A stretch of 62,864 bases of DNA, filler included, from Deltaproteobacteria bacterium (GTDB taxonomy: Bacteria; JACQOV01), in the NCBI GenBank assembly GCA_016202395.1. It is 5 parts of 5 records of this genome, joined end to end, with 100 filler letters (N's around TTAATTAATTAA, not from the genome) between each part and the next. Parts side by side here need not be neighbours in the genome. Positions count along the whole stretch, not along the records: positions 15,615 to 38,409 come from JACQOV010000003.1; 4 more parts are not named here. One strand, 5' to 3'. The first letter of the stretch is position 1; every line of letters starts with the position of its first letter. A model generated the notes under the pieces. It was not told where the DNA came from. It ran no database searches and was given only the letters and a program-made list of their open reading frames with translations. The position numbers and the translations under genes are program-made. Positions 1 to 62,864 of this stretch are shown in pieces.

Positions 1-330
1 CTCTGAACTCGCTAGCATTTCTCGCCTAGCCCGCCAGCAGCGCTTTGCGCAGCAATGCGGGCTGGCCACTGTAGGCTTCGCAAAGCAGCTACGTCCCCCG
101 ATTTCACCCTGGAAGAACGCGCACGGAAAGGATAGGTTTTGCGGATCGACACCGATTGTGGGCCATCCGCTCCGCTGCTTTGCTCAGCAACAGTGGCCAG
201 CCCGCATTGCTGCGCAAAGCGCTGCTGGCGGGCACGGCTCGAAATGAACCGCTCGTTCAGAGACCTACCTCCCCTAACGGGTACCCTAAAAATTTCGTAA
301 CGTTTGTTCAGGGAAAATACCCCAGTGGAT
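1..330. repeat. Long hairpin (MITE/REPIN-like) repeat, copy A, cut by window start
   Basis: 1-273 is the reverse complement of ~36538-36740 apart from two 36-nt insertions and scattered substitutions; perfect 44-bp inverted repeat 29-72/190-233. Confidence 0.85.
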
Positions 331-348
331 CCCTTCAACTTAAAAAAA

Positions 349-598
349 GTGGAAAAAGTTCACGGGAATGTTTTGTACGAGCGAGCGCCGCAAGATTTTT
401 GGGGTACCCCTCTTGGCGAAGGGAGCGTGCCCGCAGGGCCGATTTCTGCCTGCCCGCAGCGGCTACGCCGCAGACGTTGCAGGCGGGCTGTTTGAGGCCG
501 AAGGCCGAGTTCAGAAATCGAGCGACCGAGCCTTAGAGGGGTCAAAAATCTTGCGAGTGAAGCGAGAAAAAGCATTCCACTGAATTTTTCCTACCGAT
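349..598. repeat. Hairpin repeat family, copy B
   Basis: Right end (gtcaaaaatcttgcgagtgaagcga...cattcc) matches 36761-36798; 490-598 is the reverse complement of 62748-62864; left end resembles 56875-56937. Confidence 0.85.
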
Positions 599-672
599 AA
601 GTCCAAATTTTCTTGAAGCCGCTCGAGGAATATCCTGACTTAGAAACTGGGGGTGGGCAAGATCTAGTCGGG

Positions 673-701
673 TTGACACTCGGGGTCGTAAAGGATATTT
701 T
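673..701 (+). promoter_or_regulatory. Putative sigma70 promoter of the mutase operon
   Basis: TTGACA-17 nt-TATTTT just upstream of the ORF. Confidence 0.5.
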
Positions 702-703
702 CG

Positions 704-2350
704 ATGAAAATTATGGCAACGGATACCTCGACCTTCAATAAAACCCTCTCGGAATGTCCTGAGCGCGCCCCCCGTTTTTCGACGGTTTCCGATCTTGAGA
801 TCGATCGGCTCTATACCTCGACGGATTTAATCGGTTGGGATCCTCAAGAGGCTCTCGGCAATCCTGGGGAGTTCCCTTACACGCGCGGCGTTCATCAAAC
901 CCTGTATCGGGACAAGCTCTGGACGATGCGTCAGTTCTCCGGGTTTGGCACCCCCGAACAAACCAACAAAAGACTTCACGACCTCTTAAGAAAAGGGCAA
1001 ACGGGGCTTTCAATTGCTTTCCACATGCCCACACTTATGGGCTACGATTCCGATCATCCTCGTTCTCAAGGGGAGATTGGGAAATGTGGGGTTGCAATCG
1101 ATTCGCTGCGGGATATGGAGGTTTTGCTCGATAAAATTCCATTAGATCAAGTGACCACTTCGATGACCACTAATGCTCCTGCTGCGATTCTCCTTTCGAT
1201 GTACATCGCGGTGGCTGAAAAGCAGGGGGTTCCTCAAGAAAAACTTCGCGGAACAATTCAAAACGACATTCTCAAAGAGTACATCGCGCAAAAGACCTAC
1301 ATCTTTCCGCCCAAACCCTCGATGCGAATCATCCAAGATATTTTGGTTTATTGCACCCAGCGCCTTCCATTGTGGAATACGATTAGCGTTAGCGGCTATC
1401 ACATTCGGGAGGCCGGCTCCACCGCTGCCCAAGAGTTGGGATTCACTTTGGCTGACGGCATCGCCTATGTTCAGGCAGGCATGGAAGCGGGGTTGGGTGT
1501 CGATGAATTTGCGCCGCGGCTCTCCTTCTTTTTCAATGCCCATAACGATTTCTTTGAGGAGATCGCTAAGTATCGAGCGGCGCGGCGGATGTGGGCCCAC
1601 ATCATGCGCGATCGATTTAAAGCTAAAGATCCCCGCTCTTGGAAATGCCGATTCCACACGCAGACGGCAGGATGCTCCCTCACAGCGCAACAACCAATGA
1701 ATAATGTGGTTCGGACGACGATTCAGGCATTGGCGGCTGTCCTCGGAGGAACACAATCACTTCACACCAATTCGTTGGATGAAACGTTAGCGCTCCCCAG
1801 TGAGGAGGCAGTCACATTGGCTCTTCGCACGCAGCAGATTATTGCCCATGAAAGTGGCGTGGCCTCCGTTGTCGATCCTTTGGGGGGATCGTATTTTGTT
1901 GAAAGGCTGACGAATCAGTTGGAAGAAGAGGCCACTGCCATTATTGAAAAGATTAACGAATTAGGGGGGATGCTTCGAGCTTTGGAGATCGGCTATCCCC
2001 AAGAACAGATCGCAAAATCCTCTTATCATTACCAGCAACAGCTTGAACAAAAAGAGAAGGTGATTGTTGGCGTAAATAAATATGTGGTGGAGGAGAATGT
2101 GAGGCCTTCCCTTCTCCAGATTGGGGAGGCCGAAGAACAGCGTCAAATGGAGGCTCTCCAGAAGGTTCGAGTGGAGCGTCACAGGGATCGGGTGGAAGAG
2201 GCGTTAAGCCGATTATCGGAGGCAGCTCAGGGAACCAAGAATGTCATGCCTCCCATTTTAGAAGCGGTTCGGGCCTATGCCACATTGGGGGAGATTTGTG
2301 ATACATTACGCAATGTCATGGGAACTTATCAGGAGCGGGTGGCGGTATGA
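704..2350 (+). CDS. B12-dependent acyl-CoA mutase large subunit, isobutyryl-CoA mutase (IcmA)-type active site
   Basis: [51 protein letters not shown] motifs; no B12-binding domain; F and Q at the specificity positions. Confidence 0.9.
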
Positions 2351-2751
2351 AAGGGAAATTTCGAGTTTTAGTGGGCAAGCCTGGTCTCGATGGTCATGAT
2401 CGCGGGGCCAAGGTGGTGGCTCGGGCTCTTCGCGATGCGGGATTTGAGGTCATCTACTCGGGGTTGCATCAAACGCCTGAGATGATTGTGAACACGGCGC
2501 TTCAAGAGGATGTGGATGCCATCGGTTTGAGCATTCTTTCTGGGGCTCACAACACTTTGTTTCCAGAGGTGATTCGATTGCTTCGAGAAAAGGGTTTAGG
2601 CGATGTGGTCGTTTTTGGAGGAGGGATTATTCCGGATGACGACATTCCCAAACTCAAGTCTCAAGGGGTTGCGGAGGTTTTTACGCCCGGAGCTTCGTTA
2701 AAAGGGATCATTGATTTTTTGAAGACGGAAGAACAAAGAAGAAATGTGTAA
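2347..2751 (+). CDS. Cobalamin-binding small subunit of acyl-CoA mutase (IcmB-like)
   Basis: GLDGHDRG (DxHxxG), SILSGAH, GGGIIP; ATGA overlap with large subunit. Confidence 0.95.
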
Positions 2752-2752
2752 T

Positions 2753-2815
2753 TGTCATTGCGAGCGAAGCGAAGCAATCCACTTGGGAGATTGCTTCGCT
2801 TCGCTCGCAATGACA
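2753..2815. repeat. REP/RPE-like palindrome (GTCATTGCGAG...CTCGCAATGAC type)
   Basis: Perfect 27-bp arms 2753-2779 and 2789-2815 with a 9-nt loop. Confidence 0.9.
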
Positions 2816-2829
2816 GGGTGGAGGTTTAT

Positions 2830-3993
2830 ATGGATCGACGAGTCGCTGTGATTGGCATTGGGACAACCGGCTTTCGAGCCGCAAGTCCTGAAGTTTCGTA
2901 TCGCGAGATGATTTATGAGGCGGCGGTTAAGGCCTATAGCGATGCGGGACTCGCTCCTGACCAGATTGGGAGTTTTATTGCTTGTTCGGAAGATATTTCC
3001 GAGGGGACGAGCATTTTTGATGAGTATTGTCCCGATCAAATCGGTGGGGCTCGCAGGCCGGTTCACTCCGTTTCAGGGGATGGATTGCACGGCATTATCA
3101 CTGCCGCGATGAATATCCAAACGGGGCTTTTTGAGACGGCTCTCGTCGAGTGCCACAGCAAAGTTTCTAATTGTATCGATCCGGTAGAGATTATGAATTA
3201 CGCTCTCGATCCCATTTACAACCGTCCTCTGGGAGAGCATCCCGAATTTATCGCAGGGTTGGAGATGCGCCGCTATCTTTACGAAAGCAAAGCTCAACCC
3301 AAAGATTGCGCTGCGGTGGTGCAAAAGAACAGGGCCCATGCCTTAAAAAACCCTTGGGCCGCCTATCCCGCCAATTTAGAGTTAGAAGAGATACAAGATT
3401 CCCCAGCCACCTTTGATCCTTTAAGGGAGATCGATCGAGCCCATCACGCCGATGGCGCGAGTGTGGTTATCTTAGCATCGGCCGATTGGGTTAAGAAGAA
3501 TAGAGTTAAAAATCCAGTTTGGGTGAAAGGAATGGGGTGGATCTCGGAGGATCCTGGTTTGGAGATGCGTCCTTGGGGGCGTTCCATCGCCACTCAGAAG
3601 GCGGCCAAAATGGCCTATAAACAGGCTGGGATTCGATCTCCTAGGAGTGAGATCGATTTTGCGGAGGTCGATGACACCTATTCCTACAAAGAGCTCCAAC
3701 ATTTAGAAGATTTGTGGTTCTTCCCATTAGGAGGGGCTGCGAAAGCGGTTCGTTCGGGTCTAACTCGATCGGATGGAAAATTTCCTGTGAATGTCTCTGG
3801 AGGTTGTTTAGGAATGGGAAACGCGGCGGAGGCCTCCGGGCTTCAGCGGGTTCTAGAGATTGTGACGCAGCTTCGAGGGGAAGCAGGGGTTCGTCAGCTC
3901 AAAAGGGTTCGTCAGGCGGTGGCTCAAAGTTGGAGGGGAATCCCAACAACGAGCTGCGCTGTGGCGGTGCTTAGTAAAGGAGTCAATTCATGA
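2830..3993 (+). CDS. Thiolase-fold protein lacking the catalytic Cys, Ltp4-like
   Basis: ATG 2830 after GGAGG; RVAVIGIG, DGASVVILAS, PVNVSGG motifs; HSVSGDG in place of CxS, DDTY in place of HDCF, GNA in place of GHP. Confidence 0.8.
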   Translation: MDRRVAVIGIGTTGFRAASPEVSYREMIYEAAVKAYSDAGLAPDQIGSFIACSEDISEGTSIFDEYCPDQIGGARRPVHSVSGDGLHGIITAAMNIQTGLFETALVECHSKVSNCIDPVEIMNYALDPIYNRPLGEHPEFIAGLEMRRYLYESKAQPKDCAAVVQKNRAHALKNPWAAYPANLELEEIQDSPATFDPLREIDRAHHADGASVVILASADWVKKNRVKNPVWVKGMGWISEDPGLEMRPWGRSIATQKAAKMAYKQAGIRSPRSEIDFAEVDDTYSYKELQHLEDLWFFPLGGAAKAVRSGLTRSDGKFPVNVSGGCLGMGNAAEASGLQRVLEIVTQLRGEAGVRQLKRVRQAVAQSWRGIPTTSCAVAVLSKGVNS

Positions 3994-5150
3994 GAAAAGT
4001 TGCAGTCGTAGGCGCAGGCCTAACCAAATTTATGCGAAGGGCTCAAGAAACGGGAAAGGAGCTCTCTTTTGAGGCCGCCCGTGCCGCGCTCGATAACGCC
4101 GGCATGCAGCTTAAGGATATTGATTGCGTTGTGATGGGAACAGCCCCCGATGCTTTCGATGGTGTTCACATGAAAGGGGAATACTTAAGCGACGGTTCCG
4201 GCGCTTGGGGCCGCCCTTACCTACGTGGCTACGTGGGTGGAGGAACAGGGGTTTTTGCCCCAATTCAAGGTTGGTACCATATCGCCTCAGGGATGTTTGA
4301 CACCTGCCTTGTCGTTTGTGAAGAAAAGATGAGTGGTTGCAAGCCTCATCCGCAAGGGGCTTTTTTAACTATCTTTGATCACACCACAGAGCGTCCCCTT
4401 TATCCGAATCTTCTTTGGATTTTTGCGCTTGAAATGAATCGCTACATGACGACTCACGGGATCACCAAACGGGAGATTGCCCATGTCGCGGTTAAGAATA
4501 AGAAAAACGCGATGGATCACCCCTCCGCTCAGCTTCCGATGGAGATTACCGTGGAGGATGTGATGAATTCGGAGGTGATGGCTTGGCCGGTGAATCGTCT
4601 TGATGTGAGCCCCACCAGCGATGGAGCTGCCGCGGTTATTTTAGCCTCAGAAGAGAAGGCCAAAAAGATTACGGACAAGCCGATCTGGATCCAAGGGGTT
4701 GGCTGGAACCTCGATACCTCTTATTGGACAAACCGAGATTTGTATTATCCTGAATATGTGGAGCGTGCTGCGCGAATGGCCTATAAAATGGCTGGAGTGA
4801 AGGAGCCTCGCAAGGAGATCCACATTGCCGAGCCTTATGATCCTTTCGATTACAAAGAGCTTCATCATATGGAGGGATTGCTCCTTTGTGGCAAAGGGGA
4901 GGCGGCCCGTTTAGCAGTGGATGGGGTGACGGCTCGCGATGGCGATTTGCCGGTGTGTCCTTCGGGAGGTTTATTAGGGGTGGGAAATCCGATTGCGGCT
5001 GCGGGGCTGATGAAGATCTCTGAGCTTTTTTGGCAACTTCGAGGGGAAGCGGGAAAGCGTCAGGTTCCGGGACAACCGAAGCGAGGGGTGGCTCAGGCAT
5101 GGGGAGATTTAATGCAGGTGGGTACCGTTGTTGTCATGGGAGTCGATTGA
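3990..5150 (+). CDS. Thiolase-fold protein lacking the catalytic Cys, Ltp3-like putative aldolase
   Basis: GTAPDAFDGV, SPTSDGAAA, EPYDPF, PSGGLLGVGNPIAAAG recall mycobacterial Ltp3; ATGA overlap. Confidence 0.82.
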   Translation: MRKVAVVGAGLTKFMRRAQETGKELSFEAARAALDNAGMQLKDIDCVVMGTAPDAFDGVHMKGEYLSDGSGAWGRPYLRGYVGGGTGVFAPIQGWYHIASGMFDTCLVVCEEKMSGCKPHPQGAFLTIFDHTTERPLYPNLLWIFALEMNRYMTTHGITKREIAHVAVKNKKNAMDHPSAQLPMEITVEDVMNSEVMAWPVNRLDVSPTSDGAAAVILASEEKAKKITDKPIWIQGVGWNLDTSYWTNRDLYYPEYVERAARMAYKMAGVKEPRKEIHIAEPYDPFDYKELHHMEGLLLCGKGEAARLAVDGVTARDGDLPVCPSGGLLGVGNPIAAAGLMKISELFWQLRGEAGKRQVPGQPKRGVAQAWGDLMQVGTVVVMGVD

Positions 5151-5167
5151 ACGGATTGGAGGTTTTG

Positions 5168-5758
5168 ATGAATGGATTAGAGACGACGCGTAAAGAAACA
5201 AAGTTAAAGAAGAAGGGGTCGGTGCCGCAAGCCAACGTTCCCAGTGGTCCGCTTCTCAAGAGAAAGATGGCGTTTGAGGGGACTCCACTTTCGGGAAAAG
5301 ATTTTGAACAAGGGAAAGTTCTTTTCACCACCTATAAACCCAAGCTCGCATATGCTTGGGACACAGGGCGCGCCATTGGCCGATACCTTCAAGGCCTTAA
5401 AGAGGGACGATTGCTAGGGGTTCGTTGTCGACATTGTGATCGGACCGTGATCCCTCCCCGAGCCTTTTGTGAGCGTTGTTTTCGCCCTATTGAGGAGTGG
5501 GTGCAACTTCAAGATCGTGGGGTGATCAACACTTTTTCCATCTCTTATGTCCGTTGGGACGCAGTGCGGCTGGAAAAACCAACCCTGCCTGCGGTGATTG
5601 ATATTGAGGGGACATCGCCTCGCGTGGGGATTCTGCATCTGTTGGGTGAGGTGGATCCTAAGCAAATAAAAGTGGGGATGAAAGTAAAGGCGGTGTGGAA
5701 AGCAGCCTCAGAAAGGATCGGAGCGATTACCGACATCCAATATTTTAAGCCAGAGTGA
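5168..5758 (+). CDS. DUF35 Zn-ribbon/OB-fold protein
   Basis: GVRCRHC...PPRAFCERC, then OB fold (IKVGMKVKAVW); ATG 5168 after GGAGG. Confidence 0.88.
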   Translation: MNGLETTRKETKLKKKGSVPQANVPSGPLLKRKMAFEGTPLSGKDFEQGKVLFTTYKPKLAYAWDTGRAIGRYLQGLKEGRLLGVRCRHCDRTVIPPRAFCERCFRPIEEWVQLQDRGVINTFSISYVRWDAVRLEKPTLPAVIDIEGTSPRVGILHLLGEVDPKQIKVGMKVKAVWKAASERIGAITDIQYFKPE

Positions 5759-5770
5759 GGAGGTCATTTT

Positions 5771-6244
5771 ATGGGAGTTTTAGAAAAGATAACATCGAAT
5801 CAGGAATTGAGATCATGGCCGGGAGAGATCCCTTTGGAGAATCTCTATACGATGGGACTGGCGGGCGAGCGGTTCTTTCGTGGAATCAAGGACGAAGCGA
5901 AACTTCTTGGCACAAGATGCAAGACCTGTGATGTAACCTACCTTCCACCACGGATTTATTGTCAAGGTTGTTTCGAGAAGCTCGTCAATTGGGTGGATCT
6001 TCCTCCTCAAGGAAAGTTGGAAACCTTTACCATTCTCAACCAAGATCGAGCGGGGAGGCCCTATAAAACTCCACGCATTCTAGGGCTTGTGCGAATCGAT
6101 CGATCGGAGGGAGCTTTAATCCATTACATCCAAGGGCTAGAGCCTCAGAAAATTCGGATCGGGATGAAACTCAAAGCCCAATTCCGTTCTTCCTCAGAGC
6201 GAAAGGGATCGATTCAAGATATTGTCGGCTTTGTTCCCGCTTAG
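5771..6244 (+). CDS. DUF35 Zn-ribbon/OB-fold protein
   Basis: GTRCKTC...PPRIYCQGC, IRIGMKLKAQF; GGAGG RBS. Confidence 0.9.
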   Translation: MGVLEKITSNQELRSWPGEIPLENLYTMGLAGERFFRGIKDEAKLLGTRCKTCDVTYLPPRIYCQGCFEKLVNWVDLPPQGKLETFTILNQDRAGRPYKTPRILGLVRIDRSEGALIHYIQGLEPQKIRIGMKLKAQFRSSSERKGSIQDIVGFVPA

Positions 6245-7158
6245 AATTTTAGCTGAAGGCCGAATGTGTTCGGACCGAGCATCGTGAACTGAAGACCGGG
6301 CAGAAAAAGAGGCTTTTTGTTCCCGAGATGCAGGTTTGCTAGCGTTCGGCCCACAAAAGTTCCAACCGCAGCTCCCGCAATCACGTCGGAGGCCCAGTGG
6401 GCGTTGTACTCCATCCTTGAGAACGCAACACCTGAAGCGATGCTGTAAGCTAAAAATGAAACCCAGATCTGATCCGAGTAATAAACGGAGTAGACCGAGG
6501 CCAAGCTGAAAGCGGCTGTGGCGTGGCCTGAAGGGAAGGAGGCTCCTTCCGTAAAGAAGGCTCCGTCATCGCTGGCGCGCGGGCGCTCGCGATCGAAAGT
6601 GTCTTTCAGCCCCTCAGTAATCAACGCGCTGTAAACTCCAGCCTCTAAAGCGGTGATGCCGAGGTCGCGGGTGTGTCGATGGCCCGCCGCAATCCCATAA
6701 GTCATTGGAAGCAAGAAGGCTCCCAAAGTCACATATTTTTCACCAAAAACTTTGAAGGCCGCACTCATTTCATGAACCGATTCGTTGGAATTCTCTTGAA
6801 CCCAGTATTTGATGTCTTGGTCTGCTTGTGTTGTTCCTCCGGCCAGAGCTCCGACCCCTGTGACGAACAGGCCTGTGGTTGTGGGAGAGTGAAGAGGCAG
6901 TGTGACGAGGTAAAAAGCGTCGTAAGAGAGGGTTTGCACAGTTCCAAGTCCTGTATCAAAATCGGCCTCTCGAAAAGGGATCTTAGGCGAAGCCTTTAGG
7001 AAAGTCGGTTGAAAGAAAGGCTCGCCCGATGAAATCCAAGATAGATCATCCATCGTTTCTGTAATCTCGGCTTCCATCCCCAGCGCCGATAAGGGCAGAA
7101 GGAGTGTTATTCCAAGAAGGCTTAAAAATCTTTTTAAATGGGGGGCAATGAGTTTCAT
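6241..7158 (-). CDS. PAP2-superfamily phosphatase with N-terminal signal peptide
   Basis: K..FDRERP, SFPSGH, SRMEYNAHWASDV motifs. Confidence 0.85.
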   Translation of the reverse strand: MKLIAPHLKRFLSLLGITLLLPLSALGMEAEITETMDDLSWISSGEPFFQPTFLKASPKIPFREADFDTGLGTVQTLSYDAFYLVTLPLHSPTTTGLFVTGVGALAGGTTQADQDIKYWVQENSNESVHEMSAAFKVFGEKYVTLGAFLLPMTYGIAAGHRHTRDLGITALEAGVYSALITEGLKDTFDRERPRASDDGAFFTEGASFPSGHATAAFSLASVYSVYYSDQIWVSFLAYSIASGVAFSRMEYNAHWASDVIAGAAVGTFVGRTLANLHLGNKKPLFLPGLQFTMLGPNTFGLQLKF

Positions 7159-7181
7159 CTTCTTTCTCTGACTAGAGACCT

Positions 7182-7198
7182 ATGCAAAAAGCGTGCCT
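7182..7198 (-). promoter_or_regulatory. Putative sigma54 (-24/-12) promoter for the PAP2 gene
   Basis: Minus strand AGGCAC-GCTTT-TTGCAT, ~25 nt upstream of the ATG. Confidence 0.65.
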
Positions 7199-7383
7199 TA
7201 AATGACTTCAGAGGCGTTTTTATAACTATCTGAAAAACAAACGTTTTTAAGAAGTGTTTTAACAGGAGGAAGGGGTGGCCTTGAATAATCTATGAAATGT
7301 TTGCACAAAATGTCGTTTTTCGCACACCCTGGTCTTGTGGTTGACACAGCCCGTAGAGTTCGTTATTTTGCAGATCTTAAATC

Positions 7384-8244
7384 ATGACCACTCAGCCTCG
7401 TGCCATTGACGTTCATGTTCACCCTTCGATTCCGGAGTATCTCTCTGAGGCGGGAGGGAAGTATCTCGAATCGGCGGCTCATTATTTTAAGCAGAAACTA
7501 GAGCCGACCTCGATCGATCAGATGGCCTCCTATTACCGCGAGCGATCTCTTTTCGGCGTTCTATTGGGATGGGATGCTGAGACGACTAGCAAGTGTCCTC
7601 CTTTATCCAACGATCTTGTGGCGGAGATTTGCAGGAAACATCCCGATGTTTTCATCGGTTTTGCCGGAGTGGATCCCTGGAAAGGAAAACTGGCCATCGA
7701 AGAATTAGAGCGATCGATCCAAGAACTGGGGCTTCGAGGGGCTAAATTTCAGCAAGCGGCCCAAGCTTTTTTCCCCAACGACCATCGGTTCTATCCTTTT
7801 TGGGAACTGCTCCAAGAATTGGAGGCCCCTGTTCTTTTCCACATGGGGACCACCGGTTATGGGGCGGGAGCTCCCGGAGGTTTAGGAGTTAAACTCAAGT
7901 ACACTCAGCCCATCCCTTATCTCGATGACGTGGCAGCCGATTTTCCACGGCTCCCTATTATTGGGGCCCATCCGGCGTGGCCCTGGGTGGATGAGATGAC
8001 GGCGGTCGCTCTTCACAAGGCTAATGTTTACATCGATCTGTCCGGTTGGTCTCCAAAATATTTTCCGGAGTCGTTGGTGCGCGACATGAATTCTCGTCTT
8101 CAAGACAAGTGCCTTTTCGGTTCTGATTATCCGTTTCTCGCTCCCGATCGTTGGCTTAAAGATTTTGAATCGCTTCCTTTGAAAGATGAGGTTCGGGAAA
8201 AGATCCTTTTTTCAAATGCGCAGAGGCTGTTAAAATTACCATGA
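7384..8244 (+). CDS. Amidohydrolase_2 protein, CouO-like (beta-ketoacyl-CoA hydrolase-like)
   Basis: IDVHVH, LFHMGTTGYGAGAPGG, AHPAWPW, IDLSGWSPKYFP, FGSDYP; TTGACA-17-TATTTT at 7341-7369. Confidence 0.8.
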   Translation: MTTQPRAIDVHVHPSIPEYLSEAGGKYLESAAHYFKQKLEPTSIDQMASYYRERSLFGVLLGWDAETTSKCPPLSNDLVAEICRKHPDVFIGFAGVDPWKGKLAIEELERSIQELGLRGAKFQQAAQAFFPNDHRFYPFWELLQELEAPVLFHMGTTGYGAGAPGGLGVKLKYTQPIPYLDDVAADFPRLPIIGAHPAWPWVDEMTAVALHKANVYIDLSGWSPKYFPESLVRDMNSRLQDKCLFGSDYPFLAPDRWLKDFESLPLKDEVREKILFSNAQRLLKLP

Positions 8245-8708
8245 AAAATTCCAAAAGGGGACTCCCATTGGAGAAAGTAAAAGAGGTTTCTTCAGGAGGG
8301 GTTATCTATCGCAGAGAAGGTGAAGTTTTGCAGGTTGCTTTAATCGCTCGACGGACTCGCAAGCAAGATTGTGTGTGGTGTTTGCCGAAGGGGGGGGTTG
8401 AGGAAGGAGAATCTTTGGAAGAGGCCGCAACACGCGAGGTTCGAGAAGAGACTGGACTGCATGGAAAACTATTGCACAAATTGGGCGAAATCCACTATGA
8501 ATATTTTTCTCCGGTGGATCGAACTCGTAGGGACAAGACGGTCCACTTCTTCCTCTTTGAGTATCTCTCGGGTTCCATGGAGGATCATGATGAAGAGGCG
8601 GAAGAGGTCTGTTGGTTTCCCATTGACGAAGCTCTTCGTAAAATCACCTTTGTGAATGAACGAAATCTGATCCAGCAAGCCCAAGAACATCTTTTGAAAT
8701 TATCTTAG
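8241..8708 (+). CDS. NUDIX hydrolase (Ap4A hydrolase-like)
   Basis: Nudix box GGVEEGESLEEAATREVREETGL. Confidence 0.9.
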   Translation: MKNSKRGLPLEKVKEVSSGGVIYRREGEVLQVALIARRTRKQDCVWCLPKGGVEEGESLEEAATREVREETGLHGKLLHKLGEIHYEYFSPVDRTRRDKTVHFFLFEYLSGSMEDHDEEAEEVCWFPIDEALRKITFVNERNLIQQAQEHLLKLS

Positions 8709-8710
8709 TG

Positions 8711-10063
8711 ATGAAGAAGGTCTACATTCAAACTTTGGGTTGTCAGATGAATGAGTACGATTCGCAGCGGGCTCTAGGTCTTTTGGCTGCGGAGCAGTAT
8801 CTTCCTACCGAAGATCCTCAGGAGGCCGATCTCATATTCTTAAATACTTGCACGGTGCGGGAAAAGCCGGAACAAAAGGTGTACAGCCATCTGGGAGAGT
8901 TTCAATCGATCAAAAAGGGGCGACCGGAGGTAATATTGGCGGTTGCGGGTTGTGTGGCGCAGCAAGAGGGGGAGGAGCTTTTAAAAAGGGTTCCCTATCT
9001 CGACCTCGTGATCGGAACGCACAATCTTCACCAGCTTCCACGTCTCGTCCAGGAGATTCAAGAGTCGGGAGAACGTCGCGCGGTCACCGATTTCCATAAA
9101 GATGTGGATTCTCGATTTCTCAATCTTGTCTCCGATCGACTTCCCAATCCGATTTCATCATTTCTCACGATTATGGAAGGATGTGACAAGTTTTGCGCCT
9201 TTTGCGTTGTTCCCTATGTTCGAGGCCGTGAACTCAGTCGACCTGCGGAAAAGATTATCGAAGAGGTCGAACAGAGAGTGGAGCAGGGGGTTAAAGAGAT
9301 CACTCTGCTCGGTCAAAACGTGAATTCTTATGGCAAGAAAGGAGAGACCTCGCTGCGGTTTGTCGATCTTTTAAGAAGGATCGATGCGATCCCTAAGCTG
9401 GAGCGAATTCGTTTCACCTCTTCCTATCCGAGAGATTTTGATGAAGAGCAGATGAGCTGTTTTAGAGATTTGTCCAAACTGTGTGAGCATCTCCATTTGC
9501 CGGTTCAATCCGGATCGAATCGGATCTTAGAAAAGATGAGAAGAAAGCATAGTCGTGAAGATTATCTTGAAAAGATTGAGAGATTTCGTGAGCTTTGTCC
9601 TGAGGCGGCCATTTCAACCGACCTTATCGTCGGTTTTCCAGGGGAGACGGAACAAGATTTTCAAGACACCTTAAGTTTGGTGGAGCAGATTCAATTTGAC
9701 TCTTCGTTCTGTTTCCAATACTCTTCTCGTCCAGAGACCCCGGCGGCTTCTTATGAAGAGCAGGTGCCTGAAGAAGTGAAAAAAGAGAGGCTCCAGATTT
9801 TACTAGAGCTGCAAAATCAGGTGACTCGTGATAGACTTGAAAAGAAGATTGGCGCCGTAGGAGAGGTTTTAGTCGAGCGCGTAACGCCGAAGCAAGAGGG
9901 ATGGGTGCGTGGGAGATTGCGGACCAATGAGTGGGTTCATCTTCAGGGGACCGCTTCTTGGATAGGAAAAAAAGTGAACGTTGTGATTGAAGAGGCTCTG
10001 GGTCATAGTTTCAGAGGGAAAGAAGTCGAATCGGATCTAAAAAGGAGGACGGTATGCTTTTAG
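8711..10063 (+). CDS. miaB: tRNA-2-methylthio-N6-dimethylallyladenosine synthase
   Basis: GCQMNEYDS, NTCTVRE, CDKFCAFC radical SAM motif, DLIVGFPGET, C-terminal TRAM. Confidence 0.95.
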   Translation: MKKVYIQTLGCQMNEYDSQRALGLLAAEQYLPTEDPQEADLIFLNTCTVREKPEQKVYSHLGEFQSIKKGRPEVILAVAGCVAQQEGEELLKRVPYLDLVIGTHNLHQLPRLVQEIQESGERRAVTDFHKDVDSRFLNLVSDRLPNPISSFLTIMEGCDKFCAFCVVPYVRGRELSRPAEKIIEEVEQRVEQGVKEITLLGQNVNSYGKKGETSLRFVDLLRRIDAIPKLERIRFTSSYPRDFDEEQMSCFRDLSKLCEHLHLPVQSGSNRILEKMRRKHSREDYLEKIERFRELCPEAAISTDLIVGFPGETEQDFQDTLSLVEQIQFDSSFCFQYSSRPETPAASYEEQVPEEVKKERLQILLELQNQVTRDRLEKKIGAVGEVLVERVTPKQEGWVRGRLRTNEWVHLQGTASWIGKKVNVVIEEALGHSFRGKEVESDLKRRTVCF

Positions 10064-10557
10064 AAATGAGGGTTTCGATATTGACCATCGATCCCTTTAC
10101 TCATACTCCCATCGTGATCCTCAAAGACCTTGAAGGGAAGAACGCCGTTCCCATCTGGATTGGGATCATGGAGGCCAGCGCCATCGCCACGGAGCTTGAA
10201 AAGATCCGACTTTCTCGTCCCATGACGCACGATCTCTTTAAGAATGTTTTGGACTCCACCTCGGTCCGATTGGAGAAGATCGTTCTCACCGACCTGAAAG
10301 ACAATACCTACTATGCCTCGCTCTATCTGAATCGAGAACAGAAGGAGGTTGTGATCGATTCTCGGCCTTCCGATGCGATCGCTTTGGCTTTGAGGAGCGG
10401 TTCTCCTATTTATGTGGATGAGAAGGTCATCGCCAAGTCTCAGAAGATCGATCTTCAGCAGAGGGTTCAAGGAGAGAGTGAAGAGGAGATGAAAAAAAGG
10501 TGGGAAGAGTTTCTCGAGAGCATGAATCCGGAAGATTTTGGAAAGTACAAGATGTGA
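10054..10557 (+). CDS. Bifunctional nuclease (DUF151) family protein
   Basis: PIWIG..EA, RPMTHDL, IDSRPSDAIALALR. Confidence 0.92.
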   Translation: MLLEMRVSILTIDPFTHTPIVILKDLEGKNAVPIWIGIMEASAIATELEKIRLSRPMTHDLFKNVLDSTSVRLEKIVLTDLKDNTYYASLYLNREQKEVVIDSRPSDAIALALRSGSPIYVDEKVIAKSQKIDLQQRVQGESEEEMKKRWEEFLESMNPEDFGKYKM

Positions 10558-10919
10558 GCAAGAAAAACCTTCTAGCGTGGATTCCCTTCGTTCTTTATTG
10601 TGCTTTGATATTCTATTTCTCTTCGCAACCGGAGTGGCCTTCTCCCTTGCAGAAATTTAAAGCTTCCGACAAGGTGTTGCATTTTGTGGAATATGGAATC
10701 TTGGGTTTTCTTTGGATGTTGGGGGTGTGGAGGAGTCGATTCAGGAATTCATGGGTGTGGATAGGTGGGATCTTTTTTATCCTTCTTTTCGGAGCGAGCG
10801 ACGAATGGCATCAATCGTTTGTGGTCGGCCGAGAGATGGCTCTGGGGGATTGGGTCGCCGATAGTTTAGGAGGGATCGTGGGGCTTTTCGCAGCACATCT
10901 TGTGCCGTTTGGCAAATAA
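10554..10919 (+). CDS. VanZ family membrane protein
   Basis: DKVLHFVEYGILG, DEWHQSFVVGR, DWVADSLG; GTG start overlapping upstream stop. Confidence 0.88.
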   Translation: MSKKNLLAWIPFVLYCALIFYFSSQPEWPSPLQKFKASDKVLHFVEYGILGFLWMLGVWRSRFRNSWVWIGGIFFILLFGASDEWHQSFVVGREMALGDWVADSLGGIVGLFAAHLVPFGK

Positions 10920-10996
10920 CCCCCAAATATTGTGCACTTTGGCTTTACAGGCCTTTATCTTCATGGTATCATGCCCACAAATACCTTCCATTAATC

Positions 10997-13900
10997 ATGA
11001 GAATCCGAAGCATTGAGATTCAGGGATTTAAGTCGTTTGCAGATCGCACCCGAATAGACCTCCATGAGGGGATTACGGGCATTGTGGGGCCGAATGGTTG
11101 TGGGAAAAGTAATATTGTCGATGCTATTCGATGGGCGTTAGGGGAGAGCAGCGCCAAGAGGCTTCGGGGTGAAAATATGGAGGAGCTTCTTTTTAACGGA
11201 ACCGCCGCGCGTCCTTCCGAGGGATTTTCCGAGGTCGCTTTAACCTTTGTGCGAGAAAATGGGGCTTCCTCTATCGAGGAGGAATCTCCACTCTCCGAAT
11301 TTACCGAGGTGGAGGTGACTCGACGCCTCCATCGTTCCGGGGAGGGGGAGTATCTTCTCAACAAAGTTCCCTGTCGGTTGCGCGACGTTCGCGAGCTTTT
11401 TGTCGACACGGGGATTGGGAGCCGAGCTTACTCCATCGTGGAGCAAGGGCACATCTCGGCCATTATCACGGCCAAGCCAGAAGATCTTCGTGTTTATTTT
11501 GAGGAGGCGGCAGCTATCGGAAAGTTTAAGTGGCGACGCCAAGAGGCTGAGAAAAAATTGGAGGCAGCCGGCCAAAATCTTCTTCGGGTTCAAGACATCC
11601 TTTCTGAGATCCAACGACAGATGCGGGCCCTCGATCGGCAAGCCCGTAAAGCGGAGCGCTATAAAAAATTAAAGGCGGAACAGAAAGAGATCGATCTTTC
11701 ACTGGTGAAAGAGAACTTTGAGGAGCTCCAGGAGAGACTACAGGCCCGACATGGAGAGCTATCGGAAGTAAAGGAAGCGCTTCAAAAGTTCGATGCGGGG
11801 CTTCGTGAAAAAGAGGCGTTTTTGGCTCAACTTCGATCTCGGCAAGGCGATTTTCAAAATTCCGTGCAATCTCAGCAAAATCTTCTCTTTGAGCTTCATG
11901 GAGAGATACAGAGGCTCGATCAGGAGTGCGCTTTTCTTGAGAAAGAGATGGAGCGCCTTGAGCGCGTGGAGGAAGAGGATCGGGGAATCCTTGCCAATTT
12001 GGGGTTGGAAGTAGAGCGGTGTAAAGAGGAGGTCGAGCGTTTGCAGAAAGAGCTTAACGATCGGGTTGAAAAAATTGACGGAAGGCGGCAGGAGGTCCGA
12101 ATTTTGGAACAGGAATTGGAGGAGACGGAGGCTCGATTCAAGGAGGGAGAAGAGAGACTTCAGCATCTCTCAGAGGGGCGGTTTGAGGTTTTAGCGGAGC
12201 AGGCTCGATGCCGGAATACGCAGGCTTTGCTGGAGAAGGGGCTTGAGGAGCTTTCGCAACGTCGCGCAGGAAGCGAAGAGGAGCGACAGAAAGCTCTCTT
12301 GGAAAAAGATCGTGTCAACGCCGATCTTCAAAAGAGTGAGAAGAGGCACAGCGAAGCTCTGGCCCGTTGCAAGGAACAAGAGGATCAGATCCGCTCCATG
12401 GGTGAGGCCGAAGAGAGGTTGAACGAAAAACTTCAACGGGTGAGCCAGCAGCTAGAGGTCAAAACCCAATCGAAGCTGGAGTTGGGCTCCCGTTTGAAAT
12501 CGCTTCGTGAGTTGGAGGCGGAGTACACCTCCTATGAGGATGGGGTTCGAACCCTCATGAAAGAGCGAGCGCAGGGGGTGGAAAACGTCGTTAGAGGGAT
12601 TGTGGCCGATGCTTTAGAGGTTCCCAAACAGTACGAGCTTGCGGTGGAAGCAGCGCTGGGGAATCGTTTGCAGAACATGATTGTTGAGAGTGAAGAACAA
12701 GGGGTCGCGGCCGTGGAGTATTTGAAGAGTCGAGGGGTGGGACGTGGGACTTTTATCCCTATTCAGTTAAAAGGGATTGAGTCTTCCGAATATACAAAAG
12801 AGGAACGAGCGGAGGTGATTGCTCCGCTCATGGAGGCGGTGCAGATAAGACAGGAGTTTGCGCCAGTCGTCCAGTTTTTATTGAAGGATGCAGTGGTGGT
12901 TAAGGATCTGGCGGTTGCCCATCAACTTTGGAAGAAAAATGGCCACCGGCAGGTTTTGGTGACGCTAGAGGGGGATCTCGTGGATCCCTATGGGGTGGTC
13001 ACAGGGGGAAGGTCCGAGGCAACGTCGGGGATTTTGCCTCGTCGCAGAGAGATTCGAGAACTTGAAGAGGAACTGATTGCGGTGAGTCGAGATTGTCAAC
13101 GGTTGGAGACGGATAAGCAAAATTTAGCGCGGGAGTTGGATCAAATCCGCGAGAGATTGCGTCAAGGAGTGACAACCTCGACTCAAGGGACCATCGATCG
13201 GAGGGGATTAGAACAGGAGATCGAACAACTTCGTCGTGAATTCCAAAGGTTTTCCGAACAGTTGGAGACGCTCCACTTGAATTTACAGCGGATAGTGGCT
13301 GGAGAGGAGGAGAGCCAAGGCCAACTCGAAGCGGCCCGGCGTTCTTTAGCTCAAGCCACAGAACAAGAGGGATCGATTCACCAGGAAGCGCAGAGCATCA
13401 AGCAGGGTTTAGAGGAGCTGCGACCTCATGTGGAGGCCCTTCAAAAAAAACTCACTGAAAAAAAGGTGGAATTGGCCTCCGAAGAGGAAAGAACGGAATC
13501 GCTTCGGAAAGAGTTTTCGTTGCAAGTGCGCAACGAGCACGAACTTCTCAACCGGAGGAGTGATATCGAAGCAAGGATACAAAGTTATCAAAAGGAGCGG
13601 GAGCGCTCTCATCGTGAACACGAGGAGAAGGCAAGGATTTCGGAGTTGAAGAAGGTGGAAAAAGAGCAGAAGCAGAAAGAGTTCACTCAACTCCAACAGG
13701 AATTCACTCAGATCGACTCAAAGATTCGAGCGCTCGAGGAAGAGATTCGCGCCTCTCGGCAACAGAGGGATGGGGAAAAGGAGAAGGTTCATCGATGGGA
13801 GCTAGAGATTGTCGATTGGGAGTCCAAGCGGGATCGGATGGTCGAGGCGATGCAGCAGAAGTACCAAACCGATCTAGAGAGTTATGAAATTCCTAATCCA

Positions 13901-14560
13901 GAGACTCTTTCCCCTCGAGTGGAAAGAGAACAACGTTTAGCCGAGCTCGAGCAGAAATTAGGAGAGCTGGGAGAGGTTTCTTTGGGAGCCCTTGAAGAAT
14001 ATGGGGAATTGCAACGACGCGAGGAGTTTTTGTCGAAGCAGAAAGCCGATCTGGATCAGTCGATTCTTTCGTTGAGAGAGGCCATTCGAAAGATGGAGCG
14101 GACCACGCGTGACCGTTTTCATGAGACCTACCAGGCTGTTAACGAGCAGTTTAAGCAACTTTTCCCGAAGCTATTTCGAGGGGGAAGGGCGGAGCTTGTT
14201 TTAACGAACCCTGACAATTATGCGGAGACGGGGGTGGATATCATTGTTCAACCCCCTGGAAAGAAACTTCAGAATATTCAACTCCTCTCGGGGGGAGAAA
14301 AAGCTTTGTCAGCTCTCTCTCTCATCTTCTCTTTCTTTTTGGTGAAGCCGAGTCCCTTTTGTTTGCTCGATGAGGTGGATGCTCCGTTGGATGATGCCAA
14401 TATTGGGCGTTTTACAGACATGGTCCGAGAAATGACATCGAGAACTCAATTCTTGATTATTACTCACAACAAGAAAACGATGGAGATTGCCAACACTCTC
14501 TATGGTGTGACGATGCAGCAGGCAGGGGTCTCCAAACTCCTCTCCGTCAACCTCGTTTAG
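10997..14560 (+). CDS. smc: Chromosome segregation protein SMC
   Basis: GPNGCGKSN Walker A, long coiled coils, hinge (GRGTFIP, GVVTGG), LSGGEK, LLDEVDAPLD. Confidence 0.97.
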   Translation: MRIRSIEIQGFKSFADRTRIDLHEGITGIVGPNGCGKSNIVDAIRWALGESSAKRLRGENMEELLFNGTAARPSEGFSEVALTFVRENGASSIEEESPLSEFTEVEVTRRLHRSGEGEYLLNKVPCRLRDVRELFVDTGIGSRAYSIVEQGHISAIITAKPEDLRVYFEEAAAIGKFKWRRQEAEKKLEAAGQNLLRVQDILSEIQRQMRALDRQARKAERYKKLKAEQKEIDLSLVKENFEELQERLQARHGELSEVKEALQKFDAGLREKEAFLAQLRSRQGDFQNSVQSQQNLLFELHGEIQRLDQECAFLEKEMERLERVEEEDRGILANLGLEVERCKEEVERLQKELNDRVEKIDGRRQEVRILEQELEETEARFKEGEERLQHLSEGRFEVLAEQARCRNTQALLEKGLEELSQRRAGSEEERQKALLEKDRVNADLQKSEKRHSEALARCKEQEDQIRSMGEAEERLNEKLQRVSQQLEVKTQSKLELGSRLKSLRELEAEYTSYEDGVRTLMKERAQGVENVVRGIVADALEVPKQYELAVEAALGNRLQNMIVESEEQGVAAVEYLKSRGVGRGTFIPIQLKGIESSEYTKEERAEVIAPLMEAVQIRQEFAPVVQFLLKDAVVVKDLAVAHQLWKKNGHRQVLVTLEGDLVDPYGVVTGGRSEATSGILPRRREIRELEEELIAVSRDCQRLETDKQNLARELDQIRERLRQGVTTSTQGTIDRRGLEQEIEQLRREFQRFSEQLETLHLNLQRIVAGEEESQGQLEAARRSLAQATEQEGSIHQEAQSIKQGLEELRPHVEALQKKLTEKKVELASEEERTESLRKEFSLQVRNEHELLNRRSDIEARIQSYQKERERSHREHEEKARISELKKVEKEQKQKEFTQLQQEFTQIDSKIRALEEEIRASRQQRDGEKEKVHRWELEIVDWESKRDRMVEAMQQKYQTDLESYEIPNPETLSPRVEREQRLAELEQKLGELGEVSLGALEEYGELQRREEFLSKQKADLDQSILSLREAIRKMERTTRDRFHETYQAVNEQFKQLFPKLFRGGRAELVLTNPDNYAETGVDIIVQPPGKKLQNIQLLSGGEKALSALSLIFSFFLVKPSPFCLLDEVDAPLDDANIGRFTDMVREMTSRTQFLIITHNKKTMEIANTLYGVTMQQAGVSKLLSVNLV

Positions 14561-14982
14561 GCTTTCCCCAATGGGTCCATCTTCAAGGCCTGATAATCCA
14601 GAAATTCTCTGGGATTTAAAATTTTCAAGGGTTCTGGAGGCTTGCCATAGTCCTTTTTATTTCCGGTGATTAAAACGTTCGCATTCCCCGCAAGCGCTAC
14701 CTCCAGAAAAGGGAGGTCGCTGACATCGGGAATTGCGAAGGGGAGTGGGGTGGCGATGACAAATTCTCCCATCTGATCGATCACCTCCATGAGCTCATTC
14801 ACATCTTCTTCATCAAATCCAAATTTGGGTCGCTTGAGTACCGCTTGGTATTCATCGAGGATTCGTTCATCGATTAGAATGGCCACAGCTTCTTGTAGAA
14901 TGAGATTCAATACCCTAGCGGAAGGGCCTTGAGAGGTTAAAAGAGCCGACACAAGAACGTTGGTATCCAGAACAACTCTCAC
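14557..14982 (-). CDS. PIN-domain toxin (PIN_3/VapC-like)
   Basis: MRVVLDTNVLVSALL, DLPFLEVA, LITGNKKDY. Confidence 0.9.
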   Translation of the reverse strand: MRVVLDTNVLVSALLTSQGPSARVLNLILQEAVAILIDERILDEYQAVLKRPKFGFDEEDVNELMEVIDQMGEFVIATPLPFAIPDVSDLPFLEVALAGNANVLITGNKKDYGKPPEPLKILNPREFLDYQALKMDPLGKA

Positions 14983-15266
14983 GAACGGCGCTCCATCCGC
15001 GCCTTCTTAATCTCGTTATCAATCTCTTTGAGCGTCATTCGACCCGATCCTCGTTTTTGTGCTGTTTTTCTCATCTTACGGATGATCCATCCTGCCCTGG
15101 TTCGACGAACCGCCGCTAGGATCTCTTCGAGATTGCTTGAAGAGATCCCCGTCATCAAAGCCACCGGTCTCCCGTTGGAAGTAACAATTAGATCTTTTTC
15201 CTTCTCTAGTTTTTCCCATACCTTGCCGGTATAAATCCTCAAATCTCTGACGCTCACAAATTCCAT
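14979..15266 (-). CDS. Phd/YefM-like antitoxin
   Basis: FVSVRDLR...LIVTSNGRPVALM; overlaps toxin start. Confidence 0.85.
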   Translation of the reverse strand: MEFVSVRDLRIYTGKVWEKLEKEKDLIVTSNGRPVALMTGISSSNLEEILAAVRRTRAGWIIRKMRKTAQKRGSGRMTLKEIDNEIKKARMERRS

Positions 15267-15304
15267 ATTTCCTCCTTAGTTGGACACCTTAATGTAGCTC
15301 AGAA

Positions 15305-15333
15305 AGGATAACATTTAAGTAACGATATGTCAA
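15305..15333 (-). promoter_or_regulatory. sigma70 promoter of TA operon
   Basis: Minus strand TTGACA-17 nt-TATCCT. Confidence 0.7.
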
Positions 15334-15350
15334 CGTTTTCGGCAAAGACT

Positions 15351-15428
15351 AGGGGTCAGGTCGCGTGTTGAACAATTCTGGCGTTGCCAAGTACGAGTCC
15401 ACACGCGACTTGATCCTCTTATGACCCC
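15351..15428. repeat. Imperfect palindrome (GGGGTCAGGTC...GACCTGACCCC type REP-like)
   Basis: Arms ggggtcaggtcgcgtgt / acacgcgacttgatcct pair with G-U mismatches. Confidence 0.55.
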
Positions 15429-15437
15429 ATAGAGGTG

Positions 15438-15514
15438 CTGAAGAGGTTGAGATACATCGGTAACAGTGGGAGTATTGATGGGAAGATGGGGTAGAGGGAG
15501 GTATAGTGGGGCTA
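15438..15514 (+). mobile_element. Probable IS left end (IS481-like), cut by contig end
   Basis: 76 of 77 nt identical to 48086-48162; both copies run into assembly gaps; TG...ACATCGGTAACA resembles IS481-type ends. Confidence 0.55.
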
Positions 15515-15614
15515 NNNNNNNNNNNNNNNNNNNNNNNNNNNNNNNNNNNNNNNNNNNNTTAATTAATTAANNNNNNNNNNNNNNNNNNNNNNNNNNNNNN
15601 NNNNNNNNNNNNNN
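15515..15614. other. Artificial contig linker
   Basis: N44-TTAATTAATTAA-N44 (stops in six frames). Confidence 0.98.
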
Positions 15615-16093
15615 TCCAGATCTCCCAAAGGGATGCTCCGATTCATTACGGCGTATCGTTTGAGAAGTTCGATCATCTCTTCGTTTACAAGTTCTTTGGA
15701 AATAATGTGAGGTGTGGGGAGCCCTTTTTGTTCTTTATAAATTTCAGGATTCCAGCCACTGAGTTGTCCGCCAAAAATACTAATGGTCTGTCGAACTCCA
15801 GCCCCTGGCGCCATGTAGAGATCTCCCTGGTAGACATTGATAGTTTTCTCAACCTTCGAGGTAGGACTGAGATGAACATTCCCCCCAACAACGGTGATCG
15901 AACCGTGCACCTCCCCATCCACATGAACATTCCCATCGACCACAACAATATCTTGAACTTGCTCTTGAAGATGGAGGTAGACATTACCCCCTTTTTTCAT
16001 CATGGAGTGGAATTCTTCCGCGCCTTGCAACGGAAACAATGGAAGGGAAAGAATCAGAAATCCCATCAATAACAGCTTTTTTAGAGGATACAT
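15615..16093 (-). CDS. Exported/membrane protein with bactofilin-like beta-helix repeats, 3' truncated
   Basis: Signal-like N-terminus; repeated V-V-x-G-N-V-H-x-x-G-x-V units; runs into gap. Confidence 0.6.
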
Positions 16094-16101
16094 CCGCTAC
16101 C

Positions 16102-16584
16102 TCAATTCAATACAAGATCAAAATCGCTCATCCCTTCAACTTTCTTCGGGGAAGTAACAAAGAAAGTATTGTGCTGAGCCAAAATCATCTGTTGATCCAC
16201 CTGAATGAAAGAACCTTCGGCGCTGAGTCGGATATAAATCTCCGGCTCGGTCCTCATCTCTTCAGCGGTCCAAATTCCCACAAAGAAAAGTAAAACGATA
16301 GCAAAACTAGCCCCCACTTTGGCCCATCGGGGAAACCAAATTTTTTTGGTTTCTTCCCGTTCGATTCTTTCGCGCAATGTTTCAAGGAGGCCAGGGACTC
16401 GTGGTTTAAAAATTTCGTTTTGGCGAGTTTGGGTGTAGAGAGAGAGGGAATTTTCAAAATTTTCAACGGCTTTTTGACAGGAGGGGCAATGTTCCATATG
16501 GCGTCTGGCCGCCGCCTCCTTTTTAGGCGACGCGAATTTCTCTTGTGCTAAGGTATGGACTTTCTGAGCCGTTCGACACCACAT
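16102..16584 (-). CDS. Anti-sigma factor (zf-HC2 zinc finger plus TM helix)
   Basis: C...HMEHCPSC (HxxxCxxC), TM segment VGASFAIVLLFFVGIW; downstream of ECF sigma. Confidence 0.8.
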   Translation of the reverse strand: MWCRTAQKVHTLAQEKFASPKKEAAARRHMEHCPSCQKAVENFENSLSLYTQTRQNEIFKPRVPGLLETLRERIEREETKKIWFPRWAKVGASFAIVLLFFVGIWTAEEMRTEPEIYIRLSAEGSFIQVDQQMILAQHNTFFVTSPKKVEGMSDFDLVLN

Positions 16585-16609
16585 ACGCTTTACACCCTCT
16601 CTTAGTAGT

Positions 16610-16637
16610 TAGATGCCAGTACTCTACGAAACGTTCA
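16610..16637 (-). promoter_or_regulatory. Putative ECF sigma promoter 2
   Basis: TGAAC-gtttcgtagagtactgg-CATCTA; same layout as 16953-16980. Confidence 0.7.
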
Positions 16638-16698
16638 CTGAAAAATCAACACAAAGTTTATGTCCTAAAATCATTTTGTTTTCAATGTGTTATATAGT

Positions 16699-16899
16699 TT
16701 ATCCTTTCACGCAGGGTTCTGAAGAGGCCGCATCGGCGGTTTCCTCTCCCTTTTCTGCACATGCCCCGGCTTTCTCTTCCACTGAGGACTGCTGTTCCTG
16801 CTCTACGGCAGTCACCTCCAGAGCGCTCTGGGAGGTTTTGTTCCCAGATCCTGCGGCAAGACTTAGAATAATTCCAATAATTGCAATGACAACTCCCAT
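16699..16899 (-). CDS. Small membrane-anchored acidic protein
   Basis: AAGGAGG RBS, hydrophobic N-terminus, E/A/S-rich tail with two Cys; own ECF-like promoter. Confidence 0.6.
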   Translation of the reverse strand: MGVVIAIIGIILSLAAGSGNKTSQSALEVTAVEQEQQSSVEEKAGACAEKGEETADAASSEPCVKG

Positions 16900-16952
16900 G
16901 TTCGTTTCCTCCTTTGATGTAGATTAGATTACAATTGCCTTTTTCTGATTAT

Positions 16953-16980
16953 TGGATGCCGCGATGATTCGAAACGTTCA
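16953..16980 (-). promoter_or_regulatory. Putative ECF sigma promoter 1
   Basis: TGAAC-gtttcgaatcatcgcgg-CATCCA. Confidence 0.7.
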
Positions 16981-17022
16981 TGGGGTGCTTAGCCCCGCGG
17001 GTCCAAGCCACTGAGGGAATTT

Positions 17023-17577
17023 TTAAAGATGAGGGGTGAGGAGTTTTTCTAATCGCTTGCGGGCGTTAAAAAGGCGAGAACGGACAGTCCCCTCGGGGAC
17101 GCTTAAGATGGCGGCCATTTCAGGAGTTTCTAGATTTTCGTAGTAACGTAGATGCAAAATCAGACGAGATTCTTCAGGCAGCTGATCGAGAAGAGATCGA
17201 ATGAGTGAGGATTGTTCAAAATCGATGAGCTTCTCTTCTGCTGAAGAAAGAGGAGGATCCATTTCCTGCGCCAGTTCCTCTGTCCTTTCTCTCTTCCACC
17301 ACGACCAACGGCGATGTTTCCTCATCTCTTCTAGAGAGGTATTCACCGTAATTCGATAAAGCCAGGTCTTAAAACTGGACTCCCCTTTAAAATCTTTGAG
17401 CTTTTGATAGACCTGGAAAAAAGTCTCTTGAACAACGTCTCCTACCATCGATTCGTCTTTAACAATCGATTGAACTAGGCGAATCGTCTCTTTCTCATAC
17501 TTTTGAACGAGCTGCTCAAAAGCAGCATAGCCTCCATCCAAAATCTTTTGAATTAGAGCGGGATCGTCCAAAACCAT
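17023..17577 (-). CDS. ECF RNA polymerase sigma factor
   Basis: DVVQETF, SSFKTWLYRITVN (region 2), GTVRSRLFNARKRL (region 4). Confidence 0.93.
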   Translation of the reverse strand: MVLDDPALIQKILDGGYAAFEQLVQKYEKETIRLVQSIVKDESMVGDVVQETFFQVYQKLKDFKGESSFKTWLYRITVNTSLEEMRKHRRWSWWKRERTEELAQEMDPPLSSAEEKLIDFEQSSLIRSLLDQLPEESRLILHLRYYENLETPEMAAILSVPEGTVRSRLFNARKRLEKLLTPHL

Positions 17578-17585
17578 TCTATCCT

Positions 17586-19190
17586 CTACGTTTTAAGCGC
17601 TAAGGATAGCACGTTCTTCCGTAAAATTGCAGAAGCCGTCAAAACCCCTCCGAACAATGCCCCTGTAACTCCCGCCGTCGTGATATCCTGACCCGTGAGA
17701 TAAAGATGGCGAATGGGGGTTTGAGGACGCAGAAATTTTTGAGAAAAACGGGAAGGGGTGTGTTGTAATCCATAAATGGCCCCTCCTACATGATTAGTAA
17801 AATGTTCTGTCGATAGGGGGGTCGATAATTCATAATAATCGACTTTCCCCTGTACTTGTGGAACATATCGATAGAGCTGTTCCAACAGGCGCTCCGCGAG
17901 TTGCTGTTTGTAACTGTCGTATTTCGCATCACGATGCTGCCACGCGGTCCCTTTCCATGGAGCAAACCATTCATAAGGAGTAAAACCGATAATCTCTATT
18001 GTCGATTTTCCAGGATAACGAGTTTGAAACGTGGGATCCTTTTCCGAAGGGAATGAGATGTAGGTGATCGGTAGCGGGCTTGAAGGATCTTTGAGATAAC
18101 GGGATAAATTCTCTTCGTGACGATGATCGGGATAGATCCACAAATTGGAGGATCGGAGATTTAACTCTTTGCCGGTATGCGCAAGTCCTGCGTAAAGGCA
18201 GATGTGACTCCAAGAGGTTTCAACTTGTTCGACTTTACAATCGAGTTCGTGTTTTCTCATAACCTCTACAGGAAGGAGTCGAGTAAAAGTATTGATCAGC
18301 CCTGCATCGCTAACAATCTCTTTTGCTCGAATGACACGGCCATCTTTCATTTGAACACCAACGGCACGATCCTTCTCCACCAAGATTTTGGAGACCTCCG
18401 CACGAACCAAAATCTTTCCTCCAACTCGGTCAATGAGAGGAGCAATCGATGCAGCAATTTGTGAACTTCCCCCTACCGGATAGGCCCCTCCATTGAAATA
18501 ATGATGAGCGACCATTGCGTGAATCGCGAAGCTGCTCAAGGCGGGAGGCAAACCGTAGTCGCCGTATTGAGCGGTTAAAACCCCAATCAATTCTTGGTTT
18601 CGCGTAATCCCTTCGAGAACCTCTCGAGTGGTTTTAGAGGCATGTTTGAGGAAAGAGGCGCGCAAAACTCCTCCGAACAACTTCGAAGGGAGAGAAGGGA
18701 TAGATTTATCCAAAAAATAGAGCCGGGCTGAACCGACACAATCCCTCACCAATTCCAAATAGCGATCGATGGCAGAGGCCTCTTGAGGGAAATACGATTT
18801 CATCTTTTCACGAAAACGCTCTCTCCCTGCAACAAAATCGTAAACTTTGTCCCCCATGTGGATTCGGTCATAAACTTCATCCATCTCCGACCATTGAAGT
18901 TTGCCATCCGTGATGTGATCAAAGAGCCTACGCAATAACGAATGGGGACGATGAACCTCCCCGATATAATGGAGTCCCACATCCCATTCATAGTCAGGGC
19001 GCTCAAAAACATGGGTGAATCCTCCGGCCACGTAATGGCGTTCCAAAACAAATACTTTTTTATGAGCGTGCTTGGCTAACAAAGCCGCAACGGCGAGCCC
19101 TCCAATCCCTGAGCCAATCACGATGACATCGGGATTTTCATCTCCGGAATAGCGTTTGTACGATTCTCCCACTTTTAAGGCCATTGGCAT
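17586..19190 (-). CDS. FAD-dependent CrtI/CrtISO-family oxidoreductase, retinol saturase (RetSat)-like
   Basis: DVIVIGSGIGGL, AGGFTHVF..EWDVGLHYIG, DHITDGKLQW, GAYPVGGSS, STPLST, LRPQTPIRHLYLTGQDI. Confidence 0.85.
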   Translation of the reverse strand: MPMALKVGESYKRYSGDENPDVIVIGSGIGGLAVAALLAKHAHKKVFVLERHYVAGGFTHVFERPDYEWDVGLHYIGEVHRPHSLLRRLFDHITDGKLQWSEMDEVYDRIHMGDKVYDFVAGRERFREKMKSYFPQEASAIDRYLELVRDCVGSARLYFLDKSIPSLPSKLFGGVLRASFLKHASKTTREVLEGITRNQELIGVLTAQYGDYGLPPALSSFAIHAMVAHHYFNGGAYPVGGSSQIAASIAPLIDRVGGKILVRAEVSKILVEKDRAVGVQMKDGRVIRAKEIVSDAGLINTFTRLLPVEVMRKHELDCKVEQVETSWSHICLYAGLAHTGKELNLRSSNLWIYPDHRHEENLSRYLKDPSSPLPITYISFPSEKDPTFQTRYPGKSTIEIIGFTPYEWFAPWKGTAWQHRDAKYDSYKQQLAERLLEQLYRYVPQVQGKVDYYELSTPLSTEHFTNHVGGAIYGLQHTPSRFSQKFLRPQTPIRHLYLTGQDITTAGVTGALFGGVLTASAILRKNVLSLALKT

Positions 19191-19199
19191 CCCTCCTGT

Positions 19200-20006
19200 T
19201 TAAGAAATAAGATTGAATTGTCTCTTAAGGACGTAAGAGAAAATCTTCCCAGGGATTACAGATTTTAGCCGCGGAATCCAAACAGCATCTCTCCCGACGC
19301 GATATCGTAATTTCGGATGTTTTGTTTCCGTAATCCGGGCAATGAGTTGAGCTACCTGAGAAGGATCTTCCCCCGATTCGACCTCTTTCTGAAAAGCCCT
19401 CTCCACCTTCTCACGAATGGAGTCGTAGGCCCTGTTGAGTTGATTTCCCACCTCGACCGAATTGGCAATATTGGTCTTAAAAAAACTGGGCTCAATAATT
19501 GAGACTTGGATATGAAATTGATCCACCTCCAACCGAAGGGATTCTGTAAATCCATCCAAAGCAAACTTACTAGCCACATAAAAGGCTGCACAGGGGACTC
19601 CGATTAAACCCGCCAGAGAACCGACATTGATAATACGCCCCGAATTTTGTCCCCTCATGATAGGGAGGACAGCCTGTGTTACTCGAACCACTCCAAAGAA
19701 GTTCGTTGCAAAGAGAGCTTCGGACTGCCCAATTGAAGTCTCTTCAACGAAACCTCCTAAGCCATACCCCGCGTTGTTGATAAGTACATCGATCCGTCCT
19801 GCTCTTTCCATCACCTGTTTGACACACTGGCGCACGGAGTCCTCGGAGCGGACATCCAGAGCCAACATTTCGATACCATGGATATCCAGGGATTCTTTGC
19901 GGCTCGTACCAAAGACGCGATACCCCTTGGGAACCAGCTGTTCCGCAGTCAATTTTCCAAATCCCGATGAGGCCCCCGTAATTAAAACTACTTTTGCATG
20001 ATCCAT
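19200..20006 (-). CDS. Classical short-chain dehydrogenase/reductase
   Basis: TGASSGFG, NNAG, YVASK catalytic motif, IEPS. Confidence 0.92.
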   Translation of the reverse strand: MDHAKVVLITGASSGFGKLTAEQLVPKGYRVFGTSRKESLDIHGIEMLALDVRSEDSVRQCVKQVMERAGRIDVLINNAGYGLGGFVEETSIGQSEALFATNFFGVVRVTQAVLPIMRGQNSGRIINVGSLAGLIGVPCAAFYVASKFALDGFTESLRLEVDQFHIQVSIIEPSFFKTNIANSVEVGNQLNRAYDSIREKVERAFQKEVESGEDPSQVAQLIARITETKHPKLRYRVGRDAVWIPRLKSVIPGKIFSYVLKRQFNLIS

Positions 20007-20019
20007 ATTTTGATCCCTT

Positions 20020-20796
20020 CTATTCTACTTTTAATGAAATTACCTCAATAATCATTTCGGGAATGCTAGGACCTATTGACCCCTCAAACTTTATAAACCG
20101 ATGAGGAGATTCTCTTGTAAACCAGAAGTAGTAGCTTGGGATAAATCGGTTCGCAACAAAGGAGGTTACGGAGCCCTGCACAATATCTCGAGCATCCGGA
20201 GACATCTTAACACGATAGCATTCCCATTCCCCTGCCGGAATCTTCACCCGTTCCACCCCATCGACCTCGAGATGCATCTGATTGACAATGAAAAAAGAGG
20301 AGGCCGCGTGAAAAGAAATCTTTTGATCCGAATTTTGTAGAACCCCTCGCAGTTCAAAACCAGAATAACCCGGAAGGTAAGTGTCCGAAGGATAAATGGC
20401 GCGAAAGTCCAAACCCGAAAGATCTTGGAAGAGTATCTGCTTCCCTTCGATCCCCCACATGGTTCTTTTTTGATGGATAGGGATAAGCTTTTCTTTAGCT
20501 CCATAAGTCGATTCCGTGAAAATCTTTATCCCGTTCAAGTATTTGACCTTCTCGGTAATCACAATAGAAGGAGACCCATGACCTATTGATTTTTGGATGA
20601 TCGTTTCTCCTATTCCCCGATACATATCAGCTTGTGCTCCTCTTTCGTTCCCTTTTTCCTTCAATTCTATTTTGAATTGATAGATCTCTTTTTCTGAGAC
20701 CATCTGTGGAACCGGGAGTGGTTCCGCAAAAACGTTTGCAAGACAACTCCAAAAAATAAAAAACCCGATCTTATATCGTCTTTTTGTGATTTTCAT
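20020..20796 (-). CDS. Exported hypothetical protein, DUF3108-like
   Basis: Signal peptide; V.GVERVKIPAGEWECYRVKM motif; YFWFT..PHRFIKFEG. Confidence 0.6.
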   Translation of the reverse strand: MKITKRRYKIGFFIFWSCLANVFAEPLPVPQMVSEKEIYQFKIELKEKGNERGAQADMYRGIGETIIQKSIGHGSPSIVITEKVKYLNGIKIFTESTYGAKEKLIPIHQKRTMWGIEGKQILFQDLSGLDFRAIYPSDTYLPGYSGFELRGVLQNSDQKISFHAASSFFIVNQMHLEVDGVERVKIPAGEWECYRVKMSPDARDIVQGSVTSFVANRFIPSYYFWFTRESPHRFIKFEGSIGPSIPEMIIEVISLKVE

Positions 20797-20807
20797 AAAT
20801 CCCCTTT

Positions 20808-22235
20808 CTATTCGTTCTCACCAAAAAATTGACCATGAAAACCAAATGGGATGGGATGAGAGACGGGGGCTCTTCCAATCTCTTCCAAAGTTCTCGCATC
20901 CAGAATGAGTAAAAATGATCTTTCTCTCTTGGAGTCGAGAACAATCGACAACAGAATTCCCTCTCCTTCACTTCGACTCTGAGGGAGGGGAACAAAAACA
21001 GGCTCTCCTGGGTAACAGCCCTCTTCCCACCAGGTCTGCGCTTCTTGAGATGAGACGTCCAATCTTACTAATTGATTGTAAAAATCCTCCTGTGATTTCT
21101 CCCGAACTCCCACTCCATAAACCCATCTGTATTCTTGGGTGTTACAACGGGAGTAATGGATACGAGGAAGCTCTATCGCTTCACGAGAGCGAAATTCCTC
21201 GTTTGCGACATTTCCGTTTAAAGGAATTCGGTATCGTCGGAATAATGTCTTAGCGAATTCTCCCTTATGAACTTCCCGAACTGAATCCAAGTAAAGTTGG
21301 TTCATAACGGAGGCATCGGGATAACCCGAAATATCCATAAATATTTCCCTCCCTCTTTCGAAAGCATTGATATGATGAAAAGAAAAGAAGGCTTCGGTCT
21401 CTGAAACCTTGAGCACTTTTCCATCATTCTTGTCTATGATCCAGAAGCGAGTCCCTCTCTCGGGTGCCCACCTGAAATTCTCAATGAACGGTTTTCCACT
21501 CAAAACGATTTGAATAGGATTAACGACGAGAGGAAATTCCGCAAGAATCAAAAAATGCTCCGTCATCCCAAAACTATGAATGTAGGCCGGCTCTTTGACG
21601 GGGATAGAACAAGTGATCACTCTTTTTTGCGTATCCTCTGGAATCTGATAAAAATGATAGGTGCAAGTCCGAGAAAATTGAAGCCCATAATTTACAAACG
21701 ACTTTTGCCGTACGTCGTAATGAGGATGAGCTGTCGACATACATCGAGAAGAAATACCATAGTCAAAAACTCCAGTGGTTTCTAGTGTGTTGATATCAAA
21801 TTCAACAGCCATGGGGGCTTCCGTCATTGCAATAAACCGCTGGGCAATTTGGGTCACATTGACATTCGCATTGTCTGTAAATTCTGTGAAAAAGAGGGAA
21901 CCCACCCTTCCTAAAAGTGAACGACACGGATCGGTAGCAAACTCCCGATAATGAATTTTTCCTGTCTTTAAGGTTTTTTTGTAAGCCCGACTTTGGAGGT
22001 ATCGATTCGCGTAAGAGACTTTCCCATTCCTGAAAGAAAACTTGTGAAGCATCCCCAACCCATCAAACCAATGACGAAAATTGGCCTTCGCCGTTTCAAA
22101 ACGGGCCGGTCCATTGCGCACAAGCGTCCCGGAAATCCATTCTGGTATTTTTCCTTCCACGGGAAGAGAGTCCAACAGGACTTCATTTTCTAGTGTTCTA
22201 AATCCTAAGGAATATGGGCTGTTTTTTGTTTCCAT
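20808..22235 (-). CDS. Carotenoid cleavage oxygenase (RPE65/BCO family)
   Basis: VEGKIPEWISGTLVRNGP, HWFDGLGM, EFATDPC, four Fe-ligand His (AHPH, IHSF, FHHINAFE, GFHG), GEPVFVP; ATG 22235 after AAGGAG (alternative start 22259). Confidence 0.95.
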   Translation of the reverse strand: METKNSPYSLGFRTLENEVLLDSLPVEGKIPEWISGTLVRNGPARFETAKANFRHWFDGLGMLHKFSFRNGKVSYANRYLQSRAYKKTLKTGKIHYREFATDPCRSLLGRVGSLFFTEFTDNANVNVTQIAQRFIAMTEAPMAVEFDINTLETTGVFDYGISSRCMSTAHPHYDVRQKSFVNYGLQFSRTCTYHFYQIPEDTQKRVITCSIPVKEPAYIHSFGMTEHFLILAEFPLVVNPIQIVLSGKPFIENFRWAPERGTRFWIIDKNDGKVLKVSETEAFFSFHHINAFERGREIFMDISGYPDASVMNQLYLDSVREVHKGEFAKTLFRRYRIPLNGNVANEEFRSREAIELPRIHYSRCNTQEYRWVYGVGVREKSQEDFYNQLVRLDVSSQEAQTWWEEGCYPGEPVFVPLPQSRSEGEGILLSIVLDSKRERSFLLILDARTLEEIGRAPVSHPIPFGFHGQFFGENE

Positions 22236-22261
22236 GAGATTCTCCTTCTTTGTGTTCATGA

Positions 22262-22278
22262 TGTATACAGCGTATACT
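22262..22278. promoter_or_regulatory. Putative TetR operator 2
   Basis: tgtatacagcgtatact, a near copy of the palindrome at 22879-22895. Confidence 0.7.
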
Positions 22279-22294
22279 TCCCGCGCAAAAAAAA

Positions 22295-22879
22295 TTACCT
22301 CTCTAAACCATCCAATATCCGCTGGATAGAAGTTCGGTAGATTTTTTGAAAGTTTTTATCGTTTCGCTCTCCAAAATGCCCCAAGAGAAAAAGTGAAACT
22401 AAACCGTGACTTTGAGCCCAAAGAACCAAGGTCACTTCCATCGGTTCCCCCATTTTCAAAATGCCGGCTCGCATCGATTCTTGAACGCGATCCACCAAAA
22501 ATTGAAATGTAGCATAAGCTTTGTTCTGTATTTCTAGGGGGATTGACTCGCAACCCAACTGTTCTGGAGACATAAAAATCATTTGATAATAACGGGATTG
22601 TTCTAAAGCAAACCGAAGATAAGCCTCCCCTGTCCTGTGCAGTCGGACTTGGGGAGTTCTCCCCTCCAACGCCTGATGCAAATAGCTGCCAAAAATCCGA
22701 AATCCCTCCTCAACTAACTGAAATACAAGATCTTTCCTGTCCTTGAAATGCCGATAAAGAGCCATCGGGCTTAAGCCTACTTGAGCAGCGATCTTCCTCA
22801 TAGAGAGAGCCTTTAACCCTTGTTCGAGATAGATATCTCGAGCACATTCCAAAATGCGCTGGCGTCGCCTAGAATTCAT
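22295..22879 (-). CDS. TetR/AcrR family regulator (WHG-type C-terminus)
   Basis: LSMRKIAAQVGLSPMALYRHFKD HTH; LWAQSHGLVSL. Confidence 0.93.
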   Translation of the reverse strand: MNSRRRQRILECARDIYLEQGLKALSMRKIAAQVGLSPMALYRHFKDRKDLVFQLVEEGFRIFGSYLHQALEGRTPQVRLHRTGEAYLRFALEQSRYYQMIFMSPEQLGCESIPLEIQNKAYATFQFLVDRVQESMRAGILKMGEPMEVTLVLWAQSHGLVSLFLLGHFGERNDKNFQKIYRTSIQRILDGLER

Positions 22880-22915
22880 GTATACACTGTATACAAATTA
22901 CATCTTCTTTGTCAA
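22879..22915 (-). promoter_or_regulatory. tetR promoter overlapped by palindromic operator 1
   Basis: Minus strand TTGACA-18-TACAGT-6 nt-ATG; operator tgtatacactgtataca 22879-22895. Confidence 0.75.
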
Positions 22916-22921
22916 GAGGGG

Positions 22922-24412
22922 CTAAGTGCGGCCGAGGCGCTCCAACTCGCGGATAAAGAGATCCACCAGCTTGGGATCAAATTGAGTTCCTGAACAACGA
23001 CGGAGTTCTTCGACCGCCTCTTGCCGAGTCAAGGCTTTGCGGTAGACCCGGTTTTCTGTCATGACGGTGTAGCTATCGGCAATGGAGATAATTCGGGCTC
23101 CTAGCGGGATCTCCTCCCCTTTTAACTTATCCGGATATCCCTGACCGTTGTGCCATTCGTGATGGTGATAGACCATGGGGACGATATCTTTCAAAAAATG
23201 AATCGGCTCTAAGATCTCTTTGCTTTTAAGAGGATGCTCGTGAAACATCAGCAACTCTTCATCCGTTAAACTACCGGGTTTGTTCAATGAAGATTCCTTG
23301 ACGCCAATCTTTCCAATGTCGTGGAAGAGGCCCGCTTGTCGGATTTTTTCCACCTCCTCTTGAGGCAGTCCTAAAGCCTTCGCAACGATCCCCGCGTATC
23401 GAGAAACGCGCTCGGAGTGTCCACGCGTGTAAGGATCCTTCGCCTCCAGGGCCTTGCAAAGTCCCTCAATCGTTTCATTAAACGTCCGTTTCAAGTCCTC
23501 ATAAAGTCGCGCAATCTCGATGCCAGAGCTGACATGACCGACCAGGAGAGCCAATGCCTTCCTCTCCCCTTCCGTAAACTGACGCTGCGAATCGGTGGAA
23601 TACACAAAGGCCAAGCCAGTGACTTTATTTTTAACCCTGACAGGCAAGGCTAAAAAAGAACTCAATCTCCCTGGGGAGAGGTCCTTAAAATATTTTCCTA
23701 CAAAATCCCCATTCGCTAGAATTGGTTCTTGACGCTGCACCTCTCCTAATATCGCTTCTAAGTTTAATTGGGCCTCCGTCTGCTCCAACCATGGGAGCGA
23801 TTTTCCTTTCCATGACAAACGCGAGAAACTTCCCGACTCCTCCGATAACCAAAGGGAAACAGCCGCCGCATCGACCTCTTCCTGCATGGCCTCTAGAATC
23901 ATCTGAAGTAAAGTTTCTAAACTAACATCGGAACCGGAGGCTTCACTGATTTTATAAAAAGAAAGGGTCCTCTTGAGATGGATATTTTCTCGTTCCAGAT
24001 TTCGGATCGAAAGACCTCGCCGGATCGTCACCTCCAGCTCTTCCAGCTTGAATGGCTTCAGAACATAATCGAAGGCGCCATTCTTCATGGCCTCAATGGC
24101 TGTTTCCACCGTCCCAAAACCGGTCATCATAATGGAAACTAAATCCCCGTTGAACTCATGGATCTTCTCAAGAAGTTCCGTCCCTCTCATGTGAGGCATC
24201 TCCAGATCGATCAAAGCCACATCGAATCGATCGGATTTCAGTTTTTCGAGAGCTTCCACACCGTTGGAAACGCCGCTCACCTCAAACCCAGACCCCTGAA
24301 GAAACTCTGCCACCACTTCCCGGATCGAGGCCTCGTCATCGACCACTAAAACCTTCCCCCCAGAAGCAGGAGGTCGAAGTTTCTCTACTCTCTTGTTCCA
24401 AAATGCCGTCAC
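22922..24412 (-). CDS. Response regulator REC-GAF-HD-GYP (c-di-GMP phosphodiesterase)
   Basis: LVVDDE, DLEMP, KPF; TRGHSERV, FHDIGKIG, HHHEWHNGQGYP, GTQFDP; GTG start overlapping kinase stop. Confidence 0.92.
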   Translation of the reverse strand: MTAFWNKRVEKLRPPASGGKVLVVDDEASIREVVAEFLQGSGFEVSGVSNGVEALEKLKSDRFDVALIDLEMPHMRGTELLEKIHEFNGDLVSIMMTGFGTVETAIEAMKNGAFDYVLKPFKLEELEVTIRRGLSIRNLERENIHLKRTLSFYKISEASGSDVSLETLLQMILEAMQEEVDAAAVSLWLSEESGSFSRLSWKGKSLPWLEQTEAQLNLEAILGEVQRQEPILANGDFVGKYFKDLSPGRLSSFLALPVRVKNKVTGLAFVYSTDSQRQFTEGERKALALLVGHVSSGIEIARLYEDLKRTFNETIEGLCKALEAKDPYTRGHSERVSRYAGIVAKALGLPQEEVEKIRQAGLFHDIGKIGVKESSLNKPGSLTDEELLMFHEHPLKSKEILEPIHFLKDIVPMVYHHHEWHNGQGYPDKLKGEEIPLGARIISIADSYTVMTENRVYRKALTRQEAVEELRRCSGTQFDPKLVDLFIRELERLGRT

Positions 24413-25773
24413 GCCTCCTCCTTTTTCAACTCGATGGGAGAGGGAGGGAGATAAACTGTAAATTGAGTCCACTCCCCGGGCTCGCTCTCCACTTGAATTC
24501 GCCCTCCATGTTCAGTCACAATTTTCATCGCAATCGCAAGTCCCAGGCCGGTTCCTTTCCCCTCCTCCTTCGTTGTAAAAAACGGATCAAAGATTTTGGA
24601 AAGGATCTCTCGCGGAACTCCACACCCAGAATCTTTCACCTGAAAAACAGCCTCGCCATTTTCTGTTTGAAAGCTACGAATGGAAATTTCTCCATTTTTC
24701 TTGGTAGACATCGCGTCCTTGGCGTTGATGAACAGATTCACCGCCACTTGAGACAAAGCCCCTTTCGTCCCATAAATCCTGGGCAAGTGGGGACTCAGAT
24801 CGGTTCGAAGGGTGATCCCGGACCGGCGAATTTCAAATTCGGTAAAAGAGAGAGCCTCCTTTAAAACCTGATTTAAATCGATTTGAGATTTTCCCACCGG
24901 TGAAGAACGGGCAAAGGAGGTCAGACTGCGCGAAAGATCGGTGATCCGATCCACCCCCATCAATATCTTTTTTAACCGATCCATCCACTCGGGGCTAACC
25001 CCCCCCTGTTCTCCCTGAAGGATGGACATTTGAACGTAATTGGAAATCATCGTCAGGGGGTTGTTCAGTTCATGAGCCACACCCGCAGCCATTCGCCCCA
25101 AGGAACTGAGTTTCTCTGTTTGTTCCAAAACCTTCTCCGAGTTGGCCAGGCTCGCAGAGGCCTCCGCGAGTCGCTCGTAACTAGCTTTGAGTTGATGATA
25201 AGCCTCTTGGAGCTCGTCCCCTCTTTGGCGGAGAGCCTTTTCGCGATTGAGAATCCTATTCTTAAAGAGCGTTCCGATCGCTATCACCACCAGGAGCAAA
25301 GCGGTAATATAAGACATCATCGCAAACTCCAAAATTGGCGCGCCATAATGAAGAACTAAAAAAACGAAAATAGCGAGAACGGAGGCATAACTGGCATGGA
25401 GGGTATTATCCATCAGAGAGATTCCTAAAGCTTGAACAACAAAGACGAGAAGGAAAGGAGAGCGAGCCCCTCCGGTTAGAGCGCAAGCCAGTGCGATCAT
25501 CAAAGAGTCTAGGGTAATCGCAACTAAGGTTAATTTTTGAGGCCACCAACCTATGTAACAAGCGCCGTGCAAAAAAAAGGCAAAACCAACGGCGGCCGTA
25601 AAGAGGAAATAGAGAACGGATGGAATTGCAATCACACCCAATTGATCTAAAACAAGCGTGATGATAAACAGGGGAATAAGAGTGAGATAGCGAAGTTGAA
25701 CGCCCCACCAACGGGATGGGTCGATTACCTCCCCTTCAGACCTCTTGCCATGGAGATTTGAATTAAAGGGCAT
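24409..25773 (-). CDS. Membrane sensor histidine kinase
   Basis: Several N-terminal TM helices; AHELNNPL, NLFINAKDA, DSGCG, FDPFFTTK, GTGLGL. Confidence 0.93.
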   Translation of the reverse strand: MPFNSNLHGKRSEGEVIDPSRWWGVQLRYLTLIPLFIITLVLDQLGVIAIPSVLYFLFTAAVGFAFFLHGACYIGWWPQKLTLVAITLDSLMIALACALTGGARSPFLLVFVVQALGISLMDNTLHASYASVLAIFVFLVLHYGAPILEFAMMSYITALLLVVIAIGTLFKNRILNREKALRQRGDELQEAYHQLKASYERLAEASASLANSEKVLEQTEKLSSLGRMAAGVAHELNNPLTMISNYVQMSILQGEQGGVSPEWMDRLKKILMGVDRITDLSRSLTSFARSSPVGKSQIDLNQVLKEALSFTEFEIRRSGITLRTDLSPHLPRIYGTKGALSQVAVNLFINAKDAMSTKKNGEISIRSFQTENGEAVFQVKDSGCGVPREILSKIFDPFFTTKEEGKGTGLGLAIAMKIVTEHGGRIQVESEPGEWTQFTVYLPPSPIELKKEEA

Positions 25774-25833
25774 TCTAGGGTCCCCGACACTCTGGCAGGA
25801 ACACCCTAATTTACCATGTCGTAGACGACCCTG

Positions 25834-26100
25834 TCAAAAAACCATTTTGACGCTCTGCGTAATCAATAAAATCGCTTCACGGGCTCGCACTTCTGCGATT
25901 CCACCTGGAACCCGGATGCTTTTCTTTTCAGCGCCCACCGTATAACTCACAACTCCAGCGCGAAGGGTGGTGAGAAAAGGGGTATGCCCCACCAGAACAC
26001 CAAATTCTCCTAAGGCGCCTGGAGCGGTAACCGATTCCACCTCTTCGTTCACCTGAACGCCTTGCGGCGAAACTATTTTCAGTAAAAATTTTCCAGCCAT
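25834..26100 (-). CDS. atpC: ATP synthase F1 epsilon subunit, short form
   Basis: LKIVSP, APGALGEFGVLVGHTPFLT, GGIAEV; only 88 aa. Confidence 0.9.
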   Translation of the reverse strand: MAGKFLLKIVSPQGVQVNEEVESVTAPGALGEFGVLVGHTPFLTTLRAGVVSYTVGAEKKSIRVPGGIAEVRAREAILLITQSVKMVF

Positions 26101-26151
26101 TTTATTACCCTCGCAAACGAACGAAGTATAGCGGCATTTATTGCGTTCGCC

Positions 26152-28436
<2,285 letters not shown>

Positions 28437-28438
28437 AA

Positions 28439-29950
28439 TTAACTTTGGAAAACTTTTTTAAATTGATTCAATGCCGTATCGATGTTCTTCCGTAAATCGT
28501 CGTCGAGCGCTTTCTTGGTTCGAATATCCTCTAAAATTTTCGGATGTTCTGCTCCAACATAACCGTAAAGTTTCTCCTCGTAACTGCGGATCTGATCCAT
28601 CGGCAATTCATCGAGATAGCCGTTGGTCGCAACATAAATAATGAGGATCTGCCGTTCCACCGACAACGGCTGATATTGTCCTTGTTTCAAAACCTCGGTC
28701 AGCCGAGCCCCACGGGCGAGTTGTCGTTGCGTGGCCTTATCCAGGTCGGAGCCAAATTGGGCAAAGGCCGCAATCTCGCGATACTGAGCCAGCTCCAAAC
28801 GAAGACGTCCCGCCACCTGCTTCATCGCCTTGATCTGGGCGTTTCCGCCAACACGCGAAACGGAGAGCCCGACGTTTACCGCTGGCCGAATGCCGGAATA
28901 GAAGAGGTCGGCCTCGAGATAAATCTGCCCATCGGTAATCGAGATTACGTTCGTCGGAATGTAGGCGGAAACGTCCCCCGCTTGTGTTTCAATCACGGGA
29001 ATGGCGGTGAGAGATCCTCCCCCTTGAGCGCTGCTCATCTTCGCAGCACGTTCGAGCAACCGAGAGTGGAGATAGAAAACGTCGCCAGGGAAGGCCTCGC
29101 GCCCAGGAGGACGACGAACGAGCAACGAAAGCTGCCGATAAGCGACAGCGTGCTTGGAGAGATCATCGTAGAAAATGACTGCGTGCATGCCGTTATCCCG
29201 AAAGTACTCTCCCATCGCACAACCGGCAAAGGGGGCGATAAATTGGAGTGGGGCTGGCTCGCTCGCTGTGGCAGCGACAACGGTGGTGTAATCCATAGCG
29301 CCGTATTTCTTGAGCCGATCCACCACTTGGGCCACGGTCGATCGTTTCTGGCCGATGGCCACATAGATGCAATGCATGTCGGCCCCTTTTTGATTAATGA
29401 TGGTGTCAATAATGAGCGCCGTTTTCCCGGTCTGACGATCGCCGATGATCAGCTCCCTCTGTCCTCGACCGATCGGGATCATCGAATCGATCGATTTGAT
29501 GCCGGTTTGAAGAGGCTCTTTCACCGGTTGACGCGCCACAATTCCTGGAGCCTTCAGTTCCACCCGTTTTCGGAGGCTTGTTTTGAGGTCTCCTTTTCCA
29601 TCGATCGGCTCCCCTAAGGCGTTCACAACACGTCCTACCACCTCTTTCCCAACAGGAACCTCCATAATCCGCCCTGTCCTATGAACCGTATCCCCTTCAT
29701 GGATATGGACGTCCTCCCCCATGATCGCCACCGCAACACTATTCTCTCCAAGATTGAGAATTAATCCATAAACATCGTGCCCAAAAGAGACAAGCTCCCC
29801 GGCCATCGCCTTCTCGAGGCCATAGATCTGAGCGATTCCGTCCCCCACCGAGAGGACGGTGCCCACCTCGGTCAACTCGACCTTCTTCTCGAACCCCTCA
29901 ATCCTTTCTCGAATAATTTTGCTTACTTCCGATGGATTCATCTGCGTCAT
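28439..29950 (-). CDS. atpA: ATP synthase F1 alpha subunit
   Basis: [34 protein letters not shown] 29950 after GGAGG. Confidence 0.98.
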
Positions 29951-29974
29951 GCTAACCTCCGTAGTGACTCGCAT

Positions 29975-30517
29975 TTAGACACTCAACACCACCTTCAGCT
30001 GCTCTAGCTGACCTCGAGCGCTTCCCTCGAAAAATCTTCCTCCCACTTTGGCGCGAAAACCGGCTAGCAAACTCGGGTCGACTTGAATTTGAAGCAAGGC
30101 CTCTTTACGGCCAAAAACTTCTAACAAAGCCTTCCGTAATTTTTCTTCCGCCGATCGATCCAAAGGCTGGGCCGATACAATCTCGGCGCGCAATCGCCCC
30201 AACGCTTGATCGACCCATTCTGAGAATGCCACAGCGATTCTCGGCAAGAGCGCAATCCGCTCTTCCCGAACGAGTAGAATCAAAAACTTTTCGAGATCCG
30301 AACTCCAACCTAAAGTTTGTGACAATTTCTGGAGGAGCCCCTCTCGAACCGGCTTGGAAAACGCCGGATTTTCCAAAGCGATTCGGAGTTCCCGATTCCC
30401 TTGAAATGTTCGAGCGAGCTGAACGAGATCGTTCTCAATCTTTAAGAGACGCGCCCCTTCCCTCCCCAGGTCGACTAAGGCTCGCGCGTAACGCCTTGCT
30501 AGCGTGACTTCCTTCAC
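29975..30517 (-). CDS. atpH: ATP synthase delta subunit
   Basis: LARRYARAL, VDPSLLAG; operon position. Confidence 0.92.
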   Translation of the reverse strand: MKEVTLARRYARALVDLGREGARLLKIENDLVQLARTFQGNRELRIALENPAFSKPVREGLLQKLSQTLGWSSDLEKFLILLVREERIALLPRIAVAFSEWVDQALGRLRAEIVSAQPLDRSAEEKLRKALLEVFGRKEALLQIQVDPSLLAGFRAKVGGRFFEGSARGQLEQLKVVLSV

Positions 30518-30518
30518 G

Positions 30519-31088
30519 TCAATGAATCTCCGCCGTCTTTAAATGTCTCACCGACTGGTCTAACCAGCGATTCTCAATCTCCGGCTTCATCTCGGTATGG
30601 ATTCTCTGTTCCGCCAACTGAAGGACGGCCTCTACCCATTCGCGTCGGACCCGATGGGTCCGTTGCCTGCGTTCTACTTCCATGAGTTCTTCGGCCTCCA
30701 CCACCATCTGACGCGTTAAATCTTTTGTCTGGGAAAGAAGTTGATCCCTTTCAAGGGTTGCCTGTTTCAAGACCTGATCTCGAATATTTTCAACCTCTTG
30801 ATCCAGACGACTCCATCTCTGGCGAGCCTCTTCAAGTTTCAAACGCGCTTCTTGAATCTCGACCTCCGCCCCTCGAATCGCTTCTTGAACCGATTGCCGG
30901 CGTTCCACTAAAAACTCGCGAAGACGAGGCCCCATCCATTTCCAAAGGGCAAAAGCCAAGAGCAAAAAATTGAGCCACGCAAAAAGGAATCTCCAAGTAA
31001 AAAGCCCCTCGGCATGCTCCGCAGCAGCCGCCCACAACAAGGCGGGGATAAGGAATAATATCGCTAGCGTTTTTAAAAAAACTTTCAT
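30519..31088 (-). CDS. atpF: ATP synthase F0 subunit b
   Basis: TM helix (LNFLLLAFALW) plus charged coiled coil; operon position. Confidence 0.85.
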   Translation of the reverse strand: MKVFLKTLAILFLIPALLWAAAAEHAEGLFTWRFLFAWLNFLLLAFALWKWMGPRLREFLVERRQSVQEAIRGAEVEIQEARLKLEEARQRWSRLDQEVENIRDQVLKQATLERDQLLSQTKDLTRQMVVEAEELMEVERRQRTHRVRREWVEAVLQLAEQRIHTEMKPEIENRWLDQSVRHLKTAEIH

Positions 31089-31508
31089 TTACGCGCTCAA
31101 TATCTTTGAAACCACGAATGGAGCGATCTCCTGAGCGCGAACGCTCATCTCCTGACGAAGCTCCCGCATCTCGGCCTCCATCTTTTGCGTCGCGATCGCT
31201 TGCATTTTTTCGATCTCTTGACGCGCCTCCTCGACCGTCGTTTTCGCCTCCGCAAGGCTTTTCTCTCGAGCGGATTGATAGATCTCCGAGGCCTCCTGTC
31301 GCACTCGGCGCAATTTTTCTTCGACTTGGGATAAAACGAGGCCCGCTTCTTCGCGAAGTTTGGAGGCCTCCTTGGAAAGCCCCACCGTTTTACTCTGACG
31401 GAGCTCCATCAGATGGAGCATCGGCTTAAAAAGAAGGCGAGAGAGGAAGATCCAAGCTAAAATCAGCCAAACCATCTGAACAAAAATTGTCCAATTGAGC
31501 TCTAACAT
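31089..31508 (-). CDS. ATP synthase F0 subunit b'
   Basis: LNWTIFVQ...LLFKPML...R, coiled coil. Confidence 0.85.
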   Translation of the reverse strand: MLELNWTIFVQMVWLILAWIFLSRLLFKPMLHLMELRQSKTVGLSKEASKLREEAGLVLSQVEEKLRRVRQEASEIYQSAREKSLAEAKTTVEEARQEIEKMQAIATQKMEAEMRELRQEMSVRAQEIAPFVVSKILSA

Positions 31509-31676
31509 AACCCCTTAATAGGATTGTTAAATGTCTTAGTTAACACACCGCGTTAACCCTTGTCAACCTTCTGGGCAATAAGGTTGAATGGCATGGGCCG
31601 AAAACGGGGGCAGTTTTAAGTAAGGTTCGGGTAAAAAACCGTCCCCCAGCTGGACGTCTACAATGGAGAGGCCGCC

Positions 31677-32174
31677 TTACCGAGGCTGGGCGGCCATGGC
31701 CGAAGGACGAGGAGCGGATGAAGATACGGGCTGGGAGACCTCGCTTCGAATCGCCGTTGCCGTTTTTGTTGCCTCTCCCCCCATCTTACAGCTCCCTTCG
31801 AAAAAGACCCCCTCCTCGATCATAAGCCGAGGGCTGGAGATGTTGCCACGGAGTCTGCCAGGATTGCGAAGTTCCAACCGTTTGCTCGCGGAAAGATTTC
31901 CTTCCACCTCACCACTGATAACGACCTCCCCCGCGTCCACCTCGGCCTTCATCTGCGCATCAGCTCCGATGATCAGTTTCCCTTTTGAGAAGACCTGCCC
32001 TTTAAATCGACCGTCGATCCGAACCGTCCCTTCAAAGGTGAGCTTTCCTTCAAATTCACTTCCTTTTCCCAAGATGGCATTCATGGTATCGGTAGACGCC
32101 ACAGGTCTGGGAGGAATAGAGGCCGCCACCGGCATTTCCTGAGCTGTCTCTTCCTTCTTTTTCGCTTCAAACAT
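31677..32174 (-). CDS. Bactofilin (polymer-forming cytoskeletal protein)
   Basis: ILGKGSEFEGKLTFEGTVRIDG...GNISSPRLMIEEGVFFEGSCKM. Confidence 0.92.
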   Translation of the reverse strand: MFEAKKKEETAQEMPVAASIPPRPVASTDTMNAILGKGSEFEGKLTFEGTVRIDGRFKGQVFSKGKLIIGADAQMKAEVDAGEVVISGEVEGNLSASKRLELRNPGRLRGNISSPRLMIEEGVFFEGSCKMGGEATKTATAIRSEVSQPVSSSAPRPSAMAAQPR

Positions 32175-32204
32175 GAGTTTCTCCTTTCCCTAAATTAAGT
32201 TGAT

Positions 32205-33059
32205 TCATTTTCCTAACAACTTCGATCCAAGCCTCTCAAGATCTGCATTGGAGTAATAACTAATTTGAACAACCCCCCCTTGGCCTCGCGGCAGAATGGC
32301 CACTTTCGTGCCTAAGGCCCGCGTCCACCCCTCCTCTAATTGCCGAACGTAGGGATCTTTTTTCACCGATGCGATCTTTTCTCTCCCCCCTTTCGGCCCT
32401 ATCTTCTCCCGAACTAACGCCTCCACCTGACGAACCGAAAGCCCTTCACGAATCGTCCGCTCCGCCAGGGCGATCATACCCTTTTTGTCTTCAAGAGCCA
32501 AGAGGGGACGCGCATGCCCCTCGCTCAACCTCCCCTCGACCAACATTCTCTGGATCTCTATTGGAAGTTTAAGGAGTCGCAAACTATTGGTAATGGTTGT
32601 GCGATCTCGTCCAACCTCTTGAGAGAGGCGATCGTGTGTCCATTGGTGCTCTTCAATCAAGGCTTGATAGGCGAGAGCCTCTTCAAGCGGATTTAAATCT
32701 TCACGCTGCAGGTTCTCCACAAGCCCCACCGCCATCGCGTCGCTATCTCCCCAATCTTTAATAAGGATGGGAACTTCTGTGAGCCCCGCTTTTTGGGCAG
32801 CGCGCCAACGTCGCTCCCCTGCAATCAGTTGGAAACGTTCCCCCACCTTCCGAACGATCAGGGGCTGAAGCACCCCTCGTTCACGAACCGACTCAGCAAG
32901 GCTGGCGATCTTCTCTTCATCTATCGATTGCCGCGCTTGAAAGGGGCTCGGATCAATCGCACGAACTGAGCAAGTGAGAATGCCGACCCGGGGTGGCTCC
33001 GCAGAAGGGGTTGGAATTAAAGCGGAGAGACCTCGCCCTAAAACAGCGCGCTGATTCAT
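32205..33059 (-). CDS. parB: Chromosome partitioning protein ParB
   Basis: [41 protein letters not shown]. Confidence 0.96.
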
Positions 33060-33832
33060 GCCGTTCCCCCTATCGCGCTACGAGAGAGAAGTTCCCGAGC
33101 CAATTCTTGATAGCTGATGGCCCCCCGCGAGGTCGGATCATAGAGGTGGATCGGCTTTCCAAAGCTGGGGGCCTCGCTCAATCGGACATTGCGCGGGATA
33201 ATGGTTTTGAAAACCTGACTAGCAAAATGTTTCTCCACTTCTTGAGCCACCTGATGAGAGATGTTATTGCGCCCGTCGTACATCGTCAACAAAATCCCTT
33301 CGATTTTTAATTTTTTGTTAAAAGCCTGGTCGACTTGTTCAATCGTGCGAAGGAGATTTCCCAATCCCTCCAAAGCATAGTACTCGCACTGAATGGGAAT
33401 GATGAGGGCATCGGCCGCGGTTAAGGCATTAATGGTGAGCAATCCCAGAGAGGGAGGGCAATCCACAAAAATGAAATCGTACTTTGCGCGGAGTCGATCG
33501 ATCGCCTGTTTGAGCCGCGCCTCGCGCCCTTTAAATGAAACTAACTCCACCTCCGTTCCGATCAGATGATGATCGGAAGGGAGAAGATCCAATCCCGGAA
33601 CCTCCGTTTTGAGAATCGCCGACTCCACCGGTTCGATCCCCAACAAAATAGGGTAGAGGGTTTTATGCTCTTGAGATCGAAGGCCGAGGCCACTGGTGGC
33701 GTTGGCTTGAGGGTCGCTATCAATAAGAAGGGTTGACCGTCCCGCCATGGCCGTGGCCGAAGCCAAATTCACTGCGGTGGTGGTTTTCCCAACCCCCCCT
33801 TTTTGATTGACGATGGAATAAACAGTGGCCAT
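33056..33832 (-). CDS. parA: Chromosome partitioning ATPase ParA/Soj
   Basis: NQKGGVGKTTT, DSDPQAN, DCPPSLG, IPRNVRLSEAPSFG. Confidence 0.96.
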   Translation of the reverse strand: MATVYSIVNQKGGVGKTTTAVNLASATAMAGRSTLLIDSDPQANATSGLGLRSQEHKTLYPILLGIEPVESAILKTEVPGLDLLPSDHHLIGTEVELVSFKGREARLKQAIDRLRAKYDFIFVDCPPSLGLLTINALTAADALIIPIQCEYYALEGLGNLLRTIEQVDQAFNKKLKIEGILLTMYDGRNNISHQVAQEVEKHFASQVFKTIIPRNVRLSEAPSFGKPIHLYDPTSRGAISYQELARELLSRSAIGGTA

Positions 33833-33874
33833 GCTCGTTTTCCCCTTCATTGTAGATCAATTTGTGCCACCGGT

Positions 33875-34558
33875 CTACAACAACTTTAAGAGAGCCACTC
33901 CTCTTTCTCCCATTTTCCAGGGGAGAGAGAACGATTGCAAGTCCTCTATTTCAATCCCCCATTTAGGGAAATTTCCCCGTTGAGAATCGACCTCTTGTTG
34001 CCAAGAACGGCCCAGAATCCAAACAATTCTCCCCTTTTCTCTTAGCAATGGAAGAGCCAATGGTATCCATTGATTGAGAGGGCCCAACGCGCGAGCTGTG
34101 ACGCGGTCTAACGTTTTATGAAATTGGGACTGGATCTCTAAGTCCTCTAAACGATTATTTAAAACGACTGTATTGTCCAACTCTAATTGACGCACTATAT
34201 GACGCAAAAAATTGGACTTCTTCTTTTGAGACTCGATGAGATAGAGCCGAAGTGAGGGTTCCATAATCTTTAAAGCGATGCCCGGAAGGCCGGCGCCGGA
34301 ACCGACATCGGCTACAGAAGTATGAGATGGAAACCAGCGGATCAAAGCGATCGAATCGAGAAGATGTTTCACGATAAACTCTTTTTCGTCCGTAATCGAT
34401 GTCAGAGCCATCTTCTCATTCCATCGCTGCATCTCTGCCATGTAGGTCCAAAAGGGGTCTATCTGCTGAGGATTCAAACTCAAACCCAGTTGCTGTGCCC
34501 CTTCTAAGAGCCAGACTGAAAACTGTTCTTTATCCATCTTAGACATGGGCTTAGACAT
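33875..34558 (-). CDS. rsmG: 16S rRNA m7G527 methyltransferase
   Basis: [21 protein letters not shown]; follows mnmG; exact start uncertain. Confidence 0.93.
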
Positions 34559-36431
34559 GTGCCCTTTGATGAAGAACAACCTGTAAAATCGAGATCGCTG
34601 CGGGGGTGACCCCCGAGATTCGAGCCGCCTGACCTAAAGAGAGCGGACGAAACTTGGAAAGTTTCTCCTGAACCTCTTTGGAAAGGCCAGGGATTCCAGA
34701 GTAATTGAAATCAACAGGGATGCGGGTTTGCTCCGCCTTACGAGATCGTTCAACCTGTTCCTCTTGGTGAAGGAGATATCCTTCATATTTTACTTGAATT
34801 TCAAGTTCCTCTTGAACCGATTCCGACCCGAGCGGTCCGAGCGAGACAGCAAGAGCTAGCTTGCGCAAAGCCTCCAGATCCAGTTCAGGGCGTCGAAGTA
34901 GCTGTTTTAATGTCACGGTATTCTCAATGGACGCACTCCCCAAAGCCTTTAATCTCTCGTTGTTAGCCGCACTGAAGGAGAGGCGTGCCTTCTCCAAAAA
35001 CTCTAATCCTTCTTGAATCTCCTGCTCCTTTCTTTCAAAACGGATCCAATCGGAATCGTTAACAAGGCCTATCCTGCGCCCTAAAGGACGCAAACGCAAA
35101 TCGGCATTATCTTCGCGCAAAAGCAAACGATACTCGGCCCGAGAGGTGAACATCCGATACGGCTCCTCCGTTCCTTTCGTCACCAAGTCATCGATCAAAA
35201 CCCCAATGTAGGCCTGAGAGCGTTGAAGGATCAAAGAATCCTCTCCACGGATTTTAAGGGCTGCATTGATTCCAGCCATGATCCCCTGTGCGGCGGCCTC
35301 TTCATATCCTGTGGTTCCATTGATCTGTCCCGCAAAATAGAGGCCTTGGACCCGTTTTGTTTCCAGTGTCGGATAGAGCTCCGTCGGAGGAACGGCATCA
35401 TATTCCACAGCATATCCAGGTCGCATCACCTCAACACGCTCTAACCCATTGATTGTACGAAGCATTTTTAATTGAACATCCTGTGGAAGACTTGTGGATA
35501 ACCCGTTAGGATAAACCTCCAAGGTGTCGTAACCTTCGGGTTCTAAAAAGATTTGATGACGCTCTTTATCCTTAAACCGAACGATCTTATCTTCGATGGA
35601 AGGGCAATAACGAGGGCCGATCCCCTCGATGACACCGGTGTAGAGTGGAGAGCGGTCCAGGCCAGAACGAATGGCCTCGTGAGTGGCGGCATTGGTATAA
35701 GTAATGTAACAGGGGACCAAACGCTGCGTAATCCTGTCCGTTGAGAAAGAAAAAGGTCGAGGAGGATTATCACTATATTGAGCCTCAAGCTTTGCAAAAT
35801 CGATGGTTCTTCCATCGAGACGAGGCGTTGTCCCCGTTTTGAGTCGAATCAACGGAAAACTGAGCTGCTGCAAGCAAGTGGAAAGCCCCTGAGCAGGCGC
35901 CTCCCCTGCTCTCCCCCCCGACACCTGAACTAACCCCATATGCATGAGCCCTCGGAGGAACGTCCCTGTTGTCAAGATTACGGCTTTGCCTCGATACTGG
36001 AATCCTGTGTTAGTCACAACACCCACCATTTTTCTATTTTCCACAAGGAGGGAGTCGACCATCGTTTGTTTGAGATCGAGTCCGGGCTGATTTTCAAGCG
36101 CCCGTTTTTGTCGAGCCCGATAGAGATGCCGATCGGCCTGAGCGCGAGAGGATCGAACTGCTGGGCCTTTACTGGCATTGAGCCTTCGGAACTGGATCCC
36201 TGTTTCATCGATCGCCTTCCCCATCTCCCCTCCTAAGGCATCGATCTCCTTGACCAGTTGCCCCTTGGCAAGCCCACCAATCGCAGGGTTGCAAGACATG
36301 TGGCCTACGGTGTCAAGATTAGCACTCAGGACAAGCGTCTTCATCCCCATCCGCGCTGACGCTAAGGACGCTTCAATCCCCGCATGCCCTCCCCCCACCA
36401 CAATCACATCATATTCTTTTTCGTAAACCAT
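34551..36431 (-). CDS. mnmG: tRNA uridine 5-carboxymethylaminomethyl modification enzyme GidA
   Basis: [49 protein letters not shown]. Confidence 0.98.
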
Positions 36432-36471
36432 CTCTCTCCTTCAAATTGTGAAACGTGAAACATAGCCGATG

Positions 36472-36819
36472 GCCGATAGGAAAAGTCCACTGGAATGTTT
36501 TTTATCGCTTCACTCGCAAGATTTTTTACATATCTATGGGAGGTAGGCCTCTGAACGAGCGGTTCATTTCGAGCCGTGCCACTGTTGGCTCCGAAAAGCA
36601 GCGGAGCGGATGGCTCATAGTCGGTGTCGATTCGCCAATCCTATCCTTGCCCAACGCGTTCCCCCAGGGTGAAACTGGGGGACGTAGCTGCTTTGCGAAG
36701 CCTACAGTGGCTAGGCGAGAAATGCTAAGCGAGTTCAGAGACCTACCTCCCTTGAAATGGGTCAAAAATCTTGCGAGTGAAGCGATAAAAAACATTCCTG
36801 TGAATTTTCCGCACCGATC
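36472..36819. repeat. Complete ~350-bp hairpin element (copy C) between mnmE and mnmG
   Basis: Perfect 35-bp inverted repeat 36492-36526/36764-36798 inside ~140-nt imperfect arms. Confidence 0.9.
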
Positions 36820-36829
36820 AGTCAAAAAG

Positions 36830-38221
36830 CTATTTCCCGATGCAAAACCTTCTAAAAATCTCGTTCAAAACCTCCTCATTCGTCGTCACCCCAACCACCT
36901 CCCCTATCGCATCCAAAGCCCCCCGCAACTCCCCTGCCACAATCTCCAAAGGAAGCCCCTGCTCCAAAGCTCGATCCGCCTCCTCTAACGACTTTACCCC
37001 CCTCTCCAAGGCCACTTTATGCCTAGAAAGGGTAATCATCACCCCTTGAGCCCCCTCTTTTCTCTCTTCAAAGGCCTCTTGCACCAAAGCCCCCCGCAAC
37101 CTCTCCATCCCCTCCCCTTTCAGAGCCGAAATCGGGATAACCGGGGTCCCATTGAGTACCGGTTTCAAAGTTTGAGCCGTAAGTTTTTCAGGAAGGTCGA
37201 TTTTATTAATAGCCACAATGGAGCGATGCATCGGCGCTTCCTTCAAAAGAGACCTATCTTCATCGGTGAGATTTTCACTCCCATCCAGAATGATTAAAGC
37301 GAGATCAGACAATCGAAGCTGCCCCCAAGCTCGCTGAATCCCCTCTTTCTCGATCCGATTCGATGTCGACCGAATTCCGGCGGTATCGGCCAGATGAAAT
37401 TGGATTCCGGAAAAACTCACAACCTCCTCGATGGTGTCTCTCGTTGTTCCAGGAATCTCTGTGACAATCGCCCGATCGAAATTCATTAACCTATTGAAAA
37501 TACTAGATTTTCCTACATTTGGACGCCCTACAATGGCCACTCGAATCCCCTCTCGGATTCGCCTCCCCTCTTCATAGCTAGCCACTAATTTTTTCAACTT
37601 TTCCTGAATAGGTTTAAGTTGATTCTGCGCTTGATCCCTGTGAATCTCTCCAACCCCCTCCTCCTCCGGAAAATCAAGCGTTGCCTCCACGTGAGCTAAG
37701 AGCTGAATCAATGATTGACGCAGTGCATTAATATGTTGCGAGAGCCCTCCTTGTAACCTCCTTTGAGCCTCTTGCAAAAACAGCTCGGTTTTTGCACTCA
37801 CCAAATCACAAACGGCCTCTGCCTGAATTAAATCTATTTTCCCATTTAAAAACGAACGCTTAGAAAACTCCCCTGCCTCCGCCAATCTCGCTCCCATCGA
37901 AAGGATCGTCTCCAAAATCCGATGTGTCGACAGAGCGCCTCCATGGACGTGAAACTCCACGACCTCTTCCCCCGTGTATGAGTGTGGAGCCTTCATCCAA
38001 ACCGCCATCCCTTGATCCAACATCCTCCCCTCTTCCGACACATTCATCGTTCCAACGTAAAGATGATGCGATTCCCACTCTTTTCTACCCGGACGAAAAA
38101 GTTTTTGGAGAATCCTGGGAGCCTCCCCGCCACTCACACGAATCACCGCCACTCCTCCCTCTCCCAAAGGGGTGGCAATCGCTGCAATGGTGTCCTGGGT
38201 TAAAACCTGAGAAGCCTTCAT
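36830..38221 (-). CDS. mnmE: tRNA modification GTPase TrmE
   Basis: DTIAAIATP, GRPNVGKSS, GTTRD, DTAGIR, NKID, C-terminal FCIGK. Confidence 0.98.
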   Translation of the reverse strand: MKASQVLTQDTIAAIATPLGEGGVAVIRVSGGEAPRILQKLFRPGRKEWESHHLYVGTMNVSEEGRMLDQGMAVWMKAPHSYTGEEVVEFHVHGGALSTHRILETILSMGARLAEAGEFSKRSFLNGKIDLIQAEAVCDLVSAKTELFLQEAQRRLQGGLSQHINALRQSLIQLLAHVEATLDFPEEEGVGEIHRDQAQNQLKPIQEKLKKLVASYEEGRRIREGIRVAIVGRPNVGKSSIFNRLMNFDRAIVTEIPGTTRDTIEEVVSFSGIQFHLADTAGIRSTSNRIEKEGIQRAWGQLRLSDLALIILDGSENLTDEDRSLLKEAPMHRSIVAINKIDLPEKLTAQTLKPVLNGTPVIPISALKGEGMERLRGALVQEAFEERKEGAQGVMITLSRHKVALERGVKSLEEADRALEQGLPLEIVAGELRGALDAIGEVVGVTTNEEVLNEIFRRFCIGK

Positions 38222-38274
38222 GTTTTTTCAAAATGTACCAAGCCATGCTGTTGAATTCAAGGATTTTAAAGTGC

Positions 38275-38324
38275 TTGACACCCCCTATTTTTAAGGCTAG
38301 ATTAAAAATGAATCATCATTCATT
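38275..38324 (+). promoter_or_regulatory. sigma70 promoter with downstream palindromic operator, divergent from mnmE
   Basis: TTGACA-17-TAGATT then AATGAAT-catc-ATTCATT. Confidence 0.6.
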
Positions 38325-38409
38325 ACGAACGTTGCTAGAACTGGTCTCATAAATGGTGACGAAAGCGAGATTTTGGATTTTCGAGCGAGATGAGGAGGAT
38401 GAGCAAAAA

Positions 38410-38509
38410 NNNNNNNNNNNNNNNNNNNNNNNNNNNNNNNNNNNNNNNNNNNNTTAATTAATTAANNNNNNNNNNNNNNNNNNNNNNNNNNNNNNNNNNN
38501 NNNNNNNNN
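38410..38509. other. Artificial contig linker
   Basis: N44-TTAATTAATTAA-N44. Confidence 0.98.
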
Positions 38510-38573
38510 ATATAATATTACTTGACATTTAAAATATCTTATGATAAATTACAATGGAGGACTGGAGCTGGAT

Positions 38574-38924
38574 GTGAAAAAGGGAGAGGTAGAGAGGTTT
38601 CTAAAGAAATGGAGGGAAGCCTCCCTTGGGTTTATCGATTTTGTTCCGAGGCGGAAAAACCTTGAAGGTTTAACGCAGCTAGGATTGACTCTGTCTCTTG
38701 CACGCAAAATACTTCGGGGACTTAAAGCCCAAAACTATGTGTCAGGTCCCGAAGCGGACAGAGACCGAGACACAAAAGACATCTGGGTGTTCGGAATCCA
38801 AGTGGGAGGGAGCCAAGTGTACATCAAAATTAAGATTTTTAAATGGGGGCATGAATATAGAGCCAAATGTTTGAGTTTCCACCCTGCAGAAAAACCTCTT
38901 CGGTTCCCTTTTGCAGGAGGTTAA
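38574..38924 (+). CDS. MqsR-like (RelE-fold) toxin
   Basis: RRKNL..L..LG, NYVSGPEADRD, WVFG, VYIKIKI, CLSFHPAE; TTGACA-17-TAAATT at 38522-38550 favours GTG 38574 over ATG 38541. Confidence 0.82.
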   Translation: MKKGEVERFLKKWREASLGFIDFVPRRKNLEGLTQLGLTLSLARKILRGLKAQNYVSGPEADRDRDTKDIWVFGIQVGGSQVYIKIKIFKWGHEYRAKCLSFHPAEKPLRFPFAGG

Positions 38925-38930
38925 ATCACT

Positions 38931-39842
38931 ATGAGCAAAAAACTTATCTGCCCTAATTGTGAAATGGAAAGATTGGTAGAACCCGTCCACGAGAAAAGGA
39001 TCGTTGAGGTCAAGGGTGAGCCCTACCCTATCCAAGCGACACTCTGGAGATGTCTCCACTGCAAAGAAGAATTGGAAGATCCTAACAATCCTGTAGATGA
39101 GCTGGATCTCGCCTATCGAGCCTATCGGAAGACACACAACATGCTTCAACCGGAAGAGATTAAACAAATAAGAGAAACTATGGGCCTGACCCAGATAGAG
39201 CTTGCAAATCTGCTCGGTTGGAGCCCCGCCACTCTAAGCCGCTATGAAAATGGAGCCCTGCAAGAGTACTCTCACGATTTCATTCTACAATCATTCAAAA
39301 ACCCTGCTCAACATTTGAGTCGCCTGTTAGAATGCCATAAACCGGATATTTATTCTGGGAATGTATCTTTTAATCTCAGAAAATACTTGGCAGTGATCTG
39401 TTGCATCATTCAAATTTGTCCTGGCACGGGAGTTCCAAAGACCAAGTTGAATAAGCTCCTTTTTTATTCTGATTTTTTACATTTTGATCGCTATGGAAAA
39501 TCGATAACAGGGACTCGCTATCTCAAAATGCCTTATGGCCCTTGCCCAAAAGATTTCCAATCCCTCTTAGGCCTTATGGCCGATGAGGGTTCCCTTGAAA
39601 TCGAGGAAAAAGAAACTTCAGAGGGCTATGAGGCTGAGCTCGTTAAAATCAAAATGCCGATCGATGAAGAAATTCTAACAGAAAAAGAAAGAGCTGTGAT
39701 TGAAAAAGTTTGCAGGCGCTTTGGGAATTCGCCAAGCGCGCGGCTTTCCGAATGGTCACACCAAGAAAAGGGGTATCAATTGACACGCGACCGAGAACCC
39801 ATTAGCTACGAATACGCGAGTTATTTAAACACACAAACATAG
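38931..39842 (+). CDS. MqsA-like antitoxin (Zn finger plus Xre HTH) fused to DUF4065/Panacea domain
   Basis: CPNC...CLHC, IRETMGLTQIELANLLGWSPATLSRYENG, KTKLNKLLFYSDF..GKSITG..MPYGPCP, LSEWSHQE. Confidence 0.85.
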   Translation: MSKKLICPNCEMERLVEPVHEKRIVEVKGEPYPIQATLWRCLHCKEELEDPNNPVDELDLAYRAYRKTHNMLQPEEIKQIRETMGLTQIELANLLGWSPATLSRYENGALQEYSHDFILQSFKNPAQHLSRLLECHKPDIYSGNVSFNLRKYLAVICCIIQICPGTGVPKTKLNKLLFYSDFLHFDRYGKSITGTRYLKMPYGPCPKDFQSLLGLMADEGSLEIEEKETSEGYEAELVKIKMPIDEEILTEKERAVIEKVCRRFGNSPSARLSEWSHQEKGYQLTRDREPISYEYASYLNTQT

Positions 39843-39850
39843 ATACCAAA

Positions 39851-40031
39851 CTATACGCGATATGGAATTCGGATGCTGGGATGGCTCACAGGAAAATCTT
39901 TGGTGTTTCGAGAAACCAAAAACACGCTCAGTTCAAGAGCCGTCGCCCTTTCCAGATGCCGAAAGCTCGATCCGATTTTGAAACCACTCTTTCTCGGCAA
40001 TAATGTCAGAGGTTTCTACAAGAATGTTCAT
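39851..40031 (-). pseudogene. Collapsed remnant of an antitoxin/PIN-toxin pair
   Basis: Minus strand fragments in three frames: MNILVETSD, RAFGIWKGR, ATALELSVFLVSRNTKDFPVSHPSIRIPYRV* (VapC-like C-terminus). Confidence 0.55.
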
Positions 40032-40032
40032 G

Positions 40033-40155
40033 CGTCATCCCCGCGGAAGCGGAAATTCCGTCATTCCCACGAAAGTGGGAATCCAGTGGCATTCATAAGA
40101 TTGCGTCCCCGCTTCCGCGGGGATGACGTGGATCCCCGTTTTCACGGGGATGACG
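40033..40155. repeat. Cluster of dRS3/REP-like GTCATTCCC-N-GGGAATCC units (two forward, two inverted)
   Basis: cgtcatccccgcggaagcgg, cgtcattcccacgaaagtgggaatcca, ccgcttccgcggggatgacg, tggatccccgttttcacggggatgacg. Confidence 0.85.
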
Positions 40156-40190
40156 AAGAGAGACTACGGGCTTTGACAGGGCTGTGATCC

Positions 40191-42023
40191 TCACGGAGCC
40201 TTGAGGCAAAAAATCTTGGCCTTGGGGTCGGGCATGTGGCGATCAGGAATGTTCGAGTAACAAGTGCAGATCTCCCCATCCGAAGTGAACTCGATCTCGC
40301 GCATGAAGGCAACGCGCGTGGGCAAGGGATAAACCGTGAATGATTCGCTCTTCGGATTAAAACGATACAGAACATCCATCTGCGTGCTGGTGATCCAGAT
40401 ATCTCCTGTTTGCGGATGGATATTCAAGGCGTAGGGCGAGTCCACCCCTTCCGCAGGCAGTGGCAACGGATAGACAGAGAATCTCTCTTCTTTCGGATCG
40501 AACCGAGCCAACAAACTATTCCCAAAACTTGGGATCCAAATCACTCCATCTCGATCGATCTCCAAACGGCGAGGGCCCCAGAACGGGGTCTCCCACTCCT
40601 GGATTGCGCCTGTTACTGGATCGAACCGGCCGATCCGATCATCGTAGACCTTGCTATACCAAACAGAACCATCGGGATGCAGCGCAATTCCGTAAGGAAG
40701 GGGCATAAAGCGAGAACCGTTCCCTGTAAGCCGGCCAATGCCAAAATAGAGATGGGCATCGGAATAAGGCTTGAGCGAAGCCAAACCGAGCGCAGGTCCC
40801 ATCAGGAGGCGGCTTGCCACTTGCTCCCCATTGGAGGTGGGCAGTGGCATCACAGTAAGTTCATTCGTTCGAAGATCGAGATGCCCAAGATGATTGCTCA
40901 ACGCAACAGTGAACCAGACATCCTCCCCCTTTACACGAATCGTGTGTGGATAGAAAGCTCCGCGCGGCAAGCTCCAGTGCTGAGTTTCTCCGTTGACGGG
41001 GTTCATCGCCATAATCTCATTGCCTAAAGAAAGGGTAACCCAAAGGCGACCCTCCTCAGCAACTTCCACACTGTGAGGGGCCTGGTAGGCGTTGAATGTT
41101 CCAACAGGATTGATGGCGGCTTGCAGGTATCCTCCTCGCGGATGCCCACGACGCGGAATATTCCAATTCTTGGATTCTCCTGTCTCTATCTGCAGAGCAT
41201 GAACGGTATCATTGCTCATATCGACACCGTAGATCCAACCGTCTTTGGAGACCGCAAGATCGTGGATGTATGCCCCCGCAATACCCATCGGCCACTCCCG
41301 GAGAACTGTTGTGGCAATCTCTGGGGTAGCACTCGGCAAAAGCCAATCTGTCTTGGGTTTCCCGGTCATTCCAGCCTCGAGGATCGAAGGGAGCGCCTCT
41401 CTTGTCTCCGAACGAAGCAAAGCCCCCATCCCCTCCATCTTCGTGATCCACGCATTCCATTCCTCAACGGTTCGATGTCGGCGCGTGATCGGACTTCCGA
41501 GCTGATGACAATAGCGACACTGTAACTGGAAATCGCGCCTCATCTCCTCCGATGGAAATTGCAGGTTCGCCGCATAGTAGGCGGCGGGATAAGGATCGCC
41601 ATTGGGTTGATTGAATGTGATCTCGACGGAAGCAGACCCCGAGGGGGGAACCGATGCAGCAATCCCTAGAGCCTCTCCCAAAGAATTTCGGGCGGAGATC
41701 TCATACTCTCCGTAAGGCAAACCGGTGAGAACAAAGTTGCCATCGACGGCATACGTGGAAACCCGCAAACCGGAAAAACCTTTGGAGTGAGCCGTCACCA
41801 TTGCGCCGAAGGCAAGAGAGCCATCCGAAAGACGCGCGCTCCCCTGAATGGATCCTGCGGATTCGGCAGGGCGAGCCTCTCCTTCGGTTTTATCGGTAAG
41901 TTCGGCCTGGAGCTTCTCTCCTTTGGCAAACCGATCCGGAGGATCAATCCGCCGCTCCGCAAGCCTCATCCCCACGTACAAAATTCCCGCTAAGATCAAC
42001 ACTCCAAAGATGAACTTCTTCAT
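40191..42023 (-). CDS. Membrane-anchored protein: carboxypeptidase-regulatory-like domain, monoheme cytochrome c and Vgb/NHL-like beta-propeller
   Basis: N-terminal TM; GNFVLTGLPYGEYEISA; CRYCH; repeated P.gi.vd.dG.vW blades (PYGIALHPDGSVW, PRRLEIDRDGVIW, PYALNIHPQTGDIW). Confidence 0.75.
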   Translation of the reverse strand: MKKFIFGVLILAGILYVGMRLAERRIDPPDRFAKGEKLQAELTDKTEGEARPAESAGSIQGSARLSDGSLAFGAMVTAHSKGFSGLRVSTYAVDGNFVLTGLPYGEYEISARNSLGEALGIAASVPPSGSASVEITFNQPNGDPYPAAYYAANLQFPSEEMRRDFQLQCRYCHQLGSPITRRHRTVEEWNAWITKMEGMGALLRSETREALPSILEAGMTGKPKTDWLLPSATPEIATTVLREWPMGIAGAYIHDLAVSKDGWIYGVDMSNDTVHALQIETGESKNWNIPRRGHPRGGYLQAAINPVGTFNAYQAPHSVEVAEEGRLWVTLSLGNEIMAMNPVNGETQHWSLPRGAFYPHTIRVKGEDVWFTVALSNHLGHLDLRTNELTVMPLPTSNGEQVASRLLMGPALGLASLKPYSDAHLYFGIGRLTGNGSRFMPLPYGIALHPDGSVWYSKVYDDRIGRFDPVTGAIQEWETPFWGPRRLEIDRDGVIWIPSFGNSLLARFDPKEERFSVYPLPLPAEGVDSPYALNIHPQTGDIWITSTQMDVLYRFNPKSESFTVYPLPTRVAFMREIEFTSDGEICTCYSNIPDRHMPDPKAKIFCLKAP

Positions 42024-42035
42024 GGTGAGACCTCC

Positions 42036-43421
42036 TCAAATATGAATCGTTCCGGAACCGAGGCCGAGGGCCGCTTCTTTGACGGCTTCAGACAATGTGG
42101 GATGGGCATGGCAGGTGCGAGCGATATCTTCGGCGCTGGCTGAAAACTCAATGGCCAAAACCATCTCGGCGATCATGTCGGAGGCTCGAGGCCCTAGGAT
42201 GTGGGCGCCGAGAAGACGATCCGTTTTTTTATCAGCAATGAGTTTTACAAAACCATCGCGATATCCCATGGCTAAAGCCCGTCCATTGGCAAGAAATGGA
42301 AACTTAAAAGCCTTGTAATCGATCCCTTTGGCCTTGGCCTCTTCCTCTGTCATTCCAACCGAGGCGACCTCGGGCCAGGTGTAAACGATGGCGGGAATCG
42401 CCTGGTAATTCACATGTCCCGCTTGGCCGGCCAGGGACTCGACCACCGCAATCCCCTCCTCTGAGGCCTTGTGGGCAAGCATCGGCCCACGAACGCAATC
42501 GCCAACGGCATAAACACCGGAGAGTGTAGTCTGAAACTTTTCATCGATCGCAATGAATCCTTTGGCATCGGTTTCAATCCCGGCCTCCTTTAATCCCAAT
42601 CCTCCCGTGTAAGGTTTTCTCCCCACCGCCACCAAAACAACATCGACGGTGATCTTTCCCTCTTTCCCCTCGGTCTCAAATGTCACCTCCACAGAATCCC
42701 CATGAACCTCCCCTTTCTTAACACTCGCGGAGAGACGAAATTGAATCCCCTGCCGCTCCAGGATCTTCTGGAAGGCTTGTCCCAATTCCAGATCCATCAT
42801 GGGAACGATCCGGTCTAAGGCCTCCAAAACGAGGACCTCAGATCCCAAGCGCGAGTAAACCGATCCCATCTCCAAACCGATGTATCCTCCGCCAATGACA
42901 ATCATCTTTTTTGGAATTTGCTGGAGTGAAAGCGCGCCGGTTGAATCGACAATCCGCTCATTGTCGACATCAAAACCAGGAAGGTTCGCGGAAACGCTTC
43001 CTGTGGCGAGTATAATATTTTTGGCTGAAAGTTTTGCGTCTCCAACAACGACCGTCTTGTCCTGGTGAATCTGAGCGGCCCCCAGAACGGGCTCGATCTT
43101 ATTTTTTTTGAAGAGCATGGCGACCCCGCCGGTCAGCCGTTTTACAACTTGATCTTTGCGGCCCATGAATCGCTGGAGGTCCAGGGAAAGACCGTTGACC
43201 TGGATTCCATGATCGCCAAGTTCTTTCGCGGTGCGGGCGTAGATCTCCGAGGATTCGAGCAACGCTTTGCTGGGGATGCAACCGACGTTAAGACACGTCC
43301 CTCCTAAGGTTTTATCCTTCTCAACACAAGCCACTTTCATCCCGAGCTGTGCCGCGCGGATGGCCGCCACATAGCCGGCCGGCCCCGCTCCAATCACCAC
43401 CAAATCAAAATTCTTCTCCAT
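42036..43421 (-). CDS. lpdA: Dihydrolipoyl dehydrogenase (E3)
   Basis: GAGPAG, GGTCLNVGCIPSK, GGGYIG, HAHPTLSE. Confidence 0.97.
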   Translation of the reverse strand: MEKNFDLVVIGAGPAGYVAAIRAAQLGMKVACVEKDKTLGGTCLNVGCIPSKALLESSEIYARTAKELGDHGIQVNGLSLDLQRFMGRKDQVVKRLTGGVAMLFKKNKIEPVLGAAQIHQDKTVVVGDAKLSAKNIILATGSVSANLPGFDVDNERIVDSTGALSLQQIPKKMIVIGGGYIGLEMGSVYSRLGSEVLVLEALDRIVPMMDLELGQAFQKILERQGIQFRLSASVKKGEVHGDSVEVTFETEGKEGKITVDVVLVAVGRKPYTGGLGLKEAGIETDAKGFIAIDEKFQTTLSGVYAVGDCVRGPMLAHKASEEGIAVVESLAGQAGHVNYQAIPAIVYTWPEVASVGMTEEEAKAKGIDYKAFKFPFLANGRALAMGYRDGFVKLIADKKTDRLLGAHILGPRASDMIAEMVLAIEFSASAEDIARTCHAHPTLSEAVKEAALGLGSGTIHI

Positions 43422-44627
43422 CTATAAATCCTTCTCGCTCACCATCTGATCAATATTTTCGATTCCCTCTTTAACTTTTACTAAAAACAGAACCGCCTCT
43501 CGACCATCAATCAACCGGTGATCGTAAGAGAGCGCCAGATACATCATCGGCCGAATCACGATCTGACCGTTCACAACCACCGGACGTTCCTCGATTTTAT
43601 GAAGCCCCAGGATGGCCGATTGAGGCGTGTTCAAGATAGGCGTAGAAAGCAGCGAACCAAAGACCCCTCCGTTGCTGACCGTGAAGGTTCCCCCGGTCAT
43701 CTCTGGAATGGAGAGCTTCCCTCCACGCGCTTTCTCCGTCAGTTCATGAAGCTTCTTCTCGAAATCGGAAAGATTCATCGATTGCACATCGCGAACCACA
43801 GGAACGACCAAGCCTCGCTCGGTGCTCACGGCAATCGAGAGGTCCACGAAATTGCGAGAGATAATCTCTTCCCCCGCAAACATCGAGTTGACAACAGGAA
43901 ACTCTTTTAAGGCCCGAGCCGCCGCCATAGCAAAAACCCCCACCATCCCTAGCGAAACACCATGCCTCTGTTTGAAACTCTCTTTGTATTTATTTCGGAA
44001 TGCCATTACCGCCGACATATCGACCTCGTTAAAGGTGGTAAGGATGGCTGCGATCTGTTGCGCCGCAACGAGGTTTTTGGCGATCTGTTTACGAATTTGA
44101 GTGACCGGTTTTCGAACCTCTCCCCGCTCCGTGTCCATTCGGTATTCGATGACGGGCAATTCCACAGGGCTCGGTGGAGGTGAGATCCGAATAACATCCT
44201 CCTTTAAGATTCGACCTCCTTTTCCTGTGCCAACGACTGTGGACGGCTCGATCCTCTTTTCGACAACGATCTTTCGAGCCGCAGGACTAAGAACCGGCTC
44301 TGGAGCTGGGGCGGCCACGGGTGGCCTTTGAGGAGATTGCGCCGGCGTGGGAGTTGAAACTTTTGTCGAGGGGACGGCCTCTACCTTGGCGCTATCGTCG
44401 ATCGAGGCAATTACATCTCCGGGTTTAACCTTTGTTTGAGGATCCGGTTTTAGAATTTCAATCCGGCCGCTATACTCGGCTTGGATCTCGAAAGTCGCTT
44501 TCTGCGTCTCGAGATCCACCAGAACTTCATCCTTTTTTACAAAATCCCCTGTTTTCTTGCGCCACGTGCCGATGAAAACCTCGGTGACCGATTCCCCAGC
44601 GCTGGGAACAACGACGTCGTGCTTCAT
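43422..44627 (-). CDS. sucB: 2-oxoglutarate dehydrogenase E2 (dihydrolipoyl succinyltransferase)
   Basis: Lipoyl domain (ETQKA), [36 protein letters not shown]. Confidence 0.95.
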
Positions 44628-47389
44628 TTTCCACCTATCGCATTTTGAACGATCTCCTGCTGCACTGCCTGATGGAGATGCGCATAGCCATCTGCGGGAC
44701 TCGCTTGATAGGGGCGTGACACCCCCTTCAGTTCATGAGATCCCAATTTACCTCGAAGATAATCCCTTACGAAAAACCATCCCCCCATATTCCGAGGTTC
44801 CTCCTGACACCAGATAAACTCCTTTGCCTTTCTGTAGAAACCCAAAATTTCCAAAAGCCTCTCTCCAGGAAATGGATAAAACTGCTCCAGGCGAATGAGC
44901 GCGATCTCTTTCCCCGCTTTCTCACGCGCCTCAAGCAGCTCATAATAGATCTTTCCGCTGCAAAGCACTACTCTCCTTGCCGTTTTCCTAAGATTCGGAT
45001 TCGGATCCTCCAGCGCCTCTTGAAAACTCCCCTCCTCAAACTCGCTCCAAGGGGAGACAACGCGGGGATGACGGAGCAAACTCTTGGGAGTCATCACGAT
45101 GAGAGGCAATCGAATCTCTCGAAGCATCTGACGACGCAAGGCGTGAAAGAGCTGAGCCGGTGTGGTGAAATCGCAAACCTGGATATTATTTTGAGCACAA
45201 GCCTGAAGAAATCTCTCGAGTCTTGCTGAAGAATGCTCGGCCCCCTGTCCTTCATAACCATGAGGAAGATAAAGGACCAGACCGCTGTATCGATTCCATT
45301 TGATCGCAGAGGCGACTAAAAATTGATCGATGATAATTTGGGCCCCATTGGCAAAATCGCCGAACTGAGCCTCCCAGATCGTGAGCTGGTTCGGATCGGC
45401 AAAGCTCTGTCCTAGTTCAAACCCCAAGGCGGCATACTCGGACAAAGAAGAGTTGACGACCTCAAAATCGGCTTTGGCCTCTTGAAGATGAGTGAGAGGG
45501 GTGTAGCCGACCCCGGTCTCATAATCATAAAAGGTGGCGTGGCGGTGGGAGAAAGTCCCCCGCACCGTATCCTGTCCCGCTAAACGCACTCCATGCCCCT
45601 CCACGAGCAAGGAGGCGTAGGCGAGCGTCTCGCCGAGCGACCAATCGATTTCCCTCTTCCCTTCAATCATCTCCCTCTTCTCTCCCATAGCCTTGGCCAG
45701 CTTGGGATGGAGGTGAAAACCGGGAGGCGCTGTTAACACCTGGCGAGCAAACCCCTTTAATTTCTCTGATGAAACCCCTGTCGGAACCTTCTTAAAAATC
45801 TCTTGTGCCGTCGGCTCATGAAATCCCTGCCAACGACCGTGAAAGGCTGGCATCTGCACCGAAATCGATCTCTTCTTCGCTGCTTCCAGGGCCCCATCGA
45901 GCTGGCCCGATAACCTCTCCAACCTCTCGGAGGCCTCCTTCTCTTCGAGGATCCCCTCTCGAATCAATCGATCGGCATAGAGTGTTCGAACGCGCGGATG
46001 GGATTTGATGACCTGGTACATCGCTGGCTGCGTGTAGGTCGGCTCGTCTGCCTCATTATGTCCATGACGACGATAACCGATCAAATCGATCACGACATCC
46101 CGCTTAAAGAGGTTTCGAAACTCGAGAGCCAACATCATGCAACGTAAAGCCGGCTCCGGTTCATCGGCATTGATCCGAAAGATGGGAACCTCGAGCATCT
46201 TAGCCACATCGGTTGCTTGAGGTGTCGAGCGAGCCTCTTGCGGTATTGTGGTATAACCGATTCGATTGTTCAAGATAACGTGAATCGTCCCGCCGACGGA
46301 ATACCCTTTGAGCTCCGACATATTAAGGAGTTCATAGATACTCCCCTGCCCTGAGAAAGAGGCATCCCCATGAATCATCACCGGCAAGATGCGAATCCGT
46401 TGCTTATCTCCCTTTAGTTTTTGTTTGGAGCGGGCGATCCCCACCAACACCGCATTGACCGCCTCGAGATGGCTCGGATTCGTCATTAAAGAAAGATGAA
46501 CCCTGTTTCCACTTGAGGTCTGAATATCCTGGGAAAAGCCGATGTGGTACTTCACATCCCCTTCCCCCGGGTCCGCCTCAAGATTACCGATGAATTCTGC
46601 GAACAGGGATTGGAGATCTTTATGAAAGACATTGACGAGCACATTGAGCCGCCCGCGATGAGCCATGGCCATCAGGACCTCATCCGTTCCCATCTCACTC
46701 GACCTTTCCACCAGATAATCGAGCATCGGGACGATCACATCGTTCCCTTCCACCGAAAAACGTTTCTGGCCAACGAACCGTTTATGAAGGAAGACCTCGA
46801 AGGCCTCCGCCTCCGAGAGCCTTTGCAAGACCCTTTTCTTGATTTCGATTGGAAGGGGCTTGCGCAAAACCCCCGATTCCACCTGATCTTGAAGCCAGGT
46901 GCGGCTCTCCGGTTCCTCGATATGGGCGTATTCCACCGCCACGGGGGAACAGTAGTGAGCTTTCAGATGTTGGGTGAGACGATGTAGTGTGGCTTTCCCC
47001 AAACCTAAGATCTCCGACACCCGACACTCGCGATTGAGATCCTCTTCCCGAAGACCAAATCGAGAGAGCTCCAAAAGAGGATGTTGCTTAACCCCTCGGT
47101 CCAAGGGATCGACATCGGCAATCAGATAGCCGAGCTCCCGAATCCCTTGCACCAGCTCCATGACCTTGAGCTCAAACTCTAAATCACCCCAGGAAAGCCC
47201 CCCCATGAGCCCTTGGAGAGTCATCCCGTTGAGACAGAGTCCATCAAAAAAAGAGCGCCACGTCCCATCGAGAGTTTTGGGATCCTTTTTGTACTGATTT
47301 TCGAGTTCCTCAATGTAAGCGAGATTCAGCGGATTGAGGTAAGAAGGGAGATTCTCGAACTTTGTTTGTAAAGACCCATCCGTAACCAT
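44624..47389 (-). CDS. sucA: 2-oxoglutarate dehydrogenase E1
   Basis: [52 protein letters not shown]. Confidence 0.97.
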
Positions 47390-47470
47390 GGCATCTGGCA
47401 GTCAGTATCGCAAATATCACCCACGCCGGTCAAGCGATACTCCAATCCGACCTTAGTTCCCAACTCTCTT

Positions 47471-47752
47471 CTACCGATACGCTTCGTCGTGACTTCCGAC
47501 ATCCAGCAAGTAGATTTCTTTCTCAGTGATTTTTAAAGTGAGGACGATTCGATAGCTATAAGTTAAACTCACCGCATATTTACCAGCGTGCTTGCCAGAT
47601 AACTTGTGAAGCCTTAAACGGTGAGCCTGCGGATCTTTTTCCAATTGCTTAAGGACCTCCTCAAACTCTCCTTGAAGATTGGGATGTTTCTTTAGAAACT
47701 TTCTTGAAGTCCGAAGGAAGGTCTCCGTCCAAACTAAAGTCCACATCATCAA
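47471..47752 (-). CDS. RelE/YafQ-family toxin
   Basis: LRLHKLSG, AVSLTYSYRIVL, LDVGSHDEAY. Confidence 0.9.
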   Translation of the reverse strand: MMMWTLVWTETFLRTSRKFLKKHPNLQGEFEEVLKQLEKDPQAHRLRLHKLSGKHAGKYAVSLTYSYRIVLTLKITEKEIYLLDVGSHDEAYR

Positions 47753-48006
47753 TCCTCTTCCCGCAAAATCTCTTTAATTAATCCTTTCGCTGTCCCTTTC
47801 CTAACCCTTCCGGCAACAATATCGGCTTCAGAAGCGGCAATGCGCGCATCCGCCAAATCATCCATCATTTGCTGATAATCTTCCTCACTGAGAACCACAT
47901 AGGCGTGTCGATTATTTTTGATGATATGAACAGGCCCTTCCTCTAACGCCTCATCCACCACGCTAATCCCCCTGTTTTTAATCTCACGGGCAGGTAAACT
48001 CCCCAT
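47749..48006 (-). CDS. Phd/YefM-family antitoxin
   Basis: GPVHIIKNNRHAYVVLSEEDY; ATG 48006 after AAGGAG. Confidence 0.85.
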   Translation of the reverse strand: MGSLPAREIKNRGISVVDEALEEGPVHIIKNNRHAYVVLSEEDYQQMMDDLADARIAASEADIVAGRVRKGTAKGLIKEILREED

Positions 48007-48029
48007 AAAATGTACTCCTTTCAGCACTA

Positions 48030-48058
48030 AAATTAGCACTTATTAAAGGACTTGTCAA
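48030..48058 (-). promoter_or_regulatory. sigma70 promoter of TA operon
   Basis: Minus strand TTGACA-17-TAATTT; AGCACT direct repeats flank the -10. Confidence 0.65.
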
Positions 48059-48085
48059 TAATGGTCCACCCACAGCTTAGGATAC

Positions 48086-48245
48086 CTGAAGAGGTTGAGA
48101 TACATCGGTAACAGTGGGAGTATCGATGGGAAGATGGGGTAGAGGGAGGTATAGTGGGGCTATGATGAGCCTCACCTATGTCATGCCTGCAAAGGCTGGG
48201 AAGCTGGTCTCCGTTCCCGTTGAGTTATCTTTAGGAGCCCGACAG
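48086..48245 (+). mobile_element. Probable IS left end (IS481-like) with start of a putative transposase ORF, cut by gap
   Basis: Second copy of 15438-15514; ORF from ATG 48162 (MMSLTYVMPAKAGKLVSVPVELSLGARQ) stays open to the gap. Confidence 0.55.
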
Positions 48246-48345
48246 NNNNNNNNNNNNNNNNNNNNNNNNNNNNNNNNNNNNNNNNNNNNTTAATTAATTA
48301 ANNNNNNNNNNNNNNNNNNNNNNNNNNNNNNNNNNNNNNNNNNNN
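48246..48345. other. Artificial contig linker
   Basis: N44-TTAATTAATTAA-N44. Confidence 0.98.
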
Positions 48346-48408
48346 GGTCTCGGTCGTCCGCCTCGTCTAACAGACATTTCTTGCGTTTGTAGGAATGTCA
48401 CTTTAATA

Positions 48409-49311
48409 ATGACGTTTGCATTAAAAGAGAGTGGCGCGCAGCACCCAAGGCATCCGGAATGGGTGAAGGTGCGGGCCCCCAGGGGGGAGCTCTTTGAAAA
48501 AACTCGCCAGGTTCTACAACAACAAGGACTCCACACGATTTGCCGAGAGGCCGCTTGCCCCAACATCGGAGAGTGTTGGGGGCATCGTTCCGCCTCTTTT
48601 CTCATCTTGGGCCCGATCTGCACTCGCAAGTGCGCTTTTTGTCATGTGGATCATGGGAGGCCGCAGCCCATCGATCCTACAGAACCGGAGCGGCTGGCCA
48701 AGGCTGTTGCGGAGTTGCAGATGCGACACTTAGTCGTTACTTCGGTGGATCGCGATGATCTTCCGGACGGAGGAGCGAGCCACTTTGTTCGTGTCGCAGA
48801 GGCCATTAAAATGGCGGCTCCTCAGTGTAGCGTTGAATTTTTAATTCCTGATTTTAAAGGGGATGTTGAGGCTGTGCGAAGGGTGACGAAAGCTCCTGTG
48901 GAGATTATCGGTCATAACATCGAAACCGTTTCCCGTCTTTATCGAACCGTTCGGCGAGGATCTGACTACGAACGATCGCTTGAAGTTTTAAGATTCATCA
49001 AAGAGTTGAACCCTCGAATCAAAACCAAGACAGGCCTTATGCTGGGTTTGGGGGAGGAGATCGAAGAGGTCCAAGCCGTTTGGAGTGATTTGCGAGGTGT
49101 GGGATGCGATATCCTCACCTTAGGCCAATATCTCCAACCGAGCCGTGAAGAGCTCCCAGTCGTTCGTTACGTCCCTCCTCAGGAGTTTATCTCCCTGAGA
49201 GAAGAGGCCCTTCGTCTCGGTTTTTCCCATGTCGAATCTGGCACCTTCGTCCGCAGCTCCTACCGCTCATGGGAACAAGTGATGGAACAAGCACGGGAAC
49301 CCGTTTTGTAA
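48409..49311 (+). CDS. lipA: Lipoyl synthase
   Basis: CREAACPNIGEC, CTRKCAFC, TSVDRDDL, HNIETV, GQYLQP, RSSY. Confidence 0.97.
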   Translation: MTFALKESGAQHPRHPEWVKVRAPRGELFEKTRQVLQQQGLHTICREAACPNIGECWGHRSASFLILGPICTRKCAFCHVDHGRPQPIDPTEPERLAKAVAELQMRHLVVTSVDRDDLPDGGASHFVRVAEAIKMAAPQCSVEFLIPDFKGDVEAVRRVTKAPVEIIGHNIETVSRLYRTVRRGSDYERSLEVLRFIKELNPRIKTKTGLMLGLGEEIEEVQAVWSDLRGVGCDILTLGQYLQPSREELPVVRYVPPQEFISLREEALRLGFSHVESGTFVRSSYRSWEQVMEQAREPVL

Positions 49312-49351
49312 CAGTTTCGATGTGTAGTGTCCCATTAATCTCTTTACAGTT

Positions 49352-49446
49352 GTCATCCCCGTGCAAACGGGGATCCAGCGTCATTCCCACGGAAGTGGGA
49401 ATCCAGTTTATCGAAAGACCTGGATTCCCGTTTACACGGGAATGAC
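49352..49446. repeat. dRS3/REP-like palindromic cluster between convergent lipA and vapC
   Basis: gtcatccccgtgcaaacggggatccag, gtcattcccacggaagtgggaatccag, ctggattcccgtttacacgggaatgac. Confidence 0.85.
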
Positions 49447-49496
49447 GAATGCATAGTTCGGTATGATGTCCCTCGAATCCTCGAATCGTAGATGAG

Positions 49497-49904
49497 CTAG
49501 TTCCTTTGGTTCCAATTCTCCAATTTTAAGTTTTGAACGCGTGAAAATTCTTTCTCATTGGAGGTTACAAAGATAAGATCTCGACTGAGGGCAGTTCCTG
49601 CAAGGAGAAGATCATAAGGCCCAATGGGGATCCCTTTTTTTCGAAGATCTACTCTGATCTTGGCAGCGTATTCGGCATCCTCACTAGTCAATGGGAGGAT
49701 ATGAAGCGATTCCAAGAGGGATTGGATGGGCCTTCTCAACTTCTTGGTTTGTTCCTTGTGAAGGAGCAGACCGTAGTGAATCTCCATCTGGGTCACGGTT
49801 GAGATCGCAACGTCATCGGGAGGCACTTTTAAAAACCGATCCCTGAGGTCAGGATAGCCCTTAATGAAATCACTGATGACGCAAGTGTCCAGGAGATATC
49901 TCAC
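49497..49904 (-). CDS. vapC: VapC PIN-domain toxin
   Basis: YLLDTCVIS, EIHYG, PIGPYDLLLAGTA, VTSNEKEFSRV..LKLENW. Confidence 0.93.
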   Translation of the reverse strand: MRYLLDTCVISDFIKGYPDLRDRFLKVPPDDVAISTVTQMEIHYGLLLHKEQTKKLRRPIQSLLESLHILPLTSEDAEYAAKIRVDLRKKGIPIGPYDLLLAGTALSRDLIFVTSNEKEFSRVQNLKLENWNQRN

Positions 49905-50140
49905 GCAAAAGGATCCTCCGAAACCGACTTTAGTTCGTTTCGGTGGGATTCAAACGGCTCTAAGTCTTTCTCGGCCCCAAATAGCTCTAGAACCTCTGAA
50001 GGCCACTCCTTTCTTTTTTGAGCCTCCACGAGTTTTCGGATGGCCTCGTTGATCAAAGCGTTTCGACTTTTTCCCGTGTCCCGAACAAGTCTTACAAGCT
50101 CTTTGACTGTATTGTCGTCAATATGAATGCTAAAATTCAT
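49901..50140 (-). CDS. Ribbon-helix-helix (CopG-like) VapB antitoxin
   Basis: MNFSIHIDD...GKSRNALINEAI; palindrome tataacatgttata at 50163-50176 in its promoter. Confidence 0.85.
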   Translation of the reverse strand: MNFSIHIDDNTVKELVRLVRDTGKSRNALINEAIRKLVEAQKRKEWPSEVLELFGAEKDLEPFESHRNELKSVSEDPFA

Positions 50141-50287
50141 CTGTTTTCCCTCTTGGCTAGAGTATAACATGTTATAACATAAGTCAATAAGATTTTCGAT
50201 GAAATAAATAACGCATCGCGTTACATGAGAAGGGTCCCTTCATTGCTATCCATCCACTCTTTTTGGTAGAATTCAAGCTGTTTTTTT

Positions 50288-51274
50288 ATGAGAACAGCAC
50301 GAGAAGAGCGGAATCAACCCCCCATCACAGAACTTATCTTTGACGATTCTCCTCTCGCCCAGATTTTGTTTGGGGAGCATGAGCAGAACCTCAAGATTAT
50401 CGAGAAAGGTTTTGGTGTGACCCTTCACAGTCGAGGGAACCACGTCCAGATCGTAGGGGAGCCTTCATCCGTACAGAGGGTAGGGGAGTTTTTGGGGGAT
50501 CTCTATGAGATGGCTCAGCAAGGCTATAAACTCGATCCTCATGATATTGAGCAGGCCACCCAATTTGCCAAAGAGAATGGGGGGGTTCGACTGAAGGACC
50601 TGATGGCGGAGGCGATCCCTTTAGGGCCTCGACAGAAAAAGATTGGCCCCAAGAGCCTTGCGCAAAAGACCTATCTGGAGACGATCCGGAATTTTGATCT
50701 CGTTTTTGGAGTGGGCCCCGCAGGGACCGGAAAAACCTATCTGGCCATGGCGATGGCGGTCCTGTCTCTGATGAATCGGAAAGTGGAGCGGATTATCCTC
50801 GCGCGGCCTGCAGTGGAAGCGGGGGAGAAACTAGGTTTTCTGCCGGGCGATCTTTACGAAAAGGTGAATCCGTATTTGAGACCTCTCTATGATGCTCTTC
50901 ACGACATGATGGAGGTCGGGCGGGCCTCCCGTTTGATCGAGCAGGGTGTCATTGAAGTGGCTCCACTGGCTTTTATGCGAGGAAGAACCTTGAATGATTC
51001 CTTCGTGATCCTCGATGAGGCTCAAAATACGACGAGCGAGCAGATGAAGATGTTTCTCACGCGCCTCGGCTTTGGATCGAAAGCCGTTGTGACGGGGGAT
51101 ATCACCCAGATTGATCTTCCGAATCCTAAGGGCTCAGGCTTGTTGGAGGCGCGCGAGATCCTTAAGGGTATCGAGGGGATTGCTTTTGTCTATTTTTCGG
51201 AGCGGGATGTGGTGCGTCATCCTTTAGTGCAGAAGGTGATTAAGGCCTACGAAATAAAAGGGCGTCAGCTATGA
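50288..51274 (+). CDS. phoH: PhoH-family ATPase (YbeZ-like)
   Basis: [50 protein letters not shown]. Confidence 0.95.
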
Positions 51275-53601
51275 ACCCACTTCAAAAATATTGGGGACCG
51301 ATCTATTTACAGTTTAAAGAATCGATGGGAAAAAGACTCCCCAAGGTTTTATTGGAGCCTCAAACTCACCGTTTGGGGATCGGCCTTCTTTCCGCGGCGA
51401 TTCTATCTCTGATTGTGACTCCAGGGCTCCCTTTGGGATGGTATCCCTATCAACTGGGGGATGTTCCTCTTCGTGATATCCGTTCTCCAAGGAACTTTTT
51501 GGTGGAGGATCGTGAGGCAACCGAGGCGAGGCGAGTGGAAGCGGAGAATGCGGTTCCTCCGGTGTACGACTTCGACTCCAACGCCGCCCGCGGCGTTGTT
51601 GAAAGGCTCCATCAGAACTGGGAAGGGCTAGGTCTCTCCGATGGCTCTCTTCAAAAATCTTTGGGGCCCAATTATCGTGAGATCGTTCTTCAATCCTTGG
51701 GGAGAACAGTCGAAGAGGTGATGGAACACCGAATTATTGCGGAGATCCCCTTGGTTCCATCGGAGGCCTCCCCGATCATGACCCTTCGCTACCTTCCCAC
51801 TCCATCGGGGGAGATCGTCGAGGAAGAATCGGTCATCGATTCCAACGAGCTTCTCAGCCTGAAGGCGGCTCGATCGATGGCCGTGACACGAGTGGAGGAG
51901 ATCTTTTCAGGGCTTCCCTCCTCGGTGAGAAAGGCCTTGAAGGAGGCCGTCCCTGTCCAGATCCAACCGAACCTCACTCTCAATCGGTCTGAGACGGAGA
52001 TCCGAAAACTTACAGTCCGTGAATCGATGAAGCCGGTCCTTTTTCAGGTTCAAAAGGGGGAGATCCTGGTCTCGAAAGGGGTCCCGATCAGTCCGAAAGA
52101 GTGGACGAAGCTGGAGGCTCTCTACTCGTTGCATGGGGAGAGAGGGTATTGGGGGGCTTGGTTGGCAACGATCTTGCTCATTTTTCTTCTTTTCTCTGTC
52201 AGTTTTGTGTTGGCTCAACGGAACGTCAAAAAATTTAAATCTGAAATCAAAGACATCGTTTTTATGTCAGCGCTCTTGATCGGTTTCTTGCTCCTTGTCA
52301 AGCTGGGGATCTCTCTATCGGATGTTCTCCCGGCTGTTTTCCCTTTCATTTCGGAGGAGTCCTTTCGTTACATGATCCCATTGGTGGCGGCCGCTGCCAT
52401 TGCCCGCCTCTGTTTGAATACCGAGACCGCAATTATTTTTTCGATCTCCCTTTCCATTTTGGCAAGCTTTCTATTTAACCAACAATTTTTCTTCTATCTC
52501 TATTTTCAGATCGGGTCGATCGCGATTATCCAAGGGGTCACTCATTGTTCGCAGAGGAGCCGTTTAGTCAAAGCGGGGTTGCAACTCGGCCTCATCCAGG
52601 TTTTATTTCTGTTAAGTTATCGGCTCATTGAAGGGGAGAGTTGGTCTCGGATTTTGGTGTGGCAACTCCCATTTGCCTTCGCTGGAGGACTTTTGGTGGG
52701 AATGGTGATTACCGGGGTTCTTCCGATCTTCGAAGGGCTTTTTCGCTACACGACCGACATTCGATTGGTGGAGCTTGCCACGATGGATCATCCTCTTTTA
52801 AGAGAGCTGATTTTGAAGACCCCAGGCTCTTATCACCACAGTTTAATCGTGAGTAGCCTCTCGGAAGAGGCGGCTCGGGCCATTGGGGCCAATCCTTTGA
52901 TCTGTCGTGTGGGAGCGTTATTCCACGACATCGGTAAAACACGGAAACCCCACTACTTTGTCGAGAACCAGATGGGAGGAGAGAATCTTCATGATAAGCT
53001 TAGCCCTCATATGAGCGCTTTGATCATCCAGTCCCATGTGAAAGAGGGGATCGATCTCGCCCGTGAACATCGATTGCCCGAGGCGATTGTGGATATTATT
53101 CCTCAACACCATGGGACCAGTCCCATTCGATATTTTTATGACAAGGCTGTAGAACAGACCGATCCTGAAGCGGGGCCGGTCCAGGAGGAACCTTTCCGTT
53201 ACCCGGGGCCCAAGCCCCAGACCCGCGAGGCCGGAATTATTATGCTAGCCGATTCGGTGGAGGCCTCCGCCCGCACTTTAACGGATCCGAACCTCGTTCG
53301 AATTCAAGGGATGGTCCAAAAAACGGTGAATCGCATTTTTACCGATGGACAATTGAACGAGTGTATGCTAACTCTGAGGGATCTTCACGAGATCGCGCGC
53401 TGTTTCATTCGGGTGTTGGCGGCGATTTATCATCAGAGGGTCGATTATCCCGAACCGGTCGCTAAAGGAGACGTACGCCGAAAGTTCCATGTCCATTACA
53501 ATCCGTTTTTATCCAAGGGCGAATCGAAAAGTGAAGGGGATCGATCTGAAGAGTCTCCAAAACAAGGCAAAGAGAGTCTTAAAAGACTTGGGATGTCTTG
53601 A
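51271..53601 (+). CDS. 7TM-HDED/HD phosphodiesterase (PgpH-like)
   Basis: Extracytoplasmic domain, ~7 TM helices, [42 protein letters not shown]. Confidence 0.9.
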
Positions 53602-53947
53602 TCGAGAGCTTACCCTCCTTTTGACGGATGACAAAACCATTCAACAATACCATCAGCAATATCTGGGCTCTTCCAAGCCAACCAATGTGATGGCTTTTCC
53701 TCCGTCATTCCGCGGGGATGACGTTTTGGGAGATGTCATTGTCTCTATTGAAACGGCGCAGAGAGAAGCCAAAGAGGCCGGTGTCCGATTAGAGGAGCGA
53801 CTCGTTTATTTAATGATTCATGCCGTTCTTCATCTTTTGGGCTACGACCACGATCGTCCGGGAGCCAAGACCTTGAAGATGCGAAAGATGGAGAGAAGGC
53901 TTTTTCGTCATGTGAAAGGTTCCGCCAAGGCTTTAAGGAGTTTCTAA
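53489..53947 (+). CDS. ybeY: rRNA maturation endoribonuclease
   Basis: PTNVMAFP, LGDVIVS, HAVLHLLGYDH; start uncertain because of overlap with the upstream gene. Confidence 0.92.
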   Translation: MSITIRFYPRANRKVKGIDLKSLQNKAKRVLKDLGCLDRELTLLLTDDKTIQQYHQQYLGSSKPTNVMAFPPSFRGDDVLGDVIVSIETAQREAKEAGVRLEERLVYLMIHAVLHLLGYDHDRPGAKTLKMRKMERRLFRHVKGSAKALRSF

Positions 53948-55509
53948 TGCAGAGCTATTTCTTCCTCCTCATCACGGCGGTGGGATGGCCCTTGTTATTC
54001 CCTCCCTTGAATTTGGGATGGATGGCGTGGGTGGTTCTGATCCCGCTCCTTTGGGCGGTGCAAGGGTTGAGGCCCTCGGAGGCATTTCGAAGAGGGTGGC
54101 TCGCTGGTTGCATCGCTCATCTCGGTCTTTTGTATTGGTTGGTGGGGACGATTCAAAGCTATGGGGAGGTGAGTTGGAGCTTTTTAGGATTCAATGGGGG
54201 AGCGCTCATGGGGATAGCCTCCTGGTTTTTACTCTCGGCCTACCTTGCCCTTTTTTGGGGAGTTTTCTGTGGGTTGTTAAATCGATTTCCGTCCGTTCCT
54301 ACTTGGCTCTTGGCCCCGCCCCTTTGGGTCGCGCTCGAATACATCCAGTCGATCTTCATAACCGGTTTCCCTTGGGAAAATTTTGGCTACTCCCAACACC
54401 AGAATCTTTATCTCATACAAATGTCTGAGGTGACTGGAGTTTATGGGATCTCTTTTATCTTGGTGGGCGTTAACGCTCTCCTGTTCCAGATCCTTCGCGA
54501 TTGGAAGGGGCTTCAGGTTTTTGCCAAACAGAAAGAGCTTCGGGTCACCTTGGCGTTGCTTATTTTTCTTCATTTGATGGGATACGTTCGGATTCAGAAG
54601 ATAGAGGGGATGATGGCGAATGCGCCCAAAATGAAGGTGGCGTTAATTCAAGGCAACATCCGTCAGGATCAAAAATGGAGCCCCGAGTTTCGAGAGGAGA
54701 CGTTGGATCGCTATTTTAATCTGAGTCGTGAGGCGTTGCAAAATCAACCCGATCTTCTTGTTTGGCCGGAGACCGCTCTCCCCTTTTTCTTTGAGAGCGA
54801 TGAATTGTGGCGAGAGAGAACCGTCAAAGAGATTCAAGAGCTAGGCCTTCCTCTTCTTGTAGGGAGCCCTTCACGCGCGCGCGAGGATTTTAGAATCCAT
54901 TATTATAACAGCGCGTTCTTGGTCTCTTCCGAAGGCGAGATCTTAGGGCGTTACGATAAGATTCATCTCGTTCCGTTCGGGGAGTATGTTCCTCTGCAGT
55001 CGCTCCTCTTCTTCTTGCAGCCAGTGGTTCCCGGAGCGGGGAATTTTTCAGCGGGGGGTAAAGATCAACTGCTGGTAATGGAAAAATTGCGCGCGGGGAT
55101 TTTGATCTGCTATGAGGTCATCTTTCCGGAGGAGGCCCGCAGCCGCGTTAAAATGGGGGCCAACGTTTTAATCAATATCACCAATGATGCCTGGTTTGGT
55201 CGATCGAGCGCTCCGTATCAGCATCTGTCGATGGCCCCTTTCCGAGCGATCGAAAATAGGCGCGCCCTCGTTCGCGCCGCCAATACCGGAATCACCGCGT
55301 TTGTAACCCCCACGGGGCGTGTGCTGAAGGAGACCCCTCTTTATGAAGAGACTTCCGTTTCCGATGAGATTGCCCTTTTGGGTGTTGCAACCTTTTACAC
55401 TCGTTGGGGAGATCTGTTTGCTGGACTGAGCATGATTTTGGTTTTAGGAGTTATTTTGTTAAGTTTAAGGAAGAAAAACCATGTACCGAGAAATAGAAAA
55501 TCAGATTAA
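53947..55509 (+). CDS. lnt: Apolipoprotein N-acyltransferase
   Basis: GFPW, QGNI, WPETA, YNSA, KIHLVPFGEYVP, ICYE, TNDAWFG, RAANTGI. Confidence 0.96.
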   Translation: MQSYFFLLITAVGWPLLFPPLNLGWMAWVVLIPLLWAVQGLRPSEAFRRGWLAGCIAHLGLLYWLVGTIQSYGEVSWSFLGFNGGALMGIASWFLLSAYLALFWGVFCGLLNRFPSVPTWLLAPPLWVALEYIQSIFITGFPWENFGYSQHQNLYLIQMSEVTGVYGISFILVGVNALLFQILRDWKGLQVFAKQKELRVTLALLIFLHLMGYVRIQKIEGMMANAPKMKVALIQGNIRQDQKWSPEFREETLDRYFNLSREALQNQPDLLVWPETALPFFFESDELWRERTVKEIQELGLPLLVGSPSRAREDFRIHYYNSAFLVSSEGEILGRYDKIHLVPFGEYVPLQSLLFFLQPVVPGAGNFSAGGKDQLLVMEKLRAGILICYEVIFPEEARSRVKMGANVLINITNDAWFGRSSAPYQHLSMAPFRAIENRRALVRAANTGITAFVTPTGRVLKETPLYEETSVSDEIALLGVATFYTRWGDLFAGLSMILVLGVILLSLRKKNHVPRNRKSD

Positions 55510-56579
55510 CGAGATCCGGAAGCGTTTTGAAGCGATTCGAGGGCGTCTTTGACATTGCGGGCAAAGAATCTCGCATCAGCGAGCTAGAAAAGAGGATTGC
55601 CGATCCCCATTTTTGGGATTCCTCTGAAGAGGCGCAAAAGATTGCCAAGGAGCGAACCCGTTGGATCGACGAGATTGCGCGTTGGAGACGGTTAGAGGAT
55701 GAAATCCAGGAGTCGGCCGATTTTCTGGCGCTATTCGAGCAAGAAGAGGAGGAGTCTCTCGGAAAAGAGCTCCAGCAGAAAGTCCATGCCTTAGAAAAAG
55801 AGGTCCGCGCTCTCGAGCTCGAGCAACTTTTAGGGGGAGAAAACGATCCGAAGAATGCCATCGTCTCGATCAACGCGGGGGCCGGGGGGACGGAGGCTCA
55901 AGATTGGGCCGACATGTTGCTCCGGATGTATCTCCGTTGGGCCGCCTCTAAAAATTACGCCGTGGAACTCCTCGATCAACAACCAGGAGAGCAGGCAGGG
56001 ATCAAGAGCGCTACCTTTCTTGTTCAAGGCCCTTACGCCTATGGCTATTTTAGGGCTGAGGTTGGGATTCATCGTCTGGTTCGAATCTCCCCATTTGATG
56101 CGAATAAAAGAAGGCACACCTCCTTTGCCTCTCTGTTTGTCTCTCCCGAGATTGATGAAACGATAGAGGTGGAGATTCGGGATGAGGACCTTCGGATCGA
56201 CACCTATCGAGCGGGAGGGGCTGGAGGACAGCATGTGAACAAAACCGACTCTGCGGTTCGCCTGACCCATCTTCCCACGGGGATGGTTGTTCAGTGTCAG
56301 AATGAGCGTTCCCAACATAAGAACAAGGCGCTGGCGATGAAGGTTCTTCGATCTCGGTTGTATGAACTGGAGCAGCAGAAGAAGGATGAGGAGTTGCAGA
56401 AGCTTCATGCGGAGAAGAAAGAGATTGGATGGGGGAGTCAAATACGTTCTTACATCTTGCAGCCCTATCAATTGGTCAAAGACCACCGGACCCATTACGA
56501 AGTGGGGAATGTGGCCGCAGTTTTAGATGGCGAACTCGATGAATTTATTTGGGCCTATTTGCTAAAATCGAAACACTAA
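55481..56579 (+). CDS. prfB: Peptide chain release factor 2 with programmed +1 frameshift
   Basis: ATG 55481, 23 codons to GAGGG-cgt-CTT-TGA-C (55547-55553); +1 frame has SPF and GGQ motifs. Confidence 0.96.
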
Positions 56580-56601
56580 AGATTTTTTAAAAGGAGCGCT
56601 T

Positions 56602-56853
56602 ATGACGAAAGCGAAGATTTATGTTATGTTGAAAGAGGGGGTGTTGGATCCACAAGGGGGAGTGATTCAACGATCGTTAGCGAGTCTCTCTTTTAAGGGG
56701 GTTGCGAAGGTGAGGCAAGGGAAGGTGTTTGAGATTTTGTTGGAGACCCACGATCGCCGTGAGGCGGAGAGACAGGTTCAGGAGATGTGTCGACAGCTTT
56801 TGGTTAATCCTGTCATTGAACGTTACGATTTTGTTATTGAAGGGACGCCTTAA
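56602..56853 (+). CDS. purS: Phosphoribosylformylglycinamidine synthase subunit PurS
   Basis: LKEGVLDPQG, VRQGK, LLVNPVIE. Confidence 0.95.
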   Translation: MTKAKIYVMLKEGVLDPQGGVIQRSLASLSFKGVAKVRQGKVFEILLETHDRREAERQVQEMCRQLLVNPVIERYDFVIEGTP

Positions 56854-56874
56854 AAGTTAGATGATTTTTGGTCT

Positions 56875-56990
56875 GGAATGTTTTTGAGCGAACGTCCACG
56901 AGATTTTTGGGGTACCCGTCTTGGCGAAGAGGAGCGTCCTCGGATGGACTTGCGGGTCCTGTCATGGGGTTTCCCCCAGGCGTGCTCCAC
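56875..56990. repeat. Hairpin repeat family, copy D (left arm), cut by gap
   Basis: ggaatgtttt..gagcga.cg...agatttttggggtaccc.tcttggcgaag.ggagcgt matches 365-429. Confidence 0.75.
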
Positions 56991-57090
56991 NNNNNNNNNN
57001 NNNNNNNNNNNNNNNNNNNNNNNNNNNNNNNNNNTTAATTAATTAANNNNNNNNNNNNNNNNNNNNNNNNNNNNNNNNNNNNNNNNNNNN
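56991..57090. other. Artificial contig linker
   Basis: N44-TTAATTAATTAA-N44. Confidence 0.98.
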
Positions 57091-57846
57091 ATCGACCTCA
57101 GCGCGGACTTTCGTTTAAAGTTAGAAACGACTTATTCCGAATGGTATGGGGAGAAACACCAGGCCCCCCATCTTCTCAAAAAAACGGTTTATGGTTTGCC
57201 GGAGTTCCATCGCAAAGAGATCCAGAAGGCCTCTCTGATTGCCAACCCCGGTTGTTATCCGACGAGCGCCGTCCTAGCCTTGGCCCCCTTGCTTCGAGAA
57301 GGGGGAATCGATTTGGATTCGATAGTGGTCGATAGCAAATCGGGGGTTTCCGGAGCGGGTCGGTCTGTTTCCGAAGATAAGCAATTTATCGAGGCGCACG
57401 AGGGAGTGAAAGCTTACAAGGTCGCTTCTCATCGGCACACCCCCGAGATCGAACAAGAGCTCAGTTTTCTTGCAGAGACCCCTCTCAAAATCAGTTTCAC
57501 CCCGCATCTGATCCCAATGAGTCGAGGGATACTGACGACAGCCTATGTTCACTTCTCAAATTCCATCTCCCTTGAGAAGGTTCACAAGCTTTATCAGAAG
57601 TTTTATCCATCGGAACCGTTTGTTCGAGTGTGTCCTGCGGGACAGTTTCCCAACACCTCTCACGTGCGTGGAACCAATTTTTGCGATATCGGCGTCGCTG
57701 TCGATCCACGGGTGAATCGTATCATTGTTGTTTCTGCAATCGACAATCTTGTGAAAGGGGCCTCTGGTCAAGCCATTCAGAACATGAATATTCGTTTCGG
57801 TTGGGATGAAACCACCGGCCTCCTCACCCCCGGTTTCGTCCCTTAG
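57091..57846 (+). CDS. argC: N-acetyl-gamma-glutamyl-phosphate reductase, 5' truncated at contig edge
   Basis: IDLSADFRL from 57091, ANPGCYPT, SGVSGAGR, HRHTPEI, IDNLVKGASGQAIQNMN. Confidence 0.95.
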   Translation: MDLSADFRLKLETTYSEWYGEKHQAPHLLKKTVYGLPEFHRKEIQKASLIANPGCYPTSAVLALAPLLREGGIDLDSIVVDSKSGVSGAGRSVSEDKQFIEAHEGVKAYKVASHRHTPEIEQELSFLAETPLKISFTPHLIPMSRGILTTAYVHFSNSISLEKVHKLYQKFYPSEPFVRVCPAGQFPNTSHVRGTNFCDIGVAVDPRVNRIIVVSAIDNLVKGASGQAIQNMNIRFGWDETTGLLTPGFVP

Positions 57847-57862
57847 CACTGTCTGGATTCCC

Positions 57863-58028
57863 ATTTGTAACAGATTTGATACAAATTTGTATCAGTTCTG
57901 TTACAAATCCGATTTTTGCCCTATAAGATTCCTCCCCTCTTTTAAGCCCATTTTTAATTAAGTCATTGTTTTTAAACAGTTTTTATAAATTTTCTTTCCA
58001 CTCGATCGTTTTGGCACGTTTTTTGCAT
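57863..58028 (+). promoter_or_regulatory. sigma54 promoter with palindromic enhancer sites and IHF-like site
   Basis: Near-perfect 46-bp palindrome 57863-57908 holding two TGT-N12-ACA sites; taagtcattgtttt ~57959-57972; TGGCAC-gtttt-TTGCA 58012-58027. Confidence 0.8.
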
Positions 58029-58079
58029 AGTGCATAGACCGTAGATGGTTTTCTGAACTCATTTAGGGAGGAGGTTTGT

Positions 58080-60410
58080 ATGGTTCGTCTCGTTCGGGGG
58101 CTCTTAGAGCATCCCCTTCGCTCTTTTATTCTATTGATGGTTCCCACCCTCTATTTTGGAGTCTCTTCAATCACTTTAGAACTCGACACTTCTAACGATG
58201 CCATGTTTGATCCTAAAGACCCGGAGATGGATTACTACCGAAATTTCATGAACGATTTTGGAAGTGATGAGAATCTCTCTATCTTCTTTGAAGATCCGAA
58301 CCTTTTCTCTTTGTCGACACTTCGTCTGATCGATCGATTGACAAAGAGTTTTCAACAGATGGACGGCGTAGAATCCGTTGTGAGCCTCACAAACGTGAAG
58401 CAGATCTATAACGAAGGAGAAAGCCTGGTCATTGAATCGATTGAGGAAGAGCTTCCGACTCTTACAGAGGAGGGAATGCCGGTTCTTCGTGAAAGGCTCC
58501 TCTCCGATCCCTTTGTGGCTCGATTGGGGCTGATTTCTAAAAATTATTCTGCAACCGGGGCCGCTCTATTTCTTGAAAAACGCTCCGAGCCGCATCGTCT
58601 GGTCAAAATAGTTCGAGGGATGCGTAAGATTCTTTCGCAAGAAGGAGCCAGTGGCATCCAATTTTGGATTGGAGGGAGCCCGTTTGGGCAAGCCGTTCTA
58701 GAGGAGATGTTTTTCCAAGACATGAAAGTGGTGGCGCCCCTCATGACTTTCATGGTTGCTTTCGTATTGATCTTCGTTTTTCGACGTTTTCTTTATGCCG
58801 CCTTCCCTCTTTGGGTCATCGGAATCACAGGGATCTGGACGTTTGGAGGAATCGCGGCCATGGGATGGCGTCTTGCTTCGATCTCGGAATTTGTGTTGCC
58901 TCTCCTTGTTGTTTATGGCGTTCTTGATGCAGTCTTTTTCTTAAACGACTATCGCAACCGTATTCAGGGGATGGAAAGACGGCAGGCAATTTTGGCCACC
59001 GTGGGCGCGGTTTGGAAGCCCTGTTTTTATACCAGCCTCACTACCCTTTTAGGTTTTGCCTCCTTGTCGCTCAGCTCTGTTGCCGTTGTGAGAGATTTTG
59101 GTCTTTATTCAGCCTATGGGGTCTTGGTGTGTTTTCTGATGACCTTTATCGTATTGCCTCTTTGCTTAGATCGTTTCCCCGTCTCTCGAATCTCTCCAGC
59201 GATCCCTTCGAGTAGCATCGTTTTAAAATTTTTAGGAGGGGTTCAACGGGGGGTGATCTCTCATCGAACGTCGATCCTGATAGGGATAGGGGTATTTTTG
59301 GCCCTTTGTGTTTATGGGATTCGAGATGTCGTCGTCGATACCGATCCGATGAAACTCTTTCAACCGGATGCGGAGGTAGTCCACAGCGAGGCGGAAGGGA
59401 GGCGGCTTTTTGGAGCGTGGGCTCCGTTAGAATTCTCTTTAGAGGTGATGGGGGAGGGGAGTTTTGAAGATCCCGTTTTGTTGAAAGAGATTGAAAAACT
59501 GCAACAGTATTTGGAGAGCCTCTCCTCCATTGGACGGAGCACCTCTATTGTCGATCTTCTTAAAAAAGCGCGGCAAGAGATCTTTGGAGGAAATCCTTCG
59601 GATGCGGTCCTCCCTCCAAATTCCAAAGAGGTTCAGCGTCTTTTGGGAATCCTCGAGAATTTTGGAGCAAATCGAGAAGTTCGGATGTTTCTTCGGGAAG
59701 ATGCAAAGCGGGCCCGGATGACTGCTAATTCTTATCTCCTCTCCTCGCGGCAACACGCTGTTTTGTTCCAAGAGATTCAAGCCTGGGTCCAAGATCATAT
59801 TTCTCCTCGTTTGGAGGTTCATCTCACAGGTCATATTCAGTTGGGAGCGCTCCTCTTGGATCGGATCCTATTCACAGAGATCCAGAGTTTTTCCTGCGCT
59901 TTCTTGTTGATCTCTATCTGTTTATGGTTCGCTTTTAGATCTTGGCGGCTCGCTTTAATCGCTATTCCGCCCAATCTTTTTCCTGTGATCGTTATTTTAG
60001 GAGTGATGGGGAAAATGGGGATCAGCTTAAATGTGGGGACCTGTACGGTTGCGAGCATCGTCATTGGGATGGCGGTTGATAACACCATCCATTTTTTACA
60101 TCGGTTTCGGGAGGAGATGCAGGCAAGCCCATGTTATGAGACCGCTTTATTGAATACGGTCCAGGTCGTTGGACCCCCTATGGTTTATACTTCTTTAGTT
60201 TTAGCGGGCGGCTTTTTCATCTTAACTTTGTCAACCTTTGTCCCTGCTATGAATTTCGGCTTTCTGTCGGGAGTTGCGGTGCTGGGGGCTTTGGTGGGGG
60301 ATGTTGTTATCTTGCCGGCATTGTTGCTTTGGTTGAAACCTATTTCTGTGGAGGCTAAAGAGGTTGTTGCCGTTTCCGATTCCTCTTTTTCAGAGGAGGT
60401 TGAAGCTTAA
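58080..60410 (+). CDS. MMPL/RND-family transporter, paralogue 1
   Basis: Two repeats of TM-periplasmic domain-5TM; TSLTTLLGFASL, GMAVDNTIHF, FGFLSG. Confidence 0.9.
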   Translation: MVRLVRGLLEHPLRSFILLMVPTLYFGVSSITLELDTSNDAMFDPKDPEMDYYRNFMNDFGSDENLSIFFEDPNLFSLSTLRLIDRLTKSFQQMDGVESVVSLTNVKQIYNEGESLVIESIEEELPTLTEEGMPVLRERLLSDPFVARLGLISKNYSATGAALFLEKRSEPHRLVKIVRGMRKILSQEGASGIQFWIGGSPFGQAVLEEMFFQDMKVVAPLMTFMVAFVLIFVFRRFLYAAFPLWVIGITGIWTFGGIAAMGWRLASISEFVLPLLVVYGVLDAVFFLNDYRNRIQGMERRQAILATVGAVWKPCFYTSLTTLLGFASLSLSSVAVVRDFGLYSAYGVLVCFLMTFIVLPLCLDRFPVSRISPAIPSSSIVLKFLGGVQRGVISHRTSILIGIGVFLALCVYGIRDVVVDTDPMKLFQPDAEVVHSEAEGRRLFGAWAPLEFSLEVMGEGSFEDPVLLKEIEKLQQYLESLSSIGRSTSIVDLLKKARQEIFGGNPSDAVLPPNSKEVQRLLGILENFGANREVRMFLREDAKRARMTANSYLLSSRQHAVLFQEIQAWVQDHISPRLEVHLTGHIQLGALLLDRILFTEIQSFSCAFLLISICLWFAFRSWRLALIAIPPNLFPVIVILGVMGKMGISLNVGTCTVASIVIGMAVDNTIHFLHRFREEMQASPCYETALLNTVQVVGPPMVYTSLVLAGGFFILTLSTFVPAMNFGFLSGVAVLGALVGDVVILPALLLWLKPISVEAKEVVAVSDSSFSEEVEA

Positions 60411-60411
60411 A

Positions 60412-62697
60412 ATGATTCGCTATACTCAATGGGTTTTAAAACATCCTTTACTCACTCTTTTTATCCTCCTCGTGCCAACCCTCTATTTTACTTGGCGTTT
60501 GCCCGAGTTGGAGGTGAATAACGGTGTGGTGGCTGCATTCTCACCCGAGGACCCCGATCTTCTCTACTATCAGGATTTTTACAAAGAGTTCGGAAATGAA
60601 GAGTTCATCTGTGTTTTTTTTAACTCCGAAGATATTTTTAATTTGCAAACCCTCCAGTGGATCGATCGGATGACAAAAAGATTTGAAGAAATCCCCTATG
60701 TGGATCAAGTTTTGAGCATCACGAGTTTTGGATCGGCCTATAACCAGGAGGAGACTTTGGTGATGGGGTCTTTGGGGGATGAGTTAGGGAGCCTTCAGCC
60801 TTCCGACATGGAGAGAGTTCGAAAGCGTGTTTTGTCGGACCCGCTTTACACCAAGGCTCTTCTCCTCTCTAAGGATGGAAACGCGGTTTTTATCGCTCTC
60901 GTTTTGGAAAAGCTCTCAAGCCTCAAATATACCGGGCAAGTGGTTCAACAGGTGCGCGCCATTATAGCGGAAGAAGAAAGTAGAGAGGGGGTGGATCTCG
61001 TTATTGGAGGAACCCCTTTTTACTTGGTGGAGACTCAGAAGGCCTACATCCGAGATAATCAAGTGATGACCCCGATCTTACTTTTTGTGGTCTTTGGGGT
61101 TCTTCTCACGGTATTCCGAAATCCTTGGCTTTCGTTGACTCCTCTCGTTGTTTCTGGGCTCAGCCTGATTTGGACATTTGGTTTTGTAGTTTCTATGGGG
61201 AGGTTCGTTACACCGCTCACGGAGATTATCCTCCCTTTACTTCTTGTCTATGGCGTTCTGAATTCTGTTCATTTATTGAGCGTCTATCGTCAGGTGTATC
61301 GAAAAGGGGGTCCTTCCGAGGAGGTCGTTTTAAGGTCTCTTTCAGAGATCGCAAAGCCCTGTCTGTGGGCGAGCATCACAACCGCAATTGGGTTTTTGTC
61401 ACTCATGGCAAGTTCAGTCACTATTATCTATGAGTTCGGATTTTATTCGGCATTTGGAGTGATGGTTTCTTATTTTTTTACGTTTACGTTGCTCCCTCTA
61501 GGGCTTCACCGATGGAGATGGATCCCTTCTCCAAAAATGGAGAGACAAGGCTCTTTCGTGCAAAAAATGGTTCTCTCTTTAATCGATTTGACAGAGAAAT
61601 ATCGAAATTTTGTTTTGATGAGTGGAGTGGGAGTGATAGCCCTGTTCGCTTTCTGGGCCACGCGCATCACCGTGGACACCGATTATTTGAAGCTCTTTCG
61701 AGAGGATGCGGAGGTTATTCAAAATGAGCGATTGGCATCGAAGTGGTTTGGTTCTTGGTCCCCTTTGGAGTTCTCTATTCGCTATCGTGATGGCAGAGAC
61801 GTTCTTGAATATTCCGCGCTTCAGGAGATAGAGAAATTTCAAGGCTATCTGGAGAGCCTCCCTTCCATCGATAAAAGTTTGTCTGTGGCCGATGTTGTAA
61901 GAAAGGCGAATCAGGAGTTGCGTGGCGGAGATTCTCAATTTTACGTTATTCCTCAAGACAAGCGGGCTCTCGATCGGCTTGCTTTTTTCTTGGAGGGTTT
62001 GGGGGGTGAGCGGGGTTTGAGGAGTTATTTGAGTTCCGATAGAACCCGAATGCGAATGACCGCTCGCACCCACGTCTTGCCCTCTAAAGAGTTTGTGAAA
62101 CTTTTTGGTCAAATGGAGAGCTATATCCAACAGGAAATAGATCCCCAACTGGAGATTAAACCTACAGGAGACACCTTTCTTGGACATAAAATGACCGCTA
62201 GGATTTTAGATACCGAGATCCAAAGCTTCTCGCTCGCTTTTTTATTAATCTTTATCGTCATCCTATTGGCCTTACGATCCTGGCGGCTGGCTGTAATTGC
62301 TATCCCTCCTAATCTCTTTCCAGTGGTGATCATGTTAGGGACCATGGGGAAAATGGGGATTAGCTTAAACATCGGGACGTGCACGATCGCCTCGGTTTTG
62401 ATCTCTATGGCTGTCGATGACACCATCCATTTCCTGCACAAATTTAGAAACGAGTTAGAAAAAAAGAAAGATTGCAATGCGGCGGTGAAAGCGACCATGG
62501 AAGGGGTCGGCATTCCCATTGTTTATACCTCTCTGGTTTTGGCAGCTGGGTTTTGGGTTCTCATTTTCTCTTCTTTTGTTCCCGCTATCCACTTTGGTTT
62601 CCTCTCGGGGGTGGGAGTCTTAGGCGCTCTTCTTGGGGACGTGATTATTCTCCCCGCTTTGTTGATGTGGCTTAAACCGCGTGCCACTCTTGATTGA
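60412..62697 (+). CDS. MMPL/RND-family transporter, paralogue 2
   Basis: Collinear with paralogue 1; ASITTAIGFLSL, SMAVDDTIHF; ATG 60412 directly after upstream stop. Confidence 0.9.
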   Translation: MIRYTQWVLKHPLLTLFILLVPTLYFTWRLPELEVNNGVVAAFSPEDPDLLYYQDFYKEFGNEEFICVFFNSEDIFNLQTLQWIDRMTKRFEEIPYVDQVLSITSFGSAYNQEETLVMGSLGDELGSLQPSDMERVRKRVLSDPLYTKALLLSKDGNAVFIALVLEKLSSLKYTGQVVQQVRAIIAEEESREGVDLVIGGTPFYLVETQKAYIRDNQVMTPILLFVVFGVLLTVFRNPWLSLTPLVVSGLSLIWTFGFVVSMGRFVTPLTEIILPLLLVYGVLNSVHLLSVYRQVYRKGGPSEEVVLRSLSEIAKPCLWASITTAIGFLSLMASSVTIIYEFGFYSAFGVMVSYFFTFTLLPLGLHRWRWIPSPKMERQGSFVQKMVLSLIDLTEKYRNFVLMSGVGVIALFAFWATRITVDTDYLKLFREDAEVIQNERLASKWFGSWSPLEFSIRYRDGRDVLEYSALQEIEKFQGYLESLPSIDKSLSVADVVRKANQELRGGDSQFYVIPQDKRALDRLAFFLEGLGGERGLRSYLSSDRTRMRMTARTHVLPSKEFVKLFGQMESYIQQEIDPQLEIKPTGDTFLGHKMTARILDTEIQSFSLAFLLIFIVILLALRSWRLAVIAIPPNLFPVVIMLGTMGKMGISLNIGTCTIASVLISMAVDDTIHFLHKFRNELEKKKDCNAAVKATMEGVGIPIVYTSLVLAAGFWVLIFSSFVPAIHFGFLSGVGVLGALLGDVIILPALLMWLKPRATLD

Positions 62698-62718
62698 AAC
62701 GTATCAGATATTTTTTTC

Positions 62719-62864
62719 CGAGCGAACGTCCACGAGATTTTTGATGGATCGGTGGGAAAAGTCCACGGGGATGTTTTTTCTCGCTCCACTCGCAAGATTT
62801 TTGACCCCTCTAAGGCTCGGTCGCTCGATTTCTGAACTCGCCCCGCCAATGGCGGGGCTCAAAC
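62719..62864. repeat. Hairpin repeat family, copy E, cut by window end
   Basis: 62748-62864 is the reverse complement of 490-598; preceded by a second arm fragment gagcgaacgtccacgagatttttg also found at 56886. Confidence 0.85.

What the first reader, a model, noticed from the sequence alone, without database searches (positions are those of the whole stretch)
17586..22915. Operon resembling the vertebrate vitamin A pathway: BCO-like oxygenase, SDR and retinol-saturase-like enzyme
Seen: tetR, carotenoid oxygenase, exported protein, SDR and RetSat-like flavoenzyme on one strand, with gaps of only 9-13 nt among the last four genes and a shared operator. Established: in animals BCO1 cleaves carotene to retinal, SDR-type RDHs reduce it to retinol and RetSat makes 13,14-dihydroretinol. 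The flavoenzyme motifs (D.ITDG.L.W, LRPQ.PI..LYLTGQDI) match my recollection of RetSat better than CrtI. No rhodopsin or crt genes are in the window. Inference: an inducible pathway that cleaves, reduces and saturates scavenged carotenoids for catabolism, detoxification or signalling. I know of no described bacterial operon like this, and it is the best candidate new system here.
Basis: partly seen in the sequence, partly recalled or inferred. Interest (0 to 1): 0.82.

Follow-up and report, generated by a model that had tools for sequence, protein, structure and literature searches.

The report
Candidate bacterial apocarotenoid cleave-reduce-saturate operon
An uncultured groundwater bacterium carries, in one repressor-controlled operon, bacterial versions of the three enzyme types that animals use to cut, reduce and saturate carotenoid fragments; the pathway is untested but easy to test.

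Summary
On the minus strand lie tetR, a carotenoid-cleavage oxygenase (CCO), an exported protein, an SDR and a CrtISO/RetSat-type flavoenzyme. The gaps are 35, 11, 13 and 9 nt. A GTATAC-N3-GTATAC palindrome occurs only twice in the window, before tetR and before the CCO. The operon probably runs on into an ECF sigma gene 8 nt downstream.

The CCO is a close relative (605 bits) of NdCCD, the "metazoan-like" archaeal apocarotenoid oxygenase. It is far from stilbene oxygenases. The exported protein has a LolA-like lipid-carrier fold. The flavoenzyme belongs to a large, uncharacterised bacterial family that is auto-annotated as retinol 13,14-reductase, and its model overlays chordate RetSat at TM 0.96. 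The SDR is generic.

The closest analogue is the avian BCO2-RDH12-RETSAT apocarotenoid pathway, not vitamin A synthesis. The whole operon was found in none of 240 related loci. Only sub-modules recur:
- TetR-flavoenzyme in 22 of 80 loci.
- TetR-CCO(-SDR) in one metagenomic clade.

The CCO and flavoenzyme families rarely share a genome: 0 of 36 CCO genomes hold the flavoenzyme, and 9 of 36 flavoenzyme genomes hold any CCO. This is a rare mosaic with a clear but unproven chemical logic.

The parts
22886..22915 (-). Sigma-70-like promoter of tetR (TTGACA-18 nt-TACAGT). It would give a leaderless or nearly leaderless tetR mRNA.
   Evidence: best match in the region, 10 of 12 positions. Promoter-like sites overall are not enriched (7 found, 10.0 expected), so the site counts only because it overlaps operator O1.
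22880..22894 (.). Operator O1, palindrome GTATAC-N3-GTATAC. It abuts the tetR ATG at 22879.
   Evidence: one of only two matches in the window, 0 expected. Sequence read.
22295..22879 (-). TetR-family repressor, 194 aa, with a TetR_C_33 ('WHG') ligand domain.
   Evidence: TetR_N 42.2 bits, TetR_C_33 51.8 bits; the same domain pair in the TetRs beside related CCO and flavoenzyme genes.
22263..22277 (.). Operator O2, the second GTATAC-N3-GTATAC, between tetR and the oxygenase gene.
20808..22259 (-). NdCCD-like carotenoid cleavage oxygenase. The ORF is 483 aa; the likely start is M9 at 22235, giving 475 aa.
   Evidence: 605.7 bits, E 5e-181 to PDB 6vcf/6vcg/6vch (NdCCD). H178, H228, H295 and H475 invariant in 27 of 27 sequences. 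AAGGAG lies before M9.
20020..20796 (-). Exported 258-aa protein of a small, distant DUF3108-like family with a LolA-like fold. Candidate periplasmic carrier of a hydrophobic ligand.
   Evidence: 162 relatives at E<=1e-3 among 1.84 billion representatives; best non-self 32% identity; relatives match DUF3108_like; model pLDDT 91.5; Z 15.5 to 6ntr; Z 9-11 to LolA, VioE and the sponge protein EPD-BCP1.
19200..20006 (-). Classical SDR, 268 aa, probably an NADPH-dependent reductase.
   Evidence: Motifs at TGASSGFG 10-17, NNAG 77-80 and YVASK 143-147, with basic GTSRK at 33-37. The cofactor preference is inferred from recalled SDR rules.
17586..19190 (-). FAD-dependent CrtISO/RetSat-type oxidoreductase. 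The ORF is 534 aa; the likely start is M3 at 19184, giving 532 aa.
17023..17577 (-). ECF sigma factor, 184 aa, 8 nt after the flavoenzyme gene. Probably the sixth gene of the operon.
   Evidence: Sigma70_r2 and Sigma70_r4_2; sigma70-ECF 114 bits against a cut-off of 42.9; junction sequence.
16955..16980 (-). ECF-type promoter-like motif, copy 1 (TGAACGTTTCG-N9-GGCATC), before a 66-aa membrane ORF.
   Evidence: one of two exact copies, with no further match at up to 3 mismatches. The pattern was derived from these two sites.
16699..16899 (-). Small 66-aa ORF with one hydrophobic segment, behind a strong AAGGAGG.
   Evidence: No homology test was run.
16612..16637 (-). ECF-type promoter-like motif, copy 2, before the anti-sigma gene.
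16102..16584 (-). Putative membrane anti-sigma factor, 160 aa, with a zinc-anti-sigma-like H-x3-C-x2-C (HMEHCPSC at residue 29) and one hydrophobic segment near residue 94.
   Evidence: weak anti-sigma match, 23.7 bits against a cut-off of 100; motif positions; no Pfam hit.

Best explanation
This is a six-gene operon, controlled by a ligand-released TetR repressor, that takes up or senses carotenoid fragments (apocarotenoids) and processes them in three steps. The gene order follows the proposed reaction order.

1. TetR sits on two identical palindromes, one over its own promoter and one in front of the oxygenase gene. A hydrophobic ligand releases it (inferred).
2. The exported LolA-like protein carries the water-insoluble substrate across the periplasm (inferred from the fold and my reading of a signal peptide).
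3. The NdCCD-like oxygenase cleaves one double bond of an apocarotenoid, giving a shorter conjugated aldehyde or ketone. The family and the iron site are shown. The substrate class is inferred from 605-bit similarity to NdCCD and from relatives that lie inside crt clusters.
4. The SDR reduces that carbonyl to an allylic alcohol (inferred).
5. The RetSat-type flavoenzyme saturates, or possibly isomerises, a double bond of the polyene (inferred).

The net effect is to shorten and de-conjugate reactive apocarotenals. The most likely purpose is detoxification or use of carotenoid breakdown products that reach a dark groundwater habitat.

Read-through into the ECF sigma gene would couple a small local sigma/anti-sigma circuit to the same signal.

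Evolutionary reading: a TetR-flavoenzyme pair, common in this flavoenzyme clade, acquired an oxygenase-carrier-SDR insert on a low-GC island.
For: **Operon structure**
- Tight, same-strand packing, with a Shine-Dalgarno-like run at every junction.
- Two exact operators, 0 expected by chance. One overlaps the promoter.

**Oxygenase**
- 605.7 bits to NdCCD; all other solved CCDs score 223 bits or less, and stilbene enzymes 91 or less.
- H178 aligns with iron-ligand His172 of NdCCD, and V133 aligns with the occluding Val126 (passages of PMC12051055).
- A TDPCR motif at residues 109-113 sits where metazoan CCDs have PDPC(+) (PMC11142922).
- 15 of 160 loci with NdCCD-like genes have a crtI-family gene directly upstream. 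These 15 form one clade of 16 with support 1.0.
- In the four of those loci scanned, the upstream gene passes the crtI_fam cut-off (569-576 bits against 238); crtB lies beside it in L034, and CrtW- and CruF-like genes (both below their cut-offs) in L015. This ties the oxygenase clade to carotenoids.

**Flavoenzyme**
- 23 of the 120 listed homologues are named retinol 13,14-reductase by JGI.
- TM 0.96 to a chordate RetSat cluster.
- Below the CrtI and CrtISO cut-offs.

**Same three enzyme families act in sequence in an animal**
- Avian BCO2, RDH12 and RETSAT together convert zeaxanthin, through an apocarotenal and galloxanthin, to 11',12'-dihydrogalloxanthin in HEK293 cells (passages of PMC4947394).

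**Regulator links both enzymes**
- TetRs of the same TetR_C_33 type flank the flavoenzyme in 22 of 80 loci and the oxygenase in 6 of 80 metagenomic loci.
- The six TetR-CCO loci show the same two-operator layout with a different palindrome.
- The window's flavoenzyme falls in the 39-member clade (support 0.975) that holds all 22 TetR-linked ones.

**Carrier**
- LolA-like fold: Z 15.5 to 6ntr, Z 9-11 to LolA proteins, Z 10.0 to the sponge protein EPD-BCP1, 8i34. That 8i34 is a carotenoid-binding protein is recalled.
Against: - No biochemical or expression data exist. No RNA run holds the stretch.
- The complete operon was found in 0 of 240 related loci.
- The carrier family is absent from all 240 loci (tblastn; HMM search).
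- 0 of 36 genomes with an NdCCD-like oxygenase hold a RetSat-type enzyme at E<=1e-50. The positive control gave 5 of 5.
- Only 9 of 36 genomes with the flavoenzyme hold any PF03055 oxygenase. The flavoenzyme family therefore does not generally depend on oxygenase products.
- Only 1 of 80 flavoenzyme loci (L098) has an adjacent oxygenase. That oxygenase is 28% identical and convergent.
- The SDRs beside related oxygenases (9 of 160 loci) share only 30-38% identity with this one. The one scanned (L172) matches a different SDR subfamily best.
- The window's SDR has only generic neighbours.
- The oxygenase tree does not place the window's enzyme with the TetR-linked clade. It sits on a long branch with L189 and L190, whose context differs.
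- The window holds no carotenoid synthesis genes, and the rest of the genome could not be searched.
- A CrtISO-like isomerase role for the flavoenzyme is not excluded.
Confidence: 0.45

Rival explanations
1. Co-regulated mosaic with no shared pathway. The TetR-flavoenzyme pair keeps its own unknown substrate, as in the many genomes that lack any oxygenase. The oxygenase, carrier and SDR are an independently acquired module that landed between the two genes. The genes share an inducer class but do not hand intermediates to one another.
For: - TetR-flavoenzyme is the recurrent pair, in 22 of 80 loci.
- 27 of 36 flavoenzyme genomes have no PF03055 gene.
- 0 of 36 oxygenase genomes have the flavoenzyme.
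- The whole arrangement is a singleton.
- The region has low GC, 0.42-0.47 against 0.49-0.53 in the flanks.
Against: - The 9-15 nt junctions with their own ribosome sites, and a single promoter with a two-operator design, argue for selection as one unit.
- The same three families form a proven sequential pathway in birds (PMC4947394).
- TetRs of the same domain type flank both enzymes elsewhere, which suggests chemically related ligands.
Confidence: 0.27
2. Biosynthetic or signalling operon. The cell cleaves its own carotenoids to make a specific reduced, partly saturated apocarotenoid as a signal or membrane component. The LolA-like protein exports it or delivers it to the outer membrane.
For: - Related oxygenases sit inside crt biosynthesis clusters.
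- In at least 5 loci a LolD/MacB-like ABC ATPase gene lies beside the oxygenase, directly downstream in L064. This suggests that some clade members make exported products.
- An ECF sigma gene is co-transcribed.
Against: - No crt genes in the window.
- The habitat label is groundwater.
- A substrate-released TetR at the head of an operon is more typical of catabolic or detoxifying systems (general knowledge).
- The window's oxygenase is outside the crt-linked clade.
Confidence: 0.12
3. A literal vitamin A-like pathway: carotene is cleaved to retinal, reduced to retinol, then saturated to 13,14-dihydroretinol.
For: - The enzyme families match.
- The oxygenase is nearer to animal CCDs than to SynACO.
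Against: - The nearest characterised enzyme, NdCCD, does not cleave bicyclic carotenoids. It served as a negative control on zeaxanthin (PMC9227343 and PMC11142922 passages).
- No rhodopsin or other retinal user was seen among the ORFs scanned.
Confidence: 0.05
4. The operon acts on non-carotenoid alkenes, such as stilbenoids or lignin-derived phenylpropenes. The SDR and flavoenzyme process the resulting aromatic aldehydes.
For: - The CCD superfamily includes stilbene- and isoeugenol-cleaving enzymes (PMC12051055).
- Groundwater carries plant-derived organic matter (general knowledge).
Against: - Stilbene-type enzymes are the most distant solved relatives, at 91 bits or less against 605.7 for NdCCD.
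- The NCBIfam lignostilbene models score 141 and 83 against cut-offs of 800 and 650.
- The occluding residue is Val as in NdCCD. The stilbene enzyme CAO1 has Thr there (PMC12051055).
Confidence: 0.05

Closest known systems
Avian retinal apocarotenoid pathway BCO2 -> RDH12 -> RETSAT (zeaxanthin -> 3-OH-beta-apo-10'-carotenal -> galloxanthin -> 11',12'-dihydrogalloxanthin; Toomey et al. 2016, PMC4947394, passages read)
   Same: The same three enzyme superfamilies (carotenoid cleavage oxygenase, SDR, RetSat-type flavoenzyme) act in the order cleave, reduce, saturate on an apocarotenoid. In the window the gene order follows that reaction order.
   Different: - The animal genes are dispersed and not co-regulated by one repressor.
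- BCO2 cleaves intact carotenoids, whereas the window's enzyme resembles an apocarotenoid-only oxygenase.
- The window's SDR is not shown to be an RDH12 relative.
- The window adds a periplasmic LolA-like protein, a TetR and an ECF sigma.
- No activity has been shown here.
NdCCD, carotenoid cleavage dioxygenase of Candidatus Nitrosotalea devanaterra (PDB 6VCF/6VCG/6VCH; Daruwalla et al. 2020, not readable here; described in PMC11142922, PMC12051055, PMC8866865, PMC7948990)
   Same: - E 5e-181 and 605.7 bits over residues 12-479.
- Database relatives reach up to 57% identity.
- Four-His iron site, occluding Val and the TDPCR motif are conserved.
- It belongs to the same 'metazoan-like' clade.
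   Different: - The physiological role and gene context of NdCCD are not known to me.
- Of the two Nitrosotalea/Nitrosopumilaceae loci, neither shows a linked TetR, carrier or flavoenzyme; L001 has only a distant SDR hit about 3.9 kb away and L002 none.
- The cleavage position I recall for NdCCD (C13'-C14') could not be checked.
Vertebrate vitamin A route BCO1 / retinol dehydrogenases / RetSat (all-trans-retinol 13,14-reductase)
   Same: The enzyme families match. The flavoenzyme model overlays the chordate RetSat cluster at TM 0.96.
   Different: - The oxygenase is not BCO1-like in its expected substrate.
- No retinal-using protein was seen.
- RetSat is a 618-aa enzyme (cluster size), reported as localised to the endoplasmic reticulum (abstract of PMC10784691, seen in the listing). 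The bacterial protein is 532 aa and starts directly at the FAD-binding fold.
Bacterial TetR-RetSat-like gene pairs (found here in Myxococcota, Acidobacteriota and Verrucomicrobiota MAGs and other MAGs)
   Same: - The window's flavoenzyme lies in the same clade (support 0.975).
- The TetRs have the same TetR_C_33 type.
- In 12 of the 22 pairs the TetR lies upstream on the same strand.
   Different: In those loci the two genes are adjacent, 54-232 nt apart. Here three genes lie between them. I know of no characterised member, and the searches found none.
TetR-CCO(-SDR) clusters in metagenome contigs (L165/L166, L172/L176/L180, L179; CCO-SDR in L177 and L183)
   Same: - The TetRs are 35-40% identical to the window's.
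- tetR lies upstream of an NdCCD-like oxygenase with one palindrome at the tetR promoter and a second before the oxygenase.
- An SDR lies directly downstream in five of the eight loci.
   Different: - The operator sequence differs.
- The SDR belongs to a different subfamily.
- There is no carrier and no flavoenzyme.
- These oxygenases form their own clade of 14 (support 0.95), which does not include the window's.
Synechocystis apocarotenoid oxygenase (ACO, PDB 2BIW) with aldehyde dehydrogenase SynAlh1 as an apocarotenal detoxification route (recalled, not read here)
   Same: A bacterial oxygenase acts on apocarotenals, followed by removal of the reactive aldehyde.
   Different: - ACO is a distant relative, about 143-147 bits.
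- The aldehyde is oxidised there, not reduced.
- There is no flavoenzyme and no operon.

Membership tests
Carotenoid cleavage oxygenase superfamily (Pfam PF03055, RPE65) | Full-length match to the family profile above the curated cut-off | tested here: met
   432.5 bits against a cut-off of 27; residues 22-479 on profile positions 3-468 of 469.
Carotenoid cleavage oxygenase superfamily (Pfam PF03055, RPE65) | Four conserved iron-binding histidines | tested here: met
   H178, H228, H295 and H475 are invariant in 27 of 27 aligned sequences. H178 aligns with NdCCD His172, which is named as an iron ligand in PMC12051055.
NdCCD-type apocarotenoid oxygenases | Closest solved relative is NdCCD, with the occluding Val conserved | tested here: met
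   605.7 bits against 223 or less for any other solved CCD. V133 aligns with NdCCD V126.
NdCCD-type apocarotenoid oxygenases | Cleaves apocarotenoids but not bicyclic carotenoids | not testable with these tools
   This needs an enzyme assay. The property is known for NdCCD only (PMC9227343 and PMC11142922 passages).
BCO1/BCO2 (animal carotene oxygenases) | Groups with animal BCOs rather than with another CCD clade | tested here: not met
   animal CCDs score 149-223 bits, far below NdCCD at 605.7. No tree with authenticated BCO sequences could be built.
Lignostilbene / stilbenoid dioxygenases | Reaches the NCBIfam equivalog cut-off | tested here: not met
   141 against 800 and 83 against 650. 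LSD 91, NOV1 79, CAO1 66 bits.
8'-apo-carotenoid 13,14-cleaving dioxygenase (NCBIfam NF052295) | Reaches the equivalog cut-off | tested here: not met
   176.1 bits against a cut-off of 675.
RetSat / all-trans-retinol 13,14-reductase (KEGG-type annotation) | Closer to authenticated RetSat than to CrtISO or CrtI | tested here: inconclusive
   - 23 of the 120 listed homologues carry JGI's RetSat name.
- A chordate RetSat cluster is among the ten nearest models, TM 0.96 over 530 residues.
- No curated RetSat model, solved structure or authenticated sequence was available for a direct comparison or a tree.
RetSat / all-trans-retinol 13,14-reductase (KEGG-type annotation) | N-terminal FAD-binding GxGxxG fold | tested here: met
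   GSGIGG at residues 26-31. NAD_binding_8 41.5 bits and Amino_oxidase 58.8 bits.
RetSat / all-trans-retinol 13,14-reductase (KEGG-type annotation) | Saturates a polyene double bond next to a terminal alcohol | not testable with these tools
   This needs an enzyme assay.
CrtI phytoene desaturase family (TIGR02734) and CrtISO (TIGR02730) | Reaches the curated cut-off | tested here: not met
   crtI_fam 118.2 against 238.1; carot_isom 145.2 against 586.9. For contrast, true CrtI genes beside related oxygenases score 569-576.
Classical short-chain dehydrogenase/reductase | TGxxxGxG, NNAG and a catalytic Ser...YxxxK | tested here: met
   TGASSGFG 10-17, NNAG 77-80, GSLAG from residue 129, YVASK 143-147. 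adh_short 169.6 bits.
Retinol dehydrogenases (RDH8, RDH12, DHRS9 type) | Specific similarity to RDHs above other SDRs | tested here: inconclusive
   - The best NCBIfam matches are generic PRK06179 (296 against 310) and KdsR (264 against 400).
- The PDB best hit is 3m1a; 17beta-HSD1 scores 94 bits and DHRS9 87, among many FabG-type hits.
- The Atlas lists only generic bacterial SDR clusters.
DUF3108 / DUF3108_like (Pfam PF11306, PF21347) | Match above the curated cut-off | tested here: not met
   the window's protein scores 15.7 against 27 and 13.6 against 26. At E<=0.1, 34 and 32 of the 45 aligned sequences (the window's own protein included) match the two families, so it is a distant relative, not a member by the cut-off.
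LolA-like fold (LolA, LolB, LprG, RseB, VioE) | Predicted structure aligns over most of the domain with solved members | tested here: met
   The model has pLDDT 91.5. Z 15.5 to 6ntr over 202 residues; Z 9-11 to many LolA entries, VioE and EPD-BCP1. Foldseek probability is 1.00 for 6ntr, LprG and 3fzx. A shared fold does not prove function.
TetR-family repressor with an operator | TetR_N HTH plus a ligand domain, and a palindromic site at its own promoter | tested here: met
   for the domains. for the palindrome, present twice with 0 expected and overlapping the -10. Binding itself is not testable here.
ECF sigma factor | Sigma-70 regions 2 and 4 only, above the superfamily cut-off | tested here: met
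   TIGR02937 scores 114 against a cut-off of 42.9.

The most novel reading that the evidence does not exclude
This is a natural bacterial counterpart of the animal cleave-reduce-saturate route for carotenoid fragments, packed into one ligand-controlled operon with its own periplasmic polyene carrier. If so:
- the TetR would be an apocarotenoid sensor;
- the NdCCD-like 'metazoan-like' oxygenases and the thousands of bacterial RetSat-type flavoenzymes would gain their first physiological role;
- the three-enzyme logic of animal retinoid and apocarotenoid metabolism would predate animals or have arisen twice.
Probability: 0.3. Interest if true: 0.8.

Novelty: new variant of a known kind. Interest (0 to 1): 0.6.

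Why it matters
Two large prokaryotic enzyme groups have no known physiological role, as far as I know and as far as my searches show. One is the 'metazoan-like' carotenoid oxygenases typified by NdCCD. The other is the bacterial RetSat-type flavoenzymes: over 7,700 database relatives, many auto-named retinol 13,14-reductase.

This operon is the one place found here where both sit under a single repressor, together with a reductase and a lipid-carrier-like protein. The gene order mirrors a pathway proven in bird retina. That turns a vague annotation into a concrete experiment with four proteins, one regulator and two 15-bp operators.

If the reading is confirmed, it would give:
- a bacterial route for turning over carotenoid breakdown products;
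- a possible apocarotenoid biosensor;
- a reference point for the origin of animal retinoid-type metabolism.

If the reading is wrong, the locus is an ordinary TetR-controlled mosaic of redox enzymes.

Tried and rejected
**Steps that gave nothing**
- The window's whole genome is not held, so I could not check for crt genes or a second oxygenase elsewhere in the organism.
- A single-protein locus search with the oxygenase found no relative. The same search with the closest relative of the exported protein, P0242, also found none.
- Alignments A3 and A4 of the exported family were too divergent for a locus search.
- An HMM of that family found no member in any of the 240 fetched loci.
- The NdCCD paper (Daruwalla 2020) is not held, by DOI or by PMC id. 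Its substrate and regiospecificity details are taken from citing papers or recalled.
- Literature searches for a bacterial RetSat homologue or a similar operon: one search listed 15 of 30 papers, none about a bacterial enzyme by title or abstract start. One search listed 15 of 18, none describing such an operon by title or abstract start. Searches returned 0 papers. One search returned animal RetSat papers only. Supplements were not consulted.
- Sequencing runs: four DNA holders from one groundwater study; no RNA holder listed. I did not lay reads.
- Terminator-like and promoter-like sites in the region are no more frequent than in shuffles. I therefore draw no conclusion about internal terminators.

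**Ideas rejected**
- Stilbene oxygenase.
- CrtI or CrtISO membership for the flavoenzyme.
- A sphingolipid role for the SDR. The KdsR model is below its cut-off (264 against 400), and no sphingolipid genes were seen among the ORFs scanned.

**Other checks**
- The contexts of the oxygenase's nearest tree neighbours are unrelated. L189 has an XRE-type regulator and an IS transposase. L004, which has the best SDR match, is also unrelated.
- I did not build a TetR tree, because no background sample of TetR_C_33 proteins was available.

Full report
**1. What is there**

Six genes lie head to tail on the minus strand:

| Gene | Coordinates | Size |
|---|---|---|
| tetR | 22295-22879 | 194 aa |
| Carotenoid cleavage oxygenase (CCO) | 20808-22259 | 483-aa ORF |
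| Exported protein | 20020-20796 | 258 aa |
| SDR | 19200-20006 | 268 aa |
| FAD enzyme | 17586-19190 | 534-aa ORF |

- The gaps are 35, 11, 13, 9 and 8 nt. Every junction has a purine-rich ribosome site.
- The sequence favours CCO start M9 (behind AAGGAG) and flavoenzyme start M3 (behind AGGAGG). These agree with the 475- and 532-aa database records.
- GTATAC-N3-GTATAC occurs exactly twice in 62,864 bases, with none in 100 shuffles. One copy abuts the tetR start codon and overlaps the -10 of the best sigma-70-like match, TTGACA-18-TACAGT. The other lies between tetR and the CCO gene.

**2. The oxygenase**

- Pfam RPE65 scores 432.5 bits.
- Among solved structures the top hit is 6vcf/6vcg/6vch at E 5e-181 and 605.7 bits over residues 12-479. 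PMC8866865 and PMC11142922 identify these entries as NdCCD of Nitrosotalea devanaterra.
- The next hits are animal enzymes: NinaB 223 bits, RPE65 212, C. elegans BCMO 202. Then come Synechocystis ACO at 143-147, plant NCED at 99, and the stilbene-type enzymes LSD 91, NOV1 79 and CAO1 66.
- H178 aligns with NdCCD His172, and V133 with the occluding Val126 discussed in PMC12051055. H178, H228, H295 and H475 are invariant in 27 of 27 relatives.
- A TDPCR motif at residues 109-113 sits where metazoan CCDs have PDPC(+) (PMC11142922).
- According to passages I read, NdCCD is an apocarotenoid oxygenase. It is inactive on bicyclic carotenoids (PMC9227343) and served as a negative control on zeaxanthin (PMC11142922).
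- The original paper is not held. The C13'-C14' regiospecificity I remember is unverified.
- The nearest database relatives reach only 57% identity. They come from Nitrosotalea, other Thaumarchaeota, Ktedonobacteria and unnamed metagenomes.

**3. The flavoenzyme**

- It has the GSGIGG FAD fold.
- It fails the curated cut-offs for CrtI (118 against 238), CrtISO (145 against 587) and CrtD.
- Solved relatives are distant: 4rep at 79 bits and CrtI 4dgk at 49 bits.
- It belongs to a very large bacterial family: 7,777 hits at E<=0.001 among 8,000 scored candidates. The best non-self hits are 54-60% identical and carry source names from Myxococcota, Acidobacteriota, Bacteroidota and Pirellulales.
- By my count, 23 of the 120 listed homologues carry JGI's automatic name 'all-trans-retinol 13,14-reductase' and 5 carry 'phytoene dehydrogenase-like'.
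- The ESM Atlas model of this protein overlays a chordate 'All-trans-retinol 13,14-reductase' cluster at TM 0.96 over 530 residues, row 6 of the 10 structure rows. That is a lead, not a membership test.
- I could not align it with an authenticated RetSat. Whether they match RetSat remains untested.

**4. The SDR and the exported protein**

- The SDR has all the classical motifs. A basic GTSRK follows the second strand, which by recalled SDR rules suggests NADPH use. It has no specific tie to retinol dehydrogenases:
  - The best models are the generic PRK06179 (296 against 310) and KdsR (264 against 400).
  - 17beta-HSD1 (94 bits) and DHRS9 (87 bits) appear among many FabG-type hits.
  - The Atlas lists only generic bacterial clusters.
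- The exported protein has 162 relatives at E<=0.001 among 1.84 billion representatives. The best non-self relative is 32% identical at E 5e-30.
  - 34 of the 45 aligned sequences (the window's own protein included) touch DUF3108_like at E<=0.1. The window's protein itself is below the cut-off.
  - The AlphaFold model is confident: pLDDT 91.5, pTM 0.86.
  - It aligns with a DUF1849 barrel (6ntr, Z 15.5, 202 residues). It also aligns at Z 9-11 with many LolA proteins, VioE, RseB, EPDR1 and the sponge protein EPD-BCP1, 8i34 at Z 10.0. That 8i34 binds carotenoids is recalled.
  - A periplasmic carrier of a hydrophobic ligand is a reasonable inference. It has not been shown.

**5. Is the arrangement found elsewhere?**

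I fetched 80 genome loci around NdCCD-like genes, 80 genome loci around flavoenzyme relatives and 80 metagenome loci around NdCCD-like genes. In each case these were the best 80 of roughly 500-600 confirmed matches, so the sample is not exhaustive.

tblastn with the window's proteins gave the following.
- The full operon is in 0 of 240 loci.
- The exported protein's family is in 0 of 240 loci. The HMM search also found none.
- A RetSat-type gene lies beside an NdCCD-like gene in 0 of 160 loci.
- An oxygenase lies beside the flavoenzyme in 1 of 80 loci: L098, 28% identical and convergent.

Recurrent sub-modules do exist.
- **TetR beside the flavoenzyme.** A TetR 27-37% identical to the window's lies directly beside the flavoenzyme in 22 of 80 loci, 12 on the same strand and 10 divergent. 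The window's flavoenzyme falls inside the 39-member clade (support 0.975) that holds all 22.
- **TetR upstream of the oxygenase.** A TetR 35-40% identical lies upstream of the oxygenase in 6 of 80 metagenome loci and 0 of 80 genome loci. Those six loci have one palindrome at the tetR promoter and a related one before the oxygenase, the same design as here. An SDR follows in L172, L176 and L180, and also in L177 and L183.
  - These oxygenases form one clade of 14 (support 0.95) that excludes the window's enzyme.
  - The SDR of L172, the one scanned, best matches another SDR subfamily.
- **crtI upstream of the oxygenase.** A crtI-family gene lies directly upstream of the oxygenase in 15 of 160 loci, which form one clade of 16 with support 1.0.
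  - In the four scanned loci the gene passes the crtI_fam cut-off at 569-576 bits; crtB lies beside it in L034, and CrtW- and CruF-like genes (both below their cut-offs) in L015.
  - In L064 LolD/MacB-like ABC genes follow the oxygenase.

All 26 aligned TetRs carry TetR_C_33.

At genome level:
- 0 of 36 genomes with an NdCCD-like gene hold a RetSat-type gene at E<=1e-50. The positive control gave 5 of 5.
- 9 of 36 genomes with the flavoenzyme hold any PF03055 gene. The tool's own control gave 2 of 14 named genomes.
- Many of these genomes are MAGs, so absences are soft.

**6. Setting**

- The window is chromosomal. It carries SMC, ATP synthase, mnmG/mnmE, rsmG and parAB.
- AtpD is 98% identical to one JGI metagenome protein and otherwise at most 85% identical. 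The named hits are 'Deltaproteobacteria', 'Thermodesulfobacteriota' and 'Binatota' MAG proteins. The organism is therefore an uncultured lineage.
- The operon genes have GC 0.42-0.47, against 0.49-0.53 for the neighbours. This is consistent with an acquired island.
- The DNA is held by four runs of one study labelled groundwater metagenome. Those runs may include the source sample.

**7. Downstream circuit**

- After the sigma gene, an exact bipartite motif (TGAACGTTTCG-N9-GGCATC) occurs twice on the coding strand. One copy precedes a 66-aa membrane ORF. The other precedes a 160-aa protein with HMEHCPSC (a zinc-anti-sigma-like H-x3-C-x2-C) and one hydrophobic segment.
- I read these as the sigma factor's own promoters. 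That is an inference, and the pattern was derived from the two sites themselves.

**8. Explanation and comparison**

- The best-supported reading (confidence 0.45) is an inducible apocarotenoid-processing operon: carrier, cleavage, carbonyl reduction, then double-bond saturation.
- The closest known system is the avian BCO2-RDH12-RETSAT route, not vitamin A synthesis. Together those three enzymes make dihydrogalloxanthin from zeaxanthin in HEK293 cells (PMC4947394, passages read).
- The main rival (0.27) is a co-regulated mosaic without substrate hand-over. It is favoured by the singleton status of the operon and by the weak genome-level co-occurrence of the two families.
- Lesser rivals are a biosynthetic or signalling role (0.12), literal retinoid metabolism (0.05) and non-carotenoid alkenes (0.05).

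**9. Verdict**

- The genes and the operator are real.
- Each protein is a new member of a known family.
- The combination is a new variant that my searches did not find described.
- It is rare, and its function is untested.

Noticed in passing
window 16102-17577 (motif copies at 16955-16980 and 16612-16637): An ECF sigma gene lies 8 nt after the flavoenzyme gene. Two exact copies of TGAACGTTTCG-N9-GGCATC follow it, one before a 66-aa membrane ORF and one before a ZAS-like anti-sigma gene. This looks like a small autoregulated sigma/anti-sigma circuit switched on by read-through from the TetR-controlled operon.
   Followed up: partly
L010, L012, L015, L019, L024, L033, L034, L043, L064 (genome loci) and L200, L210, L212, L214, L221, L240 (metagenome loci): One well-supported clade of NdCCD-like oxygenases (Chloroflexota, Calditrichaceae and Rhodohalobacter MAGs) has a crtI-family gene directly upstream. 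crtB lies upstream of crtI in L034, and CrtW- and CruF-like genes in L015. In L064 and a few related loci a LolD/MacB-like ABC ATPase and permease follow. This suggests that apocarotenoids are made from the cell's own pigments and exported.
   Followed up: partly
L165, L166, L172, L176, L179, L180 (also L177, L183): A metagenomic clade has tetR, an NdCCD-like oxygenase and an SDR (the SDR in L172, L176, L180, L177 and L183; tetR in the six loci named first). In the six tetR loci a strong TTGACA/TATAAT promoter is followed by a palindrome of the type AAC-N3-GTTCATTTA, and a second copy lies between tetR and the oxygenase. This is the same two-operator design as in the window, with another sequence.
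   Followed up: partly
L083-L154 (22 loci listed): A TetR_C_33 regulator is directly adjacent to the RetSat-type flavoenzyme in Myxococcota, Acidobacteriota, Verrucomicrobiota and other MAGs. It is co-directional in one sub-clade and divergent in another (11-member clade, support 0.998). The Bacteroidota half of the family lacks it. I could find no characterised member.
   Followed up: partly
window 14557-15266: A PIN_3-domain protein (141 aa) overlaps by 4 bases a 95-aa protein with a weak Phd/YefM antitoxin match (25.2 bits, below the 29.8 cut-off). This is a likely type II toxin-antitoxin pair at the edge of the low-GC stretch.
   Followed up: no
window 15515-15614, 38410-38509, 48246-48345, 56991-57090: There are four places where two runs of 44 N are separated by 12 bases, 352 N in all. 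They look like masked or withheld repeats. One pair clips the 3' end of the 176-aa ORF at 15563-16093.
   Followed up: no
window 14500-22900: GC and third-position GC are lower here (0.42-0.47) than in the flanking housekeeping genes (0.49-0.53; GC3 0.51-0.59). This is consistent with horizontal acquisition of the whole block.
   Followed up: partly
window 38931-39842: A 303-aa protein combines MqsA-like and HTH_3 domains with a SocA/Panacea antitoxin domain. It lies in the lowest-GC bin of the window (0.419) and next to an N-masked pair.
   Followed up: no
window 22922-25773: A response regulator with receiver, GAF and HD-GYP domains (NosR-family model 245.8 bits, below the 400 cut-off) and a histidine kinase lie directly upstream on the same strand. 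The tetR promoter starts about 7 nt after the regulator's stop codon.
   Followed up: no
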